Below are positions 1-64,000 of a stretch of 64,000 nt of DNA, piece after piece. The DNA is from Candidatus Bathyarchaeota archaeon (GTDB taxonomy: Archaea; Thermoproteota; Bathyarchaeia; Bathyarchaeales; Bathycorpusculaceae): positions 96,001-160,000 of the forward strand of contig OY970340.1 of NCBI GenBank assembly GCA_963717465.1. Reading direction: 5' to 3'. Numbering within the stretch: position 1 is the first letter of the stretch; each line of letters begins with the position of its first letter. The notes below the pieces were generated by a model. The model was not told the DNA's origin. It made no database searches and saw nothing but the letters and a program-made list of their open reading frames with translations. Both the position numbers and the translations under genes were made by a program.

Positions 1-429
1 CGATTCCAGGTAACGTTTCTCTATGAGGGTGCCCTTGTAATCTTGAACCAAATTTTCTAAGTGTCATTAACTCTTCTTTTGGGAAATATCCTGCCTCAGC
101 CATTGCAGCATATAATCCTGGACAAACGTGACCGTTTGATAAAATACATCGATCCCGACCTTCCCAATTCGGATTTTTCGGATCGTGATTTAAAACATTA
201 AAGTAAAGTGCAGTAAATACGTCGGCTAAACCCATCGAACCTGCAGGGTGACCAGATTTTGCTTCATGAAGCATTTTAACAATATTTTGTCTAATATTAT
301 TTGATAATAAATAGAGTTTTTTTATATCAGTAATTTTTTTTGCTCCAACTCCAACTGATGGATTAGCTCAAGAAGCGTTTGCTTTGGAGGGTCATTAGTT
401 AGTTTTGGAATATTAACATCCGCTGTCAT
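1..429 (-). CDS. Transketolase, N-terminal (TPP-binding) subunit; runs off window start; 1-nt frameshift in an A-run near 335
   Basis: Manual translation gives SGHPAGSMGLADVFTALYF...RDRCILSNGHVCPGLYA...SRLQGHPH. The upstream part (ORF 322..519) joins it if one A is added to the 8-A run. Confidence 0.85.
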
Positions 430-559
430 TTTCTCCCACCAACCACTTTCCGATTTATTTCTCCCTCGAATTCCCGACTCGTAGATATTCTGAACTGCTT
501 CTGGAATGCTTTTTGCCATAAAAATTGCATTCGCTGCCGCAAGAATATTCGCTCCTGCT

Positions 560-1105
560 TCACACGCTCTCTCGGAAGTCTCTGCGATTTATTCCCCCAT
601 CAACTTCAATTTCGAGTTTTGGGAATTTTGCTCGAAGAGTACGAACTTTTGATTCGACTTCAGGAATATATTTTTGTCCACAAAAGCCGGGATTAACTGT
701 CATGAATAGAACTTGCTTAACCTCTTTATCATTAATATATGGATAGAGTTTTTCGATGGGTGTTGCTGGGTTAATAGCAAGGCCTATTTTTCCACCACCA
801 GCGAGCGTGCATGCTTTTTTTATTTTATTCCAATCAGAAATAGCCTCAACATGAACTAAATGCGTGTGTTTTCCAGGAATTTTTGAAATCCAATTTTCAG
901 GATCTTTTACCATCCAGTGGAATTCGTACAAGATTCCTGAGGGAAGATTTGTTAAACTTTCAAGCCCAATCGTTTTGTTAGGGACAAAAATATTATCCAT
1001 TATGTCGATGTGAACAGTTGTAACGCTTAGTTTTACTTTTTCGATGCGGACCAGCAATTCTTCTCGGCTATTTACTAGGATTGCGGGTAATACTTTTACA
1101 CCCAT
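560..1105 (-). CDS. rpe: Ribulose-phosphate 3-epimerase; C-terminus frameshifted near 580
   Basis: HIDIMD, FHWMV, MTVNPGFCGQ and EVDGGIN motifs. The expected tail (EAGANILAAANAIF) lies in another frame. Confidence 0.9.
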   Translation of the reverse strand: MGVKVLPAILVNSREELLVRIEKVKLSVTTVHIDIMDNIFVPNKTIGLESLTNLPSGILYEFHWMVKDPENWISKIPGKHTHLVHVEAISDWNKIKKACTLAGGGKIGLAINPATPIEKLYPYINDKEVKQVLFMTVNPGFCGQKYIPEVESKVRTLRAKFPKLEIEVDGGINRRDFRESV

Positions 1106-1344
1106 CCAAATCAACTATTAAACCTAAATTTTTTTAAATTTACTCGCCAATTATTTTTCGAACCTCTCTCGGAAAGAATTTACGAGATATATAAACTTTA
1201 TTACTTACTTGCCACGAGATGAACGCCACCACTTACTTGCTATGACATGAACACTGCCAGCGTTCAAGCCTTTTGGGAAAGTCATTGACTTTAATAATTG
1301 ATGTTCTTCGTGCTACTGTCGAAAGAAAAAATAAGTTTTTTACT

Positions 1345-2204
1345 TTATTGCAGATAGTCGTTTAGTCGCTTTTTTATGCTCACTACGGCTGCTGGACTTG
1401 GCACGCTATCGCTAACAACGATTTCTTTTGCTCCTGCAGCTCGAATTTTATCAAATGCGCTACCTACTAGTAAGCCGTGAGCTGAAGCGCAAACGATTCT
1501 TTTGGCGCCTGCCTTTTTGCATACCGTGGCGGCTTTAATCATCGTCTCTCCGCTAATAATCATGTCATCGATTAGAATTACGTCACGTCCAGCAATATCC
1601 ACATCCAATTTTTCAGAAGTGATTTGCCTAAAGGCAACTGGTCCATGGATGTATTCACCAAGGGTTTTTTCCATACTGATCCCGCCTTCTTTTTTAACCA
1701 AGTGGGCGGCACCTCGATCTGGTGCGAGATAAAGACAGGATTTGATACTCTTGGTTTAACATAATCAAATAAGTCGGTTACAATCGATCGATTCTCGATA
1801 TTTAAGCCGGCGACATTCTTTTTGGTTTCGCCTGATTGCAAAAAGTGGCAATCAAAAGTAATGAGCCCATCAAGGCCAGCACCAGACAGCAACTTGCACA
1901 CCATTGTCGCAGAATCTGTTTCTCCAGGTCTAGAAATTTCGTCTTGTCTTGAGTATGGAAGATATGGAATAATCGCTGTTACTTTTGATGCAACTGGTTT
2001 TACTGCGCTTAAAATTTGTAAAAGCTGCAGAAGGCGTGAATCCTGGTCTGGGTAGCACCTGTGTAAGATCGCAACGTGTTTTCCTTTTAATTTTTCAATA
2101 TCAGGAATGTAAATGTAATTCTCGCAGTCATGAAATTTTTTTATCTCAATGTTTGACTGCGCAAGATCAGAACAATTTGGACCCACTAGTAGAAATTTTT
2201 CCAT
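1345..2204 (-). CDS. prs: Ribose-phosphate pyrophosphokinase, split by a frameshift near 1725
   Basis: The N-half has IPYLPYSRQD and TFDCH. The C-half has the PRPP-binding motif VILIDDMIISGETM and SAHGL. Confidence 0.9.
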
Positions 2205-2345
2205 ACCACTAATTTGCTGGAAAGGTATAAAAAGCCTACCATGCTATCTTAGCAAACATAATAGCTCACAATTTATATTCGCAAGCATCGAAATTGCTTA
2301 GTTTAGACTACTTGACGTTTGTATTAATAGAAAAAGGATTGATTA

Positions 2346-2828
2346 ATGATGAAAGTTGCGTTTGATCTTGATGGTGTAGTTTTGCATCAAGAAATGTACT
2401 GTTTAAGGGCAATGGACTCTTGCAAGAATGAAGAAGAAAGATCCGAACTAATGAGGTACTATTATGCACGAAGAAGCATGCAACTAAACCCGATAGATTT
2501 TCTTGCAGATGATGATGAATTATTTTTTATTACGGGTCGGTCCATTTTGGTTGAAGATTTAACGAACAGATGGGCTAAGAAATACTTCCCGATGGCAATT
2601 GTCATAAACACGCGAACGGTGATGCCAAGTTCAGACAATGAATTGATGACAAAAAATTATGTGAATGACAGAAAAAAGGAATGGAGCTTGATACAAGCTG
2701 AAAGAAAAGCTGAAGCCCTTAACGACCACAAAATAGATGTGTTCTTCGAAGACGACCCAAACGTCGTAAAACACCTCAGGCATTTATGCACAAACACCAA
2801 AATAATTCAGTACGGCGGAAGATTCTGA
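2346..2828 (+). CDS. HAD-superfamily hydrolase (5'-nucleotidase-like)
   Basis: FDLDGV motif I, ITGR motif II, and C-terminal FFEDD. Confidence 0.7.
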   Translation: MMKVAFDLDGVVLHQEMYCLRAMDSCKNEEERSELMRYYYARRSMQLNPIDFLADDDELFFITGRSILVEDLTNRWAKKYFPMAIVINTRTVMPSSDNELMTKNYVNDRKKEWSLIQAERKAEALNDHKIDVFFEDDPNVVKHLRHLCTNTKIIQYGGRF

Positions 2829-2979
2829 ATAATCATTTGAGAGTCCGCCAAGTAATGGTGATGATATTGGATTTCCTTAGAAATCTTGCTTTGCGATTTG
2901 GGGAGAAAATTAGTTTGGGCAAGCAGCCTATTTAACGGTTTCTTGCATTGCAATCATCAATCAGTACACTTGATAGGTA

Positions 2980-3810
2980 TTAATGTCCCTTATTGTTTAT
3001 CTTTATTTTAAACCAATAAACTGTTTTTGTCAAATCTGCTAACCTGTTGATGACTATATTGTTCGAATAGTAATTGTGGCCAACAAGCAGGACGATCAGT
3101 ATGAATAATGGTGAGTAAGTAAAAATGATACAAAACACACTAGGATTAAGAGTATTTAGCAAAAGAATATAGGGAATTTGAAAAAGGTAAATCGGATAAG
3201 TTAGCTTGCTTATGAGACTAACAATTTCAGAGGGTTTTTTGGAAAAATGTATCATTTTTTGGGTTTTGGCACCAGCAAAAAATAAGGTCAAGTAGGCGAT
3301 GCTTGCTAAACCGGTATTCTGGAAGTTGACTACGCAGGTTAAATAGGCCAAATAACCACTTAAGCAACAGAAGGCTGTCAGGAAACAAAATTTGTTTTTC
3401 TTGTATAAAGCAAAGAGGCAATATCCGGCAAAAATGACCGGAACAAACCATAAGAAGCCAGAGGGGGAAGGCGAAAAGATTTGACCTAAAAAAGGGTAAA
3501 GAATCATTTGGCCTCGTTGGACGTCTGCTACATAAGGAACAGATATTAAAACTGCAATGACATATAGCGGATAAAGTTTTAAAAATTTTGATAAAACATA
3601 TTTTTTCGGCTGATCTGCTAAGCGGCTATTTGGTGCGAGGTATCCTGAAGCGTAAAAGAAAATTCCCACACTTGCAAATGCAATTGGACTTGATTCAAAA
3701 ATTACGTTCGGGTTAAAATTAGTGGCTATTAATAGTGTGTGGTAGATGAAAACAAGTATGCAAGCACTGAATTTAAGGTAGGTAACGCCGTGTGAGGCTG
3801 TCTCATCCAT
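2980..3810 (-). CDS. Acyltransferase family 3 (OafA-like) membrane protein
   Basis: VFIYH, VGIFFYASGY, KFLKLYPLY, LWFVPVI and YPIYLFQ motifs; polytopic. Confidence 0.7.
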   Translation of the reverse strand: MDETASHGVTYLKFSACILVFIYHTLLIATNFNPNVIFESSPIAFASVGIFFYASGYLAPNSRLADQPKKYVLSKFLKLYPLYVIAVLISVPYVADVQRGQMILYPFLGQIFSPSPSGFLWFVPVIFAGYCLFALYKKNKFCFLTAFCCLSGYLAYLTCVVNFQNTGLASIAYLTLFFAGAKTQKMIHFSKKPSEIVSLISKLTYPIYLFQIPYILLLNTLNPSVFCIIFTYSPLFILIVLLVGHNYYSNNIVINRLADLTKTVYWFKIKINNKGH

Positions 3811-3906
3811 AGGCGTTTACACTTTTCAAGCTATAAGTATCTTATTACTTACGAATCAATATTTAAAACCAATTTGCACTTTCTAACAAAGAATCGATGA
3901 ACTTGG

Positions 3907-4575
3907 ATGCATATCGATATATATCCATTAAAAAGCAAGCTTGAAATACGAGCTGGAAAATCAGCTTTAACTATGTCCTATACCAATGCAAAGAAGGCTG
4001 GAACGATAATTCTCGCTGGAAGTGCCCAGTACATTCTATGTTTAGTAATTGCCGAATCAATTTACCCACACTACAGTATTTCAACCAATTTCTTAAGTGA
4101 TCTGGGAGTTTGGGGCAACTCATCAGCATTTGTTTTTAATCCATCCATTATGCTTTTAGGCTTGGCTGTAATTGCAGGCTCGTATTTTCTAAGCAAAGAC
4201 CTTAAAATACGTGCAATTCCTATCTTACTGGCAGCGACAGGCGTAGGCTACTTGCTGGTAGGGATTTTTCCTGAGAACACTTTAATATGGTTGGGAAAGC
4301 CAATAATTCACTCCATTGGAGCTCTTTTAGCCTTTTCCGGTGGAGGAGTAGCAGCCATCTCATTTTACAAAATCACCAAAGGCCCGTACAGGTACATAAC
4401 TGTTATTTTAGGCGCAGTGATTCTTCTGGCAGCTGTGCTCTTTGTTATAACCAGTCAGTATAATTACTTGGGATTAGGGGTTGGCGGCATGGAGAGAGTG
4501 AACGCGGACCCTGCTCTGATTAGCTTAATTGGTTTTGGCGGATACCTACTCGGAAAAGCCAAAACAGAAACTTAA
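3907..4575 (+). CDS. DUF998-family membrane protein (true start probably MSYTN)
   Basis: YPHYSISTNFLSDLG, VGIFPE, and GGMER motifs. Confidence 0.7.
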   Translation: MHIDIYPLKSKLEIRAGKSALTMSYTNAKKAGTIILAGSAQYILCLVIAESIYPHYSISTNFLSDLGVWGNSSAFVFNPSIMLLGLAVIAGSYFLSKDLKIRAIPILLAATGVGYLLVGIFPENTLIWLGKPIIHSIGALLAFSGGGVAAISFYKITKGPYRYITVILGAVILLAAVLFVITSQYNYLGLGVGGMERVNADPALISLIGFGGYLLGKAKTET

Positions 4576-4747
4576 ATTACATATTTAAGATATACCTTGC
4601 TATAACTTAGCATTGGCAAACCAATCCTAAACTTCATGATACCTGTTGTTTTTAGATCGAAATCTTACATGGTTCATTTTAAAAGGTGAAAGGCTCAAGT
4701 TTCTGAAGATAAGAATAGCGTGCACGATCGTTTTTCATTATCAGTGC

Positions 4748-5122
4748 ATGAAAAGGGTGGTGGGGCTGCCCGGATTTAAACCGGAGTCTATAGAGCCCAA
4801 GACTTACGAGACGATCAACTGGCAAGAGTTCAAGCAGTACGTAGATAACAAATACGCCAAGGGTTATGCAATGTCAATCTACGAACACTCAAGAAAATAC
4901 TTTAATCTTCTGAGCAACGTTAACGGCATATTATCGATTAAGCCGACAGCAAGAAACAACACAATTAACTCACTTACAGCTTTGAGCAGATTCTTAGGAA
5001 ATTACGATTCTTTTCTGTCTGACATGAAAACACATGGAGTCAAACGATATAAGCCAGATGCTATTCATTGTAGTAACAGCCACACCAGCAAAACTCTTAG
5101 AGTGACCAAGTTATATTTTTGA
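4748..5122 (+). pseudogene. SSV-type tyrosine integrase C-terminal fragment (intC), truncated before the catalytic domain
   Basis: The frame reads through the att site as VGLPGFKPESIEPK, then INWQEFKQYV...ALSRFLG. It ends after about 120 codons without the R-HxxR-Y catalytic residues. Confidence 0.7.
4758..4801. repeat. att site: copy of the tRNA-Pro 3' half (anticodon loop to CCA)
   Basis: tggtggggctgcccggatttaaaccggagtctatagagcccaag versus 7571-7614, which has tttgaa in place of tttaaa. Confidence 0.95.
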
Positions 5123-5272
5123 CAGCCAGAATCGTGATCTTGAACCCAAATACAACTTGATTCATGCTAATTTTATCCCGTAATTCTTCCTCTTTTTCAG
5201 GTATCACGCTATTAAACTATTTATTTTTGACAAATTACTTTGACCAAAGGATGGCACGCCATTAGAGTTTGT

Positions 5273-5605
5273 TTACTTAGAAAGCAAATTATATCCGTTT
5301 TCTGTTAGTGCATAATAAGTTTTTTTCATTGTACCGATGCGAAAGCCTATAGCAAAATCAAATTTTAACAAATTATCAATAATAGTCATAATTTGTGCTA
5401 TAGACAAATTTGTTTTTTTAGCAATTCCTTCTCTTGATAGAGGTTCTTGAGCATTCAAAAATAAATCGATAACTTCTGAACCTTCAATTGGAGTAACGGC
5501 ACTAACTTCAAATTCAGCAAATGATTTCTGAACATCTGCTACAGTTTGACGTTTTCCACCCATTATTACCATTCTTGAAGTTACATCATTATTTTGCTTG
5601 TACAT
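5273..5605 (-). CDS. Small winged-helix DNA-binding protein (element cargo)
   Basis: PLSREGIAKKTNLSIAQI HTH-like segment and YALTENG wing. Confidence 0.55.
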   Translation of the reverse strand: MYKQNNDVTSRMVIMGGKRQTVADVQKSFAEFEVSAVTPIEGSEVIDLFLNAQEPLSREGIAKKTNLSIAQIMTIIDNLLKFDFAIGFRIGTMKKTYYALTENGYNLLSK

Positions 5606-5863
5606 GATTTTCTAATCAGCATTAATATATTAACAACATTTGTAACATATCTAATTTATCAAGTATAATTAATTTGCCCTAAGTCTAAAAATGCTTTTAA
5701 TTTTGAATTCTAATAGCAGCACGCCCTTTTCCATGTCAGCGCGCGTTCAAACTGTAGGCTTGTTGGACATGTCTACAATATTGATACCAAATATATAAAG
5801 TACAAATATTCTCAATGGCCAATTGTACAAATACCTGAATTCGATCTTTAAACGGTAACAAGC

Positions 5864-6235
5864 ATGAACAACAAAAACGAAAACACAACACTTTGGCTGC
5901 TTGAGGAAACGCGCGAAAAGGATAAAGAGAAAGCTCGTATAGCAAAAGCTTGCAAAACTCATCTAAACGCTGTTCAGGAGAAAAATTTTTGCTCTAAATG
6001 CAAGCAACCTTTTGACGAACCCCAGTTAGTTCAATACTACGCCTGCCCTCATTGCATGGCAAAAATAGAAGAAGAAACGAAACCAGGCTGCCAGTTTTAC
6101 CTCGGCTTCCTAAGCCAAAAAGACAAAACCCAATCATTGCCAACCGAGTGCGTAGAATGCCCCAAGGTTTTGGAGTGCATGTTGGACCGAGACCATTCTC
6201 CCAATGCCTTATCAGAAATTAAGAAGTGGTACTGA
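5864..6235 (+). CDS. Cys-rich putative zinc-binding protein
   Basis: CSKC, CPHC and ECVECPKVLEC motifs. Confidence 0.55.
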   Translation: MNNKNENTTLWLLEETREKDKEKARIAKACKTHLNAVQEKNFCSKCKQPFDEPQLVQYYACPHCMAKIEEETKPGCQFYLGFLSQKDKTQSLPTECVECPKVLECMLDRDHSPNALSEIKKWY

Positions 6236-6463
6236 GCCAGCCTCGCTAAATCCTACTCTAACTTTTTTGGCGTGCTATAAAGATTTTATGTTGTTGGTCA
6301 ATGGTTATTATCCAAGCAATTGCTGGTAACTGACCCACACTTGCTTTGCAATTAAGAAAGAATTTACAAGAAAGGAGTCTGAGTAAGTATCACAGATTTG
6401 AGCCTAATGCTCTGTTTATAGAGCATATGTTTAATTCCTGTCTGGGATGAAAAAAGTAAAATA

Positions 6464-7057
6464 TTATGGAACTGTTATTTCTTCATTAAATTGAATTGAT
6501 GTTTCATTGACTAGCAATATTCCAAGCATTGTTGTCTCATAAACTTTGAAAGTAAAATCAAAGGTAGTATTATAATACCCTGAAAACGCGTCATAAAATG
6601 CATAAGCCAATGAGCAATTATCTAAATTTAAATATTCAGGCACAAAAGCATATTGACGTATTGAGAAATCTCCATTTCCAATAAAATTAGATTGATAAGA
6701 AAATTGAAGACCTTCTCCTACAACATCAACACTTTGAACGAAAAAGTTTGTGCTTTGATTAATCTTAAGGATGTATAGACTTGCTAAACCAGTATTTGTA
6801 TTAGTAAAATTTTTGATTGCATTAAAGATAAGCAGCCATGTTGCTCCATTAGAGGAATAAAGACAAGAAGCATTGACATAATTTGGACCTGAACCAATAC
6901 CAGTAATCTTAAACGCGTCTTCAGAGGAAACAAGGGATAAATTATTAACCTGAACGTAGGTACGAGCATAATTTTCTAAGCAAACAACACTTATCAAAAC
7001 AATCATGAGAATGAGGGCAATTGTGATTAGCTTCTTATGCTTCAAATCTACTTTCAA
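6464..7057 (-). CDS. Hypothetical membrane-anchored/secreted protein
   Basis: N-terminal basic plus hydrophobic segment, several NxS/T sequons, low GC. Confidence 0.5.
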   Translation of the reverse strand: MKVDLKHKKLITIALILMIVLISVVCLENYARTYVQVNNLSLVSSEDAFKITGIGSGPNYVNASCLYSSNGATWLLIFNAIKNFTNTNTGLASLYILKINQSTNFFVQSVDVVGEGLQFSYQSNFIGNGDFSIRQYAFVPEYLNLDNCSLAYAFYDAFSGYYNTTFDFTFKVYETTMLGILLVNETSIQFNEEITVP

Positions 7058-7287
7058 CCCTTTTCATATTCCATAAACCATGCACATTGTTGATAAAGTT
7101 TCTGCTAATTAAACTCTAAAGCACTTATACTTAAAACTTTCAATTATTATGGCAAGTTATTTTTAAAATTCAACCACAATTTCAAGCTTCTTCAAGGCTT
7201 CTAAAAAACTGTTCTCAGGGGTGTTTAAATGCTGAATTGACCACTCTGGAGGTCCAAAACCTAAGAATGGGGTAAAATGAAAATCAA

Positions 7288-7614
7288 ATGCTTAAATTTG
7301 AATGCGAAGTTTGCAGTAAAGTTTCAACTGCTCAAATTTTCTTTAAGGCAAATGGAGAAATAGGTTATGGAAGAGCTAGGCAGTATATTAAGAGAGTAAA
7401 TGGCAAACCACAGTTTGAATATCATCCTCAAAGTATTGATTATTTGAAAAGAAAACTTTGGGAATTAGAAGTTGATAGCAATAATGAAGGCCACAATGGT
7501 CAAGTTATAATTAATGCCAATGGTGACTTACAAAACTTTTCAAGCTCTAAAATAAAATCAAGCTCTGTTTTGGTGGGGCTGCCCGGATTTGAACCGGAGT
7601 CTATAGAGCCCAAG
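7288..7614 (+). pseudogene. SSV-type integrase N-terminal fragment (intN), reading antisense into tRNA-Pro
   Basis: The ORF crosses the att repeat in the same frame as intC (VGLPGFEPESIEPK), so excision would fuse the two. Confidence 0.7.
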
Positions 7615-7648
7615 TCTACAAGCCTAGACCAAGCTAGCCGACAGCCCC
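7571..7648 (-). tRNA. tRNA-Pro (UGG), intronless, CCA encoded
   Basis: GGGGCTG acceptor pairs with CAGCCCC-ACCA. Anticodon arm GTAGA-CTTGGGC-TCTAT. T arm CCGG-TTCAAAT-CCGG. Confidence 0.95.
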
Positions 7649-7886
7649 AAACTTTGCCGAGAAACATAATTTCGCATGCACCATAAAAACCTTAGCTACA
7701 GACTAGTAAATTTGAAGTTGGATTAAGCGTTGTATTGTTGACTGATTAATCTGTGAAAAATGAGACTTTAAGTATTATCTCTGATTTCTATTGAAGCATT
7801 TTTCGCTATCTTGATTAATTACCATTCAATTGTCCGCTGGAAATAAATACTGGTAGTGCAATTTCGTATCAGTTGGAGGATAAAAG

Positions 7887-8309
7887 TTGTCTGTAGCACA
7901 AAGGAAGTTCCAAAGTGAAGTCGCATCATTAGCAGATAAAACTGTTGCCGTACTTACAACTAATGGAAAAACGTACACGGGAACATTAATCGGCATTAAT
8001 CCTGACAATCTAAGCCTCTGCATAGCTGAGGCAAAAGATGAAACAGGGAAAACTTCTCATCGTATCTTCTTGAACGGCAGCGTAGTAGCCGAAATAGCAA
8101 GCACGGAAAAACCCTTCGATCTTAAAGCATTAGCAGGTAGACTTGAGAAGGTATTTCCAACCATGGTCAAACTTTACGAAGACAAGGGTTTCATCTGGGT
8201 AATGGACAAGGTAAAATTAACTGAGCGCGGAGTAACTGAGGGCTCAGGACCAGCTGCCGAACGAGTACAAAGAGTATACGAACAGTTTATTAGCGAAATA
8301 AAAACCTAA
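7887..8309 (+). CDS. Lsm/SmAP3-type RNA-binding protein
   Basis: Sm1 motif (GKTYTGTLIGIN) plus C-terminal extension (GSGPAAERV). Confidence 0.8.
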   Translation: MSVAQRKFQSEVASLADKTVAVLTTNGKTYTGTLIGINPDNLSLCIAEAKDETGKTSHRIFLNGSVVAEIASTEKPFDLKALAGRLEKVFPTMVKLYEDKGFIWVMDKVKLTERGVTEGSGPAAERVQRVYEQFISEIKT

Positions 8310-9059
8310 ATAAACCAGCGCAATTGCTGCTCTTCTTTCTTCTTTTCTTCTGAAATACTTTTAACTAAACCGAAAGTCTCAATCATTTCCTTAATTTGAG
8401 CACCCGCAACATCAAGTTTAGACAAATCCACATTTAAACCAAGAAACTTATCCAGAGTCGTTAATGCGAGCTTTGCAGCACCAACATCAGGCTCAAGCCC
8501 AAGAGTATCCACAAGCAATGAGAAACCTTTCAGATTCCTGATTTTCGCTAACCCGATTGATAAGCCTGCAATGCCGAAAACATGCCCAACCATGACTTTG
8601 GTTCCTAAATCCAACACCTGCTTCATCGTTTCATCATCCGTGGCAGTGCTATAAGTCCCAGGGGTTTGTCGTTGATTCCTCTTTCTTGTAGCCTCCGATA
8701 GAAATTAGAAAACGGCAGCCAAGCTCCTGCGAAATATCCAACACTTTACCGCACAGTTCGTACTGCCCAACAGTTGTCAAAGCCTGAGTATTACCATACC
8801 AAATTATCAAGTCACGTTGACCATTCTCACGTTTAACAAAATAAAGCTCATTTATAGGCGAACAAGTTCCACCGCCCTTAGTTGTAACCGCGAAATCTTG
8901 AAAAGATGAGGACACTATTTGGGCAAAACAAGTAGCTTTCAACTCTGTAATTAAATGCAAAGCCGCAATATTAGCTACAAACCCGATGCCAGGCAATCCC
9001 TCAATGAGAATAGGATCATTAAGTTTTGGTTTTTCGCTGAGCACAATTGTGCAAACCAT
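8306..9059 (-). CDS. PAC2-family proteasome assembly chaperone, frameshifted near 8670
   Basis: ILIEGLPGIGFVA, SIGGY and PDVGAA motifs across two ORFs. Confidence 0.85.
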
Positions 9060-9280
9060 CGTTCGGCTTCCTTTCGACGCTAATAGATAAGACTAATGAT
9101 ATAAGGATGTCTTAAACCAAAATAACGTCATAAATAATTAAAAACGTGACCAACGAAATTACAAATTGCAATTACACTTGCTTTCCTTAAGCCAGATGAC
9201 AAAAACAATTACAATTAACTCTCTTAATTACGAATGTTAATGCTTTTTATTATCGAACACGATTCCATGATTAGGTTTGA

Positions 9281-10909
9281 GTGTTGAGTTTCGAAATTAA
9301 AGAAAAAGATTTACTGGGGAGAATCGGCAAATTGAAAACTAAAAGCGGTTCGATTGAAACTCCGCTTTTGTTTCCAGTGATTAATCCATATCTTCAGCCG
9401 ATTCCTCCAAAGAAGCTTAAGGAAACGTTTGGTTATGAAGCAGTTATAACGAATGCGTATATTATCAAAAAACGGTTCCAGAACAAACCCGTTGATGAGG
9501 GCTTGCACAAGTTTTTGGGTTTTGACGGTGCAGTCATGACTGATTCTGGAGCATACCAGATTCTTGTTTATGGTGGAGTAGAAGTTAATCAGAAGGAAAT
9601 TGTTGCCTATCAGGAAGCCATTGGAAGCGATATTGCCACTATACTTGATATTCCAACAGGCTGGAAAGTAACCAAAGAACAAGCACAATTAACCGTCGCT
9701 GAAACATTACGTCGCGCAAAAGATTTTTTCAAATTAAAAACCCGCGAAGACATTCTGTGGGTCGGTCCAGTTCAAGGCGGCAAACACTTAGATTTAGTTG
9801 CCAAGTCAGCTGTTCAAATGGGGAAACTGTCTTTTGATATTCACGCGTTGGGAAGCCCGACTGAAGTAATGGAAAACTATCGTTTTGACGTTTTAGCAGA
9901 TATGATTTTAACTGCTAAGAAAAACTTGCCCGTTCAAAGGCCGCTACATCTTTTCGGCGCTGGTCACCCCACAATGTTTTCGCTTGCAGTTTCTTTGGGA
10001 TGCGACCTCTTTGACTCCGCTGCCTACGCGTTGTATGCAAGAGAAAACCGTTACATGACAGAAAACGGTACATGGCGACTTGAAGAACTGGACTATTTTC
10101 CATGCAATTGCCCAAACTGCGCCAATGAAACACCTCGAGGATTAGAAAAAAAGACATTAAAAGAACGAGAAATTTTCCTTGCTGAACATAACCTGTACGT
10201 TTGCCAAGCAGAAATAAAACGCATTAAGCAGGCAATACGAAACGGCAGGCTTTGGGAACACACCGAAATGCGAGTCCATGCTCACCCTGCATTGCTGTCA
10301 GCTCTTAAGAAATTGAGGACAAACGCTGATTTCCTTGAAACTTTCAGTCCCACCGTTAAAAGTAACGGATTCTTCTATTTTGACGCTATCGGATTAGCGC
10401 GACCAGAAATAACTCATTACCGAAAACGTCTCCAACAAAATTACATGCCTCCAGAAAAAAAGAAGGCACTTTTTCTTGTACCACAAACAAGAAATAAACC
10501 GTTCCATAAAGCCCCAGAATTCAAGAAAATCAGGCAACTAATGCGAAACTTAGGCGAAAAATATTCTTCAAAAATTCACATTTGCGTCTACGAAGCCCCT
10601 TTCGGAGTTGTTCCATTAGAGCTTGATGAAGTCTACCCACTGTCTCAGCATGAAGCAGCCTTGCCACTTGACACGGAAACGGTGGATTACGTTGCAGGCC
10701 AAGTGGCTTCTTTCATTGAAAAATCAGCTTACAAGTCTATCGTGCTGCTTAATGACCCAAAAATTTGGGGTAACAAGATAACAAAAAAATGCAAATTAAC
10801 TTGCAAAAAGAAGGCTTTGCTTTTTGAGCACGTAGATGCAGATTTGGCTGGAACCAAAGAGATTTTAAGTCGTTTAGAGATGATTTTGCGGAAACATTTG
10901 AGCGGTTAA
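9281..10909 (+). CDS. tgtA: Archaeosine tRNA-guanine(15) transglycosylase
   Basis: MTDSGAYQ, PVQGG, HLFGAGHP, DLFDSAAY and zinc-site CNCPNC...H. Confidence 0.95.
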   Translation: MLSFEIKEKDLLGRIGKLKTKSGSIETPLLFPVINPYLQPIPPKKLKETFGYEAVITNAYIIKKRFQNKPVDEGLHKFLGFDGAVMTDSGAYQILVYGGVEVNQKEIVAYQEAIGSDIATILDIPTGWKVTKEQAQLTVAETLRRAKDFFKLKTREDILWVGPVQGGKHLDLVAKSAVQMGKLSFDIHALGSPTEVMENYRFDVLADMILTAKKNLPVQRPLHLFGAGHPTMFSLAVSLGCDLFDSAAYALYARENRYMTENGTWRLEELDYFPCNCPNCANETPRGLEKKTLKEREIFLAEHNLYVCQAEIKRIKQAIRNGRLWEHTEMRVHAHPALLSALKKLRTNADFLETFSPTVKSNGFFYFDAIGLARPEITHYRKRLQQNYMPPEKKKALFLVPQTRNKPFHKAPEFKKIRQLMRNLGEKYSSKIHICVYEAPFGVVPLELDEVYPLSQHEAALPLDTETVDYVAGQVASFIEKSAYKSIVLLNDPKIWGNKITKKCKLTCKKKALLFEHVDADLAGTKEILSRLEMILRKHLSG

Positions 10910-10911
10910 CC

Positions 10912-11517
10912 TTGATTAAAGCCGACTTTCACATTCACACTATATATTCTCCGGATTCACTTGTTCAGCCTAAGACATTAGTCGATATGCTTGTTTCAAA
11001 TAGTTCCATTAAGGTAGCCGCAATTACCGATCATGATTCTGTCAGGGCGTGCAAGATTACAAGGCAGTTAGCTGCGCCATATCCGGATATACTGATTATT
11101 CCAGGAATAGAGGTCAGCACAACAAACGGTGACATGCTTGTTTTAGGTACTGAGGAAGAGCCGCCTACGCCTTGGACGCCGGAAAACGTGATTGATTACG
11201 CAAAATCTATCGGGGCGGTATCAATTGTTGCACATCCTTATAGGTTGTATGGCATGGGTGATAAGGCGAGAAATTTGAAGGTTGACGCTATAGAAGTCCT
11301 TAATGGAGGAACATATCCAGCGGCAAATGAACGAGCTAAGCAGCTTGCTAAAGAAATGAGTTTACCTGGAACAGCTGGAAGTGATGCACATCAAACCTCA
11401 GAATTATTTAGTGTTTATAATCAAGTCCAAGCTTCACTAGATATCGATGACATTTTAGGGGCAATAAAGAAGGGTTTAATATCAACGTACCATTCAAATC
11501 AGTCAATACATTTTTAA
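10912..11517 (+). CDS. PHP-domain metallophosphoesterase
   Basis: DFHIHT, ITDHD, AHP and GSDAH motifs. Confidence 0.9.
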   Translation: MIKADFHIHTIYSPDSLVQPKTLVDMLVSNSSIKVAAITDHDSVRACKITRQLAAPYPDILIIPGIEVSTTNGDMLVLGTEEEPPTPWTPENVIDYAKSIGAVSIVAHPYRLYGMGDKARNLKVDAIEVLNGGTYPAANERAKQLAKEMSLPGTAGSDAHQTSELFSVYNQVQASLDIDDILGAIKKGLISTYHSNQSIHF

Positions 11518-11570
11518 AAGACAACAATTTCATGATTAATCGTGAATCGTAACTTAAGGATTGGTATTGA

Positions 11571-12827
11571 TTGGAGATTGGATTTTTAGGCGGAGCCAGA
11601 GAAGTAGGCAGAATTGGAATAACAGTAAAAACTCAAACTACCCAAGTTGTCTTAGACTACGGAGTGCTGCTTGACAGAGAACCAGGCTTTCCTATGCACA
11701 TACCGCCGAAAGACTTGAACGGCGTAATTCTTACACATAGCCACCTTGACCATTCAGGAGCAATACCAATCTTTTACATCAACGATCAAAAACCATTATA
11801 CACTAATAGACTTAATCTTGAGTTAACACAAATTCTCATCCAAGACTTCATCCACTTATCAAGTTACTATCTGCCATTCGAATATCTTGAGCTACAGACG
11901 ATGATGCGCAACAACAAACATCTGGATTTTGGAGTTGAAGAAGCAATCGGTGACATGAAAGTTAAGCTCTTAAACGCTGGACATACCCCTGGAAGCGCAC
12001 AAATTCTAATCGAAGCTGAAGGCAAAAAAATACTCTATACTGGCGATTACAACATGGAGGATAGCAGACTCTTGCAAGGCGCAACCATGGATTACGGGGA
12101 AGTAGATGCCGTTATCACCGAAAGCACGTATGCAAATGAGGATCACACCCCAAGACAGGACCTTGAAAAAAGATTTGTTCAAAGCGCCACGGATATCGTG
12201 GAAAGAGGAGGAACAGTTCTTGTCCCCGCATTCGGCGTTGGAAGAGCCCAAGAAATTGCCTGCATACTTACAGCCAACCATTTTGAATACCCAATAGTTC
12301 TTGACGGCATGGCACGGGAAGCAAGCCGAATAATCATGAATTACAAAGAATTCCTACGAGATCCCAAACTGTTCGTTAACGCAATGCATTCAGTAGAATG
12401 GGTTGAAGGCTGGAGAGACAGGCGAAGAGCCCTCAAAAATCCAAGTGTAATAATTTCTCCAGCAGGCATGCTAAAAGGCGGACCATCATCATTCTACATT
12501 TCGAAGGTAGGAAAAAAAGCGAATAATGCAGTTTTCCTAGTCAGTTATCAAATCCCAGGAACCCCTGGAAAAGAATTAATGGAGAAAGGAGTATGTACGA
12601 TTGATGGCAAAGTACGCAAAGTTAAAGCACACTACGAGCATTTTGATTTCTCTTCCCATTGCGGAGCAAGCCAACTTAAAGAGGGATTACAAAAACTGAA
12701 AGGCAAACCAAAAGTCTTCGTTGTCCACGGCGCTGAACACAACTGTGAACTCTTTGCGAACTGGGCAAAAACAGACCTTGGATTAGATGCTGTGGCACCG
12801 AGAACAGGCGAAACTTACAAAGTATAG
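11571..12827 (+). CDS. Metallo-beta-lactamase beta-CASP ribonuclease
   Basis: GGAREVGR, THSHLDHSG, AGHTPGS, FSSH and VHG motifs. Confidence 0.9.
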   Translation: MEIGFLGGAREVGRIGITVKTQTTQVVLDYGVLLDREPGFPMHIPPKDLNGVILTHSHLDHSGAIPIFYINDQKPLYTNRLNLELTQILIQDFIHLSSYYLPFEYLELQTMMRNNKHLDFGVEEAIGDMKVKLLNAGHTPGSAQILIEAEGKKILYTGDYNMEDSRLLQGATMDYGEVDAVITESTYANEDHTPRQDLEKRFVQSATDIVERGGTVLVPAFGVGRAQEIACILTANHFEYPIVLDGMAREASRIIMNYKEFLRDPKLFVNAMHSVEWVEGWRDRRRALKNPSVIISPAGMLKGGPSSFYISKVGKKANNAVFLVSYQIPGTPGKELMEKGVCTIDGKVRKVKAHYEHFDFSSHCGASQLKEGLQKLKGKPKVFVVHGAEHNCELFANWAKTDLGLDAVAPRTGETYKV

Positions 12828-12836
12828 GTTAAAATA

Positions 12837-13389
12837 ATGAAAATTGGAATTTTACCCGTTAAACAAATTGATCCTAACGTTTTAGTTGAGATTCAAAAAG
12901 GTTTAGTTAAAGTGTTTCCTGACACTTCCTGCACCGTTATCAATGATGTCTTTGCCTCTGGAAGAAACCTCATTTGATAAAAAACGTAATCAATACAATT
13001 CCAGTTCTATTCTTGAAGAATTAAGAAACTACTGCATAAAAAAAGCTGATTGCAACTGCGTACTTGGTTTAGTCGACAAAGATATTTTCGTGCCAGAACT
13101 TAATTACGTGTTCGGATTAGCCCATAATCCTGGGAATGCCGCTTTAATTTCTCTTCATCGCCTAAAACCAGAATTCTACGGTGAAACCGTCAACCATGAA
13201 CTTTACATTAATAGAGCATTGAAAGAAGCCGTGCATGAAATCGGGCACACCTTAGGCTTAGCACACTGCAGAAACAAAAGTTGTGTCATGCACTTCTCTA
13301 ATTCCATTTTTGACACAGATATAAAACAAAGCTTATTCTGTGACCAATGCGAATTAAAAGCGGCTGTAGCAATTAACAATTTAGGGTAA
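12837..13389 (+). CDS. amzA: Archaemetzincin (M54 Zn metalloprotease), +1 frameshift near 12951
   Basis: HEIGHTLGLAHC...CVMHFSNS...FCDQC motif. The N-terminus MKIGILPV lies in another frame. Confidence 0.9.
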
Positions 13390-13393
13390 TACT

Positions 13394-14224
13394 TTGACTG
13401 AAAAGTTTCAAGCTCATCTGGTTTATCTTGTTCCTGTACTTGCAAGTTTATCGGTCGGATTAGCATGCGCCTACTTACTTTGGTCCTCGTCAATTCAAAC
13501 TTTAGCTATAACTCCTTTCACTGAAAACTCCGCTGCTGGATCATTTAGCAACGCCTTCTATTTTCTAATAGCCGTCGCTTTGGGAGGAGCCTTCTTTTAC
13601 TTCTTAATTAGACGGAAAAAAGAAAGGATACTCAAAACAGTAATTGCTTTTGCCCTAACAACTGCTTCTTTACTCTTATCGATTGTTTATTTATCAGCAC
13701 TTTTTGCCTTCTTTCCAAACATTCCCTATCCAGATTTATTGTTAATTTCAATTTCAATATTAATTACCATCCTATTTGACTTAGCCATTTTCCGTTTAGG
13801 AAGCAAAGCAAGAAACACCGCAGTAATCTGCATCGGAGGAGCATTAGGCATGTTCTTTGGAGCCTCAATCCCACTATTCAGCGCTGTGTTAATCCTCGCC
13901 TTTCTAGCAATATACGATATATACGCCGTTTACCGTGGACCCGTAGGAAAAATTGCAAAATCCGGAATTGATGAGCTTAACGGTTTAACCTTCTCCTTCA
14001 AAGATATCCAAATGGGTCTTGGAGACTTAGCATTCTATTCAATGCTAACCGGAGCAATACTCTTCAACTATGATGTAATACCATGCATAATCTCAATCGT
14101 AGGCATTTTAGCAGGAGCATACTTAACCTTCAAGATGCTTGAAAAAAAAGGAATCTTTCCAGGATTACCATTCCCAATATTTCTTGGATTAGCAGCAGGA
14201 ATACTTACTGCACTAATCATCTAG
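13394..14224 (+). CDS. Presenilin/A22 intramembrane aspartyl protease
   Basis: YD, MGLGD and PGL motifs; multiple TM helices. Confidence 0.85.
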   Translation: MTEKFQAHLVYLVPVLASLSVGLACAYLLWSSSIQTLAITPFTENSAAGSFSNAFYFLIAVALGGAFFYFLIRRKKERILKTVIAFALTTASLLLSIVYLSALFAFFPNIPYPDLLLISISILITILFDLAIFRLGSKARNTAVICIGGALGMFFGASIPLFSAVLILAFLAIYDIYAVYRGPVGKIAKSGIDELNGLTFSFKDIQMGLGDLAFYSMLTGAILFNYDVIPCIISIVGILAGAYLTFKMLEKKGIFPGLPFPIFLGLAAGILTALII

Positions 14225-14358
14225 TCTTCCTCAAAAGCGCACTAAAGAAACTGTTTTTTCAAACCGACTAACAGGATAATGGAAATCGATGAAAAACAAG
14301 AGACAAAAACACTGAAATAGCAAATTAGCTCATAAGTTAGCAAAATTGTGATGATCCC

Positions 14359-14697
14359 TTGACGAAAGTTAAAATCGATCCTGGCGTATGCCAATTTGTT
14401 GCAGTAGTCAATGTCGAGAAAAAGACGCCGAAAGAGCTTGAAATAAACATTGAATCGCAATGCCCAAACATCGGAGCTTTTAAGGAAGCAATCAAAACTA
14501 TCCAGATAGCAGATGCGGTTAATAGGCCAAAGGCAAATCTTATACTTAAGAAAGCTGCAGAATCGTTGCCTCACTCTGACTGCCCTATTCCGATAGGAAT
14601 AATAAAGGCGTGCATGGTGGAAATTCATTTTGCTATAAAAAGGGATGCAAAAGTAGAATTCATAACGGAAGATAAACAAGCAAGCGAGCAAAAATAA
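14359..14697 (+). CDS. Small conserved Cys-containing protein (DUF6951-like)
   Basis: IDPGVC...SQCPNI...HSDCPIP pattern. Confidence 0.55.
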   Translation: MTKVKIDPGVCQFVAVVNVEKKTPKELEINIESQCPNIGAFKEAIKTIQIADAVNRPKANLILKKAAESLPHSDCPIPIGIIKACMVEIHFAIKRDAKVEFITEDKQASEQK

Positions 14698-14796
14698 GGG
14701 CTTCTTTCCAATTATTTTCGAACATCAGTGATTATTAAACATCAGTCACAAGACTTTTTCTTAAACACAAAAACTACTAGTTAATCGAGGCCATTT

Positions 14797-15159
14797 ATGT
14801 CAATAATTGCGAATACCGAAGACATCAATTGGAACTATAGAAAGCTGGATGAAAGGTTGGTTCGAATAAAAGCTACAAATGTTCGTGATAGTAAAGCAGT
14901 TGCAGTTGATGTTTTAACCAATATACCGATTACTTTTGATTTTTCAAAAGATATCCAGTTGGAATTTTTGGAACTAGACAAAGAATATTATGTTAACTTG
15001 GAGGTTTTTACTTCAGCAAACCTTAACGATGTTGGAAAAGATTTCATCGAGTTTTTCGAGGAAGCTGATGTTGACCAAAACATGGAAGATTTCATTAAGG
15101 CATACTTGTTTTACCCAGACAAGATAAGGTTTGAAGCAGTTGCGATTGAACCAGCCTAA
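14797..15159 (+). CDS. Hypothetical acidic protein
   Basis: 120-aa ORF with an RBS-like gagg upstream. Confidence 0.55.
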   Translation: MSIIANTEDINWNYRKLDERLVRIKATNVRDSKAVAVDVLTNIPITFDFSKDIQLEFLELDKEYYVNLEVFTSANLNDVGKDFIEFFEEADVDQNMEDFIKAYLFYPDKIRFEAVAIEPA

Positions 15160-15161
15160 GC

Positions 15162-16067
15162 TTATTTTAACACCATGTTAACGAATTTTTCTGGGTTAAA
15201 CAACTCTAAATCCTTGTATGTTTGACCAACACCGATAAACAATATTGGTTTTTGAGTGATGTAGGTGACACTTAAGGCTGAACCTCCTTTGACGTCAGCG
15301 TCAACTTTTGTTAAAATTGTAGCGTCAACGCCTATAGCCTTGTTGAATTCTTCGGCTTGCATTACTGCATCGTTTCCGATTAGGGAATCAATTGTTAGAA
15401 CAGTTAAATCTGGATTTACGACACGTTTTACCTTGACCAGTTCATTCATTAAGTTCTGATTTGTTTGCATTCTGCCAGCAGTATCGATTAAAACAACATT
15501 TACTCCATGAGCTTTAGCATGACTGATAGCATCAAACGCCACTGCAGCTGGATCAGCACCATAAGAATGCTTAATGACTCTTACGCCTAACCGTTTAGCA
15601 TGCTCTTCCAATTGTTCAATGGAACCAGCACGGTACGTGTCGCTACCAGCGAACACGGAAGAATAACCTTTATCTCTTAAAAACTGAGCAACCTTCGCAA
15701 TAGTAGTTGTTTTTCCAGTTCCATTGATTCCTACAAACAACATCACAAACGGTTCATTCTTCTTGCGCTTCTCATCAATTAGCTTTAGTAATTCAATCTT
15801 GCTGTTTGTAAGCATAACTTCCAAGAGAACTTTCCTAAGGTTTTCTTCGACAATTTGTTTGCGATCTTCTAAACGTTTAACTTGAACACCCGTTAAACGC
15901 TTCTCAAGCTCATCGCATATTTTGTCCGCTACTGGAAAAGCAACATCATTTTCTGCAAGATTCATTTTAAAATCCGCTAAAAGCGGTCGAAGGCTTTCAG
16001 GTTTAAGTTCAGTAGTTGTTACTTTAGTTACTAAACCCTTGAACCCTGACTTTAGCTTCTCAAACAT
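15162..16067 (-). CDS. ftsY: SRP receptor FtsY
   Basis: GINGTGKTTT, DTYRAG, DTAGR and TKVD motifs. Confidence 0.97.
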   Translation of the reverse strand: MFEKLKSGFKGLVTKVTTTELKPESLRPLLADFKMNLAENDVAFPVADKICDELEKRLTGVQVKRLEDRKQIVEENLRKVLLEVMLTNSKIELLKLIDEKRKKNEPFVMLFVGINGTGKTTTIAKVAQFLRDKGYSSVFAGSDTYRAGSIEQLEEHAKRLGVRVIKHSYGADPAAVAFDAISHAKAHGVNVVLIDTAGRMQTNQNLMNELVKVKRVVNPDLTVLTIDSLIGNDAVMQAEEFNKAIGVDATILTKVDADVKGGSALSVTYITQKPILFIGVGQTYKDLELFNPEKFVNMVLK

Positions 16068-16071
16068 CGGC

Positions 16072-16518
16072 TTAAGGGTTCCCTTCTGCCTCGCCAGCGC
16101 CAGTAAGGTAACTCTGAAGCGTTCTTCTTCCTTGGTTAATCCTTTCAGCCACTTGGGTAAACTGCTGTTGAGAGCTTACAAATGCTTTCTGCATCTGCTC
16201 TAAACGTTCTTTAAAAATTGCCTTTGTTTCCTGCACAGTCCTCTCCACAGACACACCAGCTCCTATTCCCACGATGACCTTGTCTGGATCTGCAAGTTTC
16301 ATCTTAACGTAAGAGCTACTGCCGATTGGAACAAGCATTTCCGCATTTTCTTTTTCTTTTTCCATTCCCTCTAAAGCGGCGCTTGCAAAAGTCAAATTAG
16401 AAATAGCAGCTTGAAGCATACCCATACGCTGTTGCAAAGCCTCAGCCGTTTGTTCCAAATAATCTAATTGCACGCTGAGATTTTGAAGGTCTTGTTGAGG
16501 ATTACGATTTTGTTCCAA
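16072..16518 (-). CDS. pfdA: Prefoldin alpha subunit
   Basis: LVPIGSSSYV...VIVGIGAGVSVE between coiled coils; conserved operon position. Confidence 0.95.
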   Translation of the reverse strand: MEQNRNPQQDLQNLSVQLDYLEQTAEALQQRMGMLQAAISNLTFASAALEGMEKEKENAEMLVPIGSSSYVKMKLADPDKVIVGIGAGVSVERTVQETKAIFKERLEQMQKAFVSSQQQFTQVAERINQGRRTLQSYLTGAGEAEGNP

Positions 16519-16521
16519 AAT

Positions 16522-16749
16522 TTATTCCCCACTAACAATTTTTTTCAAAACTGCATTTTCAATCTTCTCTGCAGGCACTTCTTCAACACTCGCAATTTTA
16601 ATGTGGAACCTTTTCACGCGGTGCCTGCTACCTATTTCCGCATATACTTTCTCTACGGCATGATCACTTTTGTCAGCCAATATTTCCTTAGCAAACGGTG
16701 TTCTCAAGTTTGGCTTGTTGATCTCTCCAGTTACTTTGAAAACCTTCAA
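16522..16749 (-). CDS. rpl18a: 50S ribosomal protein L18Ae/LX
   Basis: KVFKVTG...EKVYAEIGSRHRVKR; exact start uncertain. Confidence 0.9.
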   Translation of the reverse strand: MKVFKVTGEINKPNLRTPFAKEILADKSDHAVEKVYAEIGSRHRVKRFHIKIASVEEVPAEKIENAVLKKIVSGE

Positions 16750-16750
16750 T

Positions 16751-17431
16751 TCACTCGACTTCCTGCACAACATCCATTGCATTCCCAATTATAAACATCT
16801 CGGGTCCAGTTGTCATAGAACCAGCTACCGCTGCATGAGTATTAGCGATCAAGCCTGTACCGACATAGGGTACACCGCAGTTCACTGTTCCAACATCAAC
16901 AGGGACTTTGAATACGTTTTGTAAAGTCTCTTTTTCCGCATCTTTTAGAAGGGGATGAGCTAAAACGCCCTTATTTGTCGCCACAGCTAAAGATCCAACG
17001 TATGGTAACTCAGCAATTGTTGTTGGAACAACTTCAACGCAGAGAGTTTCAGCGATCAGGTTAACATCAGGTGATTTTAAGCGTGGATCACAAACGGCTC
17101 CGTTATCATTGGCTAAAACAAGGTTTCCATAAGCTGTCTTTTTTGTTTCCATAATAGTTATGTTACCTTTAAAACAAGATTTTATTTGACTCAATTCTTC
17201 CTCTCGAATTAAGCTTGGAAGAACAATTCCTTTAGAGTTTGCACAAGCCAACGCTCCCGCGAGAACTGAGCCGCTGATAGAAGTGTAAATGAGTTCGACT
17301 TTTAACCAATCAGCGATTTCCTGAGCCTTTTCCAAGGGCACCATGCGTGGGATGATTACAAACTTTTCAGTAGCCAATGAATAAACACCTATACTTGCGC
17401 TTCCAACTATGCTTGATAAGTAAACAGCCAA
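16751..17431 (-). CDS. eif6: Translation initiation factor 6
   Basis: GNLVLANDNGA and GTVNCGVPYVGTG motifs. Confidence 0.95.
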   Translation of the reverse strand: MAVYLSSIVGSASIGVYSLATEKFVIIPRMVPLEKAQEIADWLKVELIYTSISGSVLAGALACANSKGIVLPSLIREEELSQIKSCFKGNITIMETKKTAYGNLVLANDNGAVCDPRLKSPDVNLIAETLCVEVVPTTIAELPYVGSLAVATNKGVLAHPLLKDAEKETLQNVFKVPVDVGTVNCGVPYVGTGLIANTHAAVAGSMTTGPEMFIIGNAMDVVQEVE

Positions 17432-17570
17432 AATTATTCTTCCCTTAAAGAGACTCTAATTGAAAAAGTTTCACGCAAACTCCTTTTTTTAGATTGTGGT
17501 TCTTAAATGCCCCGAATGAACGCGAACAGAAATTCAAAAATTCTCAGCAAAAAGGTGCGAAATTAGAAAT

Positions 17571-18071
17571 TTATGTTTCGGCTAAATAAACGGTGATGTT
17601 GCCATCTTTATCTTTAGTAGCACGCACACGAATCTTTCTTGGAGGTTTCTCTATTCCTTTGCTCCAAATTTTTTCGTTAACTTCTTTGCTTATCGAAAGC
17701 TGAGGCAGTTCTTCCTCGTCTTCAGAGGGTTTTATGTCAAGCTTCATGTGCTTGATAATGAAGGCTTTAACCAGTTGCATTGCTCTTGGAGAACGCTTCT
17801 TCGGCGGCCTAACTAAAGCTTTTTGCAATGGAATAGTATAAACTCGCTCTTCAACGATTTCTTCCTCTTTCTTCTTTTTCTTCACCGTTTCTACTTTTTC
17901 TTCTGCTTCCTCTTTCTCTTCAGCTACAGGCTGCTCCTCAACTTTTTCCACTTCTTTTGAAGATTCTTCCTTGACTTCTTCCTTGCTTTCTTCGTCTTCT
18001 GTTAAGGCAGGCAGTTCTTCTTCCTCTACTTCTTCTACTGGTTTCTTACTGTTTTTGCTTTGTTTCGCCAT
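17571..18071 (-). CDS. rpl31e: 50S ribosomal protein L31e with long acidic N-terminal extension
   Basis: ERVYTIPL...VNEKIWSKGIEKPPRKIRVR. Confidence 0.95.
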   Translation of the reverse strand: MAKQSKNSKKPVEEVEEEELPALTEDEESKEEVKEESSKEVEKVEEQPVAEEKEEAEEKVETVKKKKKEEEIVEERVYTIPLQKALVRPPKKRSPRAMQLVKAFIIKHMKLDIKPSEDEEELPQLSISKEVNEKIWSKGIEKPPRKIRVRATKDKDGNITVYLAET

Positions 18072-18085
18072 TCGTCCTTACTCTC

Positions 18086-18244
18086 CTAAGCTTTTATTTT
18101 ACGAGTTCGCCAATTTCGTCTCTGTTTAGGGTTATTTCTTACTTTACCATCAGTTCTCGAAATTACCCATGTTGGAACAGAAGACTTTTCTTTAGTAGCT
18201 TTAGCAAGTCTACGTTTTTTTGCTGTAGGTTTAACTCGTGCCAT
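18086..18244 (-). CDS. rpl39e: 50S ribosomal protein L39e (absent from ORF track)
   Basis: Manual translation: MARVKPTAKKRRLAKATKEKSSVPTWVISRTDGKVRNNPKQRRNWRTRKIKA. Confidence 0.95.
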   Translation of the reverse strand: MARVKPTAKKRRLAKATKEKSSVPTWVISRTDGKVRNNPKQRRNWRTRKIKA

Positions 18245-18249
18245 TACTT

Positions 18250-18576
18250 TCAAATCCTTGTAATTTTTGTTTCTCGTTTCCGAGATTGAAGCGAAATTAA
18301 TATTTGTTTAAGTTGTGAATCGTTCAAAGGCGTAGGTAACTTTCCAGATTGAGCCATCTGAATCAATTGAAGCTCAATTTGATCCACAAAATCAGCTTTG
18401 ACCATCTTTAAATTATTTAGTCTCTGTCGTGCTTCATCGGTGAGGATTTGCTTTAGCAGGGCCTGTTTTTGAGCTTCAATTTGTTCTGATTGGGCTTGCT
18501 TCTCCTCATCGCCTGCTCGGTTCTGCATCGCCATAAGTTTTTTCTTTCGAATTTGCTCAAGTTCGTCATCAGACAT
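18250..18576 (-). CDS. PDCD5-like DNA-binding protein
   Basis: DELEQIRKKK...ILTDEARQRLNNLKMVK; conserved position after rps19e. Confidence 0.9.
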   Translation of the reverse strand: MSDDELEQIRKKKLMAMQNRAGDEEKQAQSEQIEAQKQALLKQILTDEARQRLNNLKMVKADFVDQIELQLIQMAQSGKLPTPLNDSQLKQILISLQSRKRETKITRI

Positions 18577-18581
18577 TGTAT

Positions 18582-19046
18582 CTATTCGCCTTGATATTTC
18601 TTGAGTTCAGGGATAGTCTTAACTATTTCCTTATTTAAATCTCCAGCAATTTCTTGGAGAAGCTTGCGTCCTTTAGGTGTCATTATTTTTCCTTGAGGTC
18701 TTGCAGTTTGAACTAATCCTGCTGCTTCAAGCTGCTGAAGAACCTTTCGAATGTTGTTACCGCCAGCTTTTATGGCATGTGAACGTTTTACGCCGAAGTT
18801 CTTTCTTCCCCCATAGTCTGCACGAAGCTTCTCAAGTCCAATCGGACCATGAATGTAAACCTTACGAAGCACTGAAGCACTGCGAACATACCACCAATTG
18901 GGGTTTTGAGGCTGCTTCTCAACATGCATACCTGTTTTGGCAACACTTGCCCATGAAGGAGGCTGAACTTCATCGATGTTTTCCTTCAAGTATTTTGCTA
19001 GCCTATCAATAAATTTTGATGCTGGAACGTCATAAGGAGTTGTCAA
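18582..19046 (-). CDS. rps19e: 30S ribosomal protein S19e
   Basis: WWYVRSASVLRK and LQQLEAAGLV motifs. Confidence 0.97.
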   Translation of the reverse strand: MTTPYDVPASKFIDRLAKYLKENIDEVQPPSWASVAKTGMHVEKQPQNPNWWYVRSASVLRKVYIHGPIGLEKLRADYGGRKNFGVKRSHAIKAGGNNIRKVLQQLEAAGLVQTARPQGKIMTPKGRKLLQEIAGDLNKEIVKTIPELKKYQGE

Positions 19047-19284
19047 GATGCTCTTGTCTCTTTTTTTGTTTTACCTTGCAGTAAAAACATGAAGCCCTAA
19101 TATAAATATTCTCTGAGACGAAAACTCAGTTATGTAAGATCGAATTTTTCTCTAATAAGATCTAAAAACAAAAGACAAGTGGAAAATAATATTAAATTTG
19201 GTTAAAGGCATGTTTTCTTCAGTTTTGTAAGCGCTCCTAATACAAGCATCTTATCGATATTCGACGATTTCAGTGATTTTATAA

Positions 19285-20748
19285 TTATTCGATTCGTCTA
19301 ACTTGGCGTTTGGCTATTGCACTAAAGCTTTTATAGAAGCTACGTAAGACGCCTCCGTACCATCGCTCATCAAAGGACATACCGATTAAATTGTCTACCC
19401 AGCGAAAGTCATGTTCTGCGCATTGGAACATAAGTTTTACATGAAGATCGTTGAGTTTTGTATCGTTGAACCAGTTTTCACTGCGGAATCTGCCCAATGG
19501 AACGAAATACAATGGAACAATAAGGCTGCGGTAGTCTTTGATGTCATCCAAAAGCTCCATCGTTTTAATGATGTCTTCCTCACGTTCTTCTGGTAATCCT
19601 AAAATTAATGTTGCTGCAGGTACTAACTTGTTATCATGCATTAATCCCAATCCAGTATGGACAACTTCCTTCCAATTCTCAGCCTTGAATGGATGCGCTT
19701 TTGCAGGCATAATTTTTTTGGCAATTTCAGGAGAGCCTGTCTCTATACCTATTTCTACGCCCCACCATGATTGTTTTTGAAGAATTATCTCTGATAATTT
19801 GGCGAAAAGTTTTGGATTAGCTGCAACAGCAGCTAAAGAACAATGGCTCCAACTTATTTGTTGACAGCCTTTGATTGCATCAGTATGTAACTGTATAAGT
19901 TTTTTTTCGTCAGGGATAGTATTGTTTGAACCGTACAGCATAACATCTTCGGCGTGAAGGCACGCGCCTTTGACTTTGCCTGATTTTAAATTAACATTTA
20001 TTTCCCGCTTCACTTTTTCAACAGGGTACCACCTTAGCGGCCTTAGCGTAACGTTACAGAATTTGCAGCCTCTGCAACACCCCCGACCAATTTCAACTAA
20101 GCCATTAACTGAGGGCTGAGTTATGTCAGGTATTTGATCAATTGTAGGAGCTTCACCTATGTCAACCTTGTAGTGTTTGGGCAGTTCTTGCCCTTCGATT
20201 GCGGCTTTGAAGATTTTTCCAACTATATTTTCAGATTCGCCCTCAATAATGCAGTCAATTCCGGCTTTTCTAACAAAGTTTTCCCTGTATGGAAACTGCC
20301 ATACTCCAGGGCCACCAACAATGATTTTTAATCCATTCTTTTTGGCCTGTCTAATAGCCGGATTACTTAGTAGTCCCTCGAAATGCTGAGCTAAAAAGGG
20401 CTTTTTCTTAAGAACCGAAGCAAGAGTACTAGACGCTGGGCCTAATCCAAATGGATCCATGGTATGAATACCAAGCACTTTTGTATCGTTTAGAAACTTA
20501 CTTAGGTATCTTGGATCTACCGTGTTAACATCAAAGCCGTCCTTTAATAGTTGGGCTTCAGTTTTCCGAAGTCCGTATGGCGCTGTTTCTGGATGCCCAT
20601 GGCTTGTCTTGAGAGGTGGGAAAAAAAGATAACTAAATATAAAATCTGGTATAAAATTTGGAGGAGCACAGGTTCCAAACCCTAAGAATTCATTGTGATG
20701 ATAATTGCTCATTAAAGTTCTATCTGCTGTAAGAAGCACCTTATCCAT
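19285..20748 (-). CDS. B12-binding radical SAM protein, GDGT ring synthase (GrsA/B)-like family
   Basis: CCRGCKFC radical SAM motif. The N-terminal LTADR...APYGLRK...MDPFGL pattern is recalled from Grs-family proteins. Confidence 0.65.
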   Translation of the reverse strand: MDKVLLTADRTLMSNYHHNEFLGFGTCAPPNFIPDFIFSYLFFPPLKTSHGHPETAPYGLRKTEAQLLKDGFDVNTVDPRYLSKFLNDTKVLGIHTMDPFGLGPASSTLASVLKKKPFLAQHFEGLLSNPAIRQAKKNGLKIIVGGPGVWQFPYRENFVRKAGIDCIIEGESENIVGKIFKAAIEGQELPKHYKVDIGEAPTIDQIPDITQPSVNGLVEIGRGCCRGCKFCNVTLRPLRWYPVEKVKREINVNLKSGKVKGACLHAEDVMLYGSNNTIPDEKKLIQLHTDAIKGCQQISWSHCSLAAVAANPKLFAKLSEIILQKQSWWGVEIGIETGSPEIAKKIMPAKAHPFKAENWKEVVHTGLGLMHDNKLVPAATLILGLPEEREEDIIKTMELLDDIKDYRSLIVPLYFVPLGRFRSENWFNDTKLNDLHVKLMFQCAEHDFRWVDNLIGMSFDERWYGGVLRSFYKSFSAIAKRQVRRIE

Positions 20749-21040
20749 TTCTTAAGCCTCTCCCCGTATGCTTTGACGAAAATTCTCCGAAATTTGTCTT
20801 TCTAATGAGGGTTTGTCTGAGATATAACTTTATCGTCGCTATTCTGCTTGTATTGCAGGTATTTAACCGCTTGAAACTTTCAGCCGGTTGTCATAGCAAC
20901 TAAATTGTTCTAATGCATGCTTTTTCAAAGTGTTTTTGCTTAGAAAATTACTTGACTAGAAAAATTTTGCTTTTCTCGTATTATGCATCTTATTTCAAAA
21001 CTCTAAAATGGCTAAATTAAAAAATTGGGGGGTTTTGAGT

Positions 21041-22402
21041 TTATCCCCATGTTGGGTAATCAAAACCCATATCTTTGAACTCTTTTGTAAATCGGTTATA
21101 GTGGTCCACTAATTCCTTCCTTGGTTTCAAAGTTTCCTGGTCATAGTATTCATAAAGGTTATGTGATAGCTGACCAAAGTCAAAAGCCTTCATAGCTGGT
21201 TCAAATTTCTTGATCCACTCTTTTATGAGCTTGTTGCCTTCACTTACTTTTGTTCCAGCCGCTGCTCTTGTGAATTCACTGCCAAACCTTGCGCTTATCG
21301 CAGGGAAAGTGCCTACCATCCACATTCCTTCTATCCCAGCTACACAACAAGTCATAACTGCCGCCGCTGTTCCATACCAGTCAACTTCATTCATAGGTTG
21401 ATTTAGACCAATTCCGCTAGTAAGCCATGGAGCTTTTATGTTTCTTTCTGCAGCTAAACCTACCGCTGAATTACTCCAAAAGACATCCGCACCTATGTAT
21501 TGATTATCAATGGTGTTGCTCATAGCCTGAGTGAATGAGCCATCAGCATAAGCCATCTGACCTATAGAGTGAGCCATAGATTCAAGTACTGATTCTTCTG
21601 GACCACTAATATACGCGTACAATGTAGGACTGGAACTCTGCCATGGAACAATTCCATGCTGCATAGCAAAGTAGGCAAGATTAATTCTATCAATGACTAT
21701 TCTCATGTCTTGCAGTATGTGTACTGGCATCATGCAGTTCCTAGGTGTGTAGTAGCCAGGGTCAAAAGCTTGCATCAAAGCAACCATGCTCGTTGCAGTC
21801 TCGGGAAAACCAAGTAACATGCCAGGTCTTCCAGCAGCACGCGCCGCAGCAGTCATCAGTTCACATTCAGTGTGAACCATCAGGGTTTCAGTAGGCGTTC
21901 CTCCTGTCGGTTTCTGACCAAAAGACGCCTCAATAATCGCGGGTATCATCCCGTCCGTCGTCGGTTCGCGAGCCATAAGATAAACAGCATCTCTCCATTG
22001 TCCTACGTCACTGCCCATCCAACCGCCAGCATTCAAACAGTATGGATGCTGCTTATCTTCAGGAGCTCTAATGTGCATTCTTAGTATATCTCTGCCTGTT
22101 CCCCACTCAACCTCATGCTTTCTTGTCTTAACAACTTCTTTAAGTTCATTTTCAGTGAACTTGACGAGGTGCTTAGTGTCTTTGCAATACAAACCGCATT
22201 GAACCAACAATTGTATGCCGGCTTCAAAAATAGCATCAGCCATTGCTGCATCCGACATAATTGGTTCGCCGTCAAATTTAATCTTGTAGTCTTGCACTAG
22301 TTTCTTGAGGATTGTTGGAAAATACGTGTTTTCAAATTCGTCTTCTTTCATTATTGGACCCGTTCGGGTTCTTTCTAAAACTTCCCACAATAAATGTCCC
22401 AT
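21041..22402 (-). CDS. MtmB-family corrinoid methyltransferase lacking pyrrolysine
   Basis: ERTRTGP, ADAIFEAG...G.YCKDT and AGRPGM..G.PET motifs. No in-frame TAG. Confidence 0.85.
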   Translation of the reverse strand: MGHLLWEVLERTRTGPIMKEDEFENTYFPTILKKLVQDYKIKFDGEPIMSDAAMADAIFEAGIQLLVQCGLYCKDTKHLVKFTENELKEVVKTRKHEVEWGTGRDILRMHIRAPEDKQHPYCLNAGGWMGSDVGQWRDAVYLMAREPTTDGMIPAIIEASFGQKPTGGTPTETLMVHTECELMTAAARAAGRPGMLLGFPETATSMVALMQAFDPGYYTPRNCMMPVHILQDMRIVIDRINLAYFAMQHGIVPWQSSSPTLYAYISGPEESVLESMAHSIGQMAYADGSFTQAMSNTIDNQYIGADVFWSNSAVGLAAERNIKAPWLTSGIGLNQPMNEVDWYGTAAAVMTCCVAGIEGMWMVGTFPAISARFGSEFTRAAAGTKVSEGNKLIKEWIKKFEPAMKAFDFGQLSHNLYEYYDQETLKPRKELVDHYNRFTKEFKDMGFDYPTWG

Positions 22403-22618
22403 ATTTTTTTCACCTTGCTTGCTTATTCTTTTCTTTTATCTTTTAATTATTTCTATTCCCGTGCAGCGTTTTGTTCATTCAATAGCTATGTTAGCTCGCA
22501 TAGATCAGAACATTCAGATTCTACCAAGGCAATGTTAGTTTTGATGTTGCATTTTTTAGAATTGTTTTTTGCATTCATTTTTTTTATCACGGGTTGCTAA
22601 TATATGCGTTCTGATAGA

Positions 22619-22730
22619 TAATTAAGTTAAATCATAAAGCAATTTCAGCTTTCGACACAAAACGGAAATAATTAGCCCATTGATAACAAATATTGTTGCA
22701 TTTCAACTTTTTTTTTGGCACAATGTGCAA
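22619..22730 (-). promoter_or_regulatory. Regulon promoter module 1 (mtmB-like gene)
   Basis: taattaag TATA, tttcgacacaaaa box, and cacaatgtg 100 bp from the TATA. Confidence 0.8.
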
Positions 22731-22832
22731 TCAATCTTTTAAGTTCCTTATTATTTTGGCTTAAACTGCCCAGGTGAAAACTGCTAAAAATGAAAGTAGC
22801 GTGGAGTAAGTAACAATGCTGCTTCGTGTCGA

Positions 22833-23441
22833 TTAAGACACGTCAACGGGTACTTTTGATGTGTGATCGCTTGTATTTTTATTGGGATTTGATTGTTTTG
22901 AGAGGTCAAAAAGGGCTTCCAAGTTTCGCAGCGAAAACGGCATTGGGGCGGACTTGCCCGTATGAAACATGACAGCGTGGGTGTTAAAGTTTCTTGGTCG
23001 GTGTTGCATTACCATCGATTCTTTTTGTACTTCATTAAACAATTCGATATAATCGTCGTAACTCTTGTGCACTGATATTACAAACCAGTTATTTCCCGAT
23101 AAACCTAGATCTTCAAGAACGCATAATACCTGAGGGTGTTTTTTCATTAATGCACGAAATTCAGAAGGATGAGCTGCATTTACTGTCTCAGGCGTTGAGG
23201 CGAATGTAAATACGATAACGTTTAAGCCTAATTTGTGGAAATCAGGAATTACAGTGTATTCTTTTATGTAACCTTCCTGCTCCAGCTTTCTCCTTCTCCT
23301 GGACAATGTCGTATTATTTATTCCAAGAGTTTTTGCAATTTCCCTATCGCTTTTGCCACCTAGCGCCATCAGAGCGAACAAGACTTTCAGTTTTTCCTGA
23401 GTCTTCTTGTCCAACGCACCCTCTTTGTTGGAATTACTCAT
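22833..23441 (-). CDS. Lrp/AsnC-like transcriptional regulator (paralog 1)
   Basis: KSDREIAKTLGINNTTLSRRRRKLEQEGYIKEYT HTH followed by a RAM-like domain. Confidence 0.85.
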   Translation of the reverse strand: MSNSNKEGALDKKTQEKLKVLFALMALGGKSDREIAKTLGINNTTLSRRRRKLEQEGYIKEYTVIPDFHKLGLNVIVFTFASTPETVNAAHPSEFRALMKKHPQVLCVLEDLGLSGNNWFVISVHKSYDDYIELFNEVQKESMVMQHRPRNFNTHAVMFHTGKSAPMPFSLRNLEALFDLSKQSNPNKNTSDHTSKVPVDVS

Positions 23442-23682
23442 AGAGTGAAATACACTGCTGACAGTTTTAAGTTTTCTTATTTTGCATGTCTAATAATAAA
23501 ATAGTAATTTCATGCAAAAATATTGGCTTAAAACGCAACAAAATACTAACTCTTAACCTTTTTCCGCTCTTCCGCTTGATGAGTTTCCATATAGTTATCA
23601 TGAGACATAAAGAATAATCTGCTTATTAACGGAAGAAGAAAAGGGATTTTTTTGCTTGGATTTCTTAAGACGTCTTGGCAGT

Positions 23683-24102
23683 CTACTCTGGTAGACCTGG
23701 AAACTCGCCTTTAATCTGCTGATAAACCTTCTTTAATGGCTCTTCAACTGGCGCCATGAAACCCAGATCACCCAGGTCACCCGACAACAGTGACATGGCT
23801 CCTTGCGAAAACAACGCGTCAGCACCCATCTTACCAGACCACCAATCATTTAGGTATTTAAGCTTAAGATACTGAATAGCCGCATTAGCCTCATCAACAC
23901 TACCCTTATTCACAACCCACTTCTTACCCTTCGAACCAATCTGCCAAACAACATCAGGAACATCACCAATACTCAACTCAACAATCATGTCATTCTCCTG
24001 ATCCTTACACGCATCAATAATAGCAGGATCATCAGCAAGCTTAGAATACAACTTATACGCGAAATTCATCAACTTATCTTCATAAGACATAACATTTTCC
24101 AC
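23683..24102 (-). CDS. SCP2 (sterol carrier protein 2)-like lipid-binding protein
   Basis: Size and pattern (W.I...K..VNKG...A...SGKMGADALFSQGAM...GDL) fit the SCP2 fold. Confidence 0.6.
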   Translation of the reverse strand: MENVMSYEDKLMNFAYKLYSKLADDPAIIDACKDQENDMIVELSIGDVPDVVWQIGSKGKKWVVNKGSVDEANAAIQYLKLKYLNDWWSGKMGADALFSQGAMSLLSGDLGDLGFMAPVEEPLKKVYQQIKGEFPGLPE

Positions 24103-24182
24103 CTTTCATTTTAAATTTTAGATTTTATACAGAGAAAAGAAAAAGAGGATAGATATTTTTGTTTTTCGGTTTTGCAGTTTAT

Positions 24183-24836
24183 TTAAGTTTTGCCTACGAG
24201 CATTCGTGCTTTTTTGATTGCGTCGCCGCAGTCTGCACCCCAAGTATCAGCCTTAATCCGCTTGCAGAAATCATCAGTCATCGGAGTACCGCCAACAAGC
24301 ACCTTATACTTCTTACGCAACCCACGCTCAACAAGCGTATCTACTAATGCTCTCTGATACGACATACTGCTAGTCATCAACGCACCCATAGCAACAATAT
24401 CAGCATGAACCTCTTCAGCCTTCTTCACATAGTCCTCGGTTGGAATCTCTTCACCTAAGTCATAAACGTCAAAGCCATCGGTACGCAACATGTCAGCAAT
24501 CAAGTTCTTGCCGATGCTGTGGATGTCACCGAAAGCCGTGCCAATTACGACTATGCCTTTTGCCTTTGGCAGCTTGTCTTTGGGATACTTTTCTTTGAGA
24601 TAGTTAACTGCAGCAGTCATCGCGTTAGCAGCCATAATCACGTAGGGTAGAGGATATTCAAAGCGGCCAAAACGGTCACCAACCTCTTTGATGCCAACAG
24701 ATAAGCCTTTCTCGATAGCATCCATAATCTCCAGCTTGTTCTCAACAGCTTCTTTTGCCGCTGCAACAGCCTTTTCCTCATCATAGTCAATGATTGCTTT
24801 AGCGAGGTGTTCAAGTACTTCAGCTTTAGTTACCAT
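24183..24836 (-). CDS. Methyltransferase cognate corrinoid protein (MttC/MtbC-like), copy 1
   Basis: GDIHSIGKN B12-binding motif, GALMTSSM, VGG, and N-terminal cap domain. Confidence 0.95.
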   Translation of the reverse strand: MVTKAEVLEHLAKAIIDYDEEKAVAAAKEAVENKLEIMDAIEKGLSVGIKEVGDRFGRFEYPLPYVIMAANAMTAAVNYLKEKYPKDKLPKAKGIVVIGTAFGDIHSIGKNLIADMLRTDGFDVYDLGEEIPTEDYVKKAEEVHADIVAMGALMTSSMSYQRALVDTLVERGLRKKYKVLVGGTPMTDDFCKRIKADTWGADCGDAIKKARMLVGKT

Positions 24837-24861
24837 ATATGATTCCTTCTTTTTTGTCTCC

Positions 24862-26451
24862 TTAGAATCTTGCGCCTGTGCCTGATTTGTCTATTGTGTA
24901 GCCGCCGATCTGGTACATTTTATCGTATCTGGCTATGATTGCATTCATTCTGTCTGCTACTTCTTTTGGTGGCAGTGGAGCAGGGAAGTCTTTAATGATC
25001 TTCTGGGTTAAAGCGTTTGCACGATCATCCATGCATTTCTTGTCCTCGATCCATCGTAGATATTGTCTAACTTCCCACAAACCGTAACCGTGACGCATCG
25101 GAGCGAACATTAATTCCATCATATTTTTCACTGTATCCTTGTCCTTCATGAAGTCGCCTCTGGGACCCTTATTAAGCCACCCTTCAGGTTGGTAACTCTT
25201 GGCTGAAAAGTCAACGTCCCTGAAATACCACTTCATTATTCTAATCATTTCAGCGCATATAGCATAACCCATCATGTTGATTCCGTTTGGACCTACGGTT
25301 GTGGACCATTCTCCTGTCTGATCAGTACCGTTTTGGAATGCATTAAGCAAATGCCAACTCATCATGCCGTTTTGCGTATCAGAACCACCAGCGCCAACCG
25401 ATCCTACGGCTTGGCCAGGCCACATCGTAGCTTTTGGTCGACTGTAATTGCGGTGCCAGAAGTTCACGTGAATAGCAAGTGCCTTACTAAATATTTCTTC
25501 AGTGGTTGCTAATTGCTGAGTGTATGGGTCCATAGGCATGACCAGATCGTAAGTCATAACTGGGACATGGCCTTTCCCAACTCCGTTCAATCCCAAACTT
25601 AAACCTACTGACATCGATAAAGCTGCGGCAACAGTAACTGCGTAAGCTCCCGTTAAGCTGCATGGACCTTGGAATCCAGGTATGCAAACATCTGTGTAGT
25701 CTATAAGCAGAGGTCTGCTCTTCGCCCAGCCTTCTAAAGTTCCGCTCATTCTGTCACTTGTTTTTTGGCCGTAAACTAGACCTGGTGTGTCTCCATGGTT
25801 AGTTATGAATGGTCTCTTCGCAAGCTCATCAAATCCTCCGAGAACCTCAGCGGCTAAATCAGTGTAACATTCAATATGATCAATTGCGTCAATATGCCAA
25901 ATATGCTTTGTAGTGCATTGAATAGTACTGTTGAGATCATGAGTATCCACTGGCAAACCAGCCTCAGCCAAATCCATAGGTAAGTATATGGGGCTAGTCA
26001 TGTCATACTCGGGGAAGTACTCAACAACTTTTTGCTCTTTCCAGTTGTCAGCATCTACTCCATCTCGGAATTCAAATAGTCGTGTATCAGGATTCCATTT
26101 TGCATAAAGGGCCATTATGCCGAAAGCTCCAACAAAGACATTGTTGCTTCCTGCTTGCATAAAGCAGTCTTCTTTAGGAGCCCTACCTGGCAGAACCAAG
26201 TTGCTCGGCACTGCGTCTATGCCTTCGACTGCAATAGCTTCAGGAATTTTTACGATTCCCTTCTTCTCATCAACAACGGTGCAACCTATGTCTTTGTAGA
26301 TTTTTTGAAGCTTAGGTGTGAGACCTCCAACCCCAACTCTTTCTAATAGATAAACTGCGGCTTGATGTATTGACATTAGTTCTTCTCTCGTCGCTATAGG
26401 CGGAGAAAATCTCTTAGGTATATTTGTTCCAGTTCTCATTTTTCTTTTCAA
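24862..26451 (-). CDS. MttB-superfamily methyltransferase, pyrrolysine-free, copy 1
   Basis: IHQAAVYLLERVG, GPCSLTG, D.Q.G, GPRGDF and PLPPKEV..MNAII pattern; directly upstream of the corrinoid gene; no TAG. Confidence 0.8.
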   Translation of the reverse strand: MKRKMRTGTNIPKRFSPPIATREELMSIHQAAVYLLERVGVGGLTPKLQKIYKDIGCTVVDEKKGIVKIPEAIAVEGIDAVPSNLVLPGRAPKEDCFMQAGSNNVFVGAFGIMALYAKWNPDTRLFEFRDGVDADNWKEQKVVEYFPEYDMTSPIYLPMDLAEAGLPVDTHDLNSTIQCTTKHIWHIDAIDHIECYTDLAAEVLGGFDELAKRPFITNHGDTPGLVYGQKTSDRMSGTLEGWAKSRPLLIDYTDVCIPGFQGPCSLTGAYAVTVAAALSMSVGLSLGLNGVGKGHVPVMTYDLVMPMDPYTQQLATTEEIFSKALAIHVNFWHRNYSRPKATMWPGQAVGSVGAGGSDTQNGMMSWHLLNAFQNGTDQTGEWSTTVGPNGINMMGYAICAEMIRIMKWYFRDVDFSAKSYQPEGWLNKGPRGDFMKDKDTVKNMMELMFAPMRHGYGLWEVRQYLRWIEDKKCMDDRANALTQKIIKDFPAPLPPKEVADRMNAIIARYDKMYQIGGYTIDKSGTGARF

Positions 26452-26498
26452 TCTCCCGTTATTTATTTGAATCTGTAAGTCTAAGTCGCCTTGTTAGG

Positions 26499-26610
26499 TA
26501 TTTAACTTAAATCATAAGCGATTCTCTTCTTCTGCTACAAAACTTGTCTGCCCACAGAAATAACCATCAAGATTGCTTCATTATGAGACGTTTTTTAATA
26601 CATTGTGCAA
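26499..26610 (-). promoter_or_regulatory. Regulon promoter module 2 (mttB-like 1)
   Basis: tatttaac, ttctgctacaaaa, and tacattgtg at 100 bp. Confidence 0.8.
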
Positions 26611-26776
26611 AATTTTTTTTGGCTTTTAACGAGAAAAGCAGTAAGACGCGATTAGTGAAAGAAGTCTTCAGGAAAAAAGTCTTGCGTAACACCAGGCGTT
26701 TTCAGTATATAAACACATTCGGCTTCTAAGCGACATACAAAAATTAAGAAAATAAAAAGGGGAGTGTAGTTGTTTT

Positions 26777-29092
26777 TTATGGTCCAATAGGTCCGATGTT
26801 GGCTGAGTACACTTTTGCAAGATTAACTTTGAAGCACCAAGCTCCAAGTTCAGGACTAAGCTGCTCTGGACTATCTGGCACTGTAACGTTGATGTTCCAG
26901 TCTGCCCATCCATAAAGTGTTGGTTCCTCAGCTGGTAATTCAGGACGCCACCAGCCATGCTCGGGTGAAACGATTTTTGGATTTACTCCGAAGTCGTAAC
27001 GTACTGTCTGCATGCATCTGCCAAGCGGCGTCTCAATGTAAATCCATTCGCCATCGCCAATGCCCATGTTACGAGCCGTCAGTGGATGCATTTTTACACG
27101 TGGAAACGGACGCAAATGACGCATCAATGTTAAATGTCGATGTTCGCCATGCTGTGCTTCTTGGAATCTGGCTCCACTGCACATAATCAACGGATAATCT
27201 TTTGCAATATCAGGCGCACTTACCGGAGTCCAAGCGCACTCCACATAGTACGGCAGAGGATCAAACCCAAAGTCCTCCAGAATCGTTGAGTAGAATACAA
27301 CTTTGCCTTCAGGGGTTCCGAAGCCTCTAATCAATCCAGTGGTTGGATCAATTTGCTCGTACTTCTTGAACGTGGGGTTCCATGGTGGTACACCTTTCCA
27401 TTCGCCTATAACTTGCTTACGTGTCCAGCCTACTGGCTCATAGAACCAATCTTGGAACTGCTCTAAAGTCTTCCATTTCCAAACTCTATCGATTTTTTCG
27501 TTACCCAACATTTTAGCAGCAATGTGTCGGAATATTACCGCGTCGTCTTCTAAGTCCCACAATCCCGGTATCTTTTGAGCTACTGCACGATCGCCTGCAA
27601 TCTCAAACTCGATTGATCCTTGACATGAAATGGTTGCATATCCAGAAGGTCTCTCGAATTGACTAGTACCAGGCAGCACATAATCTGCTAACATGGCCTC
27701 AGGTGTCATCGAAGCGCATTCCACATAAACGAACAGTTCAAGCTTCTTAAGAGCTTCATAAATCTTCTTAGTGTTCGGATAACCTCGCATTGGACCTATT
27801 TCACCAGCCAACATCGCCTTAACAGGGTAAGGTTTTTCCGTCAAAATTGCCTCTATCGTTGCAGGCCAATTTGGAGCAATTGGTCCGGTATGTGGACCAC
27901 CCTTCCAATAGCCTTTGTCCATTCCTGCCTCAACAAGCGCTGCACCACCTGGCATCGTTAGCATCTTATACTTGTCCGACCCTATCTGTTTCTCCATTAT
28001 GCCCATATCAGTTTCATTAGCACAATCTGCAGCGGCTTCAGCACCCGAATAGAACTTGGGTTTTTGGTGCAGATATTCTCCGCCTTCTATGTCTATGTTG
28101 CCTGTTAACGCGGGCAGCATATATTTTGATCGAACGTTGTTTAATGAGTTCCTGCCTGCCGATTCGATTGCATAACCGAATGGGAAAGTGCATGGACTGT
28201 TTTTCACTACCCACCTAGCTGCCTCTCTGATTCTCTCGGCAGGAATCCAAGTTATTTCCGCAGCTTTCTCAGGAGTATACTGCTTGGCTCTTTCTTTGAG
28301 CTTGTCAAATCCAAAAGTCCACTTCTCCACGAAATCATGATCGTACAAGTCTTCTTCGATGATCACGTTTATCATAGCCATATTTAGTGCAGTGTCAGTT
28401 CCAGGCCTAATCGCCAACCACATTTCAGAAAGTCTAGTTGTTTCCGTATATTTTGGATCGACATTGAGCATTTTTACGCCAGCCTCTATTCCTGCAACAA
28501 ATCCTGGCCAAGAATACGTCCAAGATTCACTTGGGTTTGTGCCAGTTGTAAAGATACCCTTTGTTTTACCGGGAGTTATCATTGCATACGTTAATCCCAC
28601 GCCGTAGCCTAATCCTAAGGCTTGGTACGTGGGTCCAGCTCATGTGGTAGCTGCAGCAGAACCCCAGTTTGGGGAGCCTATCAACATACAGAGTTGATAC
28701 AGTCCCAAAGCAAGGTTTGCGGCTCGACCTGTGCCGTGGAATCCGCATACGGATTCGCCGCCATTCTTTGCTATGATTTCTTTTAGTTTATCAGATATTT
28801 CACTAATTGCTTGTTCCCAAGATATTTTCTGCCATTTGCCTTCGCCACGCTTGCCTATACGCTTCATCGGGTACATTGGCCTATCCTTATGATAAATGTA
28901 CTCAACACCATACTTCCACTTCTGACAATAAGGACCAGGATTAAATGGACTATCCCAATCAGGCTCAATCTTTGTGATTTTTCCGTTCTCAACCGTCTCG
29001 ACAAGTTGGCAGGAACCAGTACTGCAAAAACCGCAAACGCATCTATGAATCCCATCGAAACTCTTTGGATCTTCAAGTTTTTCACTCATCAT
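26777..29092 (-). CDS. Mo/W-bis-PGD oxidoreductase, acetylene-hydratase-like clade, copy 1; 771 aa with in-frame TGA (codon 151, probable selenocysteine)
   Basis: CxxCxxxxC..C Fe-S motif, ISWEQA, IRPGTD, ADYVLP and HGWW motifs. ORFs 28640..29092 and 26777..28600 are in the same frame and separated only by TGA at 28642-28640. Confidence 0.9.
28596..28633 (-). promoter_or_regulatory. SECIS-like hairpin 6 nt downstream of the in-frame UGA (copy 1)
   Basis: CCCACG-UA-CC-A-AGCCU-UAGGAUU-AGGCU-AC-GG-CGUGGG; conserved in the paralog. Confidence 0.7.
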
Positions 29093-29167
29093 TCTATCTC
29101 CTATTTTCTCTTTAACCCATTTTTATTGTGCTTTCAACACAAGCCTTAACATATGCGGTCTGATTAC

Positions 29168-29279
29168 TATTTAAAGTTGAATTATAACCGTTTTTTGCTT
29201 TTGCTACAAAAATAGGAATTATCATAAAATAGCAGGGACACTTGTCGCATTATGAATAAAATTTTGATACAATGTGCAA
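29168..29279 (-). promoter_or_regulatory. Regulon promoter module 3 (Mo/W enzyme 1)
   Basis: tatttaaa, ttttgctacaaaa, and tacaatgtg at 100 bp. Confidence 0.8.
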
Positions 29280-29434
29280 TTTCCTTTTTTCTGGTTTGCA
29301 TTGCAAAACAAAACAAGTACTAAACACAATTCAACAACACTATTCTTGGATCTTTCCGTTGAACTATTAAACAAAAGATGAAAGCGCTAAAAAAACCTAA
29401 TTCACACCCATAGATATTGAGTCCTTAACTTAAG

Positions 29435-29736
29435 AAATTGACAACACAACAGCTAGTGGCTGCAGGAAATTAGGAGATACGTTAGTATCTACCTGTAGCC
29501 ACTACCAAGGCTATAGGAAAGAGGGATTAACTTTCCTATAGCCATCTACCTAAAGGTGAATAAATTTTGTTATTCTGTACGAAGCATCGTTCGCCTATCT
29601 TGCCTGTATTTCACATTAAATTCTCATGGACTGCGTAGTGCTTGGGGATGCCGTGATAGCTTGATGCCGAGCCCTCGTTTACCGTTGTTGGATGAGACAA
29701 TCTGTCCTTGATTTTTACTCTTTCAGTTTTACTTTT
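29435..29736 (-). ncRNA. Candidate small RNA C, with two 13-bp hairpins at its 3' end; homologous to sRNA A
   Basis: Downstream of promoter module 4 with no convincing CDS. Hairpins at 29454-29504 and 29509-29543. Shares both flanks with 30331-30405. Confidence 0.55.
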
Positions 29737-29758
29737 TTATTATCAATTGCTCTGTGGA

Positions 29759-29867
29759 TATTTAAATTAAATTATAAGCTGACTTTGAGTTTCGCAACAA
29801 AAAAAGAAATTTCACCCAATCATCATTTACATAATTGCATTAAAGCATCATTTTTAGCACAATGTGG
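29759..29867 (-). promoter_or_regulatory. Regulon promoter module 4 (no downstream CDS)
   Basis: tatttaaa, tttcgcaacaaaa, and cacaatgtg at 99 bp. Confidence 0.75.
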
Positions 29868-30001
29868 TATCCGTCTTTTTTTGATTTTCATCGAATCGTT
29901 TGTGCATAGAAAAGGCAATATTGGAAACCATTAAAAAGTACACGTTTAAAGTGAACGTTTTTTGATTACCCAAAAAAATCGGCAATTTAGCAGAAAGTGG
30001 T

Positions 30002-30080
30002 AAAAAAAAAAAGTAATCGATCAGAATATTTAGAAGCACTCATAACAAACTGACGACGGTCGCGAGGTACCGACGACCGC
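30002..30080 (-). ncRNA. Candidate small RNA B (about 80 nt; 5' GC hairpin, U11 terminator)
   Basis: GCGGUCG...CGACCGU hairpin starts at the expected TSS of module 5 and ends in 11 U. Confidence 0.6.
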
Positions 30081-30102
30081 ATCGTTATGGTAACGTGTAG
30101 GA

Positions 30103-30210
30103 TATTTAAGTTAAATTGCAAGCAAGTTACGGGTTTTGCCACAAAACTAGATAATAGATTTAATCTCTGCCGATTAAGTTGCATTCAGAACAATTTTCTA
30201 ACACAATGTG
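30103..30210 (-). promoter_or_regulatory. Regulon promoter module 5 (no downstream CDS)
   Basis: tatttaag, ttttgccacaaaa, and cacaatgtg at 99 bp. Confidence 0.8.
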
Positions 30211-30319
30211 GAGGGTTCTTCTTTGGTTATTATTGAAGTATTACGGTAGAGTTTACGTATTATTTGTATTAGAGGCCTCTAAAGCCATCTTTAAATATGC
30301 ATATTTTTCTTAATAATAA

Positions 30320-30427
30320 TAAAAATCGCAAAATTGACAACCTGCCAGATGGTGGCTACAGGTTGGGAGTTTGGCTTTCCTGTGGCCACCACCTAGAGGT
30401 GAATAGCGCGTCTTTAGAATGACGCGC
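30320..30427 (-). ncRNA. Candidate small RNA A (about 105 nt; 7-bp 5' hairpin plus long hairpin)
   Basis: GCGCGUC/GACGCGC begins at the expected TSS of module 6. Long stem at 30340-30400. U-rich end. Confidence 0.65.
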
Positions 30428-30449
30428 AGTCTATTTGCATCCTTATGGA

Positions 30450-30560
30450 TATTTAAGTTAAGTCGTAAACCGTTTTTGGGTTTTGCTACAAAACACGAAT
30501 ATAAATTTAATCAATATCAATTTAATTGCATTAATACAACATTTTTTAACACATTGTGCA
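30450..30560 (-). promoter_or_regulatory. Regulon promoter module 6 (no downstream CDS)
   Basis: tatttaag, ttttgctacaaaa, and cacattgtg at 100 bp. Confidence 0.8.
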
Positions 30561-30762
30561 AGTCGCTTTAACGTTCCTCCGATTAAAAGAAACAGAAGAT
30601 AGAACAGAAATTCAAAGCGGAATTGTAAAGCAAAGTTCAGCTTAATGCTTGAACTGTCACACTAAGCAAATTACTAAAAATAGTAATATTTGGCGTTATG
30701 CACAAAAGACTCACTATTCGCCAATTTAGCCATTAGTAGAAACTATTATCTCGTCAGCGTTT

Positions 30763-31341
30763 TTAAGAACGGGATTTAAGGGGTTTTCGAGTTGAAATTT
30801 CAGGTTGGAATAAAGCATTCAAGCTTCGCAATGAGAACGGCCTTGGAAACTTATTGCCTGTGCGGAACATAACGCTACGTGTTTCCACATGTGGTCGCTG
30901 AGGTAATAACAGTGTTTCTTTTTGCACTTCCTTAGACAATTCTACGAAACCATCATAGTTCTTATGCACAGATATCATGACCCAGTTCGTTGATTCTAAG
31001 CCTTGATCCTCTATAGCGCAAAGCACTTCAGGATGTCTCTGCATTAATTCACGAACTTTGCTAGTTTGTTCTGGTGTTATCACTTCAGTAGTTGAGGCAA
31101 ATGTAAATACGATAACATCTAGCCCCATTTTGTACAAGTTAGGGATTATAGTGTACTCTTTTATGTAACCATCCTGCTCCAGCTTCCTTCTCCTCCTAGA
31201 CAATGTCGTGTTACTAATTCCTAAAATTCTAGCAATTTCTCTATCGCTTTTACCGCCTAGCGCCATTAAGGCAAATAGAACTTTCAGGTTTTCCAAGGCT
31301 TTTCTATCTAACGTATCGTGCGTGCTCAAAAACTTATTCAT
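30763..31341 (-). CDS. Lrp/AsnC-like regulator (paralog 2)
   Basis: Same HTH as 22833..23441. Confidence 0.85.
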   Translation of the reverse strand: MNKFLSTHDTLDRKALENLKVLFALMALGGKSDREIARILGISNTTLSRRRRKLEQDGYIKEYTIIPNLYKMGLDVIVFTFASTTEVITPEQTSKVRELMQRHPEVLCAIEDQGLESTNWVMISVHKNYDGFVELSKEVQKETLLLPQRPHVETRSVMFRTGNKFPRPFSLRSLNALFQPEISTRKPLKSRS

Positions 31342-31484
31342 ACCAATGCATTATTCAACATAAAGCTTTAAATTTTTTTATTTCACATAGTGTGCCGAAT
31401 TAAAAAATTGAAGTTCTATTACTTTAAAAAATTCTGGAAAGTTTTGGTTTTTCTTATTTTAAGCATTACGTTGTCTGAGTAATT

Positions 31485-32090
31485 CTATGCATCAATGGGG
31501 TTGATTGTCTTGCCATCCCGCTTGTTTTTGACGCCATGCAATGGTTTGACAGATTGAAACAATGATTCCATGTTTCTGAACGAGAATGGTTTTGGAAACA
31601 TCTTATCCGTATGAAACATGAAAGTGTGAGTTTCGATGTGCGGTGGTTGATGAAGGGATAGTAATTCGTTTTGCACTTTTTTAGACAGGTCTATGAAACC
31701 ATCATAGTTCTTGTGCACAGTTATGCCAAGCCAGTTTGTACCTTCTAAACCTTGATCTTGTAGTATGCACAGAATTTCGGGATATTTCTGAATTAAATCA
31801 TGAGCCTCTTTAGATTGCACTGGTGTCACAACATCAGTAGTAGATGAAAAAGAAAACACTATAACCTCTAATCCCATTTTATGCAAATCAGGAATTATAG
31901 TATACTCTTTTATGTAACCATCCTGCTCCAGCTTCCTTCTCCTCCTAGACAATGTGGTATTACTAATCTCCAAAATCCGGGCAATCTCTCTGTCACTTTT
32001 ACCACATAACGCCATTAGAGCAAACAAAACTTGCAGGTTTTCCAGTAGCTTCTTATCTAACGTATCTTGCTTGCCCAAAAGCTTATTCAC
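31485..32090 (-). CDS. Lrp/AsnC-like regulator (paralog 3)
   Basis: Same HTH as paralogs 1 and 2. Confidence 0.85.
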   Translation of the reverse strand: MNKLLGKQDTLDKKLLENLQVLFALMALCGKSDREIARILEISNTTLSRRRRKLEQDGYIKEYTIIPDLHKMGLEVIVFSFSSTTDVVTPVQSKEAHDLIQKYPEILCILQDQGLEGTNWLGITVHKNYDGFIDLSKKVQNELLSLHQPPHIETHTFMFHTDKMFPKPFSFRNMESLFQSVKPLHGVKNKRDGKTINPIDA

Positions 32091-32254
32091 CCAATGTAGT
32101 ATTCACCAAAGCGGCTTTAAGTCTTTTCGTTTGACATCGAGACTAAACCAAAAATAACGACTTACCTAAAACAAAGTTTTAATTGAGATAACCAGCCAAG
32201 ACTATAAATAAAAAAGAAAAAGACAGAAGTCTCTGTCTTAGTTTTATTGCTTAT

Positions 32255-32908
32255 TTAGGTTTTGCCTACGAGCATTCGTGCCTTCTTAATGGCGTCACCG
32301 CAGTCTGCACCCCAAGTATCAGCCTTAATCCGCTTGCAGAAATCATCAGTCATCGGAGTACCGCCAACAAGAACCTTATACTTCTTACGCAACCCACGCT
32401 CAACAAGCGTATCAACGAGTGCTCTCTGATAAGACATACTGCTAGTCATCAACGCACCCATAGCAACAATATCAGCATGGACCTCTTCAGCCTTCTTCAC
32501 ATAATCCTCAGTTGGAATCTCTTCACCTAAATCATAAACATCAAAGCCATCAGTACGCAACATATCAGCAATCAAGTTCTTACCAATACTGTGAATATCA
32601 CCAAACGCTGTACCAATAACAACTATGCCTTTTGCCTTTGGCAGCTTATCTTTGGGATACTTTTCCTTGAGATAATTAACTGCAGCAGTCATCGCATTAG
32701 CAGCCATAATCACGTAGGGTAGTGGGTATTCGAAGCGGCCAAAGCGGTCACCAACTTCTTTGATGCCAACGGATAAGCCTTTCTCGATAGCGTCCATAAT
32801 CTCCAGCTTGTTCTCAACAGCCTCTTTAGCCGCTGCAACAGCCTCATCCTCATTATAATCAATGATAGCCTTAGCCAAATGCTCAAGAACTTCAGCCTTA
32901 GTCACCAT
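32255..32908 (-). CDS. Corrinoid protein, copy 2
   Basis: 214 of 217 residues identical to 24183..24836. Confidence 0.95.
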   Translation of the reverse strand: MVTKAEVLEHLAKAIIDYNEDEAVAAAKEAVENKLEIMDAIEKGLSVGIKEVGDRFGRFEYPLPYVIMAANAMTAAVNYLKEKYPKDKLPKAKGIVVIGTAFGDIHSIGKNLIADMLRTDGFDVYDLGEEIPTEDYVKKAEEVHADIVAMGALMTSSMSYQRALVDTLVERGLRKKYKVLVGGTPMTDDFCKRIKADTWGADCGDAIKKARMLVGKT

Positions 32909-32932
32909 AAAAATTCCCTTCTTTTGTCTCCT

Positions 32933-34507
32933 TTAGAATCTGGCGCCCGTTCCTGTTTTGTCTGCCGTGTAGCCGCCTATTTGGTACATCTTATCATACT
33001 TAGCAATAATTTCATTCATTTTGTCAGCTACGTCTTTTGGTGGTAATGGATTTGGAAATTCCTTTACGATCTTGTTAGTCAGGGCGAAAGCGCGATCATC
33101 CATGGTAAGCTTGTCTTCAATCCACCGAAGATATTGCCTCGTTTCCCATAAGCCATAACCATGACGCATAGGATAGAAGCCAGTATCTACCATGTTTTGC
33201 AAAGTGTATTTTTCCTTCATGAAGTCTCCTCTTGGGGTCTTCGTGAGCCATACATCTTTCATGTATGCGCCGGATGAAAAGTCTAAGTCCTTGAAATACC
33301 ATGTCATCATTCGAAGCATTTCAGCTGTCACAGCATAGCCCCATGGATTGATTCCATTCGGACCTACGGTGGAACTCCAACATCCTGTCTGATCAGTAGC
33401 GCTTTGGAGGGCGTTAAACAGATTGTAACTCATTAGGCCATTTTGTGTGTCTGAACCGCCACTGTAACCTCCTATGCTTTGTCCAGGCCACATTGTTGCT
33501 TTTGGCAAACTGTAGTTGCGGTGCCAGAAGTTCACATGAAGAGATAGCGCTTTACCGAATTGATCACCACATGCTGCTAGCATTTGCGTGTACGGCTCCA
33601 TGGGCATCACCAGATCATAGGTCATGACGGGGATATGGCCTTTTGCGACTCCGCCCATTCCCAAACCTAAACTTACCGCCATTCCTATAGATGAAGCCAC
33701 AGTCACTGAGTAGGCGCCCGTTAAGCTAATGGGACCTTGGAAACCAGGTATGCACACGTCAGTGAAATCTATAAGCAGAGGCCTGTTATTCTTCCAGCCT
33801 TCCAACGTACCAGTCATTCTGTCGCAAGTCTTTTGTCCATAAACTAAGCCTGGAGTGTCTCCATGGTTAGTTATGAACGGTCTCTTCGCAAGCTCATCAA
33901 ATCCTCCAAGAACCTCAGCAGCTAAATCAGTATAGCATTCAATATGATCAATTGCATCAATATGCCAAATATGCTTGGTAGTACATTGAATAGTGCTGTT
34001 AAGATCATGAGTATCCACTGGCAAACCAGCCTCAGCCAAATCCATAGGCAGGAAAATTGGGCTCGTCATATCGAACTCTGGGAAGTACTCAACAATTTTC
34101 TGCTCTCTCCAGTTGTCAGCGTCAACACAGTCTCTGAATTCAAAAAGTCGCGTAGCCGGATTCCATTTACCATAGAGAGCCATAATCCCAAAACCGCCTG
34201 CAAGAGTTCTGTTGCTTCCAGCGGATAAGAAACAGTCATTCTGGGGCGTCCTACCTGGCAAAATCTGCTCACTTGGTATTGCATTTACGGCTTCTACTGC
34301 AAGACCCTGAGACATCTTAGCAATTCCTTTCTTCTCGTCAACAGTGCAACCTAAATCCTTATAGACTTTGCAAAGCTTAGGAGTAACGCCTCCTACTCCA
34401 ATTCTTTCCAGCAGAAACATTGCGGCTTCATGGATTGACATTAATTCTTCTTTCGTTGCTAAAGAAGGGTTAGTGAACCTTCTAGGTACATTTATTCCTG
34501 TTCTCAA
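32933..34507 (-). CDS. MttB-superfamily methyltransferase, pyrrolysine-free, copy 2
   Basis: Full-length paralog of 24862..26451. Confidence 0.8.
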   Translation of the reverse strand: MRTGINVPRRFTNPSLATKEELMSIHEAAMFLLERIGVGGVTPKLCKVYKDLGCTVDEKKGIAKMSQGLAVEAVNAIPSEQILPGRTPQNDCFLSAGSNRTLAGGFGIMALYGKWNPATRLFEFRDCVDADNWREQKIVEYFPEFDMTSPIFLPMDLAEAGLPVDTHDLNSTIQCTTKHIWHIDAIDHIECYTDLAAEVLGGFDELAKRPFITNHGDTPGLVYGQKTCDRMTGTLEGWKNNRPLLIDFTDVCIPGFQGPISLTGAYSVTVASSIGMAVSLGLGMGGVAKGHIPVMTYDLVMPMEPYTQMLAACGDQFGKALSLHVNFWHRNYSLPKATMWPGQSIGGYSGGSDTQNGLMSYNLFNALQSATDQTGCWSSTVGPNGINPWGYAVTAEMLRMMTWYFKDLDFSSGAYMKDVWLTKTPRGDFMKEKYTLQNMVDTGFYPMRHGYGLWETRQYLRWIEDKLTMDDRAFALTNKIVKEFPNPLPPKDVADKMNEIIAKYDKMYQIGGYTADKTGTGARF

Positions 34508-34570
34508 TTTTTTTCTCTCCTAATTTTTAATTGTTTTTGACACGAAATTAAATATATGCGGTCTGATGTG

Positions 34571-34682
34571 TATTTAAGGTTAAATTATAAGTCAGTTTCA
34601 GCTTTTGCCACAAAATAAGACATTTCAACAATTGTCAATGACATTATCACATAATGAACAGAGTTTTTGGCACAATGTGCAA
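34571..34682 (-). promoter_or_regulatory. Regulon promoter module 7 (mttB-like 2)
   Basis: tatttaag, ttttgccacaaaa, and cacaatgtg at 100 bp. Confidence 0.8.
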
Positions 34683-34828
34683 CAATATATTTTGAACCTT
34701 TATCTGAAAAATCACAAATCAGAAAACATTTTAAAAGGAAAACAAGAAAACAAATGTCCGTTTTTTCACATTAACGATAAATAAGCAACTAAACAAAAAA
34801 ATAAAAAAAGAGTATTGAGGTTTTCTTC

Positions 34829-37145
34829 TTAAGGTCCCATGGGCCCGATGTTGGCTGAGTATACTTTTGCAAGATTAGCCTTGAAGCACCATGCACCAAG
34901 TTCAGGGCTAAGATGCTCTGGGCCGTCAGGCACTGTAACGTTAATGTTCCAGTCTGCCCATCCATAAAGCGTTGGTTCCTCAGCCGGCAACTCAGGACGC
35001 CACCAGCCGTGTTCTGGGTCGATTATCTTGGGGTTAACACCAAAATCATAACGTACTGTCTGTCTGCATCTGCCAAGCGGTGTTTCAATGTAAACCCATT
35101 CGCCATCTCCGATACCCATATTCCGTGCTGTAAGTGGATGCATCTTTACACGTGGAACCGGACGTAAATGACGCATTAACGTGAGATGTCGATGTTCACC
35201 ATGCTGCGCTTCTTGGAATCTGGCTCCACTGCACATAATCAGCGGATAGTCTTTTGCAATGTCTGGTGCACTGATCGGTGTCCATGCACATTCCACATAG
35301 TACGGCAACGGATTGTACCCAAGTTCTTCTAAGATGGTTGAGTAGAACGCAACTTTGCCCTCAGGGGTACCAAAGCCTCTAACCAGCCCAGTCTCTGGAT
35401 CGATCTCTTCGTATTTCTTGAACCTTGGCTCATAGGGCGGAACACCCTTCCATTCTTCAATAACTTGCTTTCGTGTCCAACCAGCGGGCTCGTAGAACCA
35501 AGCTTGAAATTCCTCTAGAGTCTTCCAATGCCAAACTTCATCAACTCTTTGTTTACCGACAACGGCGACAGCTAGGTCTCTGAATATGATGCTGTCGTCT
35601 TTTAGATCCCAAAGTCCAGGTATTTTCTGGGGTAGTGCGCGGTCGCCTGCAATCTCAAACTCAATCTGGCCTTGACATGAACAGGTTGCGTACCCAGATG
35701 GCCTCTCAAATTGACTGGTACCGGGCAGCACGTAATCTGCTATCATAGCCTCTGGAGTCATGGAAGCGCATTCTACGTAAACAAAGAGGTCAAGTTTCTT
35801 TAAAGCCTCGTAAACTTTCTTGGTGTTCGGATAGCCTCTCATGGGACCTACTTCACCGGAAAGCATAGCTTTAATGGGGTATGGTTTTCCCGTTAAAATC
35901 GTATCTATCGTGCTAGGGAAGTTTGGACCTATTGGCCCAGCGGATGGAACTCCCTTCCAGTATCCTTTATCCATTCCTGCAGCAATAATTGCACCTGCGC
36001 CAGGATAAGCCAGCATCTTATACTTGTCCGCTCCTATCTGGTTTGACATCATTGACATGTCACAAGCGTTTATGACATCAGTATGCATCTCAGTACCTGA
36101 GTGGAATTTGGGTTTTGCATGCAGATATTCGCCGCCTTCTACGTCAATGTTGCCTGTTAACGCAGGTAACATATATTTTGATCGGATGTTGCTCAAAGAG
36201 TTCCTGCCTGCTGATTCGATTGCGTAGCCGAATGGAAAATCGCATGGATGATTTTTCGCTATAAATCGGGCAGCTTCTTTTATCTTTTCAGCTGGAATCC
36301 AAGTAATTTCCGCAGCCTTCTCAGGCGTATACTGCTTAACGCGCTCTTTGAGCTTATCAAATCCAAAACACCATTTCTCCACAAAATCATGATCATACAA
36401 GTCCTCCTCAATGAGAACGTTCAACATAGCCATATTCAGCGCAGTATCAGTTCCAGGCCTAATTGCTAACCAAACTTCTGAAAGTCTACCAGTCTCAGTA
36501 AATCTTGGATCAACAGTGAGCATTTTTACGCCAGCATCTACACCTGCAACAAACCCAGGCCACGAATACGTCCAAGACTCTCTTGGGTTCGTACCAGATG
36601 CAAAGATACCCTTAGTCTTACCAGGAATTATGTTTGCATACGTTAATCCCACGCCATAGCCTACTCCTAAGGCTTGGATCGTGGGTCCGGCTCATGTCTG
36701 AGCAGCAGCGGAACCAAAGTTTGGGCTACCCATCATGATAAAGAAAGCAGCCTGTCCAAGACCCAGATTCGCAGCTTCGCCCGGTGCCGCTAAAGCCGCA
36801 AATTGATTCTCCACCGTACTTTTCCTTGATTTCTTTCACTTTTGTGGATATTTCTTCGGTCGCTTGTTCCCATGATATTCTTTGCCATTTGCCTTCTCCA
36901 CGTTTGCCTATTCTTTTTATTGGATACATCGGTCTGTCCTTGTTGTAAATGTATTCTAAACTGTACTTCCATTTTACACAATAGGGGCCCGGATTGAACG
37001 GGCTTTCCCAATCAGGCTCGACCTTTGTGATTTTTCCATTCTCAACAGTCTCAACAAGTTGACAGGAACCAGTACTGCAAAAACCGCAAACACACCTGTG
37101 AATCCCATCGAAACTCTTTGGATCTTCAAGTTTTTCACTCATCAT
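34829..37145 (-). CDS. Mo/W-bis-PGD oxidoreductase, copy 2; in-frame TGA at 36694-36692; one extra base near 36776 (probable sequencing indel)
   Basis: Span is 2317 nt, i.e. copy 1 length plus 1. The corrected frame reads GTGRAANLGLG...GSPNFGSAAAQT-TGA-AGPTIQALG. Confidence 0.88.
36648..36685 (-). promoter_or_regulatory. SECIS-like hairpin 6 nt downstream of the in-frame UGA (copy 2)
   Basis: CCCACG-AU-CCA-AGCCU-UAGGAGU-AGGCU-A-UGG-CGUGGG. Confidence 0.7.
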
Positions 37146-37204
37146 CCTATCTCCTATTTTTACTGTGTTTTTAGCACAAAAATGAATGTATGCAGCCTGA
37201 TGGA

Positions 37205-37316
37205 TATTTAAGGTTAGATTATAAGGCAGTTTGGATTTTTGCCACAAAATAAGGCATATAAGCAATTCTAATTGACATTATAGCATGAAAAGTATTTATT
37301 TTGGCACAATGTGCAA
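37205..37316 (-). promoter_or_regulatory. Regulon promoter module 8 (Mo/W enzyme 2)
   Basis: tatttaag, ttttgccacaaaa, and cacaatgtg at 100 bp. Confidence 0.8.
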
Positions 37317-37474
37317 CAGCACTTTAGGAACCTTTGTTAGGTACGAAAAACCACTCTTTTCTTGTTGATTGCTTTCCAGTTAGTTTTTGACTGATTAGTT
37401 AGACTTTGCAATTTAGAGTATCCTGAGATTGCTTTCTAGAGGAAATGATTCTTCGAGATTCTGAAAAATTCTAA

Positions 37475-37587
37475 CACATTGTGTTAAAAAAAACCGCAAT
37501 TTAATGCAACATTTCAAAACATTAGTTACCTCTTTCAGCTTGTTTTGAGGCAGAAATTTGAAAGCAATATACGACTTAGCTTAAATA
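37475..37587 (+). promoter_or_regulatory. Regulon promoter module 9, inverted (SDR pseudogene)
   Basis: cacattgtg, ttttgaggcagaa and cttaaata in mirrored order; spacing 104 bp. Confidence 0.7.
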
Positions 37588-37660
37588 ACATTGTAATCTC
37601 CTATTATTTTTCAATAAGAAAAGTTGGAGATTTTGACAAAGATAGAATTGAGGAATTTAA

Positions 37661-38507
37661 GATGGACATGAAGAATTTATTTGGTTATGAAAAGCAGACA
37701 GTGGTGGTTGTCGATGCCGCCTCTGGAATTGATAAGGAAACAGCTTAGATATTAGTTGAACTTGACGCCGAAGTGTACGGTTTAGATATTCAGGAAACCA
37801 AGACTTCAGGTGTTAAGTACATTAATGTAGACTTGAGGAAAAACAATCAATCGAGGCTGCAATCGCGAAGTTGCCTTCAAAGGTTGACAAGATTTTCAAT
37901 GTTGTAGGAATTGGCGAATCGCCGAATCGCGTTGATATAGTTCTAATAAATTTCGTTGGACACAGACATATCATTGAAAATCTTCTTCCACGGATGCCAG
38001 ATGGCAGTGGAGCTATTGCGATAGTTTCATCCCTTGGCGGCTTGGCTTGGTTGATGAACCTGCAGAATGTGCAAACTTTTCTTGCCATACCAGATTGGGA
38101 AGGCGCCGTTGCATGGCTTGAAGAACATAAAGAGGATCCTGAAATCATCGGCGGACCAAAGCAGAACATTAGAGAATATAATTTTTCCAAAGAATGTCTC
38201 GTTGCATACACCAAGGCACGCGCTTATCAGCTATCTCAAAGAGGCATTAGATTAAACACAATCATGCCTGGTGTCACTCAAACTCCGTTGTTGAAGGGAA
38301 TGACCGATGAACAGGGGAAAAAACATAATATCACTTATTGGACGTTACGCGAAGGCTGCTGAACAGGCATGGACGCTCGTATTTCTAAACAGCAATTTAG
38401 CAAGTTACATTAGTGGAGCAGACATCGTCGTTGACTATGGATTCTCAGGCGGCATATACACCGGTCAAGTAGATCTGTCAAAGACAGGTTGGCTGCCCTC
38501 TGTTTAA
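37661..38507 (+). pseudogene. Short-chain dehydrogenase/reductase (3-alpha-HSD/coniferyl-alcohol DH-like), disrupted
   Basis: YNFSK, IRLNTIMPG.TQTPL and SYISG..I.VDYG motifs. In-frame TAG at 37746, two frameshifts, and GxxxGxG degraded to DAASGID. Confidence 0.8.
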
Positions 38508-38737
38508 GAAGATCTAAACGGAATAAGCACTGCCCACAAGTTTTTCTTTTTTTATTTTGTTTTTAGTTTAGCGGAAAAGATCAGAAGTTAAAAAGAGGTT
38601 CTAAAAAGTTATCAAGCAAGCATTCATCTCTAAAGGAATGAACAAACATTCTTCTTAAAGACTGGGTTATCGGGTTTTAGAATTATTGATGAACAAAAGA
38701 TAATTAAACACGCGAAAAAGGGACTAAAAGAAGAAGA

Positions 38738-40567
38738 TTATTTTACGGTGACGGATTTAGCTAAGTTGCGAGGCATATCAGGATCAAGCTTTCTTTCTAA
38801 GGCTACATAATATGCAAGCAGTTGCAGGGGAACTACGAACGGGATTGGAGATAAAACAGGAGGTATGCCCTTTGGAACTTCAACCCAATCGTCTGCCAAC
38901 GCCTTGATTTCTTCATCGCCTTCTTCGATAATTGCAATGATTGATGCTCCTCTGGCTTTCATCTCCATAATGTTGCCTATCAATGTCTTGTGTGAATCAT
39001 CCTTTGGACAACTGAAGATAACTGGAAACTCGGGTTCAACAAGGCTAATTGGACCGTGCTTGCTTTCGCCTGCTGGAAAAGCGATAGATGGGATGTATGC
39101 GATTTCCATGAGTTTTAGTCTTCCTTCAAAAGCGGTGGCAGAGCTAATTCCCCTTCCTAGAAAGAAGAAAACCTTTGAATTACAATATTTCTTGGCGATA
39201 TGCTTGATTTTTTCCTCTTGAGTCAGAATCGTTTTATCAACTATATCAGGGAGTTTGTCGAGATTTTCTTCCAAGCGATCTATTTCATCCTGTGAAATCT
39301 TTCCTCTTTTCTTTGCTAATCTAAGTGCCAGTTGGGCTAAAACAGAAAGCTGAGAAGTGAAGGTTTTTGTCGCGGCAACTCCGATCTCTGGACCTGACTG
39401 TTGACCAATATACACTCTTGAGATGCGGGTCAAAGTGGAACCAATAACATTTGTAAGGCTTAAAATTGTGGCAGCGCGTTGCTGGGCAACGGTTACGGCT
39501 GCAAGGGTATCAGCCGTTTCTCCTGATTGACTTACAGCTAAAATAGTGCTGTCGATACTTACTGATTTACCATATTGTTCAATGAATTCGGAAGCATAAA
39601 CAGGATAAGAAGGCAGAAAGGCAAGTTTAGAGAACATGTATGATGCAGCTAAGCAGGCGTGATAACTTGTTCCGCAAGCAACCATAAACACTTCATTTGC
39701 ACGATCAAGGAAAGTTGAGATTAAATCCAGATAATGCTCTTGCATTCGAAGCGTATTTCGAAGGGTTGCAGGCTGCTCATGAATTTCTTTAATCATAAAA
39801 TGCGGATAACCCTGTTTAATAGCCATTTCAGCTGTCCACTCAATAATTTCTGGTTCACGGTTCACTATGCTGGAATCAGAAATCTTCTTAATCTCATAGC
39901 CCTGTGGAGAAAGAATTATCAGCTCACCATTGTTTACCGTTATTGCTTTGTTTGTTATCGGCAAGAAAGCTGGAATGTCTGATGCACAATAAACTCCATT
40001 GTCACTGATTCCTAAAACCAGTGGACTTTCGTTTCTGGCACAAATTATTTTATCTGGTTCTTTTGTAGAAATCACTGCTAAAGCATAGGATCCTTCAAGC
40101 CGTTCAATTGCATCCAGGACAGCGTCAGCTAATGATAATTTAGAATTGTTTTTCATAATTTCTTCAATCAAATGCGGAATAATTTCCGTGTCAGTTTTTG
40201 ACACAAATGTATGACCAAGATTTTGCAACTCAAGTTTAAGTTCAGCAAAATTCTCGATAATTCCGTTGTGAACCACTACTACTTGATTTTTGCAGTCTGA
40301 GTGCGGGTGTGCATTAACTTTCAATGGTGCACCATGCGTAGCCCATCTCGTGTGGCCAATTCCAACGCTTCCAGGCAAATCATCAAGGTTTAACTCTTTG
40401 TGCACTTCGTCTATTTTGCCCTGATCCTTTTTAGTGAATATTTTGCCATCTTGTATTGTTGATATTCCAACTGAATCATAACCTCGATATTCAAGACGTT
40501 TTAATGAGGCGTGTATTATTGGTGCTACTTTTCCTTCCTTTAAGACGCAACCGAAAATCCCACACAT
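38738..40567 (-). CDS. glmS: Glutamine--fructose-6-phosphate aminotransferase
   Basis: MCGIFG start, GHTRWATHG, SQSGETAD and PRNLAKSVTV motifs. Confidence 0.97.
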   Translation of the reverse strand: MCGIFGCVLKEGKVAPIIHASLKRLEYRGYDSVGISTIQDGKIFTKKDQGKIDEVHKELNLDDLPGSVGIGHTRWATHGAPLKVNAHPHSDCKNQVVVVHNGIIENFAELKLELQNLGHTFVSKTDTEIIPHLIEEIMKNNSKLSLADAVLDAIERLEGSYALAVISTKEPDKIICARNESPLVLGISDNGVYCASDIPAFLPITNKAITVNNGELIILSPQGYEIKKISDSSIVNREPEIIEWTAEMAIKQGYPHFMIKEIHEQPATLRNTLRMQEHYLDLISTFLDRANEVFMVACGTSYHACLAASYMFSKLAFLPSYPVYASEFIEQYGKSVSIDSTILAVSQSGETADTLAAVTVAQQRAATILSLTNVIGSTLTRISRVYIGQQSGPEIGVAATKTFTSQLSVLAQLALRLAKKRGKISQDEIDRLEENLDKLPDIVDKTILTQEEKIKHIAKKYCNSKVFFFLGRGISSATAFEGRLKLMEIAYIPSIAFPAGESKHGPISLVEPEFPVIFSCPKDDSHKTLIGNIMEMKARGASIIAIIEEGDEEIKALADDWVEVPKGIPPVLSPIPFVVPLQLLAYYVALERKLDPDMPRNLAKSVTVK

Positions 40568-40778
40568 TGCAAAGTTCACTTTCCAATTGCTTGTTGTTCT
40601 ATGCATAACCCTGGTTTATTAATAAGTTTTATTAAGAAACAATACATATGCTATAAAATTTTTTTTAATGGTCGGGTCTCATTTTTGTGTAATCACGCTT
40701 GGTGTAGGTCAATAATCTTTTGAACCATTATAAATAAATTTTTTATACTACTTTCCGCTTAACCCTACTGACATCAAG

Positions 40779-41738
40779 ATGGATAAAAAACTTCTTCTCC
40801 AAGAAAATGGCAACACCCAAGAAGTAAAAGAAATCAGCATAATCAAAGAGTCCACAAAAACTCAAGATCAATGCTAGGTAATCTAAGCTGGAAAATTCTA
40901 ACGATGCTATCAAAAGACGAAATGTACCCCATAGAAATCGCAAAACAACTCGGAATCCATGAGCAAAAAGTCTACTACCACATTAGAAAGCTAGCACAAT
41001 CAGGCGCCATAACTGTGATAAAAGAAGAAAAGAAAAAAGGTGCAACAGCAAAATACTATAAAACCGTTTCACCTGCTTTTGGAATAGAATTTTCCGGCGG
41101 CTATAAACAAATACAAAACATTCGCTTTACTGACGAACAATTAAAATTATTCTTCGATGAATTTGTCAGAAAGAAACATTCTGGATGGTAAAATAGTAGT
41201 TGGCAGTCCATTACCGCACGGCCCCTTTAAAACAAGCGCAAGAGACGGCCATTATGCTGCACATTTATCGCTTTTCTTAGGGCAATTTGCCAAAATGCCC
41301 TCTGAATTCGCGGTAAAATTGGACGTTGATGTTAAAGCTGAAAAAGAAGAGAAAAACAACTTAATCCTTGTTGGCGGTCCAGGAACAAACCTGCTTACAC
41401 AGGAAATAAACGATTATTTACCCATTAAATTTATAATGCAATCTTCCGAACAAGGTTTCTTGCTTGGCGGTTTGCAATCTCAAAAAACCATGAGAATTTA
41501 CACATCTGATGTTTCAGGATTAGTAGCTAAAATAGTGAATCCATGGGAAAAAACCAAACGCATCATAGTTTTAGCAGGAAACAAAGCTGTTGGAACAAAA
41601 GCTTGCGTTTTAGCCTTAACCAATTTCTGGAAAAAAACATTGCAAAATTATCAGGGGCAAGATACTTTTGCAGTTGTCATTCAAGGGTTCGATCTTGACG
41701 GCGACGGCAAAGTGGATTCAATCGAGGTTAATGAATAG
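40779..41738 (+). CDS. ArsR-type HTH regulator with C-terminal domain; several frameshifts
   Basis: MYPIEIAKQLGIHEQKVYYHIRKL HTH; continues in ORF 41157..41738 (NLILVGGPGTN). Confidence 0.75.
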
Positions 41739-42171
41739 TTGAGTTCTAAGAAAACTGAGAAAATTTTAGCTTACGGAAATCCTAACATCCAAGCTACTCA
41801 TCCAACTACTTTGATGCTCACAAAAGATAAGCATCTTTCAAAAACAGGTGATTGCATAATCGCGGTTGCCGCAAACAAAGCATTGGCAGATTTGAGCGAT
41901 GAATTTAAGAAAGCTCTCAAGGCGCCGAATGTTAAGTTAACAGTTCTAATCGAAGTGAATGGCTTAATTGAGCAAGTTACCGCTTTTGGCTCGTCAAAGC
42001 TTACTTTAACAGACAAAAATGATATAGTAATCAGAAAAAGCAGATTACGTTTGCGATCGGACATTAGCAATTCACTGCGATAAAGCTTCAAAGGATCTTT
42101 CAAGAAAACTTGTTGAAAAACTCAAAAAACCTGAAAACAAGGTAACCATAACACTTACTGTTGAAGACTAA
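41739..42171 (+). CDS. DUF371 family protein, frameshifted near the 3' end
   Basis: GNPNIQATHPTTL..TKD...GDCII and IVIRKS motifs. Confidence 0.8.
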
Positions 42172-43236
42172 ACAACCTTCACGTCCAAAACAATCTGCGA
42201 TTCAAAAGGAGCAGTTTCACGAACACTTCTAGCTTGAAGATATTTGTCCACTTTTCTGCCAGTTTTTTCAACCTCAACAGAAAATCGGTTTTTGAGGTTA
42301 TCCATTGAATCAGGCTTTCGGATGAAAGTGTAAAAATGAATTACGCCGCCTGAAAGCTTCAGCGATTGACAGGCAGCGGAAACATATTCTAACGCGGTTT
42401 CTGGCAGGTTCATGATGACGCGGTCTGCAACGCTGCTGAGTTTATTCGCTGCAACATGTTGGGCATCGCCTAAAATCGGGTGCACTCTGCTTTCTACCCT
42501 ATTAACCCTAATGTTAACCCTCAAAAACTCGATTGCTTGGGGATTAATGTCCACCGCGTAAACCTTGACTTTTGGATTTTTCTTGGCGATAAGCACCGAG
42601 AAAGGCCCAACTCCAGCAAACAAGTCAACAACTGTTTCATTTTCTTGAACCAGTGATGCCACGCGCTGGTGTTCATTGGAAAGTCTCGGTGAAAAATATG
42701 CTTTTTCAACATCAATGTGGTATATGCAGCCGAATTCCTTGTGGACCGTGTTGGTTTTGTTTTCTCCAGCGATGAAAGTAAATTGTCTTAACCGGTAAGT
42801 TCCACTTATTGCACCCGCTTTAGCGAGCACAGTTTTAACGTTTTTATGTGTTTGCAGGATTGCTTTGCCAATTTGGTTTGCGTAAATTTTCAATTCAGAC
42901 GGAACTTCAATGATAGCTATGTCACCAATGATGTCTAAGGCACGTGGCAAGTCTTCAAGCAAATTTGCCGGTATCTGCCCTTGGAGGACTTGCATGAAAG
43001 TTTTTGCGTTTTCTCGTTTCTCCAAAAAATCATCGGTTGTTAACTGTACATCGACCACTTGATCTTTAAGCATTGTCCACTCATTTTCTTGAGGTTGCCT
43101 CTCTAAGGGTATGCATAAAGTGTGTGTCTTGTCGTTTAATGCTCAAAGACTTGTCGATGAGTCCAAGTTTGTTAACTAAGGCTAAAGTTTTTTCTCCATG
43201 CGCTTTAGGAACTTTAAGGCAAACAGAACTTGGCAT
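42168..43236 (-). CDS. trm5: tRNA (guanine37-N1) methyltransferase Trm5 family; N-terminal domain frameshifted
   Basis: DIIGDIA, YFSPRL, DLFAGVGPF and DRVIMNLP motifs. Confidence 0.88.
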
Positions 43237-43240
43237 AAAA

Positions 43241-44279
43241 TCAACTGGTTTTTTCTATCTTGAAGAGGTTACTTACTTTTTGAATTGAAAATTTAACGCT
43301 TAACATTTTTTCCATGAGCCAAATGTTCGTTTCAAGATGCTGCGAAATTGTTGTGGTTAAGAAGACTTGATTTCCCCTTAGCCAAAGAGATGTAGGGAAT
43401 AAGCATATCAGCCAAGTACACGTCAACTGTCGGCGAAAAACTCAGGTCGCCAAGAAGCTTGAATGCAGCTTGTTTTCCAACAGTTTCACTTGTTTTTCCG
43501 AGCTCACCTATTGCGTCAGCACCGATGATTACTCCTTTTTCAGTTTCTGCCCACAATGTGATTGAACTGCCTTTTTGGAATTCGTTTGATTGGTCGTTTA
43601 CAACCTGTATGTTAGCGTTGAAGCCTTTTTGAAGGAGAATATCTTGTGCTGTTTTTGCTTGACGGCGAGCTACTTCTTTATCGGAAAGGAAAGTGCAAAC
43701 GGAAATCCCGTTTACGCTTTTAAGTTTGCCAAAGTCTTTAAGCAGAATAGGCTTTAGATTGCGATTCGGTGTTACATTCATTGTGGCTTCGCCCATCCCT
43801 TTTGGATAATAACCATATTTTTGGACGGTTATTTCTGCTTCAACACCCATTTGCTTTAGAACAGGGAGCAGGATATTGCGTAAGTAATTAATTGTTGGTG
43901 AATGGGAAACATCTGTCCCGCCTTTAGACACGTGCAGGCGAACAGGATTTTTAGAGAATAAGCTAATCGGCAAGGTGGCAAGGTACAGCATCGGGATGCT
44001 TCCGGCAGTTTGGATTTCTGCTTCCACGTTTCCTCCGATTATTTCATTTGGAGCAAACCAAAGTTCTTTTGAGCCAAGGCTTGCCCCTTCAATTTTTGCT
44101 TTGCAGAGTTTAGCTGCTGTTTGTACAGCTTCTAAATGTTGCGGTTTTAAGCCCGATGGTGATCGGCGCTGTCTTATGTTGTAGATGTGTAATGGTTGTG
44201 CTGTTATGGCTGATATTGCCATTGAAAGGCGAAGTAGTGTGCCGCTTCCACTTTTTTGGCTTCCATCAACCTCTAACAT
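43241..44279 (-). CDS. rtcA: RNA 3'-terminal phosphate cyclase; C-terminus frameshifted
   Basis: LEVDGS..SG..LR, GLKPQH, GGTDV and GYYPKG.G motifs; tail ISQHLETNIW in the adjacent frame. Confidence 0.92.
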
Positions 44280-44373
44280 ACTAATTCTTTCCAATGCAAG
44301 GTCTGATATTTGAGTTTGCAAATAATTAATAAGCGCCTTACATGTATTTAGGAATTTGAGGGGAAACGTTAAC

Positions 44374-44805
44374 ATGAGTGCTGACAAAGCGAAAATGGAT
44401 CAGTTAATTAGTAAACTTGATGAACTTCTTTCAGTTTTAGGCAAAGCTACAGAGGAACTCCGGACAATTTCAGCTTCGATGAAGTCGCTTGCAGTCGCCC
44501 AAATTACTCAGCCCGTACCTCAAACACCAACTTCAGTCCCGCGTGCAGCAGCCGAAAGCGGACCGCGCGCAGTAGCTGATAGCGGAAAGAAACGTTCACT
44601 TGATGATATTCGCATGTCATTTCCTGAAGACTTGGAAGCAAGATTGACGTTCGAAGAAAAGGGCGATTACATAATTATTAAGCCTAAACAGTTTTTAGGC
44701 TCTGAAAACTTTGCAAAGATTGCTTCTGCAGCACGAGGAATGGGTGGAGAATACATAAGCGCGGGGAAAGATTCTCATTTTAGGGTACCTAAGAAGAAAG
44801 CATGA
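44374..44805 (+). CDS. Conserved hypothetical protein
   Basis: Coiled-coil N-terminus and compact C-domain (FLGSENFAKIA...GGEYISAGKDSHFRVP). Confidence 0.65.
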   Translation: MSADKAKMDQLISKLDELLSVLGKATEELRTISASMKSLAVAQITQPVPQTPTSVPRAAAESGPRAVADSGKKRSLDDIRMSFPEDLEARLTFEEKGDYIIIKPKQFLGSENFAKIASAARGMGGEYISAGKDSHFRVPKKKA

Positions 44806-44808
44806 AAT

Positions 44809-45081
44809 TTACCGCGTCTTAAAATTGTGAAATTCGTTGATGCTGTCTTCCCATTTCAATTCTACGTTTTCCACTTTTGCTCTTGAAGGCCCATGCTTAC
44901 AAAATTCAACGATTGACTTGACAGATTCTTCTTCTCCTTCAAAAACGGCTTCCACTCTGCCATCAGGCAAGTTTCGAATCCATCCCTTAACATCAAGATT
45001 CTCCGCTTGCCGCCTTGTCGTTTGCCGGAAGAAAACGCCTTGAACTTTACCGCTTATGAAAATGTGAGCCCTCGTTTTCAT
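44809..45081 (-). CDS. acyP: Acylphosphatase
   Basis: GKVQGVFFR and GWIRNLPDGRVE motifs. Confidence 0.95.
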   Translation of the reverse strand: MKTRAHIFISGKVQGVFFRQTTRRQAENLDVKGWIRNLPDGRVEAVFEGEEESVKSIVEFCKHGPSRAKVENVELKWEDSINEFHNFKTR

Positions 45082-45150
45082 AACTTCTTCAATGGCATAA
45101 TAGACTAATAAATTTTAAAACTATATCCAAGAAACGCTTAATCTGGCTTT

Positions 45151-45618
45151 TTAAACTTGATATTTTATTTTTTCTCCAACAGAAAATAAGAAAAGAATTG
45201 CTGAACCAGGACCCAAATGCTTGAAAGTTTTAGTCAATTCGTGGACAACACTAGCATAATTATTTGACTTGTCCGAGCTGTCAATATAAGCCTGAAAAGA
45301 GCCGTATTCGTTGTGTATTTGCATGAATTTTCGGGCATTTAATATTGTTGCTTGGATTTTACTTCTGTTGCGTACAATCCCTTTGTCCTTCAGTAAACGT
45401 TCAAGGTCATCATCGTTAAAGCGAGCAACTGTCGGGATAGAAAAATTGTGAAAAGCCTTTTTTGTGGTTGACCACTTATTATCGATTACATGCCAGTTTA
45501 ATCCTGCCTGAAAAATTATTCTGCTTAAATTTTCAAAGTATTCATTATCGTTTGAAGGCCGCTTTTCCCTGAACCACCATTCTGGAGGCTGCCATTCATG
45601 TTCTTGCATTAAAATCAC
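45151..45618 (-). CDS. tag: DNA-3-methyladenine glycosylase I
   Basis: FQAGLNW, GIVRNRSKI and FKHLGP motifs. Confidence 0.85.
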   Translation of the reverse strand: MILMQEHEWQPPEWWFREKRPSNDNEYFENLSRIIFQAGLNWHVIDNKWSTTKKAFHNFSIPTVARFNDDDLERLLKDKGIVRNRSKIQATILNARKFMQIHNEYGSFQAYIDSSDKSNNYASVVHELTKTFKHLGPGSAILFLFSVGEKIKYQV

Positions 45619-45855
45619 CTAAGTATTTCGCTCAGTTAAAGGGCAAATTCTTGGTCGTCTAAAACCATATTTTCGACCAAAAATAGGGAGTTTTTGTTCA
45701 GATTTAAGGCGTTGTGGTTGCTTTTTGTGGTTACAATTGGCTTTTTTTCGTTTGCTTGACTTTACTTTAACTTACCTCTGTGCTGTCGTAATTAGTTGTT
45801 TGTGAATTTGCTTTAAATGGATTTTTAGCCTCAAATATGTTTAGAGAGTAATTGT

Positions 45856-46191
45856 ATGTATAAGAACAATATTGGGAAATTAATGGTGTACGCGTCGACT
45901 GGTTTTCAAGAACGCAAACGGTTAGAGTCTGTTAGAGCAGCTGCAAAAGAAACTGCTAAACGTTTGAATCTTGATTTTGAAATGGTGCATTTCGAAAAAT
46001 CGGGTTCGCCAATTTACGTGTACTATGAGGATGACGGCGAAGAAGCAATCCCCCTTTATTGTGATGAGGGAAAAATGACTGGATTAGACGAGATATGCTC
46101 TAAATTAAGAAACATGATGTTTGTTTTATCTTTTCATCCAAAGCATACAGCGCTAAAACAGCTACGAAACGAGATTGTTAAACTTTCTTAA
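45856..46191 (+). CDS. Conserved hypothetical protein
   Basis: 111-aa ORF with normal composition; converges on the arcadin-like gene. Confidence 0.6.
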   Translation: MYKNNIGKLMVYASTGFQERKRLESVRAAAKETAKRLNLDFEMVHFEKSGSPIYVYYEDDGEEAIPLYCDEGKMTGLDEICSKLRNMMFVLSFHPKHTALKQLRNEIVKLS

Positions 46192-46501
46192 AATGAATAC
46201 CTTGATTTTCTAAAGCTACCTCGTAAACTTGGTTAACATCGAAGGTTATGCCCAAATCGTCGTACTCCTGTTCTGTTAAAAACAGAATTATTTTCGGCGT
46301 GGACATTTGCGTTTTCTGCGGCAGAAACGGCATTTGCTGTTGCAAAGCTTGCATTATGTCTTGAGCCATTTTTGCTTCCTCCGATTGTGGTCTAAGAACG
46401 TACGGGTTGACTTCTCGTTCTTCAAGCAACTCTATTCTTTTTCCAAGGTTGCCATCTAAATCTCTGGTTGACTCAATTCTGTTAACTCTTACGCGGAACA
46501 T
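46178..46501 (-). CDS. Arcadin-1-like protein
   Basis: GKRIEL.E...KIILFLTE.EY..LG..F.VN.VYEV pattern recalled for arcadin-1. Confidence 0.6.
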   Translation of the reverse strand: MFRVRVNRIESTRDLDGNLGKRIELLEEREVNPYVLRPQSEEAKMAQDIMQALQQQMPFLPQKTQMSTPKIILFLTEQEYDDLGITFDVNQVYEVALENQGIHFKKV

Positions 46502-46652
46502 GGTCGGTTACACATCAATAGGGATTATTTAACTCATCATTTTAAGCTATTCTCTTTTTTTTCAGTTAACTTTATTCTTGCAAAAAATTTTCATGATTAA
46601 AAAGTAATTTTCTCTTATGTTCTTGATCCACTAATCGTTAGGAGGTGGAACA

Positions 46653-47816
46653 TCAGGAGGCGGTGACGGTGGTCACATTATTTGTGTTTGTTATGGATGG
46701 ATTAGTTTGTTGCCTTCTTCTCCTTTTCACTACGTAAATTATCAGTGCACTGATCCCTCCTGCGATGAAAAGAATTGCTATTGCAATCAGATACCATGGA
46801 ACAACTATAGCGTATATTACTGAACTTGTCGCACCAGCATATACGTCATTTCCTGACCAGCTTGCCAAAAAAGTGTATACACCAAGCGATTCAGGGTTCT
46901 ATGTATAAGTGAATTCGCCATTTGATTGTGTTGATGTTGTTCCTATCTGAGCTCCAATTAGAATCATCAAATTGCTCGTACAAAGTCACATTTTGATTTT
47001 CCAATGTCGGATTAATTTGGCCATTAAGAGTGAAATCATTATCCTGCAATTAGCACATTAAAAGTGGTTCCTAACGATAAAGTGCTTGACTGTCAATAGT
47101 ATTATAGCTGGCTGAAACTTGTCCAAGGCAATGCTTGCAACGTATTTTCTAAAGTGATCACTTGAGATGATGCAGATATAAATTCAGTGGGGCATTCTCC
47201 GATTCGCCATCCTTCCTGCCAATCCCCGCCTGTGCATTCACCAATGTAGTAATCTCGTGTCGTTATAGGTTACATAGTAATAGTTTGTGTATCTTATTTC
47301 CGTCGGAGGACTGTTAAGGTGAACACCAATCTCCATATGCTCCTGCGACTCATAATACAAAAGCACCACGTTAAATCCGCCGGCAATAAGTATTGAAGCG
47401 GCAATGTCAGAGAATAGGTCGCATTTTCCCACACCATTGCCATGGTTTCAACAGGGTATGTTTCAGCAGAATTTTCTTGATATGTTATTTGGTGAACAAT
47501 CATCAAAACTCCGTTAGCGTAGTCTTCTTGGTCATTGTATATTTGCCATAACTTGTCAGCTATAGGCTTTAACGCGTAAGGCGTAACGAACTTAGAAAAA
47601 TCGTTGGCCGAATGTAATTGATGATTCAAACCACTGTAATATTGAACTAGCGATTCAGGAATTGAAACATACAGTTGATAAGTAACATTTCCCCCTGGTT
47701 TATTGGTTAATTGATAAGTAATATTGTAATCCTGCGCTAAACAAGTAGGTAAAAAGGAAAGCGCAATAGCAACACAGAACTACAATCACCAAAGCTTTAA
47801 AGAATATGATTTTCAT
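46653..47816 (-). pseudogene. Fragmented surface protein (transglutaminase-like plus Ig-like domain, C-terminal TM)
   Basis: Consecutive pieces: signal peptide, KFVTPYALKPIA, GKCDLFS...HMEIGV, ASWSGN..YAGA, then TM plus RRRR. Many frame breaks. Confidence 0.6.
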
Positions 47817-47901
47817 ACTCACACTTTTACGGATAAGGGTTTATAACTATTTTAAATGAAGAATTACGAGTTAAAATATTTATTTCCAATTTATGCACAA
47901 T

Positions 47902-48735
47902 TTATTTACTAATTGTTTTTAGACCACTCTTCTCAATTAATTTTGAAAGTTGACTTTTTGCTTTCTCAAGTTTTTCATTCGGCTCGTCATCACTTTGACC
48001 AACAATGGTAAAGTGAATTTCGATATGAGGCTTTGCGGAGCCTATTTTAACATGAGATTTAACGTAAACGCCCTTGTTATCGTTCATGACTTTATCGATT
48101 AGCGGTGATAAGACGGATTCCATTAAGCTATCAATGAACAAGCTTGTTTCATAAAATCCATTCTTACCCGAAGCCTGCTTAAGCATTGGAGCAATCGTTT
48201 CTTGAAATATTGCCTCCATTTCCAAAGGCACTCCTGGCAAAGCGAACAGAATTGTTCCTTGCAAATCGACCAAAACGCCAGGCGCTGTTCCAACTGGATT
48301 ATGCAGTGGTTCAGCTTTTTCAGGTAACATTGCCATCTTTAACCTTGGCTTTGTTAACTCAAAGTCAACTGGAAGATTTCTCTGTTTAGCAAATTCCTTG
48401 TATCGCTGCTTGATCATTTCCAATGCTTTTTCATTTAATTCTAGTTTTCGGTTTAACCCTTCTGCAATGCCCAGCAAGGTCTTGTCATCAAAGGTTGGTC
48501 CTAAACCGCCAGTGGTAATTATAAACCCCGGTTTCCTGGCTAAAGCTTCCTTGACAGTGGTAGCGATTTCTTCTGTTATGTCTTGAATTACAGTTACACG
48601 TTTAACATTCACACCCAAACGCGTTGCTTGAAAAGATAAGTAATGAGCGTTAGTATCATGTATCTTACCTATAAGCAACTCATTGCCCACGCAGATTATC
48701 TCAAGATCAGCCACCATGCTTTTCACGCTTAACAT
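47902..48735 (-). CDS. CinA-like molybdopterin-binding domain protein
   Basis: VGNELLIG...DTN, TTGGLGPTFDD, NPVGTAPG and LPGVP motifs. Confidence 0.9.
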   Translation of the reverse strand: MLSVKSMVADLEIICVGNELLIGKIHDTNAHYLSFQATRLGVNVKRVTVIQDITEEIATTVKEALARKPGFIITTGGLGPTFDDKTLLGIAEGLNRKLELNEKALEMIKQRYKEFAKQRNLPVDFELTKPRLKMAMLPEKAEPLHNPVGTAPGVLVDLQGTILFALPGVPLEMEAIFQETIAPMLKQASGKNGFYETSLFIDSLMESVLSPLIDKVMNDNKGVYVKSHVKIGSAKPHIEIHFTIVGQSDDEPNEKLEKAKSQLSKLIEKSGLKTISK

Positions 48736-48812
48736 TGTTAATAAAAGAACCCAGTTTTAAGTTTTAAAGTGTTTACTGATTAAACGATTAAAAGCTTAGC
48801 GTTTGACGGCGT

Positions 48813-49016
48813 TTACTTTTTACTTAGATACCATTTTAAGTACTCTTTTCTGCGGTTTTGTCTTATTTCTTCAGGTGTTTCTTCATTCGGCCTGTTTTTT
48901 TCTCGAAGTTCACTGATTTCCTGCTGTGTTACTGATAACCCGCAGCTTTTGCACACGTAGTGTTTGGTGGATATCATGTACTGCATTTCTCCGCCGCATT
49001 CAGGACAATACGTCAT
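48813..49016 (-). CDS. Small zinc-ribbon protein
   Basis: CPECGG...CKSCG. Confidence 0.75.
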   Translation of the reverse strand: MTYCPECGGEMQYMISTKHYVCKSCGLSVTQQEISELREKNRPNEETPEEIRQNRRKEYLKWYLSKK

Positions 49017-49226
49017 TTACAGTTCACTTTTGAATTTAACATCATTACTGAGAGATATTAGTCTTATGCGATTTATTCGTCCTTCTATACGTTATTTTTT
49101 ATCAAACATTAGGTTCCGACCGCTCGTCATCGAAGTAAGCAAAGTTTTTCACCTAAGAAGCAATAAAAAACAGAAAACAATCGAAATAGTGTAAAGTTTT
49201 TATCTAAATTAAACAATTTTCACTGT

Positions 49227-52109
49227 ATGCCCGAAGAATCGCCAAGAACGACTAACCAATTTCGCAAATTCGGCAATTATCTTGTAGGAGATATACCATG
49301 GGGAACGCATCTTTGTCAATTTTACGAGTCAAAACAAGACTTAATCGACATTTTGGTTCCTTACTTTGCTGAAGGTCTCAACAGCAATGAATTCTGCATG
49401 TGGGTTACTTCTCCACCTCTTGAGGTTAAAGAAGCCAAACAAGCACTTGCCAAAGCAGTCTCAAATATAGATGACTATCTGCGAAAAGGGCAACTTGAGG
49501 TAATGTCTTATAACGATTGGTACTTGCAAAGTGGAAAGTTTGATGCTGACCGAGTCCTACAGGGTTGGGTTGACAAAGAGAAGAAAGCATTGGAAAGTGG
49601 TTTCGAAGGTTTACGTCTTAGCGGTAACACTTTCTGGGTTGAACGGAGTCTTTGGCAAAATTTTGCCTCTTATGAAAAGACCGTGAACTCGATTATCGGC
49701 AAGCACAAGATGCTTGCCCTTTGCACCTATCGTTTATCGAACTGCTCAGGCACGGATGTTGTAGACGTGGTTCGCAATCATGTTGGAGCGCTGATTAAAC
49801 AAGGCAAAAAATGGGTTCTAGTTGAGGATGTAGTGCACCGTAAGAAAGCCGAGCAAGAGCTTTGGAATGCGAAGACCGATTGGGAACGAACTTTTGATGC
49901 TATTCCTGATTTCATAGCAATCTTGGATAATAAGTTTAGAATAGTGCGGGTTAATTTGGCTATGGCAAAGCAGTTAGGGGTATCTCCTGAAGATGCTGTG
50001 GGATTGAAATGTTATGAATGCGTTCATGGAACAGCATCTCCGCCGAATTATTGTCCCCATGCCCAACTATTAAGAGATGGCAAGGAGCATTCCAGCGAGG
50101 TTTTTGAAGATCGTCTTGGCGGGGACTTTTTGGTTAGCACCACTCCGCTTGTGGATGAAAATAAAAAATTAATTGGTTGTGTGCATGTTGCACGGAACAT
50201 TACTCATCGTAAAAAAGCCGAAGATGATCTTAAGAGAAGTGAACAGCGGTGGATAACCACTGTGTCTAGCATTGGCGATGGGGTTATTACGACTAATTTG
50301 GATGGTAATGTCACTTTCCTTAATAGCGTTGCACAAGAGTTGACTGGTTGGAAGCTTAATGAAGCTTTACAAAAGCCGCTTAAAGAAGTCTTCAATATAG
50401 TTAATGAATTCAGCCGTAAGGAAGTTGAAAACCCAGTTAGCCGAGTTCTCAAGGAAGGTACAATTGTAGGGCTTGCTAATCATACACTTCTAATAAAGAA
50501 GAACGGTGAAGAAATTCCCGTTGACGATAGTGGTGCTCCGATAAAAGATAAAGACGGACACGTTTCGGGTGTTGTGCTAGTTTTCCGCGATATAACTGTG
50601 CGGAAAAAAATGGAGAAGGAGTTAATCAGCCTTGCCAAGTTTCCGTCCGAAAACCCGAATATCGTATTGCGTGTCGACAAAAGCGGTGTTATCTTGTATG
50701 CTAATCCTGGGAGCCAAAACTTGCTTTACCAGATCAAATTAGAGCCAGGCGATCTAATTCAAGAACCTTGGCTTTCAAACATAACTGAGGCTTTTTCTAC
50801 TAACAGCAAGATAGTTTTTGAAGAAAAAGTAGGAGAACGCGTCTTTTTGTTTAATACTGCGCCGATTCTTCAGGAAGGATACGTGAATGTTTATGGAATC
50901 GACATTACTGAACGCAAGAAAGCTGAAGAAGCACTTAAAGAGAGTGAAGAACGCTTTTCCAAGGCATTTAATGCAAATCCTAATCCTATACTAATCCAAA
51001 GAGTCAGCAATACTATATTTGTTGACACGAACGAAGCATACTTGCACCTGTTTGGGTTCAAGAAACATGAAATTATTGGGCACACGGCTGCAGAGCTGGG
51101 AATAGTAATAGACCCTAAAGTCAGAGCGGAAATAATTAGTGGGTCAAAGCAACACAAAATTGCTAGCAATGAATCCGTATTCATGACGAGGAGAGGAGAA
51201 CATCGGTATCTGTTGATTTCAACGGCAATAATCACTTTTAATGGAGAAGATCACTTTTTATCGATTCTTACAGATATCACAGAGCGTAAGAAATCGGAAG
51301 AAGACCTAAGAGAACGCACTCAGCAATTAGAAGTTTCACAAAAAAAACTTGAAGAAAATGCTTTCCAGCTTGAGGAGTATGCAAGCCAAATGGAGGACCT
51401 TGCAAAGGCTAGGCTGGAGCAACTTAAGGATGCTGAAAGATTGGCTGCAATTGGGGCAACGGCAGGCATGGTTGGTCATGACATCCGTAATCCCCTACAA
51501 TCTATAATGAATGACTTGTATTTAGCGAAGATAGACTTATCTGATCTTCCAGATAGTGAACAAAAGGAGAGTATTCTAGAAAGCGTGAGAGCAATTGAAC
51601 AATCCGTGGATTATGTTAATAAGATTGTTCAGGACTTGCAGGACTTTGCAAAACAAATCAAGCCTACCAAAAAAGAAACCGAAGTTGAAGAACTAATTAG
51701 TCTAGTTATTTCAAAAAGTAATTTGCTTCCAAACATTAAAGTAAAAACGAAAGTTCAGAAAGAAGCAAACACAATTATAACTGATCCAGATTTGCTTAGA
51801 AGAATTATTAGCAACTTAGTTTCAAACGCGTTCCAAGCAATGCCAAACGGTGGGAAACTCGATATAGACGTTTATATGGAAAGAGAAAGCGTCGTCATTT
51901 CAGTCAGTGATTCTGGCCATGGAATTCCTGAAGATGCAAGAGACAAGCTGTTCACTCCGCTTTTTACAACTAAATCTAAAGGTCAAGGTTTCGGTTTAGC
52001 TGTAGTCAAACGCATTACTGAAGCCTTAGATGGCTCTGTGTCCTTCGAGAGTGAAGTTGGCAAAGGAACTAAATTCATTTTAAAGTTTCCAAAATCATCT
52101 AAAGTCTAA
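49227..52109 (+). CDS. MEDS-PAS(x4) sensor histidine kinase
   Basis: WGTHLCQFY (MEDS), PAS repeats, GHDIRNPL H-box, and N/G1/F/G2 boxes. Confidence 0.92.
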   Translation: MPEESPRTTNQFRKFGNYLVGDIPWGTHLCQFYESKQDLIDILVPYFAEGLNSNEFCMWVTSPPLEVKEAKQALAKAVSNIDDYLRKGQLEVMSYNDWYLQSGKFDADRVLQGWVDKEKKALESGFEGLRLSGNTFWVERSLWQNFASYEKTVNSIIGKHKMLALCTYRLSNCSGTDVVDVVRNHVGALIKQGKKWVLVEDVVHRKKAEQELWNAKTDWERTFDAIPDFIAILDNKFRIVRVNLAMAKQLGVSPEDAVGLKCYECVHGTASPPNYCPHAQLLRDGKEHSSEVFEDRLGGDFLVSTTPLVDENKKLIGCVHVARNITHRKKAEDDLKRSEQRWITTVSSIGDGVITTNLDGNVTFLNSVAQELTGWKLNEALQKPLKEVFNIVNEFSRKEVENPVSRVLKEGTIVGLANHTLLIKKNGEEIPVDDSGAPIKDKDGHVSGVVLVFRDITVRKKMEKELISLAKFPSENPNIVLRVDKSGVILYANPGSQNLLYQIKLEPGDLIQEPWLSNITEAFSTNSKIVFEEKVGERVFLFNTAPILQEGYVNVYGIDITERKKAEEALKESEERFSKAFNANPNPILIQRVSNTIFVDTNEAYLHLFGFKKHEIIGHTAAELGIVIDPKVRAEIISGSKQHKIASNESVFMTRRGEHRYLLISTAIITFNGEDHFLSILTDITERKKSEEDLRERTQQLEVSQKKLEENAFQLEEYASQMEDLAKARLEQLKDAERLAAIGATAGMVGHDIRNPLQSIMNDLYLAKIDLSDLPDSEQKESILESVRAIEQSVDYVNKIVQDLQDFAKQIKPTKKETEVEELISLVISKSNLLPNIKVKTKVQKEANTIITDPDLLRRIISNLVSNAFQAMPNGGKLDIDVYMERESVVISVSDSGHGIPEDARDKLFTPLFTTKSKGQGFGLAVVKRITEALDGSVSFESEVGKGTKFILKFPKSSKV

Positions 52110-52293
52110 TTGCAAATCAGCATTTAACGTTCAATTCTTTTGCAGCGATTCCCGTTTAGCCATGCGTTAATTCAAGCATTTAAGGTGGTCAAAAAGTAAT
52201 TGCATCATTTCATCTATTTTAAACAAGGTTAATTAGTTGCAGTCAATTTCGTTTGTCTTTAAAGCTAGCGACATCTGCGTTTCTCTGCAGCAC

Positions 52294-53064
52294 TTAATGC
52301 TTCGGGTAAGCAACTTGAGGTCTTTTAGTTATAAAGGACTTGTCAACGTCTTCGCAAATTCTAATTGCAAGCTTAATAGGTATTCCAAGCGCCATGTGGT
52401 CTTCTGGGAACCAACAGTTGCCAGTAGGATCAACTGGTCCTATATAAGCCGAGTCTTTGGGTGCTTTTTCTGTTAATCCAGCTGGATAAGTCAGTATTGT
52501 AGAGCAAAATGGACCCCAAGCACAGTTTACAGCGTTGAATGGTTCTATGCTGCCGAAATGGATAAGGCTGCAAAGATTGCGTATTTGTTCAGCATTGCCA
52601 AAGCATATGATTGCTTTAACATCAGTGTCTTTGGCACACTCTTCACAAGGGCTTATAACAGTATACGATCCTAACGGTGAAATTGTGCCGACAGCCTTTT
52701 TTGATTCTCTAACAACTTCTGGACTGGCTTTCAAGAATTCCGCTTCACCATTCCTGAACTCCTTTGTGCCATAAGAAATAAAATAGTCGAGTAAAGGCGC
52801 CATTTTCCCGTATCCAGTCCAACCTACGCCTCCGGGACAGCATCCGTCGATTGCTCCTTTGCCAAAATAGAGCGGTGGAGTGTTTTCCTTGAAAGCTGCT
52901 GTAAATATAGCTTTTACGAGACATTGGTTCAATGAAGTTATCGGTATTGCATTTTCTGGAATGGTTTCTGTGCCGTACACGCATAACGGTTTTGCCTTTA
53001 ATCTTCCTGCGAAATTAATTTTTTGTCCGATTTCTAATATTGATAATGAACCCATAATGTTCAC
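52294..53064 (-). CDS. DUF169 family protein
   Basis: CCPGG..W.G, EFLKASPE and WGPFC motifs. Confidence 0.65.
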   Translation of the reverse strand: MNIMGSLSILEIGQKINFAGRLKAKPLCVYGTETIPENAIPITSLNQCLVKAIFTAAFKENTPPLYFGKGAIDGCCPGGVGWTGYGKMAPLLDYFISYGTKEFRNGEAEFLKASPEVVRESKKAVGTISPLGSYTVISPCEECAKDTDVKAIICFGNAEQIRNLCSLIHFGSIEPFNAVNCAWGPFCSTILTYPAGLTEKAPKDSAYIGPVDPTGNCWFPEDHMALGIPIKLAIRICEDVDKSFITKRPQVAYPKH

Positions 53065-53239
53065 CTTAATGTTGAGTTCCTAATTAACCGCAATAAAGTG
53101 AGACTTATTTAACAATTATGCAAAAAAGCGATAAAGAAAAAATGCCGATCTCAAGCAACGTCTAGTTTTCGCATACTGTCAGAAAAAAGAAAACCTTTTC
53201 GAAGAATTTTTTGACTTTACTCGGGAATTTCTTTTTAGC

Positions 53240-54221
53240 CTAAATTGGGTAGGCTCCGCATATTCGGCAGAATTGCACTCGTGTTTTTACGTAACCTTTG
53301 CATTCGGGGCATTGTCTTGCGCCATCAATTGCAATTGGGATATTCTGAGGGTTTTCCGAAGATTTTCCTAAAGTACTTGTAGTAAAATAGTTGTTCTTTA
53401 TCACGGATTTGTACGTCATCTTTTTCGAGAATACGCTTCTTTTCCTCTTTGAATTCTTTGTCGTTAAACTCTTTCGCTAAAACTGTGCTAAGAGCGTCTG
53501 CTCCTGTTCCTTGTTCTATGGGTGCTTTTGCCCGCCAGATAACTTCTTTTGGTATAGCGTCCTCGTAGGATTTGCGTAATAATCCATTTGCTGAATTTTT
53601 CGCCTTCATGTAGGTTTATTTTAACTTTTATCGGCAATTTTTTTGCCCAATCCATGAATAATGGTCCAGATACGGCTGTTTTACATCCATCCCAGTGACT
53701 GTGCCATTGGCGTTGAAGAGAAACTCATTCCAGCCCACATGTTCAATTGTTGCTGTTGAAACTCTTTTTCTGAGAAGTGAAATTGCCAGGGATAACCGAA
53801 TAGCTCGTCTAATCCATCTCCTGTGAAGACTGTTTTTAATCCCTTATTTTTCATGACGTTAAGCCGATATAAATTGGGATGCTGTTTCTTACTTCCATAG
53901 GATCAAATGTCTTTAGAATTTTGATTACTTCGGGAGCGGTTTTTATAGCATCTTCTTTTGTAAAAATGTGAGTTTGATGGGAGAGTTTAAGGAAACTACC
54001 ATTTTCTCAACGAATTTTGTATCTCTTGGGTTTCCTTGTTCAAAAGCTATTGTTAAAGCGGACAGATTCGGCTTGTGCTTCACTGCCTCATAAGCTATGA
54101 CTGAAGTGTCAGTTCCCGCAGAAAATAAGATACCTTCAGCCATATTTTTCAAAACAACTTTCTTTATTAAATCACGTGTTTCAGATATTAAAGGAAGATA
54201 TTTTTCAGCCTCAAGCGCCAT
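53240..54221 (-). CDS. Asparagine-synthase C-terminal-domain-like protein with C-terminal zinc ribbon; multiple frameshifts
   Basis: LFSAGTDTS PP-loop, FTGDGLDELF, WRAKAPIEQGTG, and CPECKG...FCRICGAYPI across several frames. Confidence 0.75.
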
Positions 54222-54425
54222 TTCGATTCCTCTCTGTCTAAAAGCTTGTTTTGCATCCACTATTTAAACTTACTATTTGAAGCATGGAATTCTAGAAAAC
54301 ATGACAAGTGAGGCAAGTAAGGTACTATAAACTGGATAATTGTTGAATATCAGGAATTTCCATCCATGAATACATAAAGCTTCAATTAAAAAATTAGCCA
54401 GAACGGAATTCTAAAGAATAGGGGA

Positions 54426-55337
54426 TTAATATTGGAAAATTTTGTGAATCGGATGTGAGCTATTTAGCAGTTTTGTTCCTAAACCAGAAGTTGCTGTTGC
54501 GATGTAAGTGTCAGTTATGGCGACTGCTGGGAACACCCATTCTGCTTGCTCTGCTGGACCAATCATAAGCCAGTTTGCGCCTGCCGTTTGCATGATAGCG
54601 TTTGTTGCAGTTACACAGCCCTTTCGAAATTCTTTGGCAATTTTCGTTTTGACCCAACTCATTGTTGTAGCAACATTTCCACTTACTAAACCAACGGGAT
54701 GCCCATACTTTTCCTTTATTAGTGACATAGCTCTAACTGCGGTACCCATTTCAGGAGTGAACGCGGGGATAGAAGCGTCAATCAACGGCTTTGTAATTCC
54801 AGCTTTATGAGCTAACGCTAATACTTCATCAATAATCTGCAATTTTCCCTCAGCACTGTTGTCTTGAGGATTATCAGCGATAACGATACACGCTTTTATT
54901 CCAGATTCCTTAAGCACAGCCAATTCCGCCTTATCAATGCCCTTGTAAATCGAGTTGTATATGCATCTATCTTGAAGACCCATTTGCTTAGCAAGCTTTG
55001 CGGCACCTATATGAGCGTCATGACCCACAGCATCAAGCAAGAGTGGTGCATCACTGTGTTTAGCAAGGAAATCCATGTATTTTCCAAAAGCTTCTTCGGT
55101 CGTGCCAAATACATCAAAGGCAAATTTGACCCCAGTTAGGTCACTTTGAGTTTGTACTCTGTTGATTATTTTTTCTGCCTCATTCTTATCAAAGATGCCT
55201 TTATCGACATCTTGAACAATTTTTTGAGTAAGCCAAAAGATTGAGCACATCAAAAAAGTGGGTAACTCGCCAGGCTGACCGCCGACTTTTACTCCACCTA
55301 TCTCGTAAATATTTTGTTTAGTTTTAAACTTAAACAT
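54426..55337 (-). CDS. mtrH: MtrH/MtgA-family methylcorrinoid:tetrahydropterin methyltransferase
   Basis: GGVKVGGQPGELPT..SIF, IYNSI and HPIHKIF motifs. Confidence 0.88.
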   Translation of the reverse strand: MFKFKTKQNIYEIGGVKVGGQPGELPTFLMCSIFWLTQKIVQDVDKGIFDKNEAEKIINRVQTQSDLTGVKFAFDVFGTTEEAFGKYMDFLAKHSDAPLLLDAVGHDAHIGAAKLAKQMGLQDRCIYNSIYKGIDKAELAVLKESGIKACIVIADNPQDNSAEGKLQIIDEVLALAHKAGITKPLIDASIPAFTPEMGTAVRAMSLIKEKYGHPVGLVSGNVATTMSWVKTKIAKEFRKGCVTATNAIMQTAGANWLMIGPAEQAEWVFPAVAITDTYIATATSGLGTKLLNSSHPIHKIFQY

Positions 55338-55781
55338 TTAACTTTCACTAGTTATTTTTTTATTTATCGCTTTTTTAGCAATTTTAACGGCTTCATCTTT
55401 GTCTTTACCAAAGAATGCACCGAATTTGTCAGCATCTTCTTTTTTAACCGCAGCACCGCCGATAATGATAGTTAATTTGTCTGTCAATTTGGTTACTTTT
55501 AATGTTTCCGCTATCATCTGCAAATTATTCTTCGCCGCCAGCGTATTTATTGAAAGCACAAGCAGGTTTGCCCTATTTTCTTTTACTTTATCAATAAAAA
55601 CTTTTGGGGCAACATTTTTTCCGACGTCAATAGTCTTAAAACCAGCGCGTTTTAATGATCGACGAACCGTTTCTTTCGGGGCATCATGCATGTCAGGTTC
55701 TAGATTTCCTATAACTAAAACTCCGAGAGGGTTTTTTGGCTCAGGCGGTTCTTTTTCCATCACAGACTTAAGCCATGACAT
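55338..55781 (-). CDS. Stand-alone cobalamin-binding domain protein
   Basis: GNLEPDMHDAPK variant of DxHxxG, IDVGKNV, and IIGGAAV. Confidence 0.8.
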   Translation of the reverse strand: MSWLKSVMEKEPPEPKNPLGVLVIGNLEPDMHDAPKETVRRSLKRAGFKTIDVGKNVAPKVFIDKVKENRANLLVLSINTLAAKNNLQMIAETLKVTKLTDKLTIIIGGAAVKKEDADKFGAFFGKDKDEAVKIAKKAINKKITSES

Positions 55782-56095
55782 TCAACATTAACCTTTTTGA
55801 GTTTTTCTTTTTCTATTTTGCAGTATAAAAGGCAATATGTGATAACTTATATGGCTTTTCACAAGAATTGAGTGTTTTATCATTCAAATAATGTATTATC
55901 GCTTAATTTCTTTGTTATCAAATCATTGTAACGGTTTCCAGTTTGTTCGGAAATCAAACAATTTCCATGAATGTTCTTGTCACTCGTTTTTGTTGGGTAA
56001 CTTCATATTTTTATCGATTTTAGTTTTTGACCTGAAATTTCATAGAAAAATTAATTTTCTTAAAAAAATTATTAAATTAAGGGATGCAATACAAT

Positions 56096-56677
56096 TTGGC
56101 TAAAGAGTCTGTTTTAACTGTTTTTACAATTGGGCATTCTACCCGAACGCTTGAGGAGTTCACGGGTTTGCTCAAGGTATACGGTGTTTCCTTAGTTGTA
56201 GATGTCCGAACGGTTCCCCATAGCCGTTACAACCCACAGTTTAACAAAGAAAACTTGCCAAGCGCACTCAAACCAATCGGCATAAAATACATTCATATGC
56301 CAGAAATCGGCGGATTACGCAGACCAAAACGAGACTCAATAAACATCGCATGGAAGAACAGCAGCTTTAGAGGTTACGCGGACTTTATGCAGACAAAAGA
56401 ATTCACCGATAACCTGCTGAAGCTAATCACTCTTGCTCGCGAAAATTGCCTTGCAATCATGTGCGCTGAAGCTGTGCCTTGGCGATGCCACCGAAATCTG
56501 CTCTCTGATGCGTTGGTTGTTCGGCATGTGAAGGTGATGCATATTTTAAATGCAAATAGTTGCGTTAGCCACGAATTGAATGAGACTGCTCATGTTGAGG
56601 GAAACATGGTAACTTATCCATTGTTCAACAAAGAAACACCTCAGAGAACACTCGGCGATTTTGGGTCAAACGTTTAA
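56096..56677 (+). CDS. DUF488 family protein
   Basis: FTIGHSTR, DVRTVPHSR and MCAEAVPWRCHR motifs. Confidence 0.9.
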   Translation: MAKESVLTVFTIGHSTRTLEEFTGLLKVYGVSLVVDVRTVPHSRYNPQFNKENLPSALKPIGIKYIHMPEIGGLRRPKRDSINIAWKNSSFRGYADFMQTKEFTDNLLKLITLARENCLAIMCAEAVPWRCHRNLLSDALVVRHVKVMHILNANSCVSHELNETAHVEGNMVTYPLFNKETPQRTLGDFGSNV

Positions 56678-58044
56678 AGTTGTGATTCTGAAATTTTCTG
56701 CAGTTTTGCGATGAAAAAACCATTGCATTGATCAATATGTGGGTATAATCTTCGGCATTTTGTTAGGTCATGCATGCCAGCTGAACCAAGTTGTGGCTTA
56801 ATTTCCGTCAGAGCGAATTCCGGATGCGAATTCAAAAATTTTTCAATTATCAACTCATTCTCCTCTAAGGTTATGCTGCATGTAGAATAAGTTAAAGCGC
56901 CTCCCAACTTCACTTTTTCAGCACAATTGTTGATCATTTGCCACTGAATTGCTGCCATTCTCTGGATAGACGCAGGTTTAATTCGCCATTTAGCTGAAGG
57001 CTGCTTGGCAAAGACACCTGTACTCGTGCATGGAGGATCTAAGACTACTAAATCTGCTTCACAATTGATCGGCAAAGAAGCACAAGCATTCGCGATCAAA
57101 GGTTCTGCAATATTTACTCCCATTAATTCTACTTGTTGTTTCCAGACTTTTATTCGTCGAGATGAAAAATCAACTGAATATATTTCTCCGTTGTTTTGCA
57201 TGAGTTGAGCGAGATAAGTGGTTTTTGCGCCTGGAGCTGCACAGACATCAAATACGGTGCTGCCAATTTTCGGGTCGGCAGCTTCAGCTGCAAAACAGCT
57301 CGCTTTATCCTGAACATAAAACAGTCCATCCTTGAAACTGTGCAACGAGTTTAATGGATGCTTTATGTTTGGCAAGCTATAGGTATATTTTAACGGTTCA
57401 ATTTTTATCGGTTGCAAGCCTTCTTCGCCGAGCCTGTGCAGGGTCTCCTCTTCAGAAGCCTTCAGAGTGTTCAGTCGAATGTAAGTTGGCGGTGGAGTTA
57501 CACTTCCCTTAAGAAAGGCTAATGCTTCGTCGTGTCCGAAAAGGTTGAAGCAATAGCTAACGAACCAAGATGGATGAAAAGTTTGAACACTAACTTTTTC
57601 CTCATCGCTTACTCCGTTTAAGATCGTTTCCAATTGTCGCGTCAGCAAAACGCCCAGTACAGGCTCCACTTCGATCAGGGTTTTCCAGCCTAATATTGAC
57701 CTGCCAAGACCTGCAATGCTCTTCGCTTCATCGAGGTTAATTTTGCCCCAATTTTTTTCCACGCGTGTTTGGTAAACATAAAGCCTCAGAAAAGATTGAA
57801 CCCCAAGGTTAAATTCCACTATTTTTTTGGGCGCAATTACCGAGTTAACAAATTTATCTATGAGATTTTTGCGTCTTGTAGTTTCAACCACTAAACCGAA
57901 AGCATAACGAATTGAGTCAGGACTGCTTATGTTCAACTGTTTTGTTGTCCTTACTAAGGCTAAGCGTTCACTTAGTCTTTGTTTTTCCATCCAGCTTAAT
58001 GTTTCAATGGCAACGGTCCAAGCATCTTTTAACAAATTATTCAC
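56674..58044 (-). CDS. RsmB/NOP2-family RNA m5C methyltransferase
   Basis: DVCAAPGAKT, LDPPCT and YSTCS..EENE motifs. Confidence 0.92.
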   Translation of the reverse strand: MNNLLKDAWTVAIETLSWMEKQRLSERLALVRTTKQLNISSPDSIRYAFGLVVETTRRKNLIDKFVNSVIAPKKIVEFNLGVQSFLRLYVYQTRVEKNWGKINLDEAKSIAGLGRSILGWKTLIEVEPVLGVLLTRQLETILNGVSDEEKVSVQTFHPSWFVSYCFNLFGHDEALAFLKGSVTPPPTYIRLNTLKASEEETLHRLGEEGLQPIKIEPLKYTYSLPNIKHPLNSLHSFKDGLFYVQDKASCFAAEAADPKIGSTVFDVCAAPGAKTTYLAQLMQNNGEIYSVDFSSRRIKVWKQQVELMGVNIAEPLIANACASLPINCEADLVVLDPPCTSTGVFAKQPSAKWRIKPASIQRMAAIQWQMINNCAEKVKLGGALTYSTCSITLEENELIIEKFLNSHPEFALTEIKPQLGSAGMHDLTKCRRLYPHIDQCNGFFIAKLQKISESQL

Positions 58045-58224
58045 AGCCTAAATGATTATCAGGGTTCTAAATAAGAATTAGAGTAAATAAAGCTGAAATT
58101 AAGAATAAATCATCATTTTTAGCCGACCTTATTTGACTAATTTTTGCCTTGAATCTTTTATCATCTGGCAAGCAAAGATTTTAGTGTCGTTGCACCATAG
58201 AAATGCCAAGGTAAAGAAGGGAAA

Positions 58225-60936
58225 ATGGCTCAGCAAAAGTTAGACGCTTATTACAAAACGACAGATAAGCCTGTAAAGAACACGGAAACCGTGACGAAGG
58301 CATCAGCTTCACAAGTTCAAGCAACAAGTATTCCAGTTGAGAAAAGGAAAGAAAAGAAACGCCGAAATTTTCCTCTTGTTGCGCCTAAAAATCTTCCGCC
58401 GTCATATTTTGTTTCAGCATCCTATGATGGGCGCCAAAAAAAAGCAGTAGTGAAACTGTATGAACCTGAGTCAGGTCAAATATTTTTCTGGTATGATAAC
58501 ACTGGTCACAAACCTTACTGCTTAACTAACTTGTCACCGTATGATCTGGAGAAAATTGACCGTTTAGTTAATCATGAGGGTTTTGATAGCCTTGAACTTA
58601 TTGAAAAGTTTAATCCATTAATCAACGAGCAAGTTAAAGTTACAAGAATACTGGCAAAGGATCCTTTAGCTATCGGCGGACGACCAGGAGGCACGATCAG
58701 AGATATTATTCCGCAAGATTTTCCAGAAGTTGCTGACGGCAAAATTGAGCCTGAAGAAATTAAGATTTGGGAATCCAAAATCAAGTATTACCAGTCTTAT
58801 ATTTATGACCGACAGCTTTTGCCAGGCATGATTTATGAAGTGAAAGATGATAAGCTTGTACTCAAGATTGTTGATGATGCGGAAAAGTCTCTTAACCAGA
58901 TAAGATCAATTTTCACTGATGCCACAGAAGAAGAACGGGAATACTTGGAAGCGTGGGCTAGACTGCTTGAGTACCCAGCGCCAAAGTTTCGAAGAGCAGC
59001 TGTAGACATTGAGGTTTATGCGCCTGTTGCAACAAGAGTTCCTGATCCTCGTGAAGCTGTCTATCCAGTGATAGCTACTTCCGTTTATAGTTCAGATGGC
59101 GAAAAAAAAGTTCTGATATTGAGACGCGAAGGCGTTAGAGAAGGCAATCAACATTTAGCAGCTGACATCACATTGGAATACTGCGACACGGAAGAGGAAT
59201 TACTAAAAAAAGTCTTCGAAGTTCTCAACGATTACCCATTCATCTTAACATTCAATGGAGACGACTTTGACCTACGCTACCTTACGCATCGCGCCTTAAA
59301 CTTGGGCTTAAACAGGAATGAGGTTCCAATAGAGGTTGGCAAACGAGTATGCCTCTTAAAATACGGGGTACACATTGACCTCTACAAATTCTTCTTCAAT
59401 AGGTCAATTCAAATCTACGCTTTCAACAATCGCTACCGAGATGTTACACTAGGCGACGTGGGAAACGCGCTTATTGGATTAGAAAAAATTCATTTGGAAA
59501 AAAACTTCGGAGACCTAAACTACTCTGAGCTTGCGCAGTACTGCCTGAGAGATTCAGAAATCACTTACAAACTAACCAGCTTTGACGATGACTCCGCAAT
59601 GAAGCTCATTTTAGTATTAGCTAGAATAAGCAGCATGCCGATGGAAGACGTTAGCCGCCAAGGCGTATCTCGATGGATCCGTAATTTTATGCATCGAGAA
59701 CACAGAAAAAGAAATTATTTAATTCCTAACGCTCAAGACATTCTTACAGCAAAAGGCAAAACCGCCACTATCGCTATTATTAAAGGGAAAAAGTACAAGG
59801 GTGCCATCGTAGTCGAGCCGACTCCTGGAGTGCATTTTAACGTTGCCGTCATGGATTTTCCAAGCCTATATCCATCGATAATTAAAGTTTGGAACCTTGG
59901 TTACCAGTCAATACTTTGCAATCACCCTGAATGCAGAAAACACGTTATACCTGATACACCTCACTGGGTATGCGTCAAAAAGAGAGCACTAGAAAGCCTG
60001 CTTATCGGTTCATTGAGAGATTTGCGTGTCCGCTGGTACAAGCAACGCTCAAAAGATAAGACATTGCCACCTGAATTGAGAAGCTGGTACAACATTACTC
60101 AAGGAGCACTAAAAGTTATTTTAAACGCGAGTTACGGAGTTTTCGGCGCTGACAGTTTTGACTTGTATTGTCCACCAGTTGCGGAAGCAACAGCAGCCAT
60201 CGGCAGGTACTCTATAACTCAAATACTTAAACACGCAGAAACATTAGGCATCCAAGTGCTATATGGCGACACAGATAGCTTGTTTTTGAAAAACCCTTCT
60301 AAAGAGCAAATTGACGCGTTAATCCGTTATACGGAACACGAATTGAATATGGGCATCGACATGGATAAGAACTACAGGTACGCAGTTTTCAGTTCCCGCA
60401 AAAAAAATTATCTGGGCGTACTTGAAGATGGCACTGTTGACGTGAAAGGTTTAACGGGAAAGAAAAAACACATTCCAATATTCATAAAGAACGCTTTCAA
60501 CAATATGAAAGAGCGCTTAGCAAAAGTTAAGAGCCCAACGGATTTTGAAAAGGCAAAAAAAGACATCGCTGACATAGTTCGCGACCGCTACACGAAGCTT
60601 AAGAGAAGAGAGTGGGACAACATCAGCGAACTTGCATTTCATGTGGTCTTAGGAGAAGAACTCGTGCATTATACCAAAACAACGCCCCAGCACGTTAAGG
60701 CAGCGAGAATTCTGCAGCAAAACGGAGTTGAACTAAAAGCAGGCGATTTGATTAGCTTCGTTAAGGTCATAAGGGAGCCACGTGTGAAACCTGTTGAGTT
60801 AACTTCAAAAAATGAGGTTGATGTGGACAAGTATATTGATTACTTGCATTCCACTTTTGATCAGGTTCTTGACGCTTTAGGCTTAAGTTTCGACGAGATT
60901 ATTGGCTTAACAAAGCTTGAAAGATTCCTTGCTTAG
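58225..60936 (+). CDS. polB1: Family B DNA polymerase (PolB1-type)
   Basis: DIEV and FNGDDFD exonuclease motifs; DFPSLYPSII, KVILNASYGVFG and YGDTDS. Confidence 0.95.
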   Translation: MAQQKLDAYYKTTDKPVKNTETVTKASASQVQATSIPVEKRKEKKRRNFPLVAPKNLPPSYFVSASYDGRQKKAVVKLYEPESGQIFFWYDNTGHKPYCLTNLSPYDLEKIDRLVNHEGFDSLELIEKFNPLINEQVKVTRILAKDPLAIGGRPGGTIRDIIPQDFPEVADGKIEPEEIKIWESKIKYYQSYIYDRQLLPGMIYEVKDDKLVLKIVDDAEKSLNQIRSIFTDATEEEREYLEAWARLLEYPAPKFRRAAVDIEVYAPVATRVPDPREAVYPVIATSVYSSDGEKKVLILRREGVREGNQHLAADITLEYCDTEEELLKKVFEVLNDYPFILTFNGDDFDLRYLTHRALNLGLNRNEVPIEVGKRVCLLKYGVHIDLYKFFFNRSIQIYAFNNRYRDVTLGDVGNALIGLEKIHLEKNFGDLNYSELAQYCLRDSEITYKLTSFDDDSAMKLILVLARISSMPMEDVSRQGVSRWIRNFMHREHRKRNYLIPNAQDILTAKGKTATIAIIKGKKYKGAIVVEPTPGVHFNVAVMDFPSLYPSIIKVWNLGYQSILCNHPECRKHVIPDTPHWVCVKKRALESLLIGSLRDLRVRWYKQRSKDKTLPPELRSWYNITQGALKVILNASYGVFGADSFDLYCPPVAEATAAIGRYSITQILKHAETLGIQVLYGDTDSLFLKNPSKEQIDALIRYTEHELNMGIDMDKNYRYAVFSSRKKNYLGVLEDGTVDVKGLTGKKKHIPIFIKNAFNNMKERLAKVKSPTDFEKAKKDIADIVRDRYTKLKRREWDNISELAFHVVLGEELVHYTKTTPQHVKAARILQQNGVELKAGDLISFVKVIREPRVKPVELTSKNEVDVDKYIDYLHSTFDQVLDALGLSFDEIIGLTKLERFLA

Positions 60937-61485
60937 TCATTTTTGTTCCAAAACTTTTAGTCCACGAGACTTTAAGGGTCCTACAACATTTGGTCGGCTG
61001 AGAGTTGAAAGCAGAATGTATCCTAATACGCCTACAGTGATTAAGCTGCTTATCGTTATGCTGGTTATGCTTGCTAACCAAATGGGCAAAACTCCTAAAA
61101 CATTAGGTGGAGGAAAGAACAGCCAAAGATAACCACCAACAATAAATCCAATGGGCAAAGCACCGATGATGCAGGCTGGTAAGCGATATCTTCTCAGGAG
61201 CATAATAAGACATGCAGCGACCAGATTAGCAATCGGACCCAAAATCACATCCGTTGGGTTTACGTAGAAGTAAGCGTTTGTCAAAAGGCAGCCAACAGTG
61301 ACTCCACCAACTACAGGCCAACCGAAAAGTGCTGCTAAAGGAATAAGGGCATCAGCGATTCGCAATTGAATTGGACCAAAAGTAATAATAGGACTTCCTG
61401 AGACGAAGGATTCTAAAATGTTTATGACAACGTAGAGCGCAGTGAAAACGGCTGTCAGGGTTAAGTCTCGACTATTGAAATTCAC
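60937..61485 (-). CDS. queT: QueT-family ECF S-component transporter (GTG start after GGAGGT)
   Basis: ALYV...FGPIQLRIADAL...GCLLTN. Confidence 0.8.
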   Translation of the reverse strand: MNFNSRDLTLTAVFTALYVVINILESFVSGSPIITFGPIQLRIADALIPLAALFGWPVVGGVTVGCLLTNAYFYVNPTDVILGPIANLVAACLIMLLRRYRLPACIIGALPIGFIVGGYLWLFFPPPNVLGVLPIWLASITSITISSLITVGVLGYILLSTLSRPNVVGPLKSRGLKVLEQK

Positions 61486-61555
61486 TTTTACACCTCCTAC
61501 ACCGGGGTTTCTTTTCATGGCGGAACGGGTGGAGGCACCACCTACCCGCCAATTG
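61486..61555 (-). promoter_or_regulatory. Structured 5' leader of queT (candidate riboswitch)
   Basis: GC-rich hairpin at 61518-61551 contains GCCUCC, complementary to the GGAGGU RBS. TATA-like TTTAATAA near 61580. Confidence 0.5.
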
Positions 61556-61626
61556 ACGATTCACATGTAAAACAGGTTATTAAACGTTCCAACTTAAAAC
61601 ACGAAAAAAGGGGCATGTGAAATGAA

Positions 61627-62520
61627 TCATAACAGCGCAAACAGAAGGGCTAATAAAGTGAAAACCAAGAAGATTAAAGCGACAATTGCGACGGCTCTGC
61701 GCTCAGTCATTGGATGCTTGTAAGTTATTAAAGTCATTAAGCTGCGTACATGATTGGAAACAAGTTTTTCTCCGTCGAATGCCACTTGTGCTTTTTTCCT
61801 GACAAAGAAGACTGTTGCAAGAATCAATATGGAATTGAAGACGTAGGGCAAGATGGAGATTATCATGAAAGATTTTAGATCTGCAATTACCGCGAATGAG
61901 GCTATTGTCATGCCAATGGCAAAGGAGCCAGAGTTTCCGACAAATATTTTGCCCTGAAAGTTAAAGCCTGTAAGTATTAACCATACTATCAAGGGTCCTG
62001 TTAAGAGATAAACGTATGAGTTTGATAGCGCCATCAATCCAAGAAGCACTATTGCCGAACAGATCGTTTCGAGACCATTAAAACCGCCGAGCATGTTAAC
62101 CGTGTTGGTTACTATCATGACGATCAACGGTATGATTATGAAGATGTACACGGAGCCAAATTGTATGGATCCAAAATAGGGCAGTGAGATGGATGTTCGA
62201 ATAGCGCTGTTTTGCACGCCTTCATAGGCATAGTACATTAAGGGTAGTGCGGCAATCAGTGGCATGAAGGCCTTGTAGCGCCATTTCAGATCCATCCAAT
62301 CGTCTAAGAGACCCATGAAACCACCGAAAAGTATGCATACAGCCAGCGTTAATGAGGCTGAGACCCCGTTTATTGATGTGTCGATGCCTAGCCTGAAGAT
62401 TTTGCTAAGAAAATAAATTACGAAAAGGTAAATGGTGGTTATTAAGATGTAAATTACACCGTAACCATTTGGAACTAAAGGTTGCCCAGGTTTATGTTGA
62501 TCTGGAACCTTTGGAAACAT
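61627..62520 (-). CDS. UDP-GlcNAc:dolichol-phosphate GlcNAc-1-P transferase (glycosyltransferase family 4, AglH/Alg7-like)
   Basis: DQHKPG, GLLDDW, NTVNMLGGFNGLE and FVGNSGS motifs. Confidence 0.85.
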   Translation of the reverse strand: MFPKVPDQHKPGQPLVPNGYGVIYILITTIYLFVIYFLSKIFRLGIDTSINGVSASLTLAVCILFGGFMGLLDDWMDLKWRYKAFMPLIAALPLMYYAYEGVQNSAIRTSISLPYFGSIQFGSVYIFIIIPLIVMIVTNTVNMLGGFNGLETICSAIVLLGLMALSNSYVYLLTGPLIVWLILTGFNFQGKIFVGNSGSFAIGMTIASFAVIADLKSFMIISILPYVFNSILILATVFFVRKKAQVAFDGEKLVSNHVRSLMTLITYKHPMTERRAVAIVALIFLVFTLLALLFALL

Positions 62521-62546
62521 GACGTTCGCGTCCTAACTTTCTTGAA

Positions 62547-64000
62547 TTAACCAGTCGAAGTTGCGTTATCGTAAGCGCTCCAGTTAATTTGGTACAGGGC
62601 AACCAGCGGTATGAGATAGACCCCTGTACCAATTTCATACTGCGTAGTCACATCTAAACCCTCAATATGCGCAAGCGTAAAGTAAGTTGGTGTTGCTCCT
62701 GTTTGACCACTAATATAATTGCTCAAGTCGTTCTCAGATGCCCATGTCTGCTCCACATTACTCAACAACTTGAAAATAGTCGAGTTAAGGCCCATAGCAT
62801 TCCATTGCCATGTATTTGTAGTTGTGTTTTCTAAGCCGAAGTTGTTTTGGTTTGTCCAATTGTATTCATTATTCATCCAGCTTGTTCCAAAAGATTCATT
62901 ACTCATGAATCTGCTCTGTGCTTCTCCGGAAATGCTTGCCATCCACGACCATTTACCTTCATCGCCATAACCTGCAAAACCGACCGAGTATCCGCTGCTT
63001 GAAGCTTGAAGTTCAAGTGTCACGAAAACTAGTACGTAGGAAGCATTATAGTGCTGTAGCATTTGTAGTGATTGAGTTTCAGTAGCCATAAAACTGTATG
63101 CTTGATTTTCAATTTGTGTAGTATTCTCAGTCGTGTTATCCGTTATTGTTGTGACATTTCCCTGTACAGTCAGCCATTCGCCGTAATCCCACCATGCACT
63201 AACTACTGTTGTAGAGTTAAGATTAGTCTTCATCCAGTTCAGCATATTTGACCATTGTGGCACTGATGTTGCAAGCGGAAGGCTAGAGGCTGTTATCGTT
63301 AGTGGCACGTAAGCGGAAGAGTATGCCCTAGGTACGCCGTTTGTTTGAGGAGAAAACGCAAGATTACTAACCAACAAAACAAAAATCAATAAGACAGCGA
63401 TAATGCTGAACTCTTTGCCAACACGGCGCAAACGCTGCTTCGCCTTCACTGAAATATGCGAAGGTTCCTTAAGAAGCAAGTAGAAGGGTTTAAGCACGCC
63501 CACAATGCCTAAGGCAGCAATCAATCCAAAAGCTGGAGCCAAAATCACCAGTAACCGCACCATCGAAGCTGCAAAATACAAGCCCGTTAAACCGAATAAT
63601 ATCAAGAAAATGTTTTTTGTAGTTGGATTTCTAATTACAAAGTACAATCCAATTATGAAGAATAGTATGGAGATTCCAAATTCAACGTACATTTGACCCC
63701 ACGAGGTAATTGCGTGTTCAGCAACCGAAGCTAAGATTGGAGTGTCGACTCGATAGAACGGGTCAACTGTCGATACAAATTTGGTTGCAATACTTGATAT
63801 CTTGCCATCATGCCATAAATATGCAAGACCACCAGCTAAGGCAGCAATTATGAAGCCGGAAAGAACAGTCTTGTATTTCATAGATTTGAGTTCCTGCCAG
63901 ATTTCTGACACGAATAGCAACACGAACACGGCTGAAGCTGCCAATACCGGAGCTGTCAGAAGATAGTCGATGGTCAGATAGGTCATGTTTATGCTTAAGA
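62547..64000 (-). CDS. aglB: Oligosaccharyltransferase AglB/STT3 (5' part outside window)
   Basis: SVAEH and WWDYG motifs. Confidence 0.92.
   Translation of the reverse strand, partial: LSINMTYLTIDYLLTAPVLAASAVFVLLFVSEIWQELKSMKYKTVLSGFIIAALAGGLAYLWHDGKISSIATKFVSTVDPFYRVDTPILASVAEHAITSWGQMYVEFGISILFFIIGLYFVIRNPTTKNIFLILFGLTGLYFAASMVRLLVILAPAFGLIAALGIVGVLKPFYLLLKEPSHISVKAKQRLRRVGKEFSIIAVLLIFVLLVSNLAFSPQTNGVPRAYSSAYVPLTITASSLPLATSVPQWSNMLNWMKTNLNSTTVVSAWWDYGEWLTVQGNVTTITDNTTENTTQIENQAYSFMATETQSLQMLQHYNASYVLVFVTLELQASSSGYSVGFAGYGDEGKWSWMASISGEAQSRFMSNESFGTSWMNNEYNWTNQNNFGLENTTTNTWQWNAMGLNSTIFKLLSNVEQTWASENDLSNYISGQTGATPTYFTLAHIEGLDVTTQYEIGTGVYLIPLVALYQINWSAYDNATSTG

Follow-up and report, generated by a model that had tools for sequence, protein, structure and literature searches.

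In-frame TGA codons, very probably read as selenocysteine and each followed by an in-gene hairpin, in acetylene-hydratase-like genes of a Bathyarchaeota genome

Introduction

In the Escherichia coli Mo-enzyme genes fdhF and fdnG, the bacterial SECIS is a hairpin inside the reading frame, directly after the UGA that is read as selenocysteine (Sec). The Sec redefinition element (SRE) of SEPN1 is a stem-loop that lies 6 nt after the UGA within the ORF and is partnered with a SECIS in the 3′ UTR. The SRE of eukaryotes is named in PMC4989117. According to Fig. 2A of PMC13188914, a 2026 review available in part, the bacterial SECIS consensus comprises a loop of 3-9 nt, an upper stem of 4-16 bp, a distance of 16-37 nt from the UGA to the loop and an MFE of −7.5 or lower.

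Archaeal SECIS elements are placed in the 3′ UTR and rarely in the 5′ UTR, with GAA_A or AUGA_GA cores, in the available parts of PMC11227280 and PMC13188914. In the same part of the review, Methanococcales, Methanopyrales and Asgard archaea are the only archaea that use Sec; their SECIS elements lie in UTRs and their selenoproteomes comprise 1-19 genes. The review lists 119 prokaryotic selenoprotein families; the available passages of its Table 1 give no pyranopterin enzymes other than FdhA and FwdB, both with a UHxP site motif, and the available text mentions molybdopterin once (for MoeB) and acetylene hydratase never. A hairpin within the gene after the Sec-UGA has been described for bacteria and not for archaea.

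Here we analyze a stretch of 64,000 nt from Candidatus Bathyarchaeota archaeon (GCA_963717465.1, contig OY970340.1, positions 96,001 to 160,000), referred to as the window, in which two copies of a gene of the acetylene hydratase type carry an in-frame TGA.

Results

A TGA codon conserved at the position of a metal-binding cysteine

The two copies and the sites discussed below are:

26777..29092, minus strand: copy 1, 771 codons, intact except for the TGA
28640..28642, minus strand: in-frame TGA of copy 1, same codon as in copy 2
34829..37145, minus strand: copy 2, acetylene-hydratase-like Mo/W-bisPGD gene, from ATG (37143-37145) to TAA, broken by a 1-nt insertion as assembled
36692..36694, minus strand: in-frame TGA of copy 2, interpreted as a Sec codon from paralogue conservation and Cys alignment
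36776..36777, minus strand: extra A of copy 2 that shifts the frame (CGA-A-GCT, against CGA-GCC in copy 1)

A sequence-only reading of the window had called attention to a TGA at the identical codon of both copies, 39 nt ahead of the GTG chosen by the ORF caller. Our coordinates bear this out: both TGA codons are in frame, and that of copy 2 is continuous with the called ORF 34829..36652, whose GTG start (36650-36652) follows after 39 nt. The context reads GSPNFGSAAAQT-U-AGPTIQALG in copy 2 and GSPNWGSAAATT-U-AGPTYQALG in copy 1, and the predicted Sec-spanning peptide would have the form ...AAAQT-U-AGPTIQALGVGYGVGLTYANIIPGK.

TGA occupies this codon in all 11 paralogues of the 3.05-Mb genome (41-81% identical to copy 1, n = 11) and is the sole stop in each aligned piece, so the pattern is far beyond chance. 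Six ORF calls on other contigs (P0002, P0004-P0007 and P0009; 560-607 aa) cover 73-79% of copy 1 and are thus cut at the same codon. TGA is otherwise an ordinary stop in this genome, terminating 350 of 1381 long ORFs.

All 12 full-length homologues (40-44% identity) have an invariant Cys at the position of the U, which also aligns with Cys141, the tungsten ligand of acetylene hydratase 2e7z (the cysteine of “MYMCIGNT”). At the nucleotide level, the aligned column is TGC or TGT in 34 of 86 HSP rows, and in many other rows the Cys is one column off. Since the TGA is kept in 11 paralogues and is aligned with an invariant metal-ligand Cys, sequencing error and chance nonsense mutation are both rejected as its origin. 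The best reading of the TGA at 36692-36694 is a Sec codon, which we consider very probable, and this codon almost certainly occupies the metal-binding (W/Mo ligand) Cys position of an acetylene-hydratase-like enzyme.

The earlier observation that flanking residues and many synonymous sites differ between the copies was likewise confirmed (dS about 1.07-1.15). It had also been suggested that a dN/dS near 1 downstream of the TGA would speak against a functional codon; between copies 1 and 2 we obtained 0.127 upstream (150 codons) and 0.105 downstream (620 codons). Purifying selection acts on both sides of the TGA.

The encoded enzyme belongs to the acetylene hydratase branch

Copy 1 contains the domains PF04879, PF00384 and PF01568 (Fe4S4, Molybdopterin, Molydop_binding), and the same set is found across the two pieces of copy 2. 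By domain content and structure matches, the predicted gene product is a member of the Mo/W-bisPGD (MopB, DMSO reductase) superfamily in its acetylene hydratase branch. The nearest solved structure is acetylene hydratase 2e7z (E = 1.5e-102, residues 18-755 on 4-717), followed by 2vpw, a thiosulfate/polysulfide reductase (1.5e-49). No twin-arginine signal was seen on reading the N-terminus of copy 1, and the enzyme is therefore taken to be cytoplasmic.

Alignment with the enzyme of Pelobacter acetylenicus (2e7z; tungsten/[4Fe-4S]) is nearly full length and puts the U on the W-ligand cysteine. The two differ in that the ligand is predicted to be Sec here and in that the cluster motif is CX2CX4C rather than CX2CX3C. 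Further, Ser follows the second cluster cysteine, where the alignment shows Asp in 2e7z; this is Asp13, presumably the catalytic Asp of acetylene hydratase. Genes for MttB-like methyltransferases and corrinoid proteins adjoin 4 of the 11 paralogue loci, another difference from 2e7z. The neighborhood in the window includes:

24183..24836, minus strand: corrinoid protein gene downstream of copy 1
24862..26451, minus strand: MttB-superfamily gene downstream of copy 1
32255..32908, minus strand: corrinoid (B12-binding) protein gene downstream of copy 2
32933..34507, minus strand: MttB-superfamily methyltransferase-like gene downstream of copy 2, without in-frame TAG
37237..37249, minus strand: upstream motif TTTTGTN[GT]C[AG]AAA, 104 nt before the start of copy 2

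The upstream motif recurs before copy 1 (29199-29211) and before the MttB-like gene (34603-34615).

Sec-containing FdhA/FdhF/FdnG and FwdB share the superfamily and the use of Sec for Cys as the protein ligand of Mo or W. In contrast to FdhA and FwdB, the paralogues fall in another branch, with formate dehydrogenase models of NCBIfam far below cut-off (TIGR01591, 227.7 vs. 666.25; TIGR01553, 102.2 vs. 814.2). Their site motif is U-[A/D/Y/F]-[G/A]-P, read as U-A-G-P in copies 1 and 2, and not UHxP.

An archaeal-type selenocysteine pathway in a Sec-poor phylum

The genome carries two tRNA-Sec genes (anticodon TCA), SepSecS (488.9 bits, cut-off 224.85) and SelD with an in-frame TGA of its own (VHG-U-SCK). 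Two ORFs of 732 and 730 aa, diverged from each other, combine KTI12/PSTK-like, EF-Tu and aSelB_III domains (PSTK-EFSec fusions). Judging from this gene content, the host would use the archaeal/eukaryotic route to Sec-tRNA, by way of tRNA-Sec, a PSTK-like kinase fused to EFSec, and SepSecS. SelA was not found in the genome (best match 20.5 bits, cut-off 267.9), and the SelB winged-helix domain PF09107 gave 0 matches there, while the E. coli positive control was detected. A similarity search with the PSTK-EFSec fusion protein was uninformative, its matches being no more than look-alike CysN/CysC fusions at 0.89.

UGA also occurs in genes of classic selenoproteins, and there at the classic sites, namely in SelD, HdrA and the FlpD domain. 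The selenoproteome would thereby amount to at least 14 Sec-UGA codons in 13 genes (the 11 paralogues, HdrA with its FlpD domain, and SelD). Methanococcales/Methanopyrus and Asgard archaea have the same kind of Sec-synthesis machinery, and SelD, HdrA and FrhD/MvhD are common selenoproteins among them; unlike in those lineages, no UTR SECIS was seen here and RF00031 gave 0 matches.

In a sample of the phylum consisting of this genome and 300 others, SepSecS and the PSTK-EFSec fusion were each detected in 2 of 301 genomes, and SepSecS was present in none of the 25 other sampled genomes of the same genus. The Sec trait is rare in the phylum. Searching genome contigs with copy 1 gave no confirmed relative, and a metagenome scan yielded 79 loci, all at ≤41% identity and none close to the Sec clade. 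Three matches of a pattern scan of genome contigs lay in high-GC bacteria, corresponded to no related protein and were attributed to chance. One genome (G235) had eight HdrA-like matches without an internal stop and no AH-like gene; in another (G016), what looked like a TGA in SelD was a break close to the 3′ end, and the Sec site is occupied by Cys.

A conserved hairpin follows the UGA within the reading frame

Beginning 6 nt after the UGA, the transcript can fold into a hairpin that lies inside the ORF:

28596..28633, minus strand: hairpin after the UGA of copy 1, −19.4 kcal/mol
36648..36685, minus strand: hairpin within the ORF of copy 2, 6 nt after the UGA, −19.9 kcal/mol

In copy 2, the lower stem has 6 bp (CCCACG/CGUGGG) and is separated by an internal loop from an upper stem of 5 bp, which is capped by the apical loop UAGGAGU. 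The loop is UAGGAUU in six other paralogues and contains GG in 10 of 11. RNAalifold and the named structure concur, with 93.4% of cells paired as compared to 21-50% when partners are slid. Compensatory changes affect four of the five upper-stem pairs and the covariation score was matched by 0 of 500 shuffles, although these counts come from related paralogues and are thus not independent events.

Codon usage points to the same site. Synonymous conservation across the gene peaks at codons 146-160 and, the start-codon region aside, the UGA site is the sole peak of synonymous constraint. Among four-fold codons with an invariant amino acid, 4 of 7 in the hairpin are codon-invariant vs. 10 of 173 elsewhere (Fisher P = 7e-4), and the codons frozen in the hairpin are rare ones (CCC 12%, ACG 25%, GTG 19%). 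Between copies 1 and 2, dS is 0.17 in the hairpin codons vs. 1.07 gene-wide.

Of the 14 candidate Sec-UGAs (11 paralogues, HdrA, FlpD, SelD), 13 are followed by a hairpin of −16 to −25.8 kcal/mol, and the −16 kcal/mol level was reached by only 2% of 2000 random windows within ORFs. HdrA and its FlpD domain thus have similar hairpins after their UGAs; SelD is the exception, with −9.1 kcal/mol and no strong hairpin after its UGA. This generality refers to a few other genes of one genome and to SelD of one relative. Loci of Cys-type homologues had no such structure (mean z = −0.07; z ≤ −2 in 3 of 70), and neither had the Cys paralogue of the genome itself (z = +1.06). Measured against dinucleotide shuffles, single hairpins score just z = −1.95 and −2.36. 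A covariance model of the hairpin (R1) matched the 11 paralogues and one further sequence at E = 8.6; it finds no other families because it is too sequence-specific.

The hairpin agrees with the bacterial SECIS consensus in size, spacing and stability: the loop has 7 nt and the upper stem 5 bp, the loop lies 22 nt from the UGA, and the MFE is −16 to −22 kcal/mol. The bacterial consensus wants G among the first two loop positions, whereas UAGGAUU has GG at positions 3-4; the N1-G-G-N-N2 pattern would require a 3-nt loop closed by A and U across a U-U mismatch. As in fdhF and fdnG of E. coli, the hairpin lies inside the frame of a Mo-enzyme gene and follows the UGA directly. Unlike the bacterial elements, it occurs in an archaeal host with PSTK, SepSecS and an archaeal-type EFSec, in which SelA and the SelB winged helix were not found, and it has no Rfam SECIS match. 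With the SRE of SEPN1 it shares the position of a stem-loop a few nt 3′ of the UGA inside the ORF, but no 3′-UTR SECIS partner is visible here.

No 3′-UTR SECIS was visible for the 11 paralogues, whose 3′ flanks are short, T-rich and unstructured, with a T5+ run 6-31 nt past the stop in 10 of 11, folding z of −1.0 to +1.8 and nothing conserved. The 5′ leaders have in common only short promoter-proximal motifs and no conserved structured element. RF00031, the eukaryote-type SECIS, had no match genome-wide (0 of 69 candidates). An Rfam scan of the window at gathering thresholds returned a single tRNA. When 12 loci were scanned by E-value, the one match was to an lncRNA and was attributed to chance; the hairpin fits no Rfam family. 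Because the short T-rich 3′ ends hold no conserved structure, we infer that the hairpin directs or aids recoding.

Discussion

We propose that the UGA would be decoded as Sec via the hairpin in the reading frame 6 nt downstream, with one of the two PSTK-EFSec proteins as the candidate reader of the hairpin. Against this role speaks that the archaeal EFSec lacks the winged-helix domain with which bacterial SelB binds the SECIS. The W/Mo-binding Cys of a cytoplasmic, acetylene-hydratase-type enzyme would be replaced by Sec, and all 11 paralogues have UGA at this codon. That a bacterial-style in-ORF hairpin directs recoding beside archaeal-type machinery is a hypothesis that we regard as about evenly balanced. 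Slightly below this we place the full scenario, in which a member of a Sec-poor phylum combines archaeal-type Sec synthesis with bacterial-style hairpins read by PSTK-EFSec, and has the first Sec-liganded acetylene-hydratase-type enzymes, in 11 genes.

The hairpin could instead be a recoding helper similar to an SRE, a pausing structure, or an element read in an undescribed way, with the true SECIS elsewhere; we consider this the less likely case, though a serious one. It would agree with the UTR location of published archaeal SECIS elements (in the available parts of PMC13188914 and PMC11227280) and with the lack of a strong hairpin in SelD of this genome, and the 6-nt spacer would place the hairpin at the mRNA entrance of the ribosome with the UGA in the A site. 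A SECIS elsewhere is at odds with the flanks, which offer neither conserved or unusually stable structure on the 3′ side nor more than short promoter-proximal motifs in the leaders, with the empty RF00031 search, and with the UGA as the only peak of synonymous constraint outside the start-codon region. Read-through is known to be stimulated by hairpins located a few nt past a stop codon, so a near-cognate tRNA might also insert Cys or Trp at the UGA, aided by the hairpin and independently of selenium. This is very improbable in a genome with a complete Sec pathway, when SepSecS is found in none of the 25 other sampled genomes of its genus and the other UGA genes are SelD, HdrA and the FlpD domain at classic sites. 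Least probable of all is a genuinely split gene, in which a 150-residue Fe-S protein would end at the TGA and a 607-residue catalytic protein would start at the GTG. Its attraction is that the apical loop, which reads UAGGAGU in copy 2 and UAGGAUU in six other paralogues, resembles the ribosome-binding site of these genes, UAGGAGAU, and stands 11 nt before the GTG. However, the enzyme would then lose an invariant metal ligand, the 13 codons between TGA and GTG encode a conserved AGPTxxALGLGYG, paralogue p11 has GTT in place of the supposed GTG start, and full-length homologues are single chains.

Decoding of the TGA as Sec is a separate matter from the state of copy 2. While copy 1 is a single open frame of 771 codons, TGA aside, the statement in the sequence-only reading that both genes are full length fails for copy 2 as assembled: the extra A, 83 nt upstream of the TGA, leaves the first 125 codons, with the 4Fe-4S cysteines, in a different frame (ORF 36726..37265). 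The case made there against error and nonsense pseudogene thus stands for the TGA itself, given the 11 paralogues, the Cys pairing and dN/dS, but does not extend to copy 2 as a gene, which could be a pseudogene. The insertion would reflect an error of the assembly or else decay that began recently. Single-base insertions occur in paralogues p9 and p10 as well, at other, non-homopolymer sites, and for this reason part of the family may be decaying. A programmed +1 frameshift was set aside, the three paralogues having three unrelated insertion sites and no common slippery context. Copy 2 would be a young pseudogene if its TGA came from a functional selenoprotein ancestor and the insertion, by dividing the gene between two frames, now blocked the full-length enzyme. 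We find this rather doubtful, as dN/dS is 0.07 vs. copy 1 in the 125 codons ahead of the shift and any inactivation must therefore be very recent. Moreover, the essential ribose-phosphate pyrophosphokinase gene in the same window is likewise in two frames (1345-1701 and 1578-2204) and the closed genome is merely 88% complete by score, both compatible with indel errors in the assembly.

For annotation, the practical consequence is that gene callers truncate all 11 genes at the TGA codon. If the Sec reading is true, the paralogues would form a new selenoprotein family with Sec as the ligand in an acetylene-hydratase-type enzyme, and at least 14 Sec-UGA codons in 13 genes would lie outside Methanococcales, Methanopyrales and Asgard archaea. 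The genome would then offer a testable case of in-ORF recoding hairpins together with an archaeal EFSec. In-ORF hairpins bear on the question of what recognizes archaeal SECIS elements, and this organism would represent a third way to combine Sec machinery with SECIS placement.

In-Frame TGA Codons in Acetylene Hydratase-Like Genes

Both paralogs of the acetylene hydratase (AH)-like Mo/W-bisPGD enzyme gene in the window, copy 1 and copy 2, contain an in-frame TGA at the same codon. As the sequence-only reading had noted, 39 nt separate this TGA in copy 2 from the GTG (36650-36652) called as the start of ORF 34829..36652, and copy 1 has it as well.

26777-29092, minus strand: copy 1 gene, single frame, 771 codons
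28640-28642, minus strand: in-frame TGA of copy 1
36692-36694, minus strand: in-frame TGA of copy 2, in the frame of ORF 34829..36652

With the TGA read as selenocysteine (Sec, U), the contexts are ...LIGSPNWGSAAATT-U-AGPTYQALGLGYGVG... in copy 1 and ...MMGSPNFGSAAAQT-U-AGPTIQALGVGYGVG... in copy 2. The sequence-only reading also took both genes to be full length; this holds for copy 1 but not for copy 2. Here, the first 125 codons (MMSEKLED...GFSGTGR, including the cluster cysteines) are found in a different frame (ORF 36726..37265), the frame being broken by an extra A at 36776/36777 (minus strand, CGA-A-GCT vs. CGA-GCC in copy 1), 83 nt upstream of the TGA.

This frameshift may be an assembly error, because a ribose-phosphate pyrophosphokinase gene is also split and the closed genome has a completeness score of only 88%. 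The pyrophosphokinase (1345-2204, minus strand) is spread over two ORFs that overlap but differ in frame (N domain 1578-2204, C domain 1345-1701), which hints at indel errors in the assembly. Alternatively, copy 2 may have decayed recently, because single-base insertions also occur, at unrelated sites, in p9 and p10, two further paralogs in the genome. The dN/dS over the 125 codons 5' of the shift is 0.07; any inactivation would therefore be young. Beside copy 2, a short-chain dehydrogenase match (37488-38362, plus strand) is limited to the final third of the family model and lies in a stop-to-stop frame of 178 aa, with broken frames upstream; it is probably a gene remnant or another frameshift.

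The gene contains the Pfam domains Molybdop_Fe4S4, Molybdopterin, and Molydop_binding, and no NCBIfam model scored above its cut-off (best: PhsA, 244.7 vs. 694; FDH alpha, 227.7 vs. 666). Among solved structures, the tungsten enzyme acetylene hydratase (2e7z; E 1.5e-102, residues 18-755) is by far the closest, ahead of polysulfide/thiosulfate reductase (1.5e-49) as the next match. U aligns with the cysteine of MYMCIGNT in 2e7z, the tungsten ligand Cys141. However, the residue following the second cluster cysteine is Ser instead of the Asp of 2e7z, and therefore we do not call the enzyme acetylene hydratase. The protein is taken to be cytoplasmic, because no twin-arginine signal was visible by eye in its N-terminus.

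The TGA Replaces a Conserved Cysteine Codon

The genome (3,053,889 bases, one contig, 40% G+C) encodes 11 paralogs with 41-81% identity (tblastn). Each of them has TGA there, the sole stop inside the aligned piece, unlike two remoter relatives in the genome (31% and 29% identity). A search of 5.8 billion proteins yielded 1529 matches among 8000 scored candidates, 120 of which were listed. The closest 10 among those listed (62-100% identity) are only 442-607 aa long and cover 57-79% of copy 1, and were therefore cut at this TGA codon; those listed at ≤44% identity are full length. Twelve of these full-length homologs were aligned, and all have Cys in the column of U. Additionally, 79 related metagenome loci were found, all at ≤41% identity, all but one of which have Cys at the site or adjoining it.

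The remaining metagenome locus, L065 (191-2422, plus strand), has TGA as the ligand codon (...AGAGLI-U-FGPAMAP...), and a G+C-rich hairpin comes after it. A Zn_peptidase_2 neighbor suggests that its host is a bacterium; in this locus, the enzyme family has switched from Cys to Sec independently. A quick IQ-TREE tree covered 43 rows (frameshifted copy 2, p9, and p10 left out; every second listed homolog of 650-820 aa sampled). In it, the eight intact paralogs grouped together as a clade (SH-aLRT 96) whose sister group was two Cys forms (support 100), and L065 was placed elsewhere, among Cys forms. On this tree, the Cys-to-Sec change would have occurred at least twice, and Sec would be older than the split of p11 from the other paralogs.

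The proposal that the TGA is not a nonsense mutation is in line with the dN/dS between copies 1 and 2, which is 0.105 downstream of the TGA (620 codons), rather than near 1, and 0.127 upstream (150 codons), at a dS of about 1.1. Other paralog pairs gave 0.06-0.15 (all Nei-Gojobori).

A Conserved Hairpin Follows the UGA

The 50 nt 3' of the UGA are unusually conserved across the paralogs. Six unpaired bases are followed by a stem (CCCACG), an internal loop, a second stem (AGCCU), a 7-nt loop, and the strands AGGCU and CGUGGG; the apical loop is UAGGAUU in six copies and UAGGAGU in copy 2. RNAalifold yielded this fold unaided. The structure has 93.4% of cells paired vs. 21-50% with slid partners, and compensatory changes affect four of the five upper-stem pairs, a score reached by none of 500 shuffles. 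Paralog p11, scored as broken in the ungapped alignment, has a lower stem CCAACG/CGUUGG with a one-base shift when read from the sequences. Single-sequence folding gave modest z-scores (copy 2, -1.95; copy 1, -2.36). The apical loop (copy 2: 36660-36666, minus strand) is similar to the ribosome-binding site of these genes, UAGGAGAU, in the 5' leaders.

Synonymous identity reaches its gene-wide maximum at codons 146-160, and the dS of the hairpin codons is 0.17. At 180 codons of at least four-fold degeneracy the amino acid is invariant, and at 14 of these the codon itself is invariant as well, 4/7 in the hairpin vs. 10/173 elsewhere (p 7e-4). These four (CCC, ACG, GGC, and GTG) are located in the lower stem, and three of them are rare.

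No common structure was found in the 3' flanks of the 11 genes (folding z -1.0 to +1.8), which are A+T-rich and in 10 cases have a T5+ run 6-31 nt past the stop; in p7, the next gene begins about 50 nt past the stop. A eukaryote-type SECIS model had no match anywhere in the genome.

We also scanned 5710 TGA codons with an open frame on both sides for folds of ≤-16 kcal/mol in the next 54 nt. Such a fold followed 98 of them, including the 11 paralogs and four sites of interest in two genes; among controls, it was present in only 2% of random in-ORF windows (n = 2000) and 1.7% of TGA stops (n = 350). Neither the Cys-type homologs (70 loci, mean z -0.07) nor the genome's own Cys paralog has such a hairpin.

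G000:C1:1519920-1522484 (L141:621-3185), host genome, minus strand: HdrA-FlpD(MvhD) fusion gene, 854 codons, two in-frame TGAs, classic Sec sites
G000:C1:2822990-2824225 (L148:1491-2726), host genome, minus strand: weakly URO-D-like gene (Pfam E 0.0077), two in-frame TGAs

The HdrA-FlpD sites are ...TLDCSI-U-IEGP... (hairpin -25.8 kcal/mol) and, inside the Pfam FlpD domain, ...FMCNW-U-GYAGAD... (-22.8 kcal/mol); the 3' flank of this gene is A+T-rich. The URO-D-like gene (...VISF-U-EEP... and ...FMMS-U-GCPMGH...) lies directly 3' of a corrinoid protein gene and 4 kb from the second tRNA-Sec locus, and is a possible methyltransferase selenoprotein. The stem begins 6 nt past the UGA in three of the four sites (both HdrA-FlpD sites and the second URO-D-like site), the exception being the first URO-D-like TGA (about 27 nt). 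Host SelD is an exception, with only -9.1 kcal/mol after its UGA; SelD of G235, a relative in the same phylum and the sole further Sec user identified, has a hairpin (-19.1 kcal/mol) that begins 6 nt past its UGA.

The hairpins match the published bacterial SECIS model in loop size, stem length, spacing (22 nt), and energy, but the bacterial rule of a G in the first two loop positions fits under one reading of the loop only.

Sec Machinery and Distribution

The window encodes eIF-6, L31e, S19e, prefoldin, archaeosine TGT, and a family B polymerase, and the host is therefore an archaeon. Since 350 of 1381 long ORFs end in TGA, it is an ordinary stop here. The genome encodes two tRNA-Sec genes (anticodon TCA, 96% identical to each other), SepSecS, SelD with an in-frame TGA (VHG-U-SCK), and two fusions of PSTK with EFSec; SelA and a SelB winged-helix domain were not found in it.

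G000:C1:952742-954937, plus strand: PSTK-EFSec fusion ORF, 732 aa (locus among L008, L009)
G000:C1:2827369-2829549, minus strand: PSTK-EFSec fusion ORF, 730 aa (locus among L008, L009)

Both ORFs combine a KTI12/PSTK-like kinase with EF-Tu domains and aSelB_III, and are 54% identical. The second adjoins the second tRNA-Sec gene, and its GTPase motifs are altered (VEMPGN for VDLPGH, SKID for NKID). The literature passages on prokaryotic and archaeal Sec do not mention such a fusion.

The Sec trait is rare among kin. SepSecS was found in none of 25 other genomes of the genus and in one of 300 of the phylum (G235), as was the fusion (1/300, G235), and the enzyme family (E ≤ 1e-30) in none of 30 other genomes (18 of the same genus, 12 of the same order). 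G235, a 1.2-Mb relative of the same order, carries a compact Sec cluster (G235:C92:12369-16787; L139, L149, L150) encoding SepSecS, the PSTK-EFSec fusion, and a SelD that is divergent and contains the TGA, whereas Cys is present in all of its HdrA genes.

Taken as a Sec codon, the TGA is well supported, and we infer that the in-ORF hairpin is its SECIS. In the passages seen of three reviews (PMC13188914, PMC11227280, PMC10100899), archaeal SECIS elements are placed in UTRs, and FdhA and FwdB are the only Sec-bearing pyranopterin enzymes. Full-text literature searches gave no report of a Sec acetylene hydratase-type enzyme or of an in-ORF SECIS in archaea, and the reviews' supplementary tables may list more.

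Genomic Neighborhood and a Putative Regulon

Methyl-transfer genes are dense in the window. These include an MtmB-family ORF (21041-22402, minus strand; 453 aa, no in-frame TAG, the non-pyrrolysine form) and an MtrH gene (54426-55781, minus strand) adjoining a small B12-binding protein. The two clusters are separated by HTH_24 regulators (30763-31341 and 31485-32090), and a MEDS-PAS histidine kinase is encoded at 49227-52109. The corrinoid protein genes (24183-24836 and 32255-32908, minus strand) are 94-100% identical across seven genome copies, next to MttB-like genes with 69-83% and enzyme genes with 71-81% identity; this excess would suggest gene conversion, or else that the corrinoid protein is very strongly constrained.

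Of the 11 paralog loci, 4 have both an MttB-superfamily and a corrinoid protein gene within about 5 kb. Further, the motif TTTTGTN[GT]C[AG]AAA precedes the start by 93-121 nt in 8 of the 11 paralogs, accompanied by boxes similar to TTGCACATTGTGCC and to TATA, at about 100 nt from the start codons. It occurs 24 times in the genome, nine times before AH-like (8) or MttB-like (1) genes.

37237-37249, minus strand: motif TTTTGTN[GT]C[AG]AAA
29199-29211, minus strand: same motif
34603-34615, minus strand: same motif

The shared motif and the MttB and corrinoid neighbors suggest that the AH-like and MttB-like genes form a common regulon tied to methyl-group metabolism.
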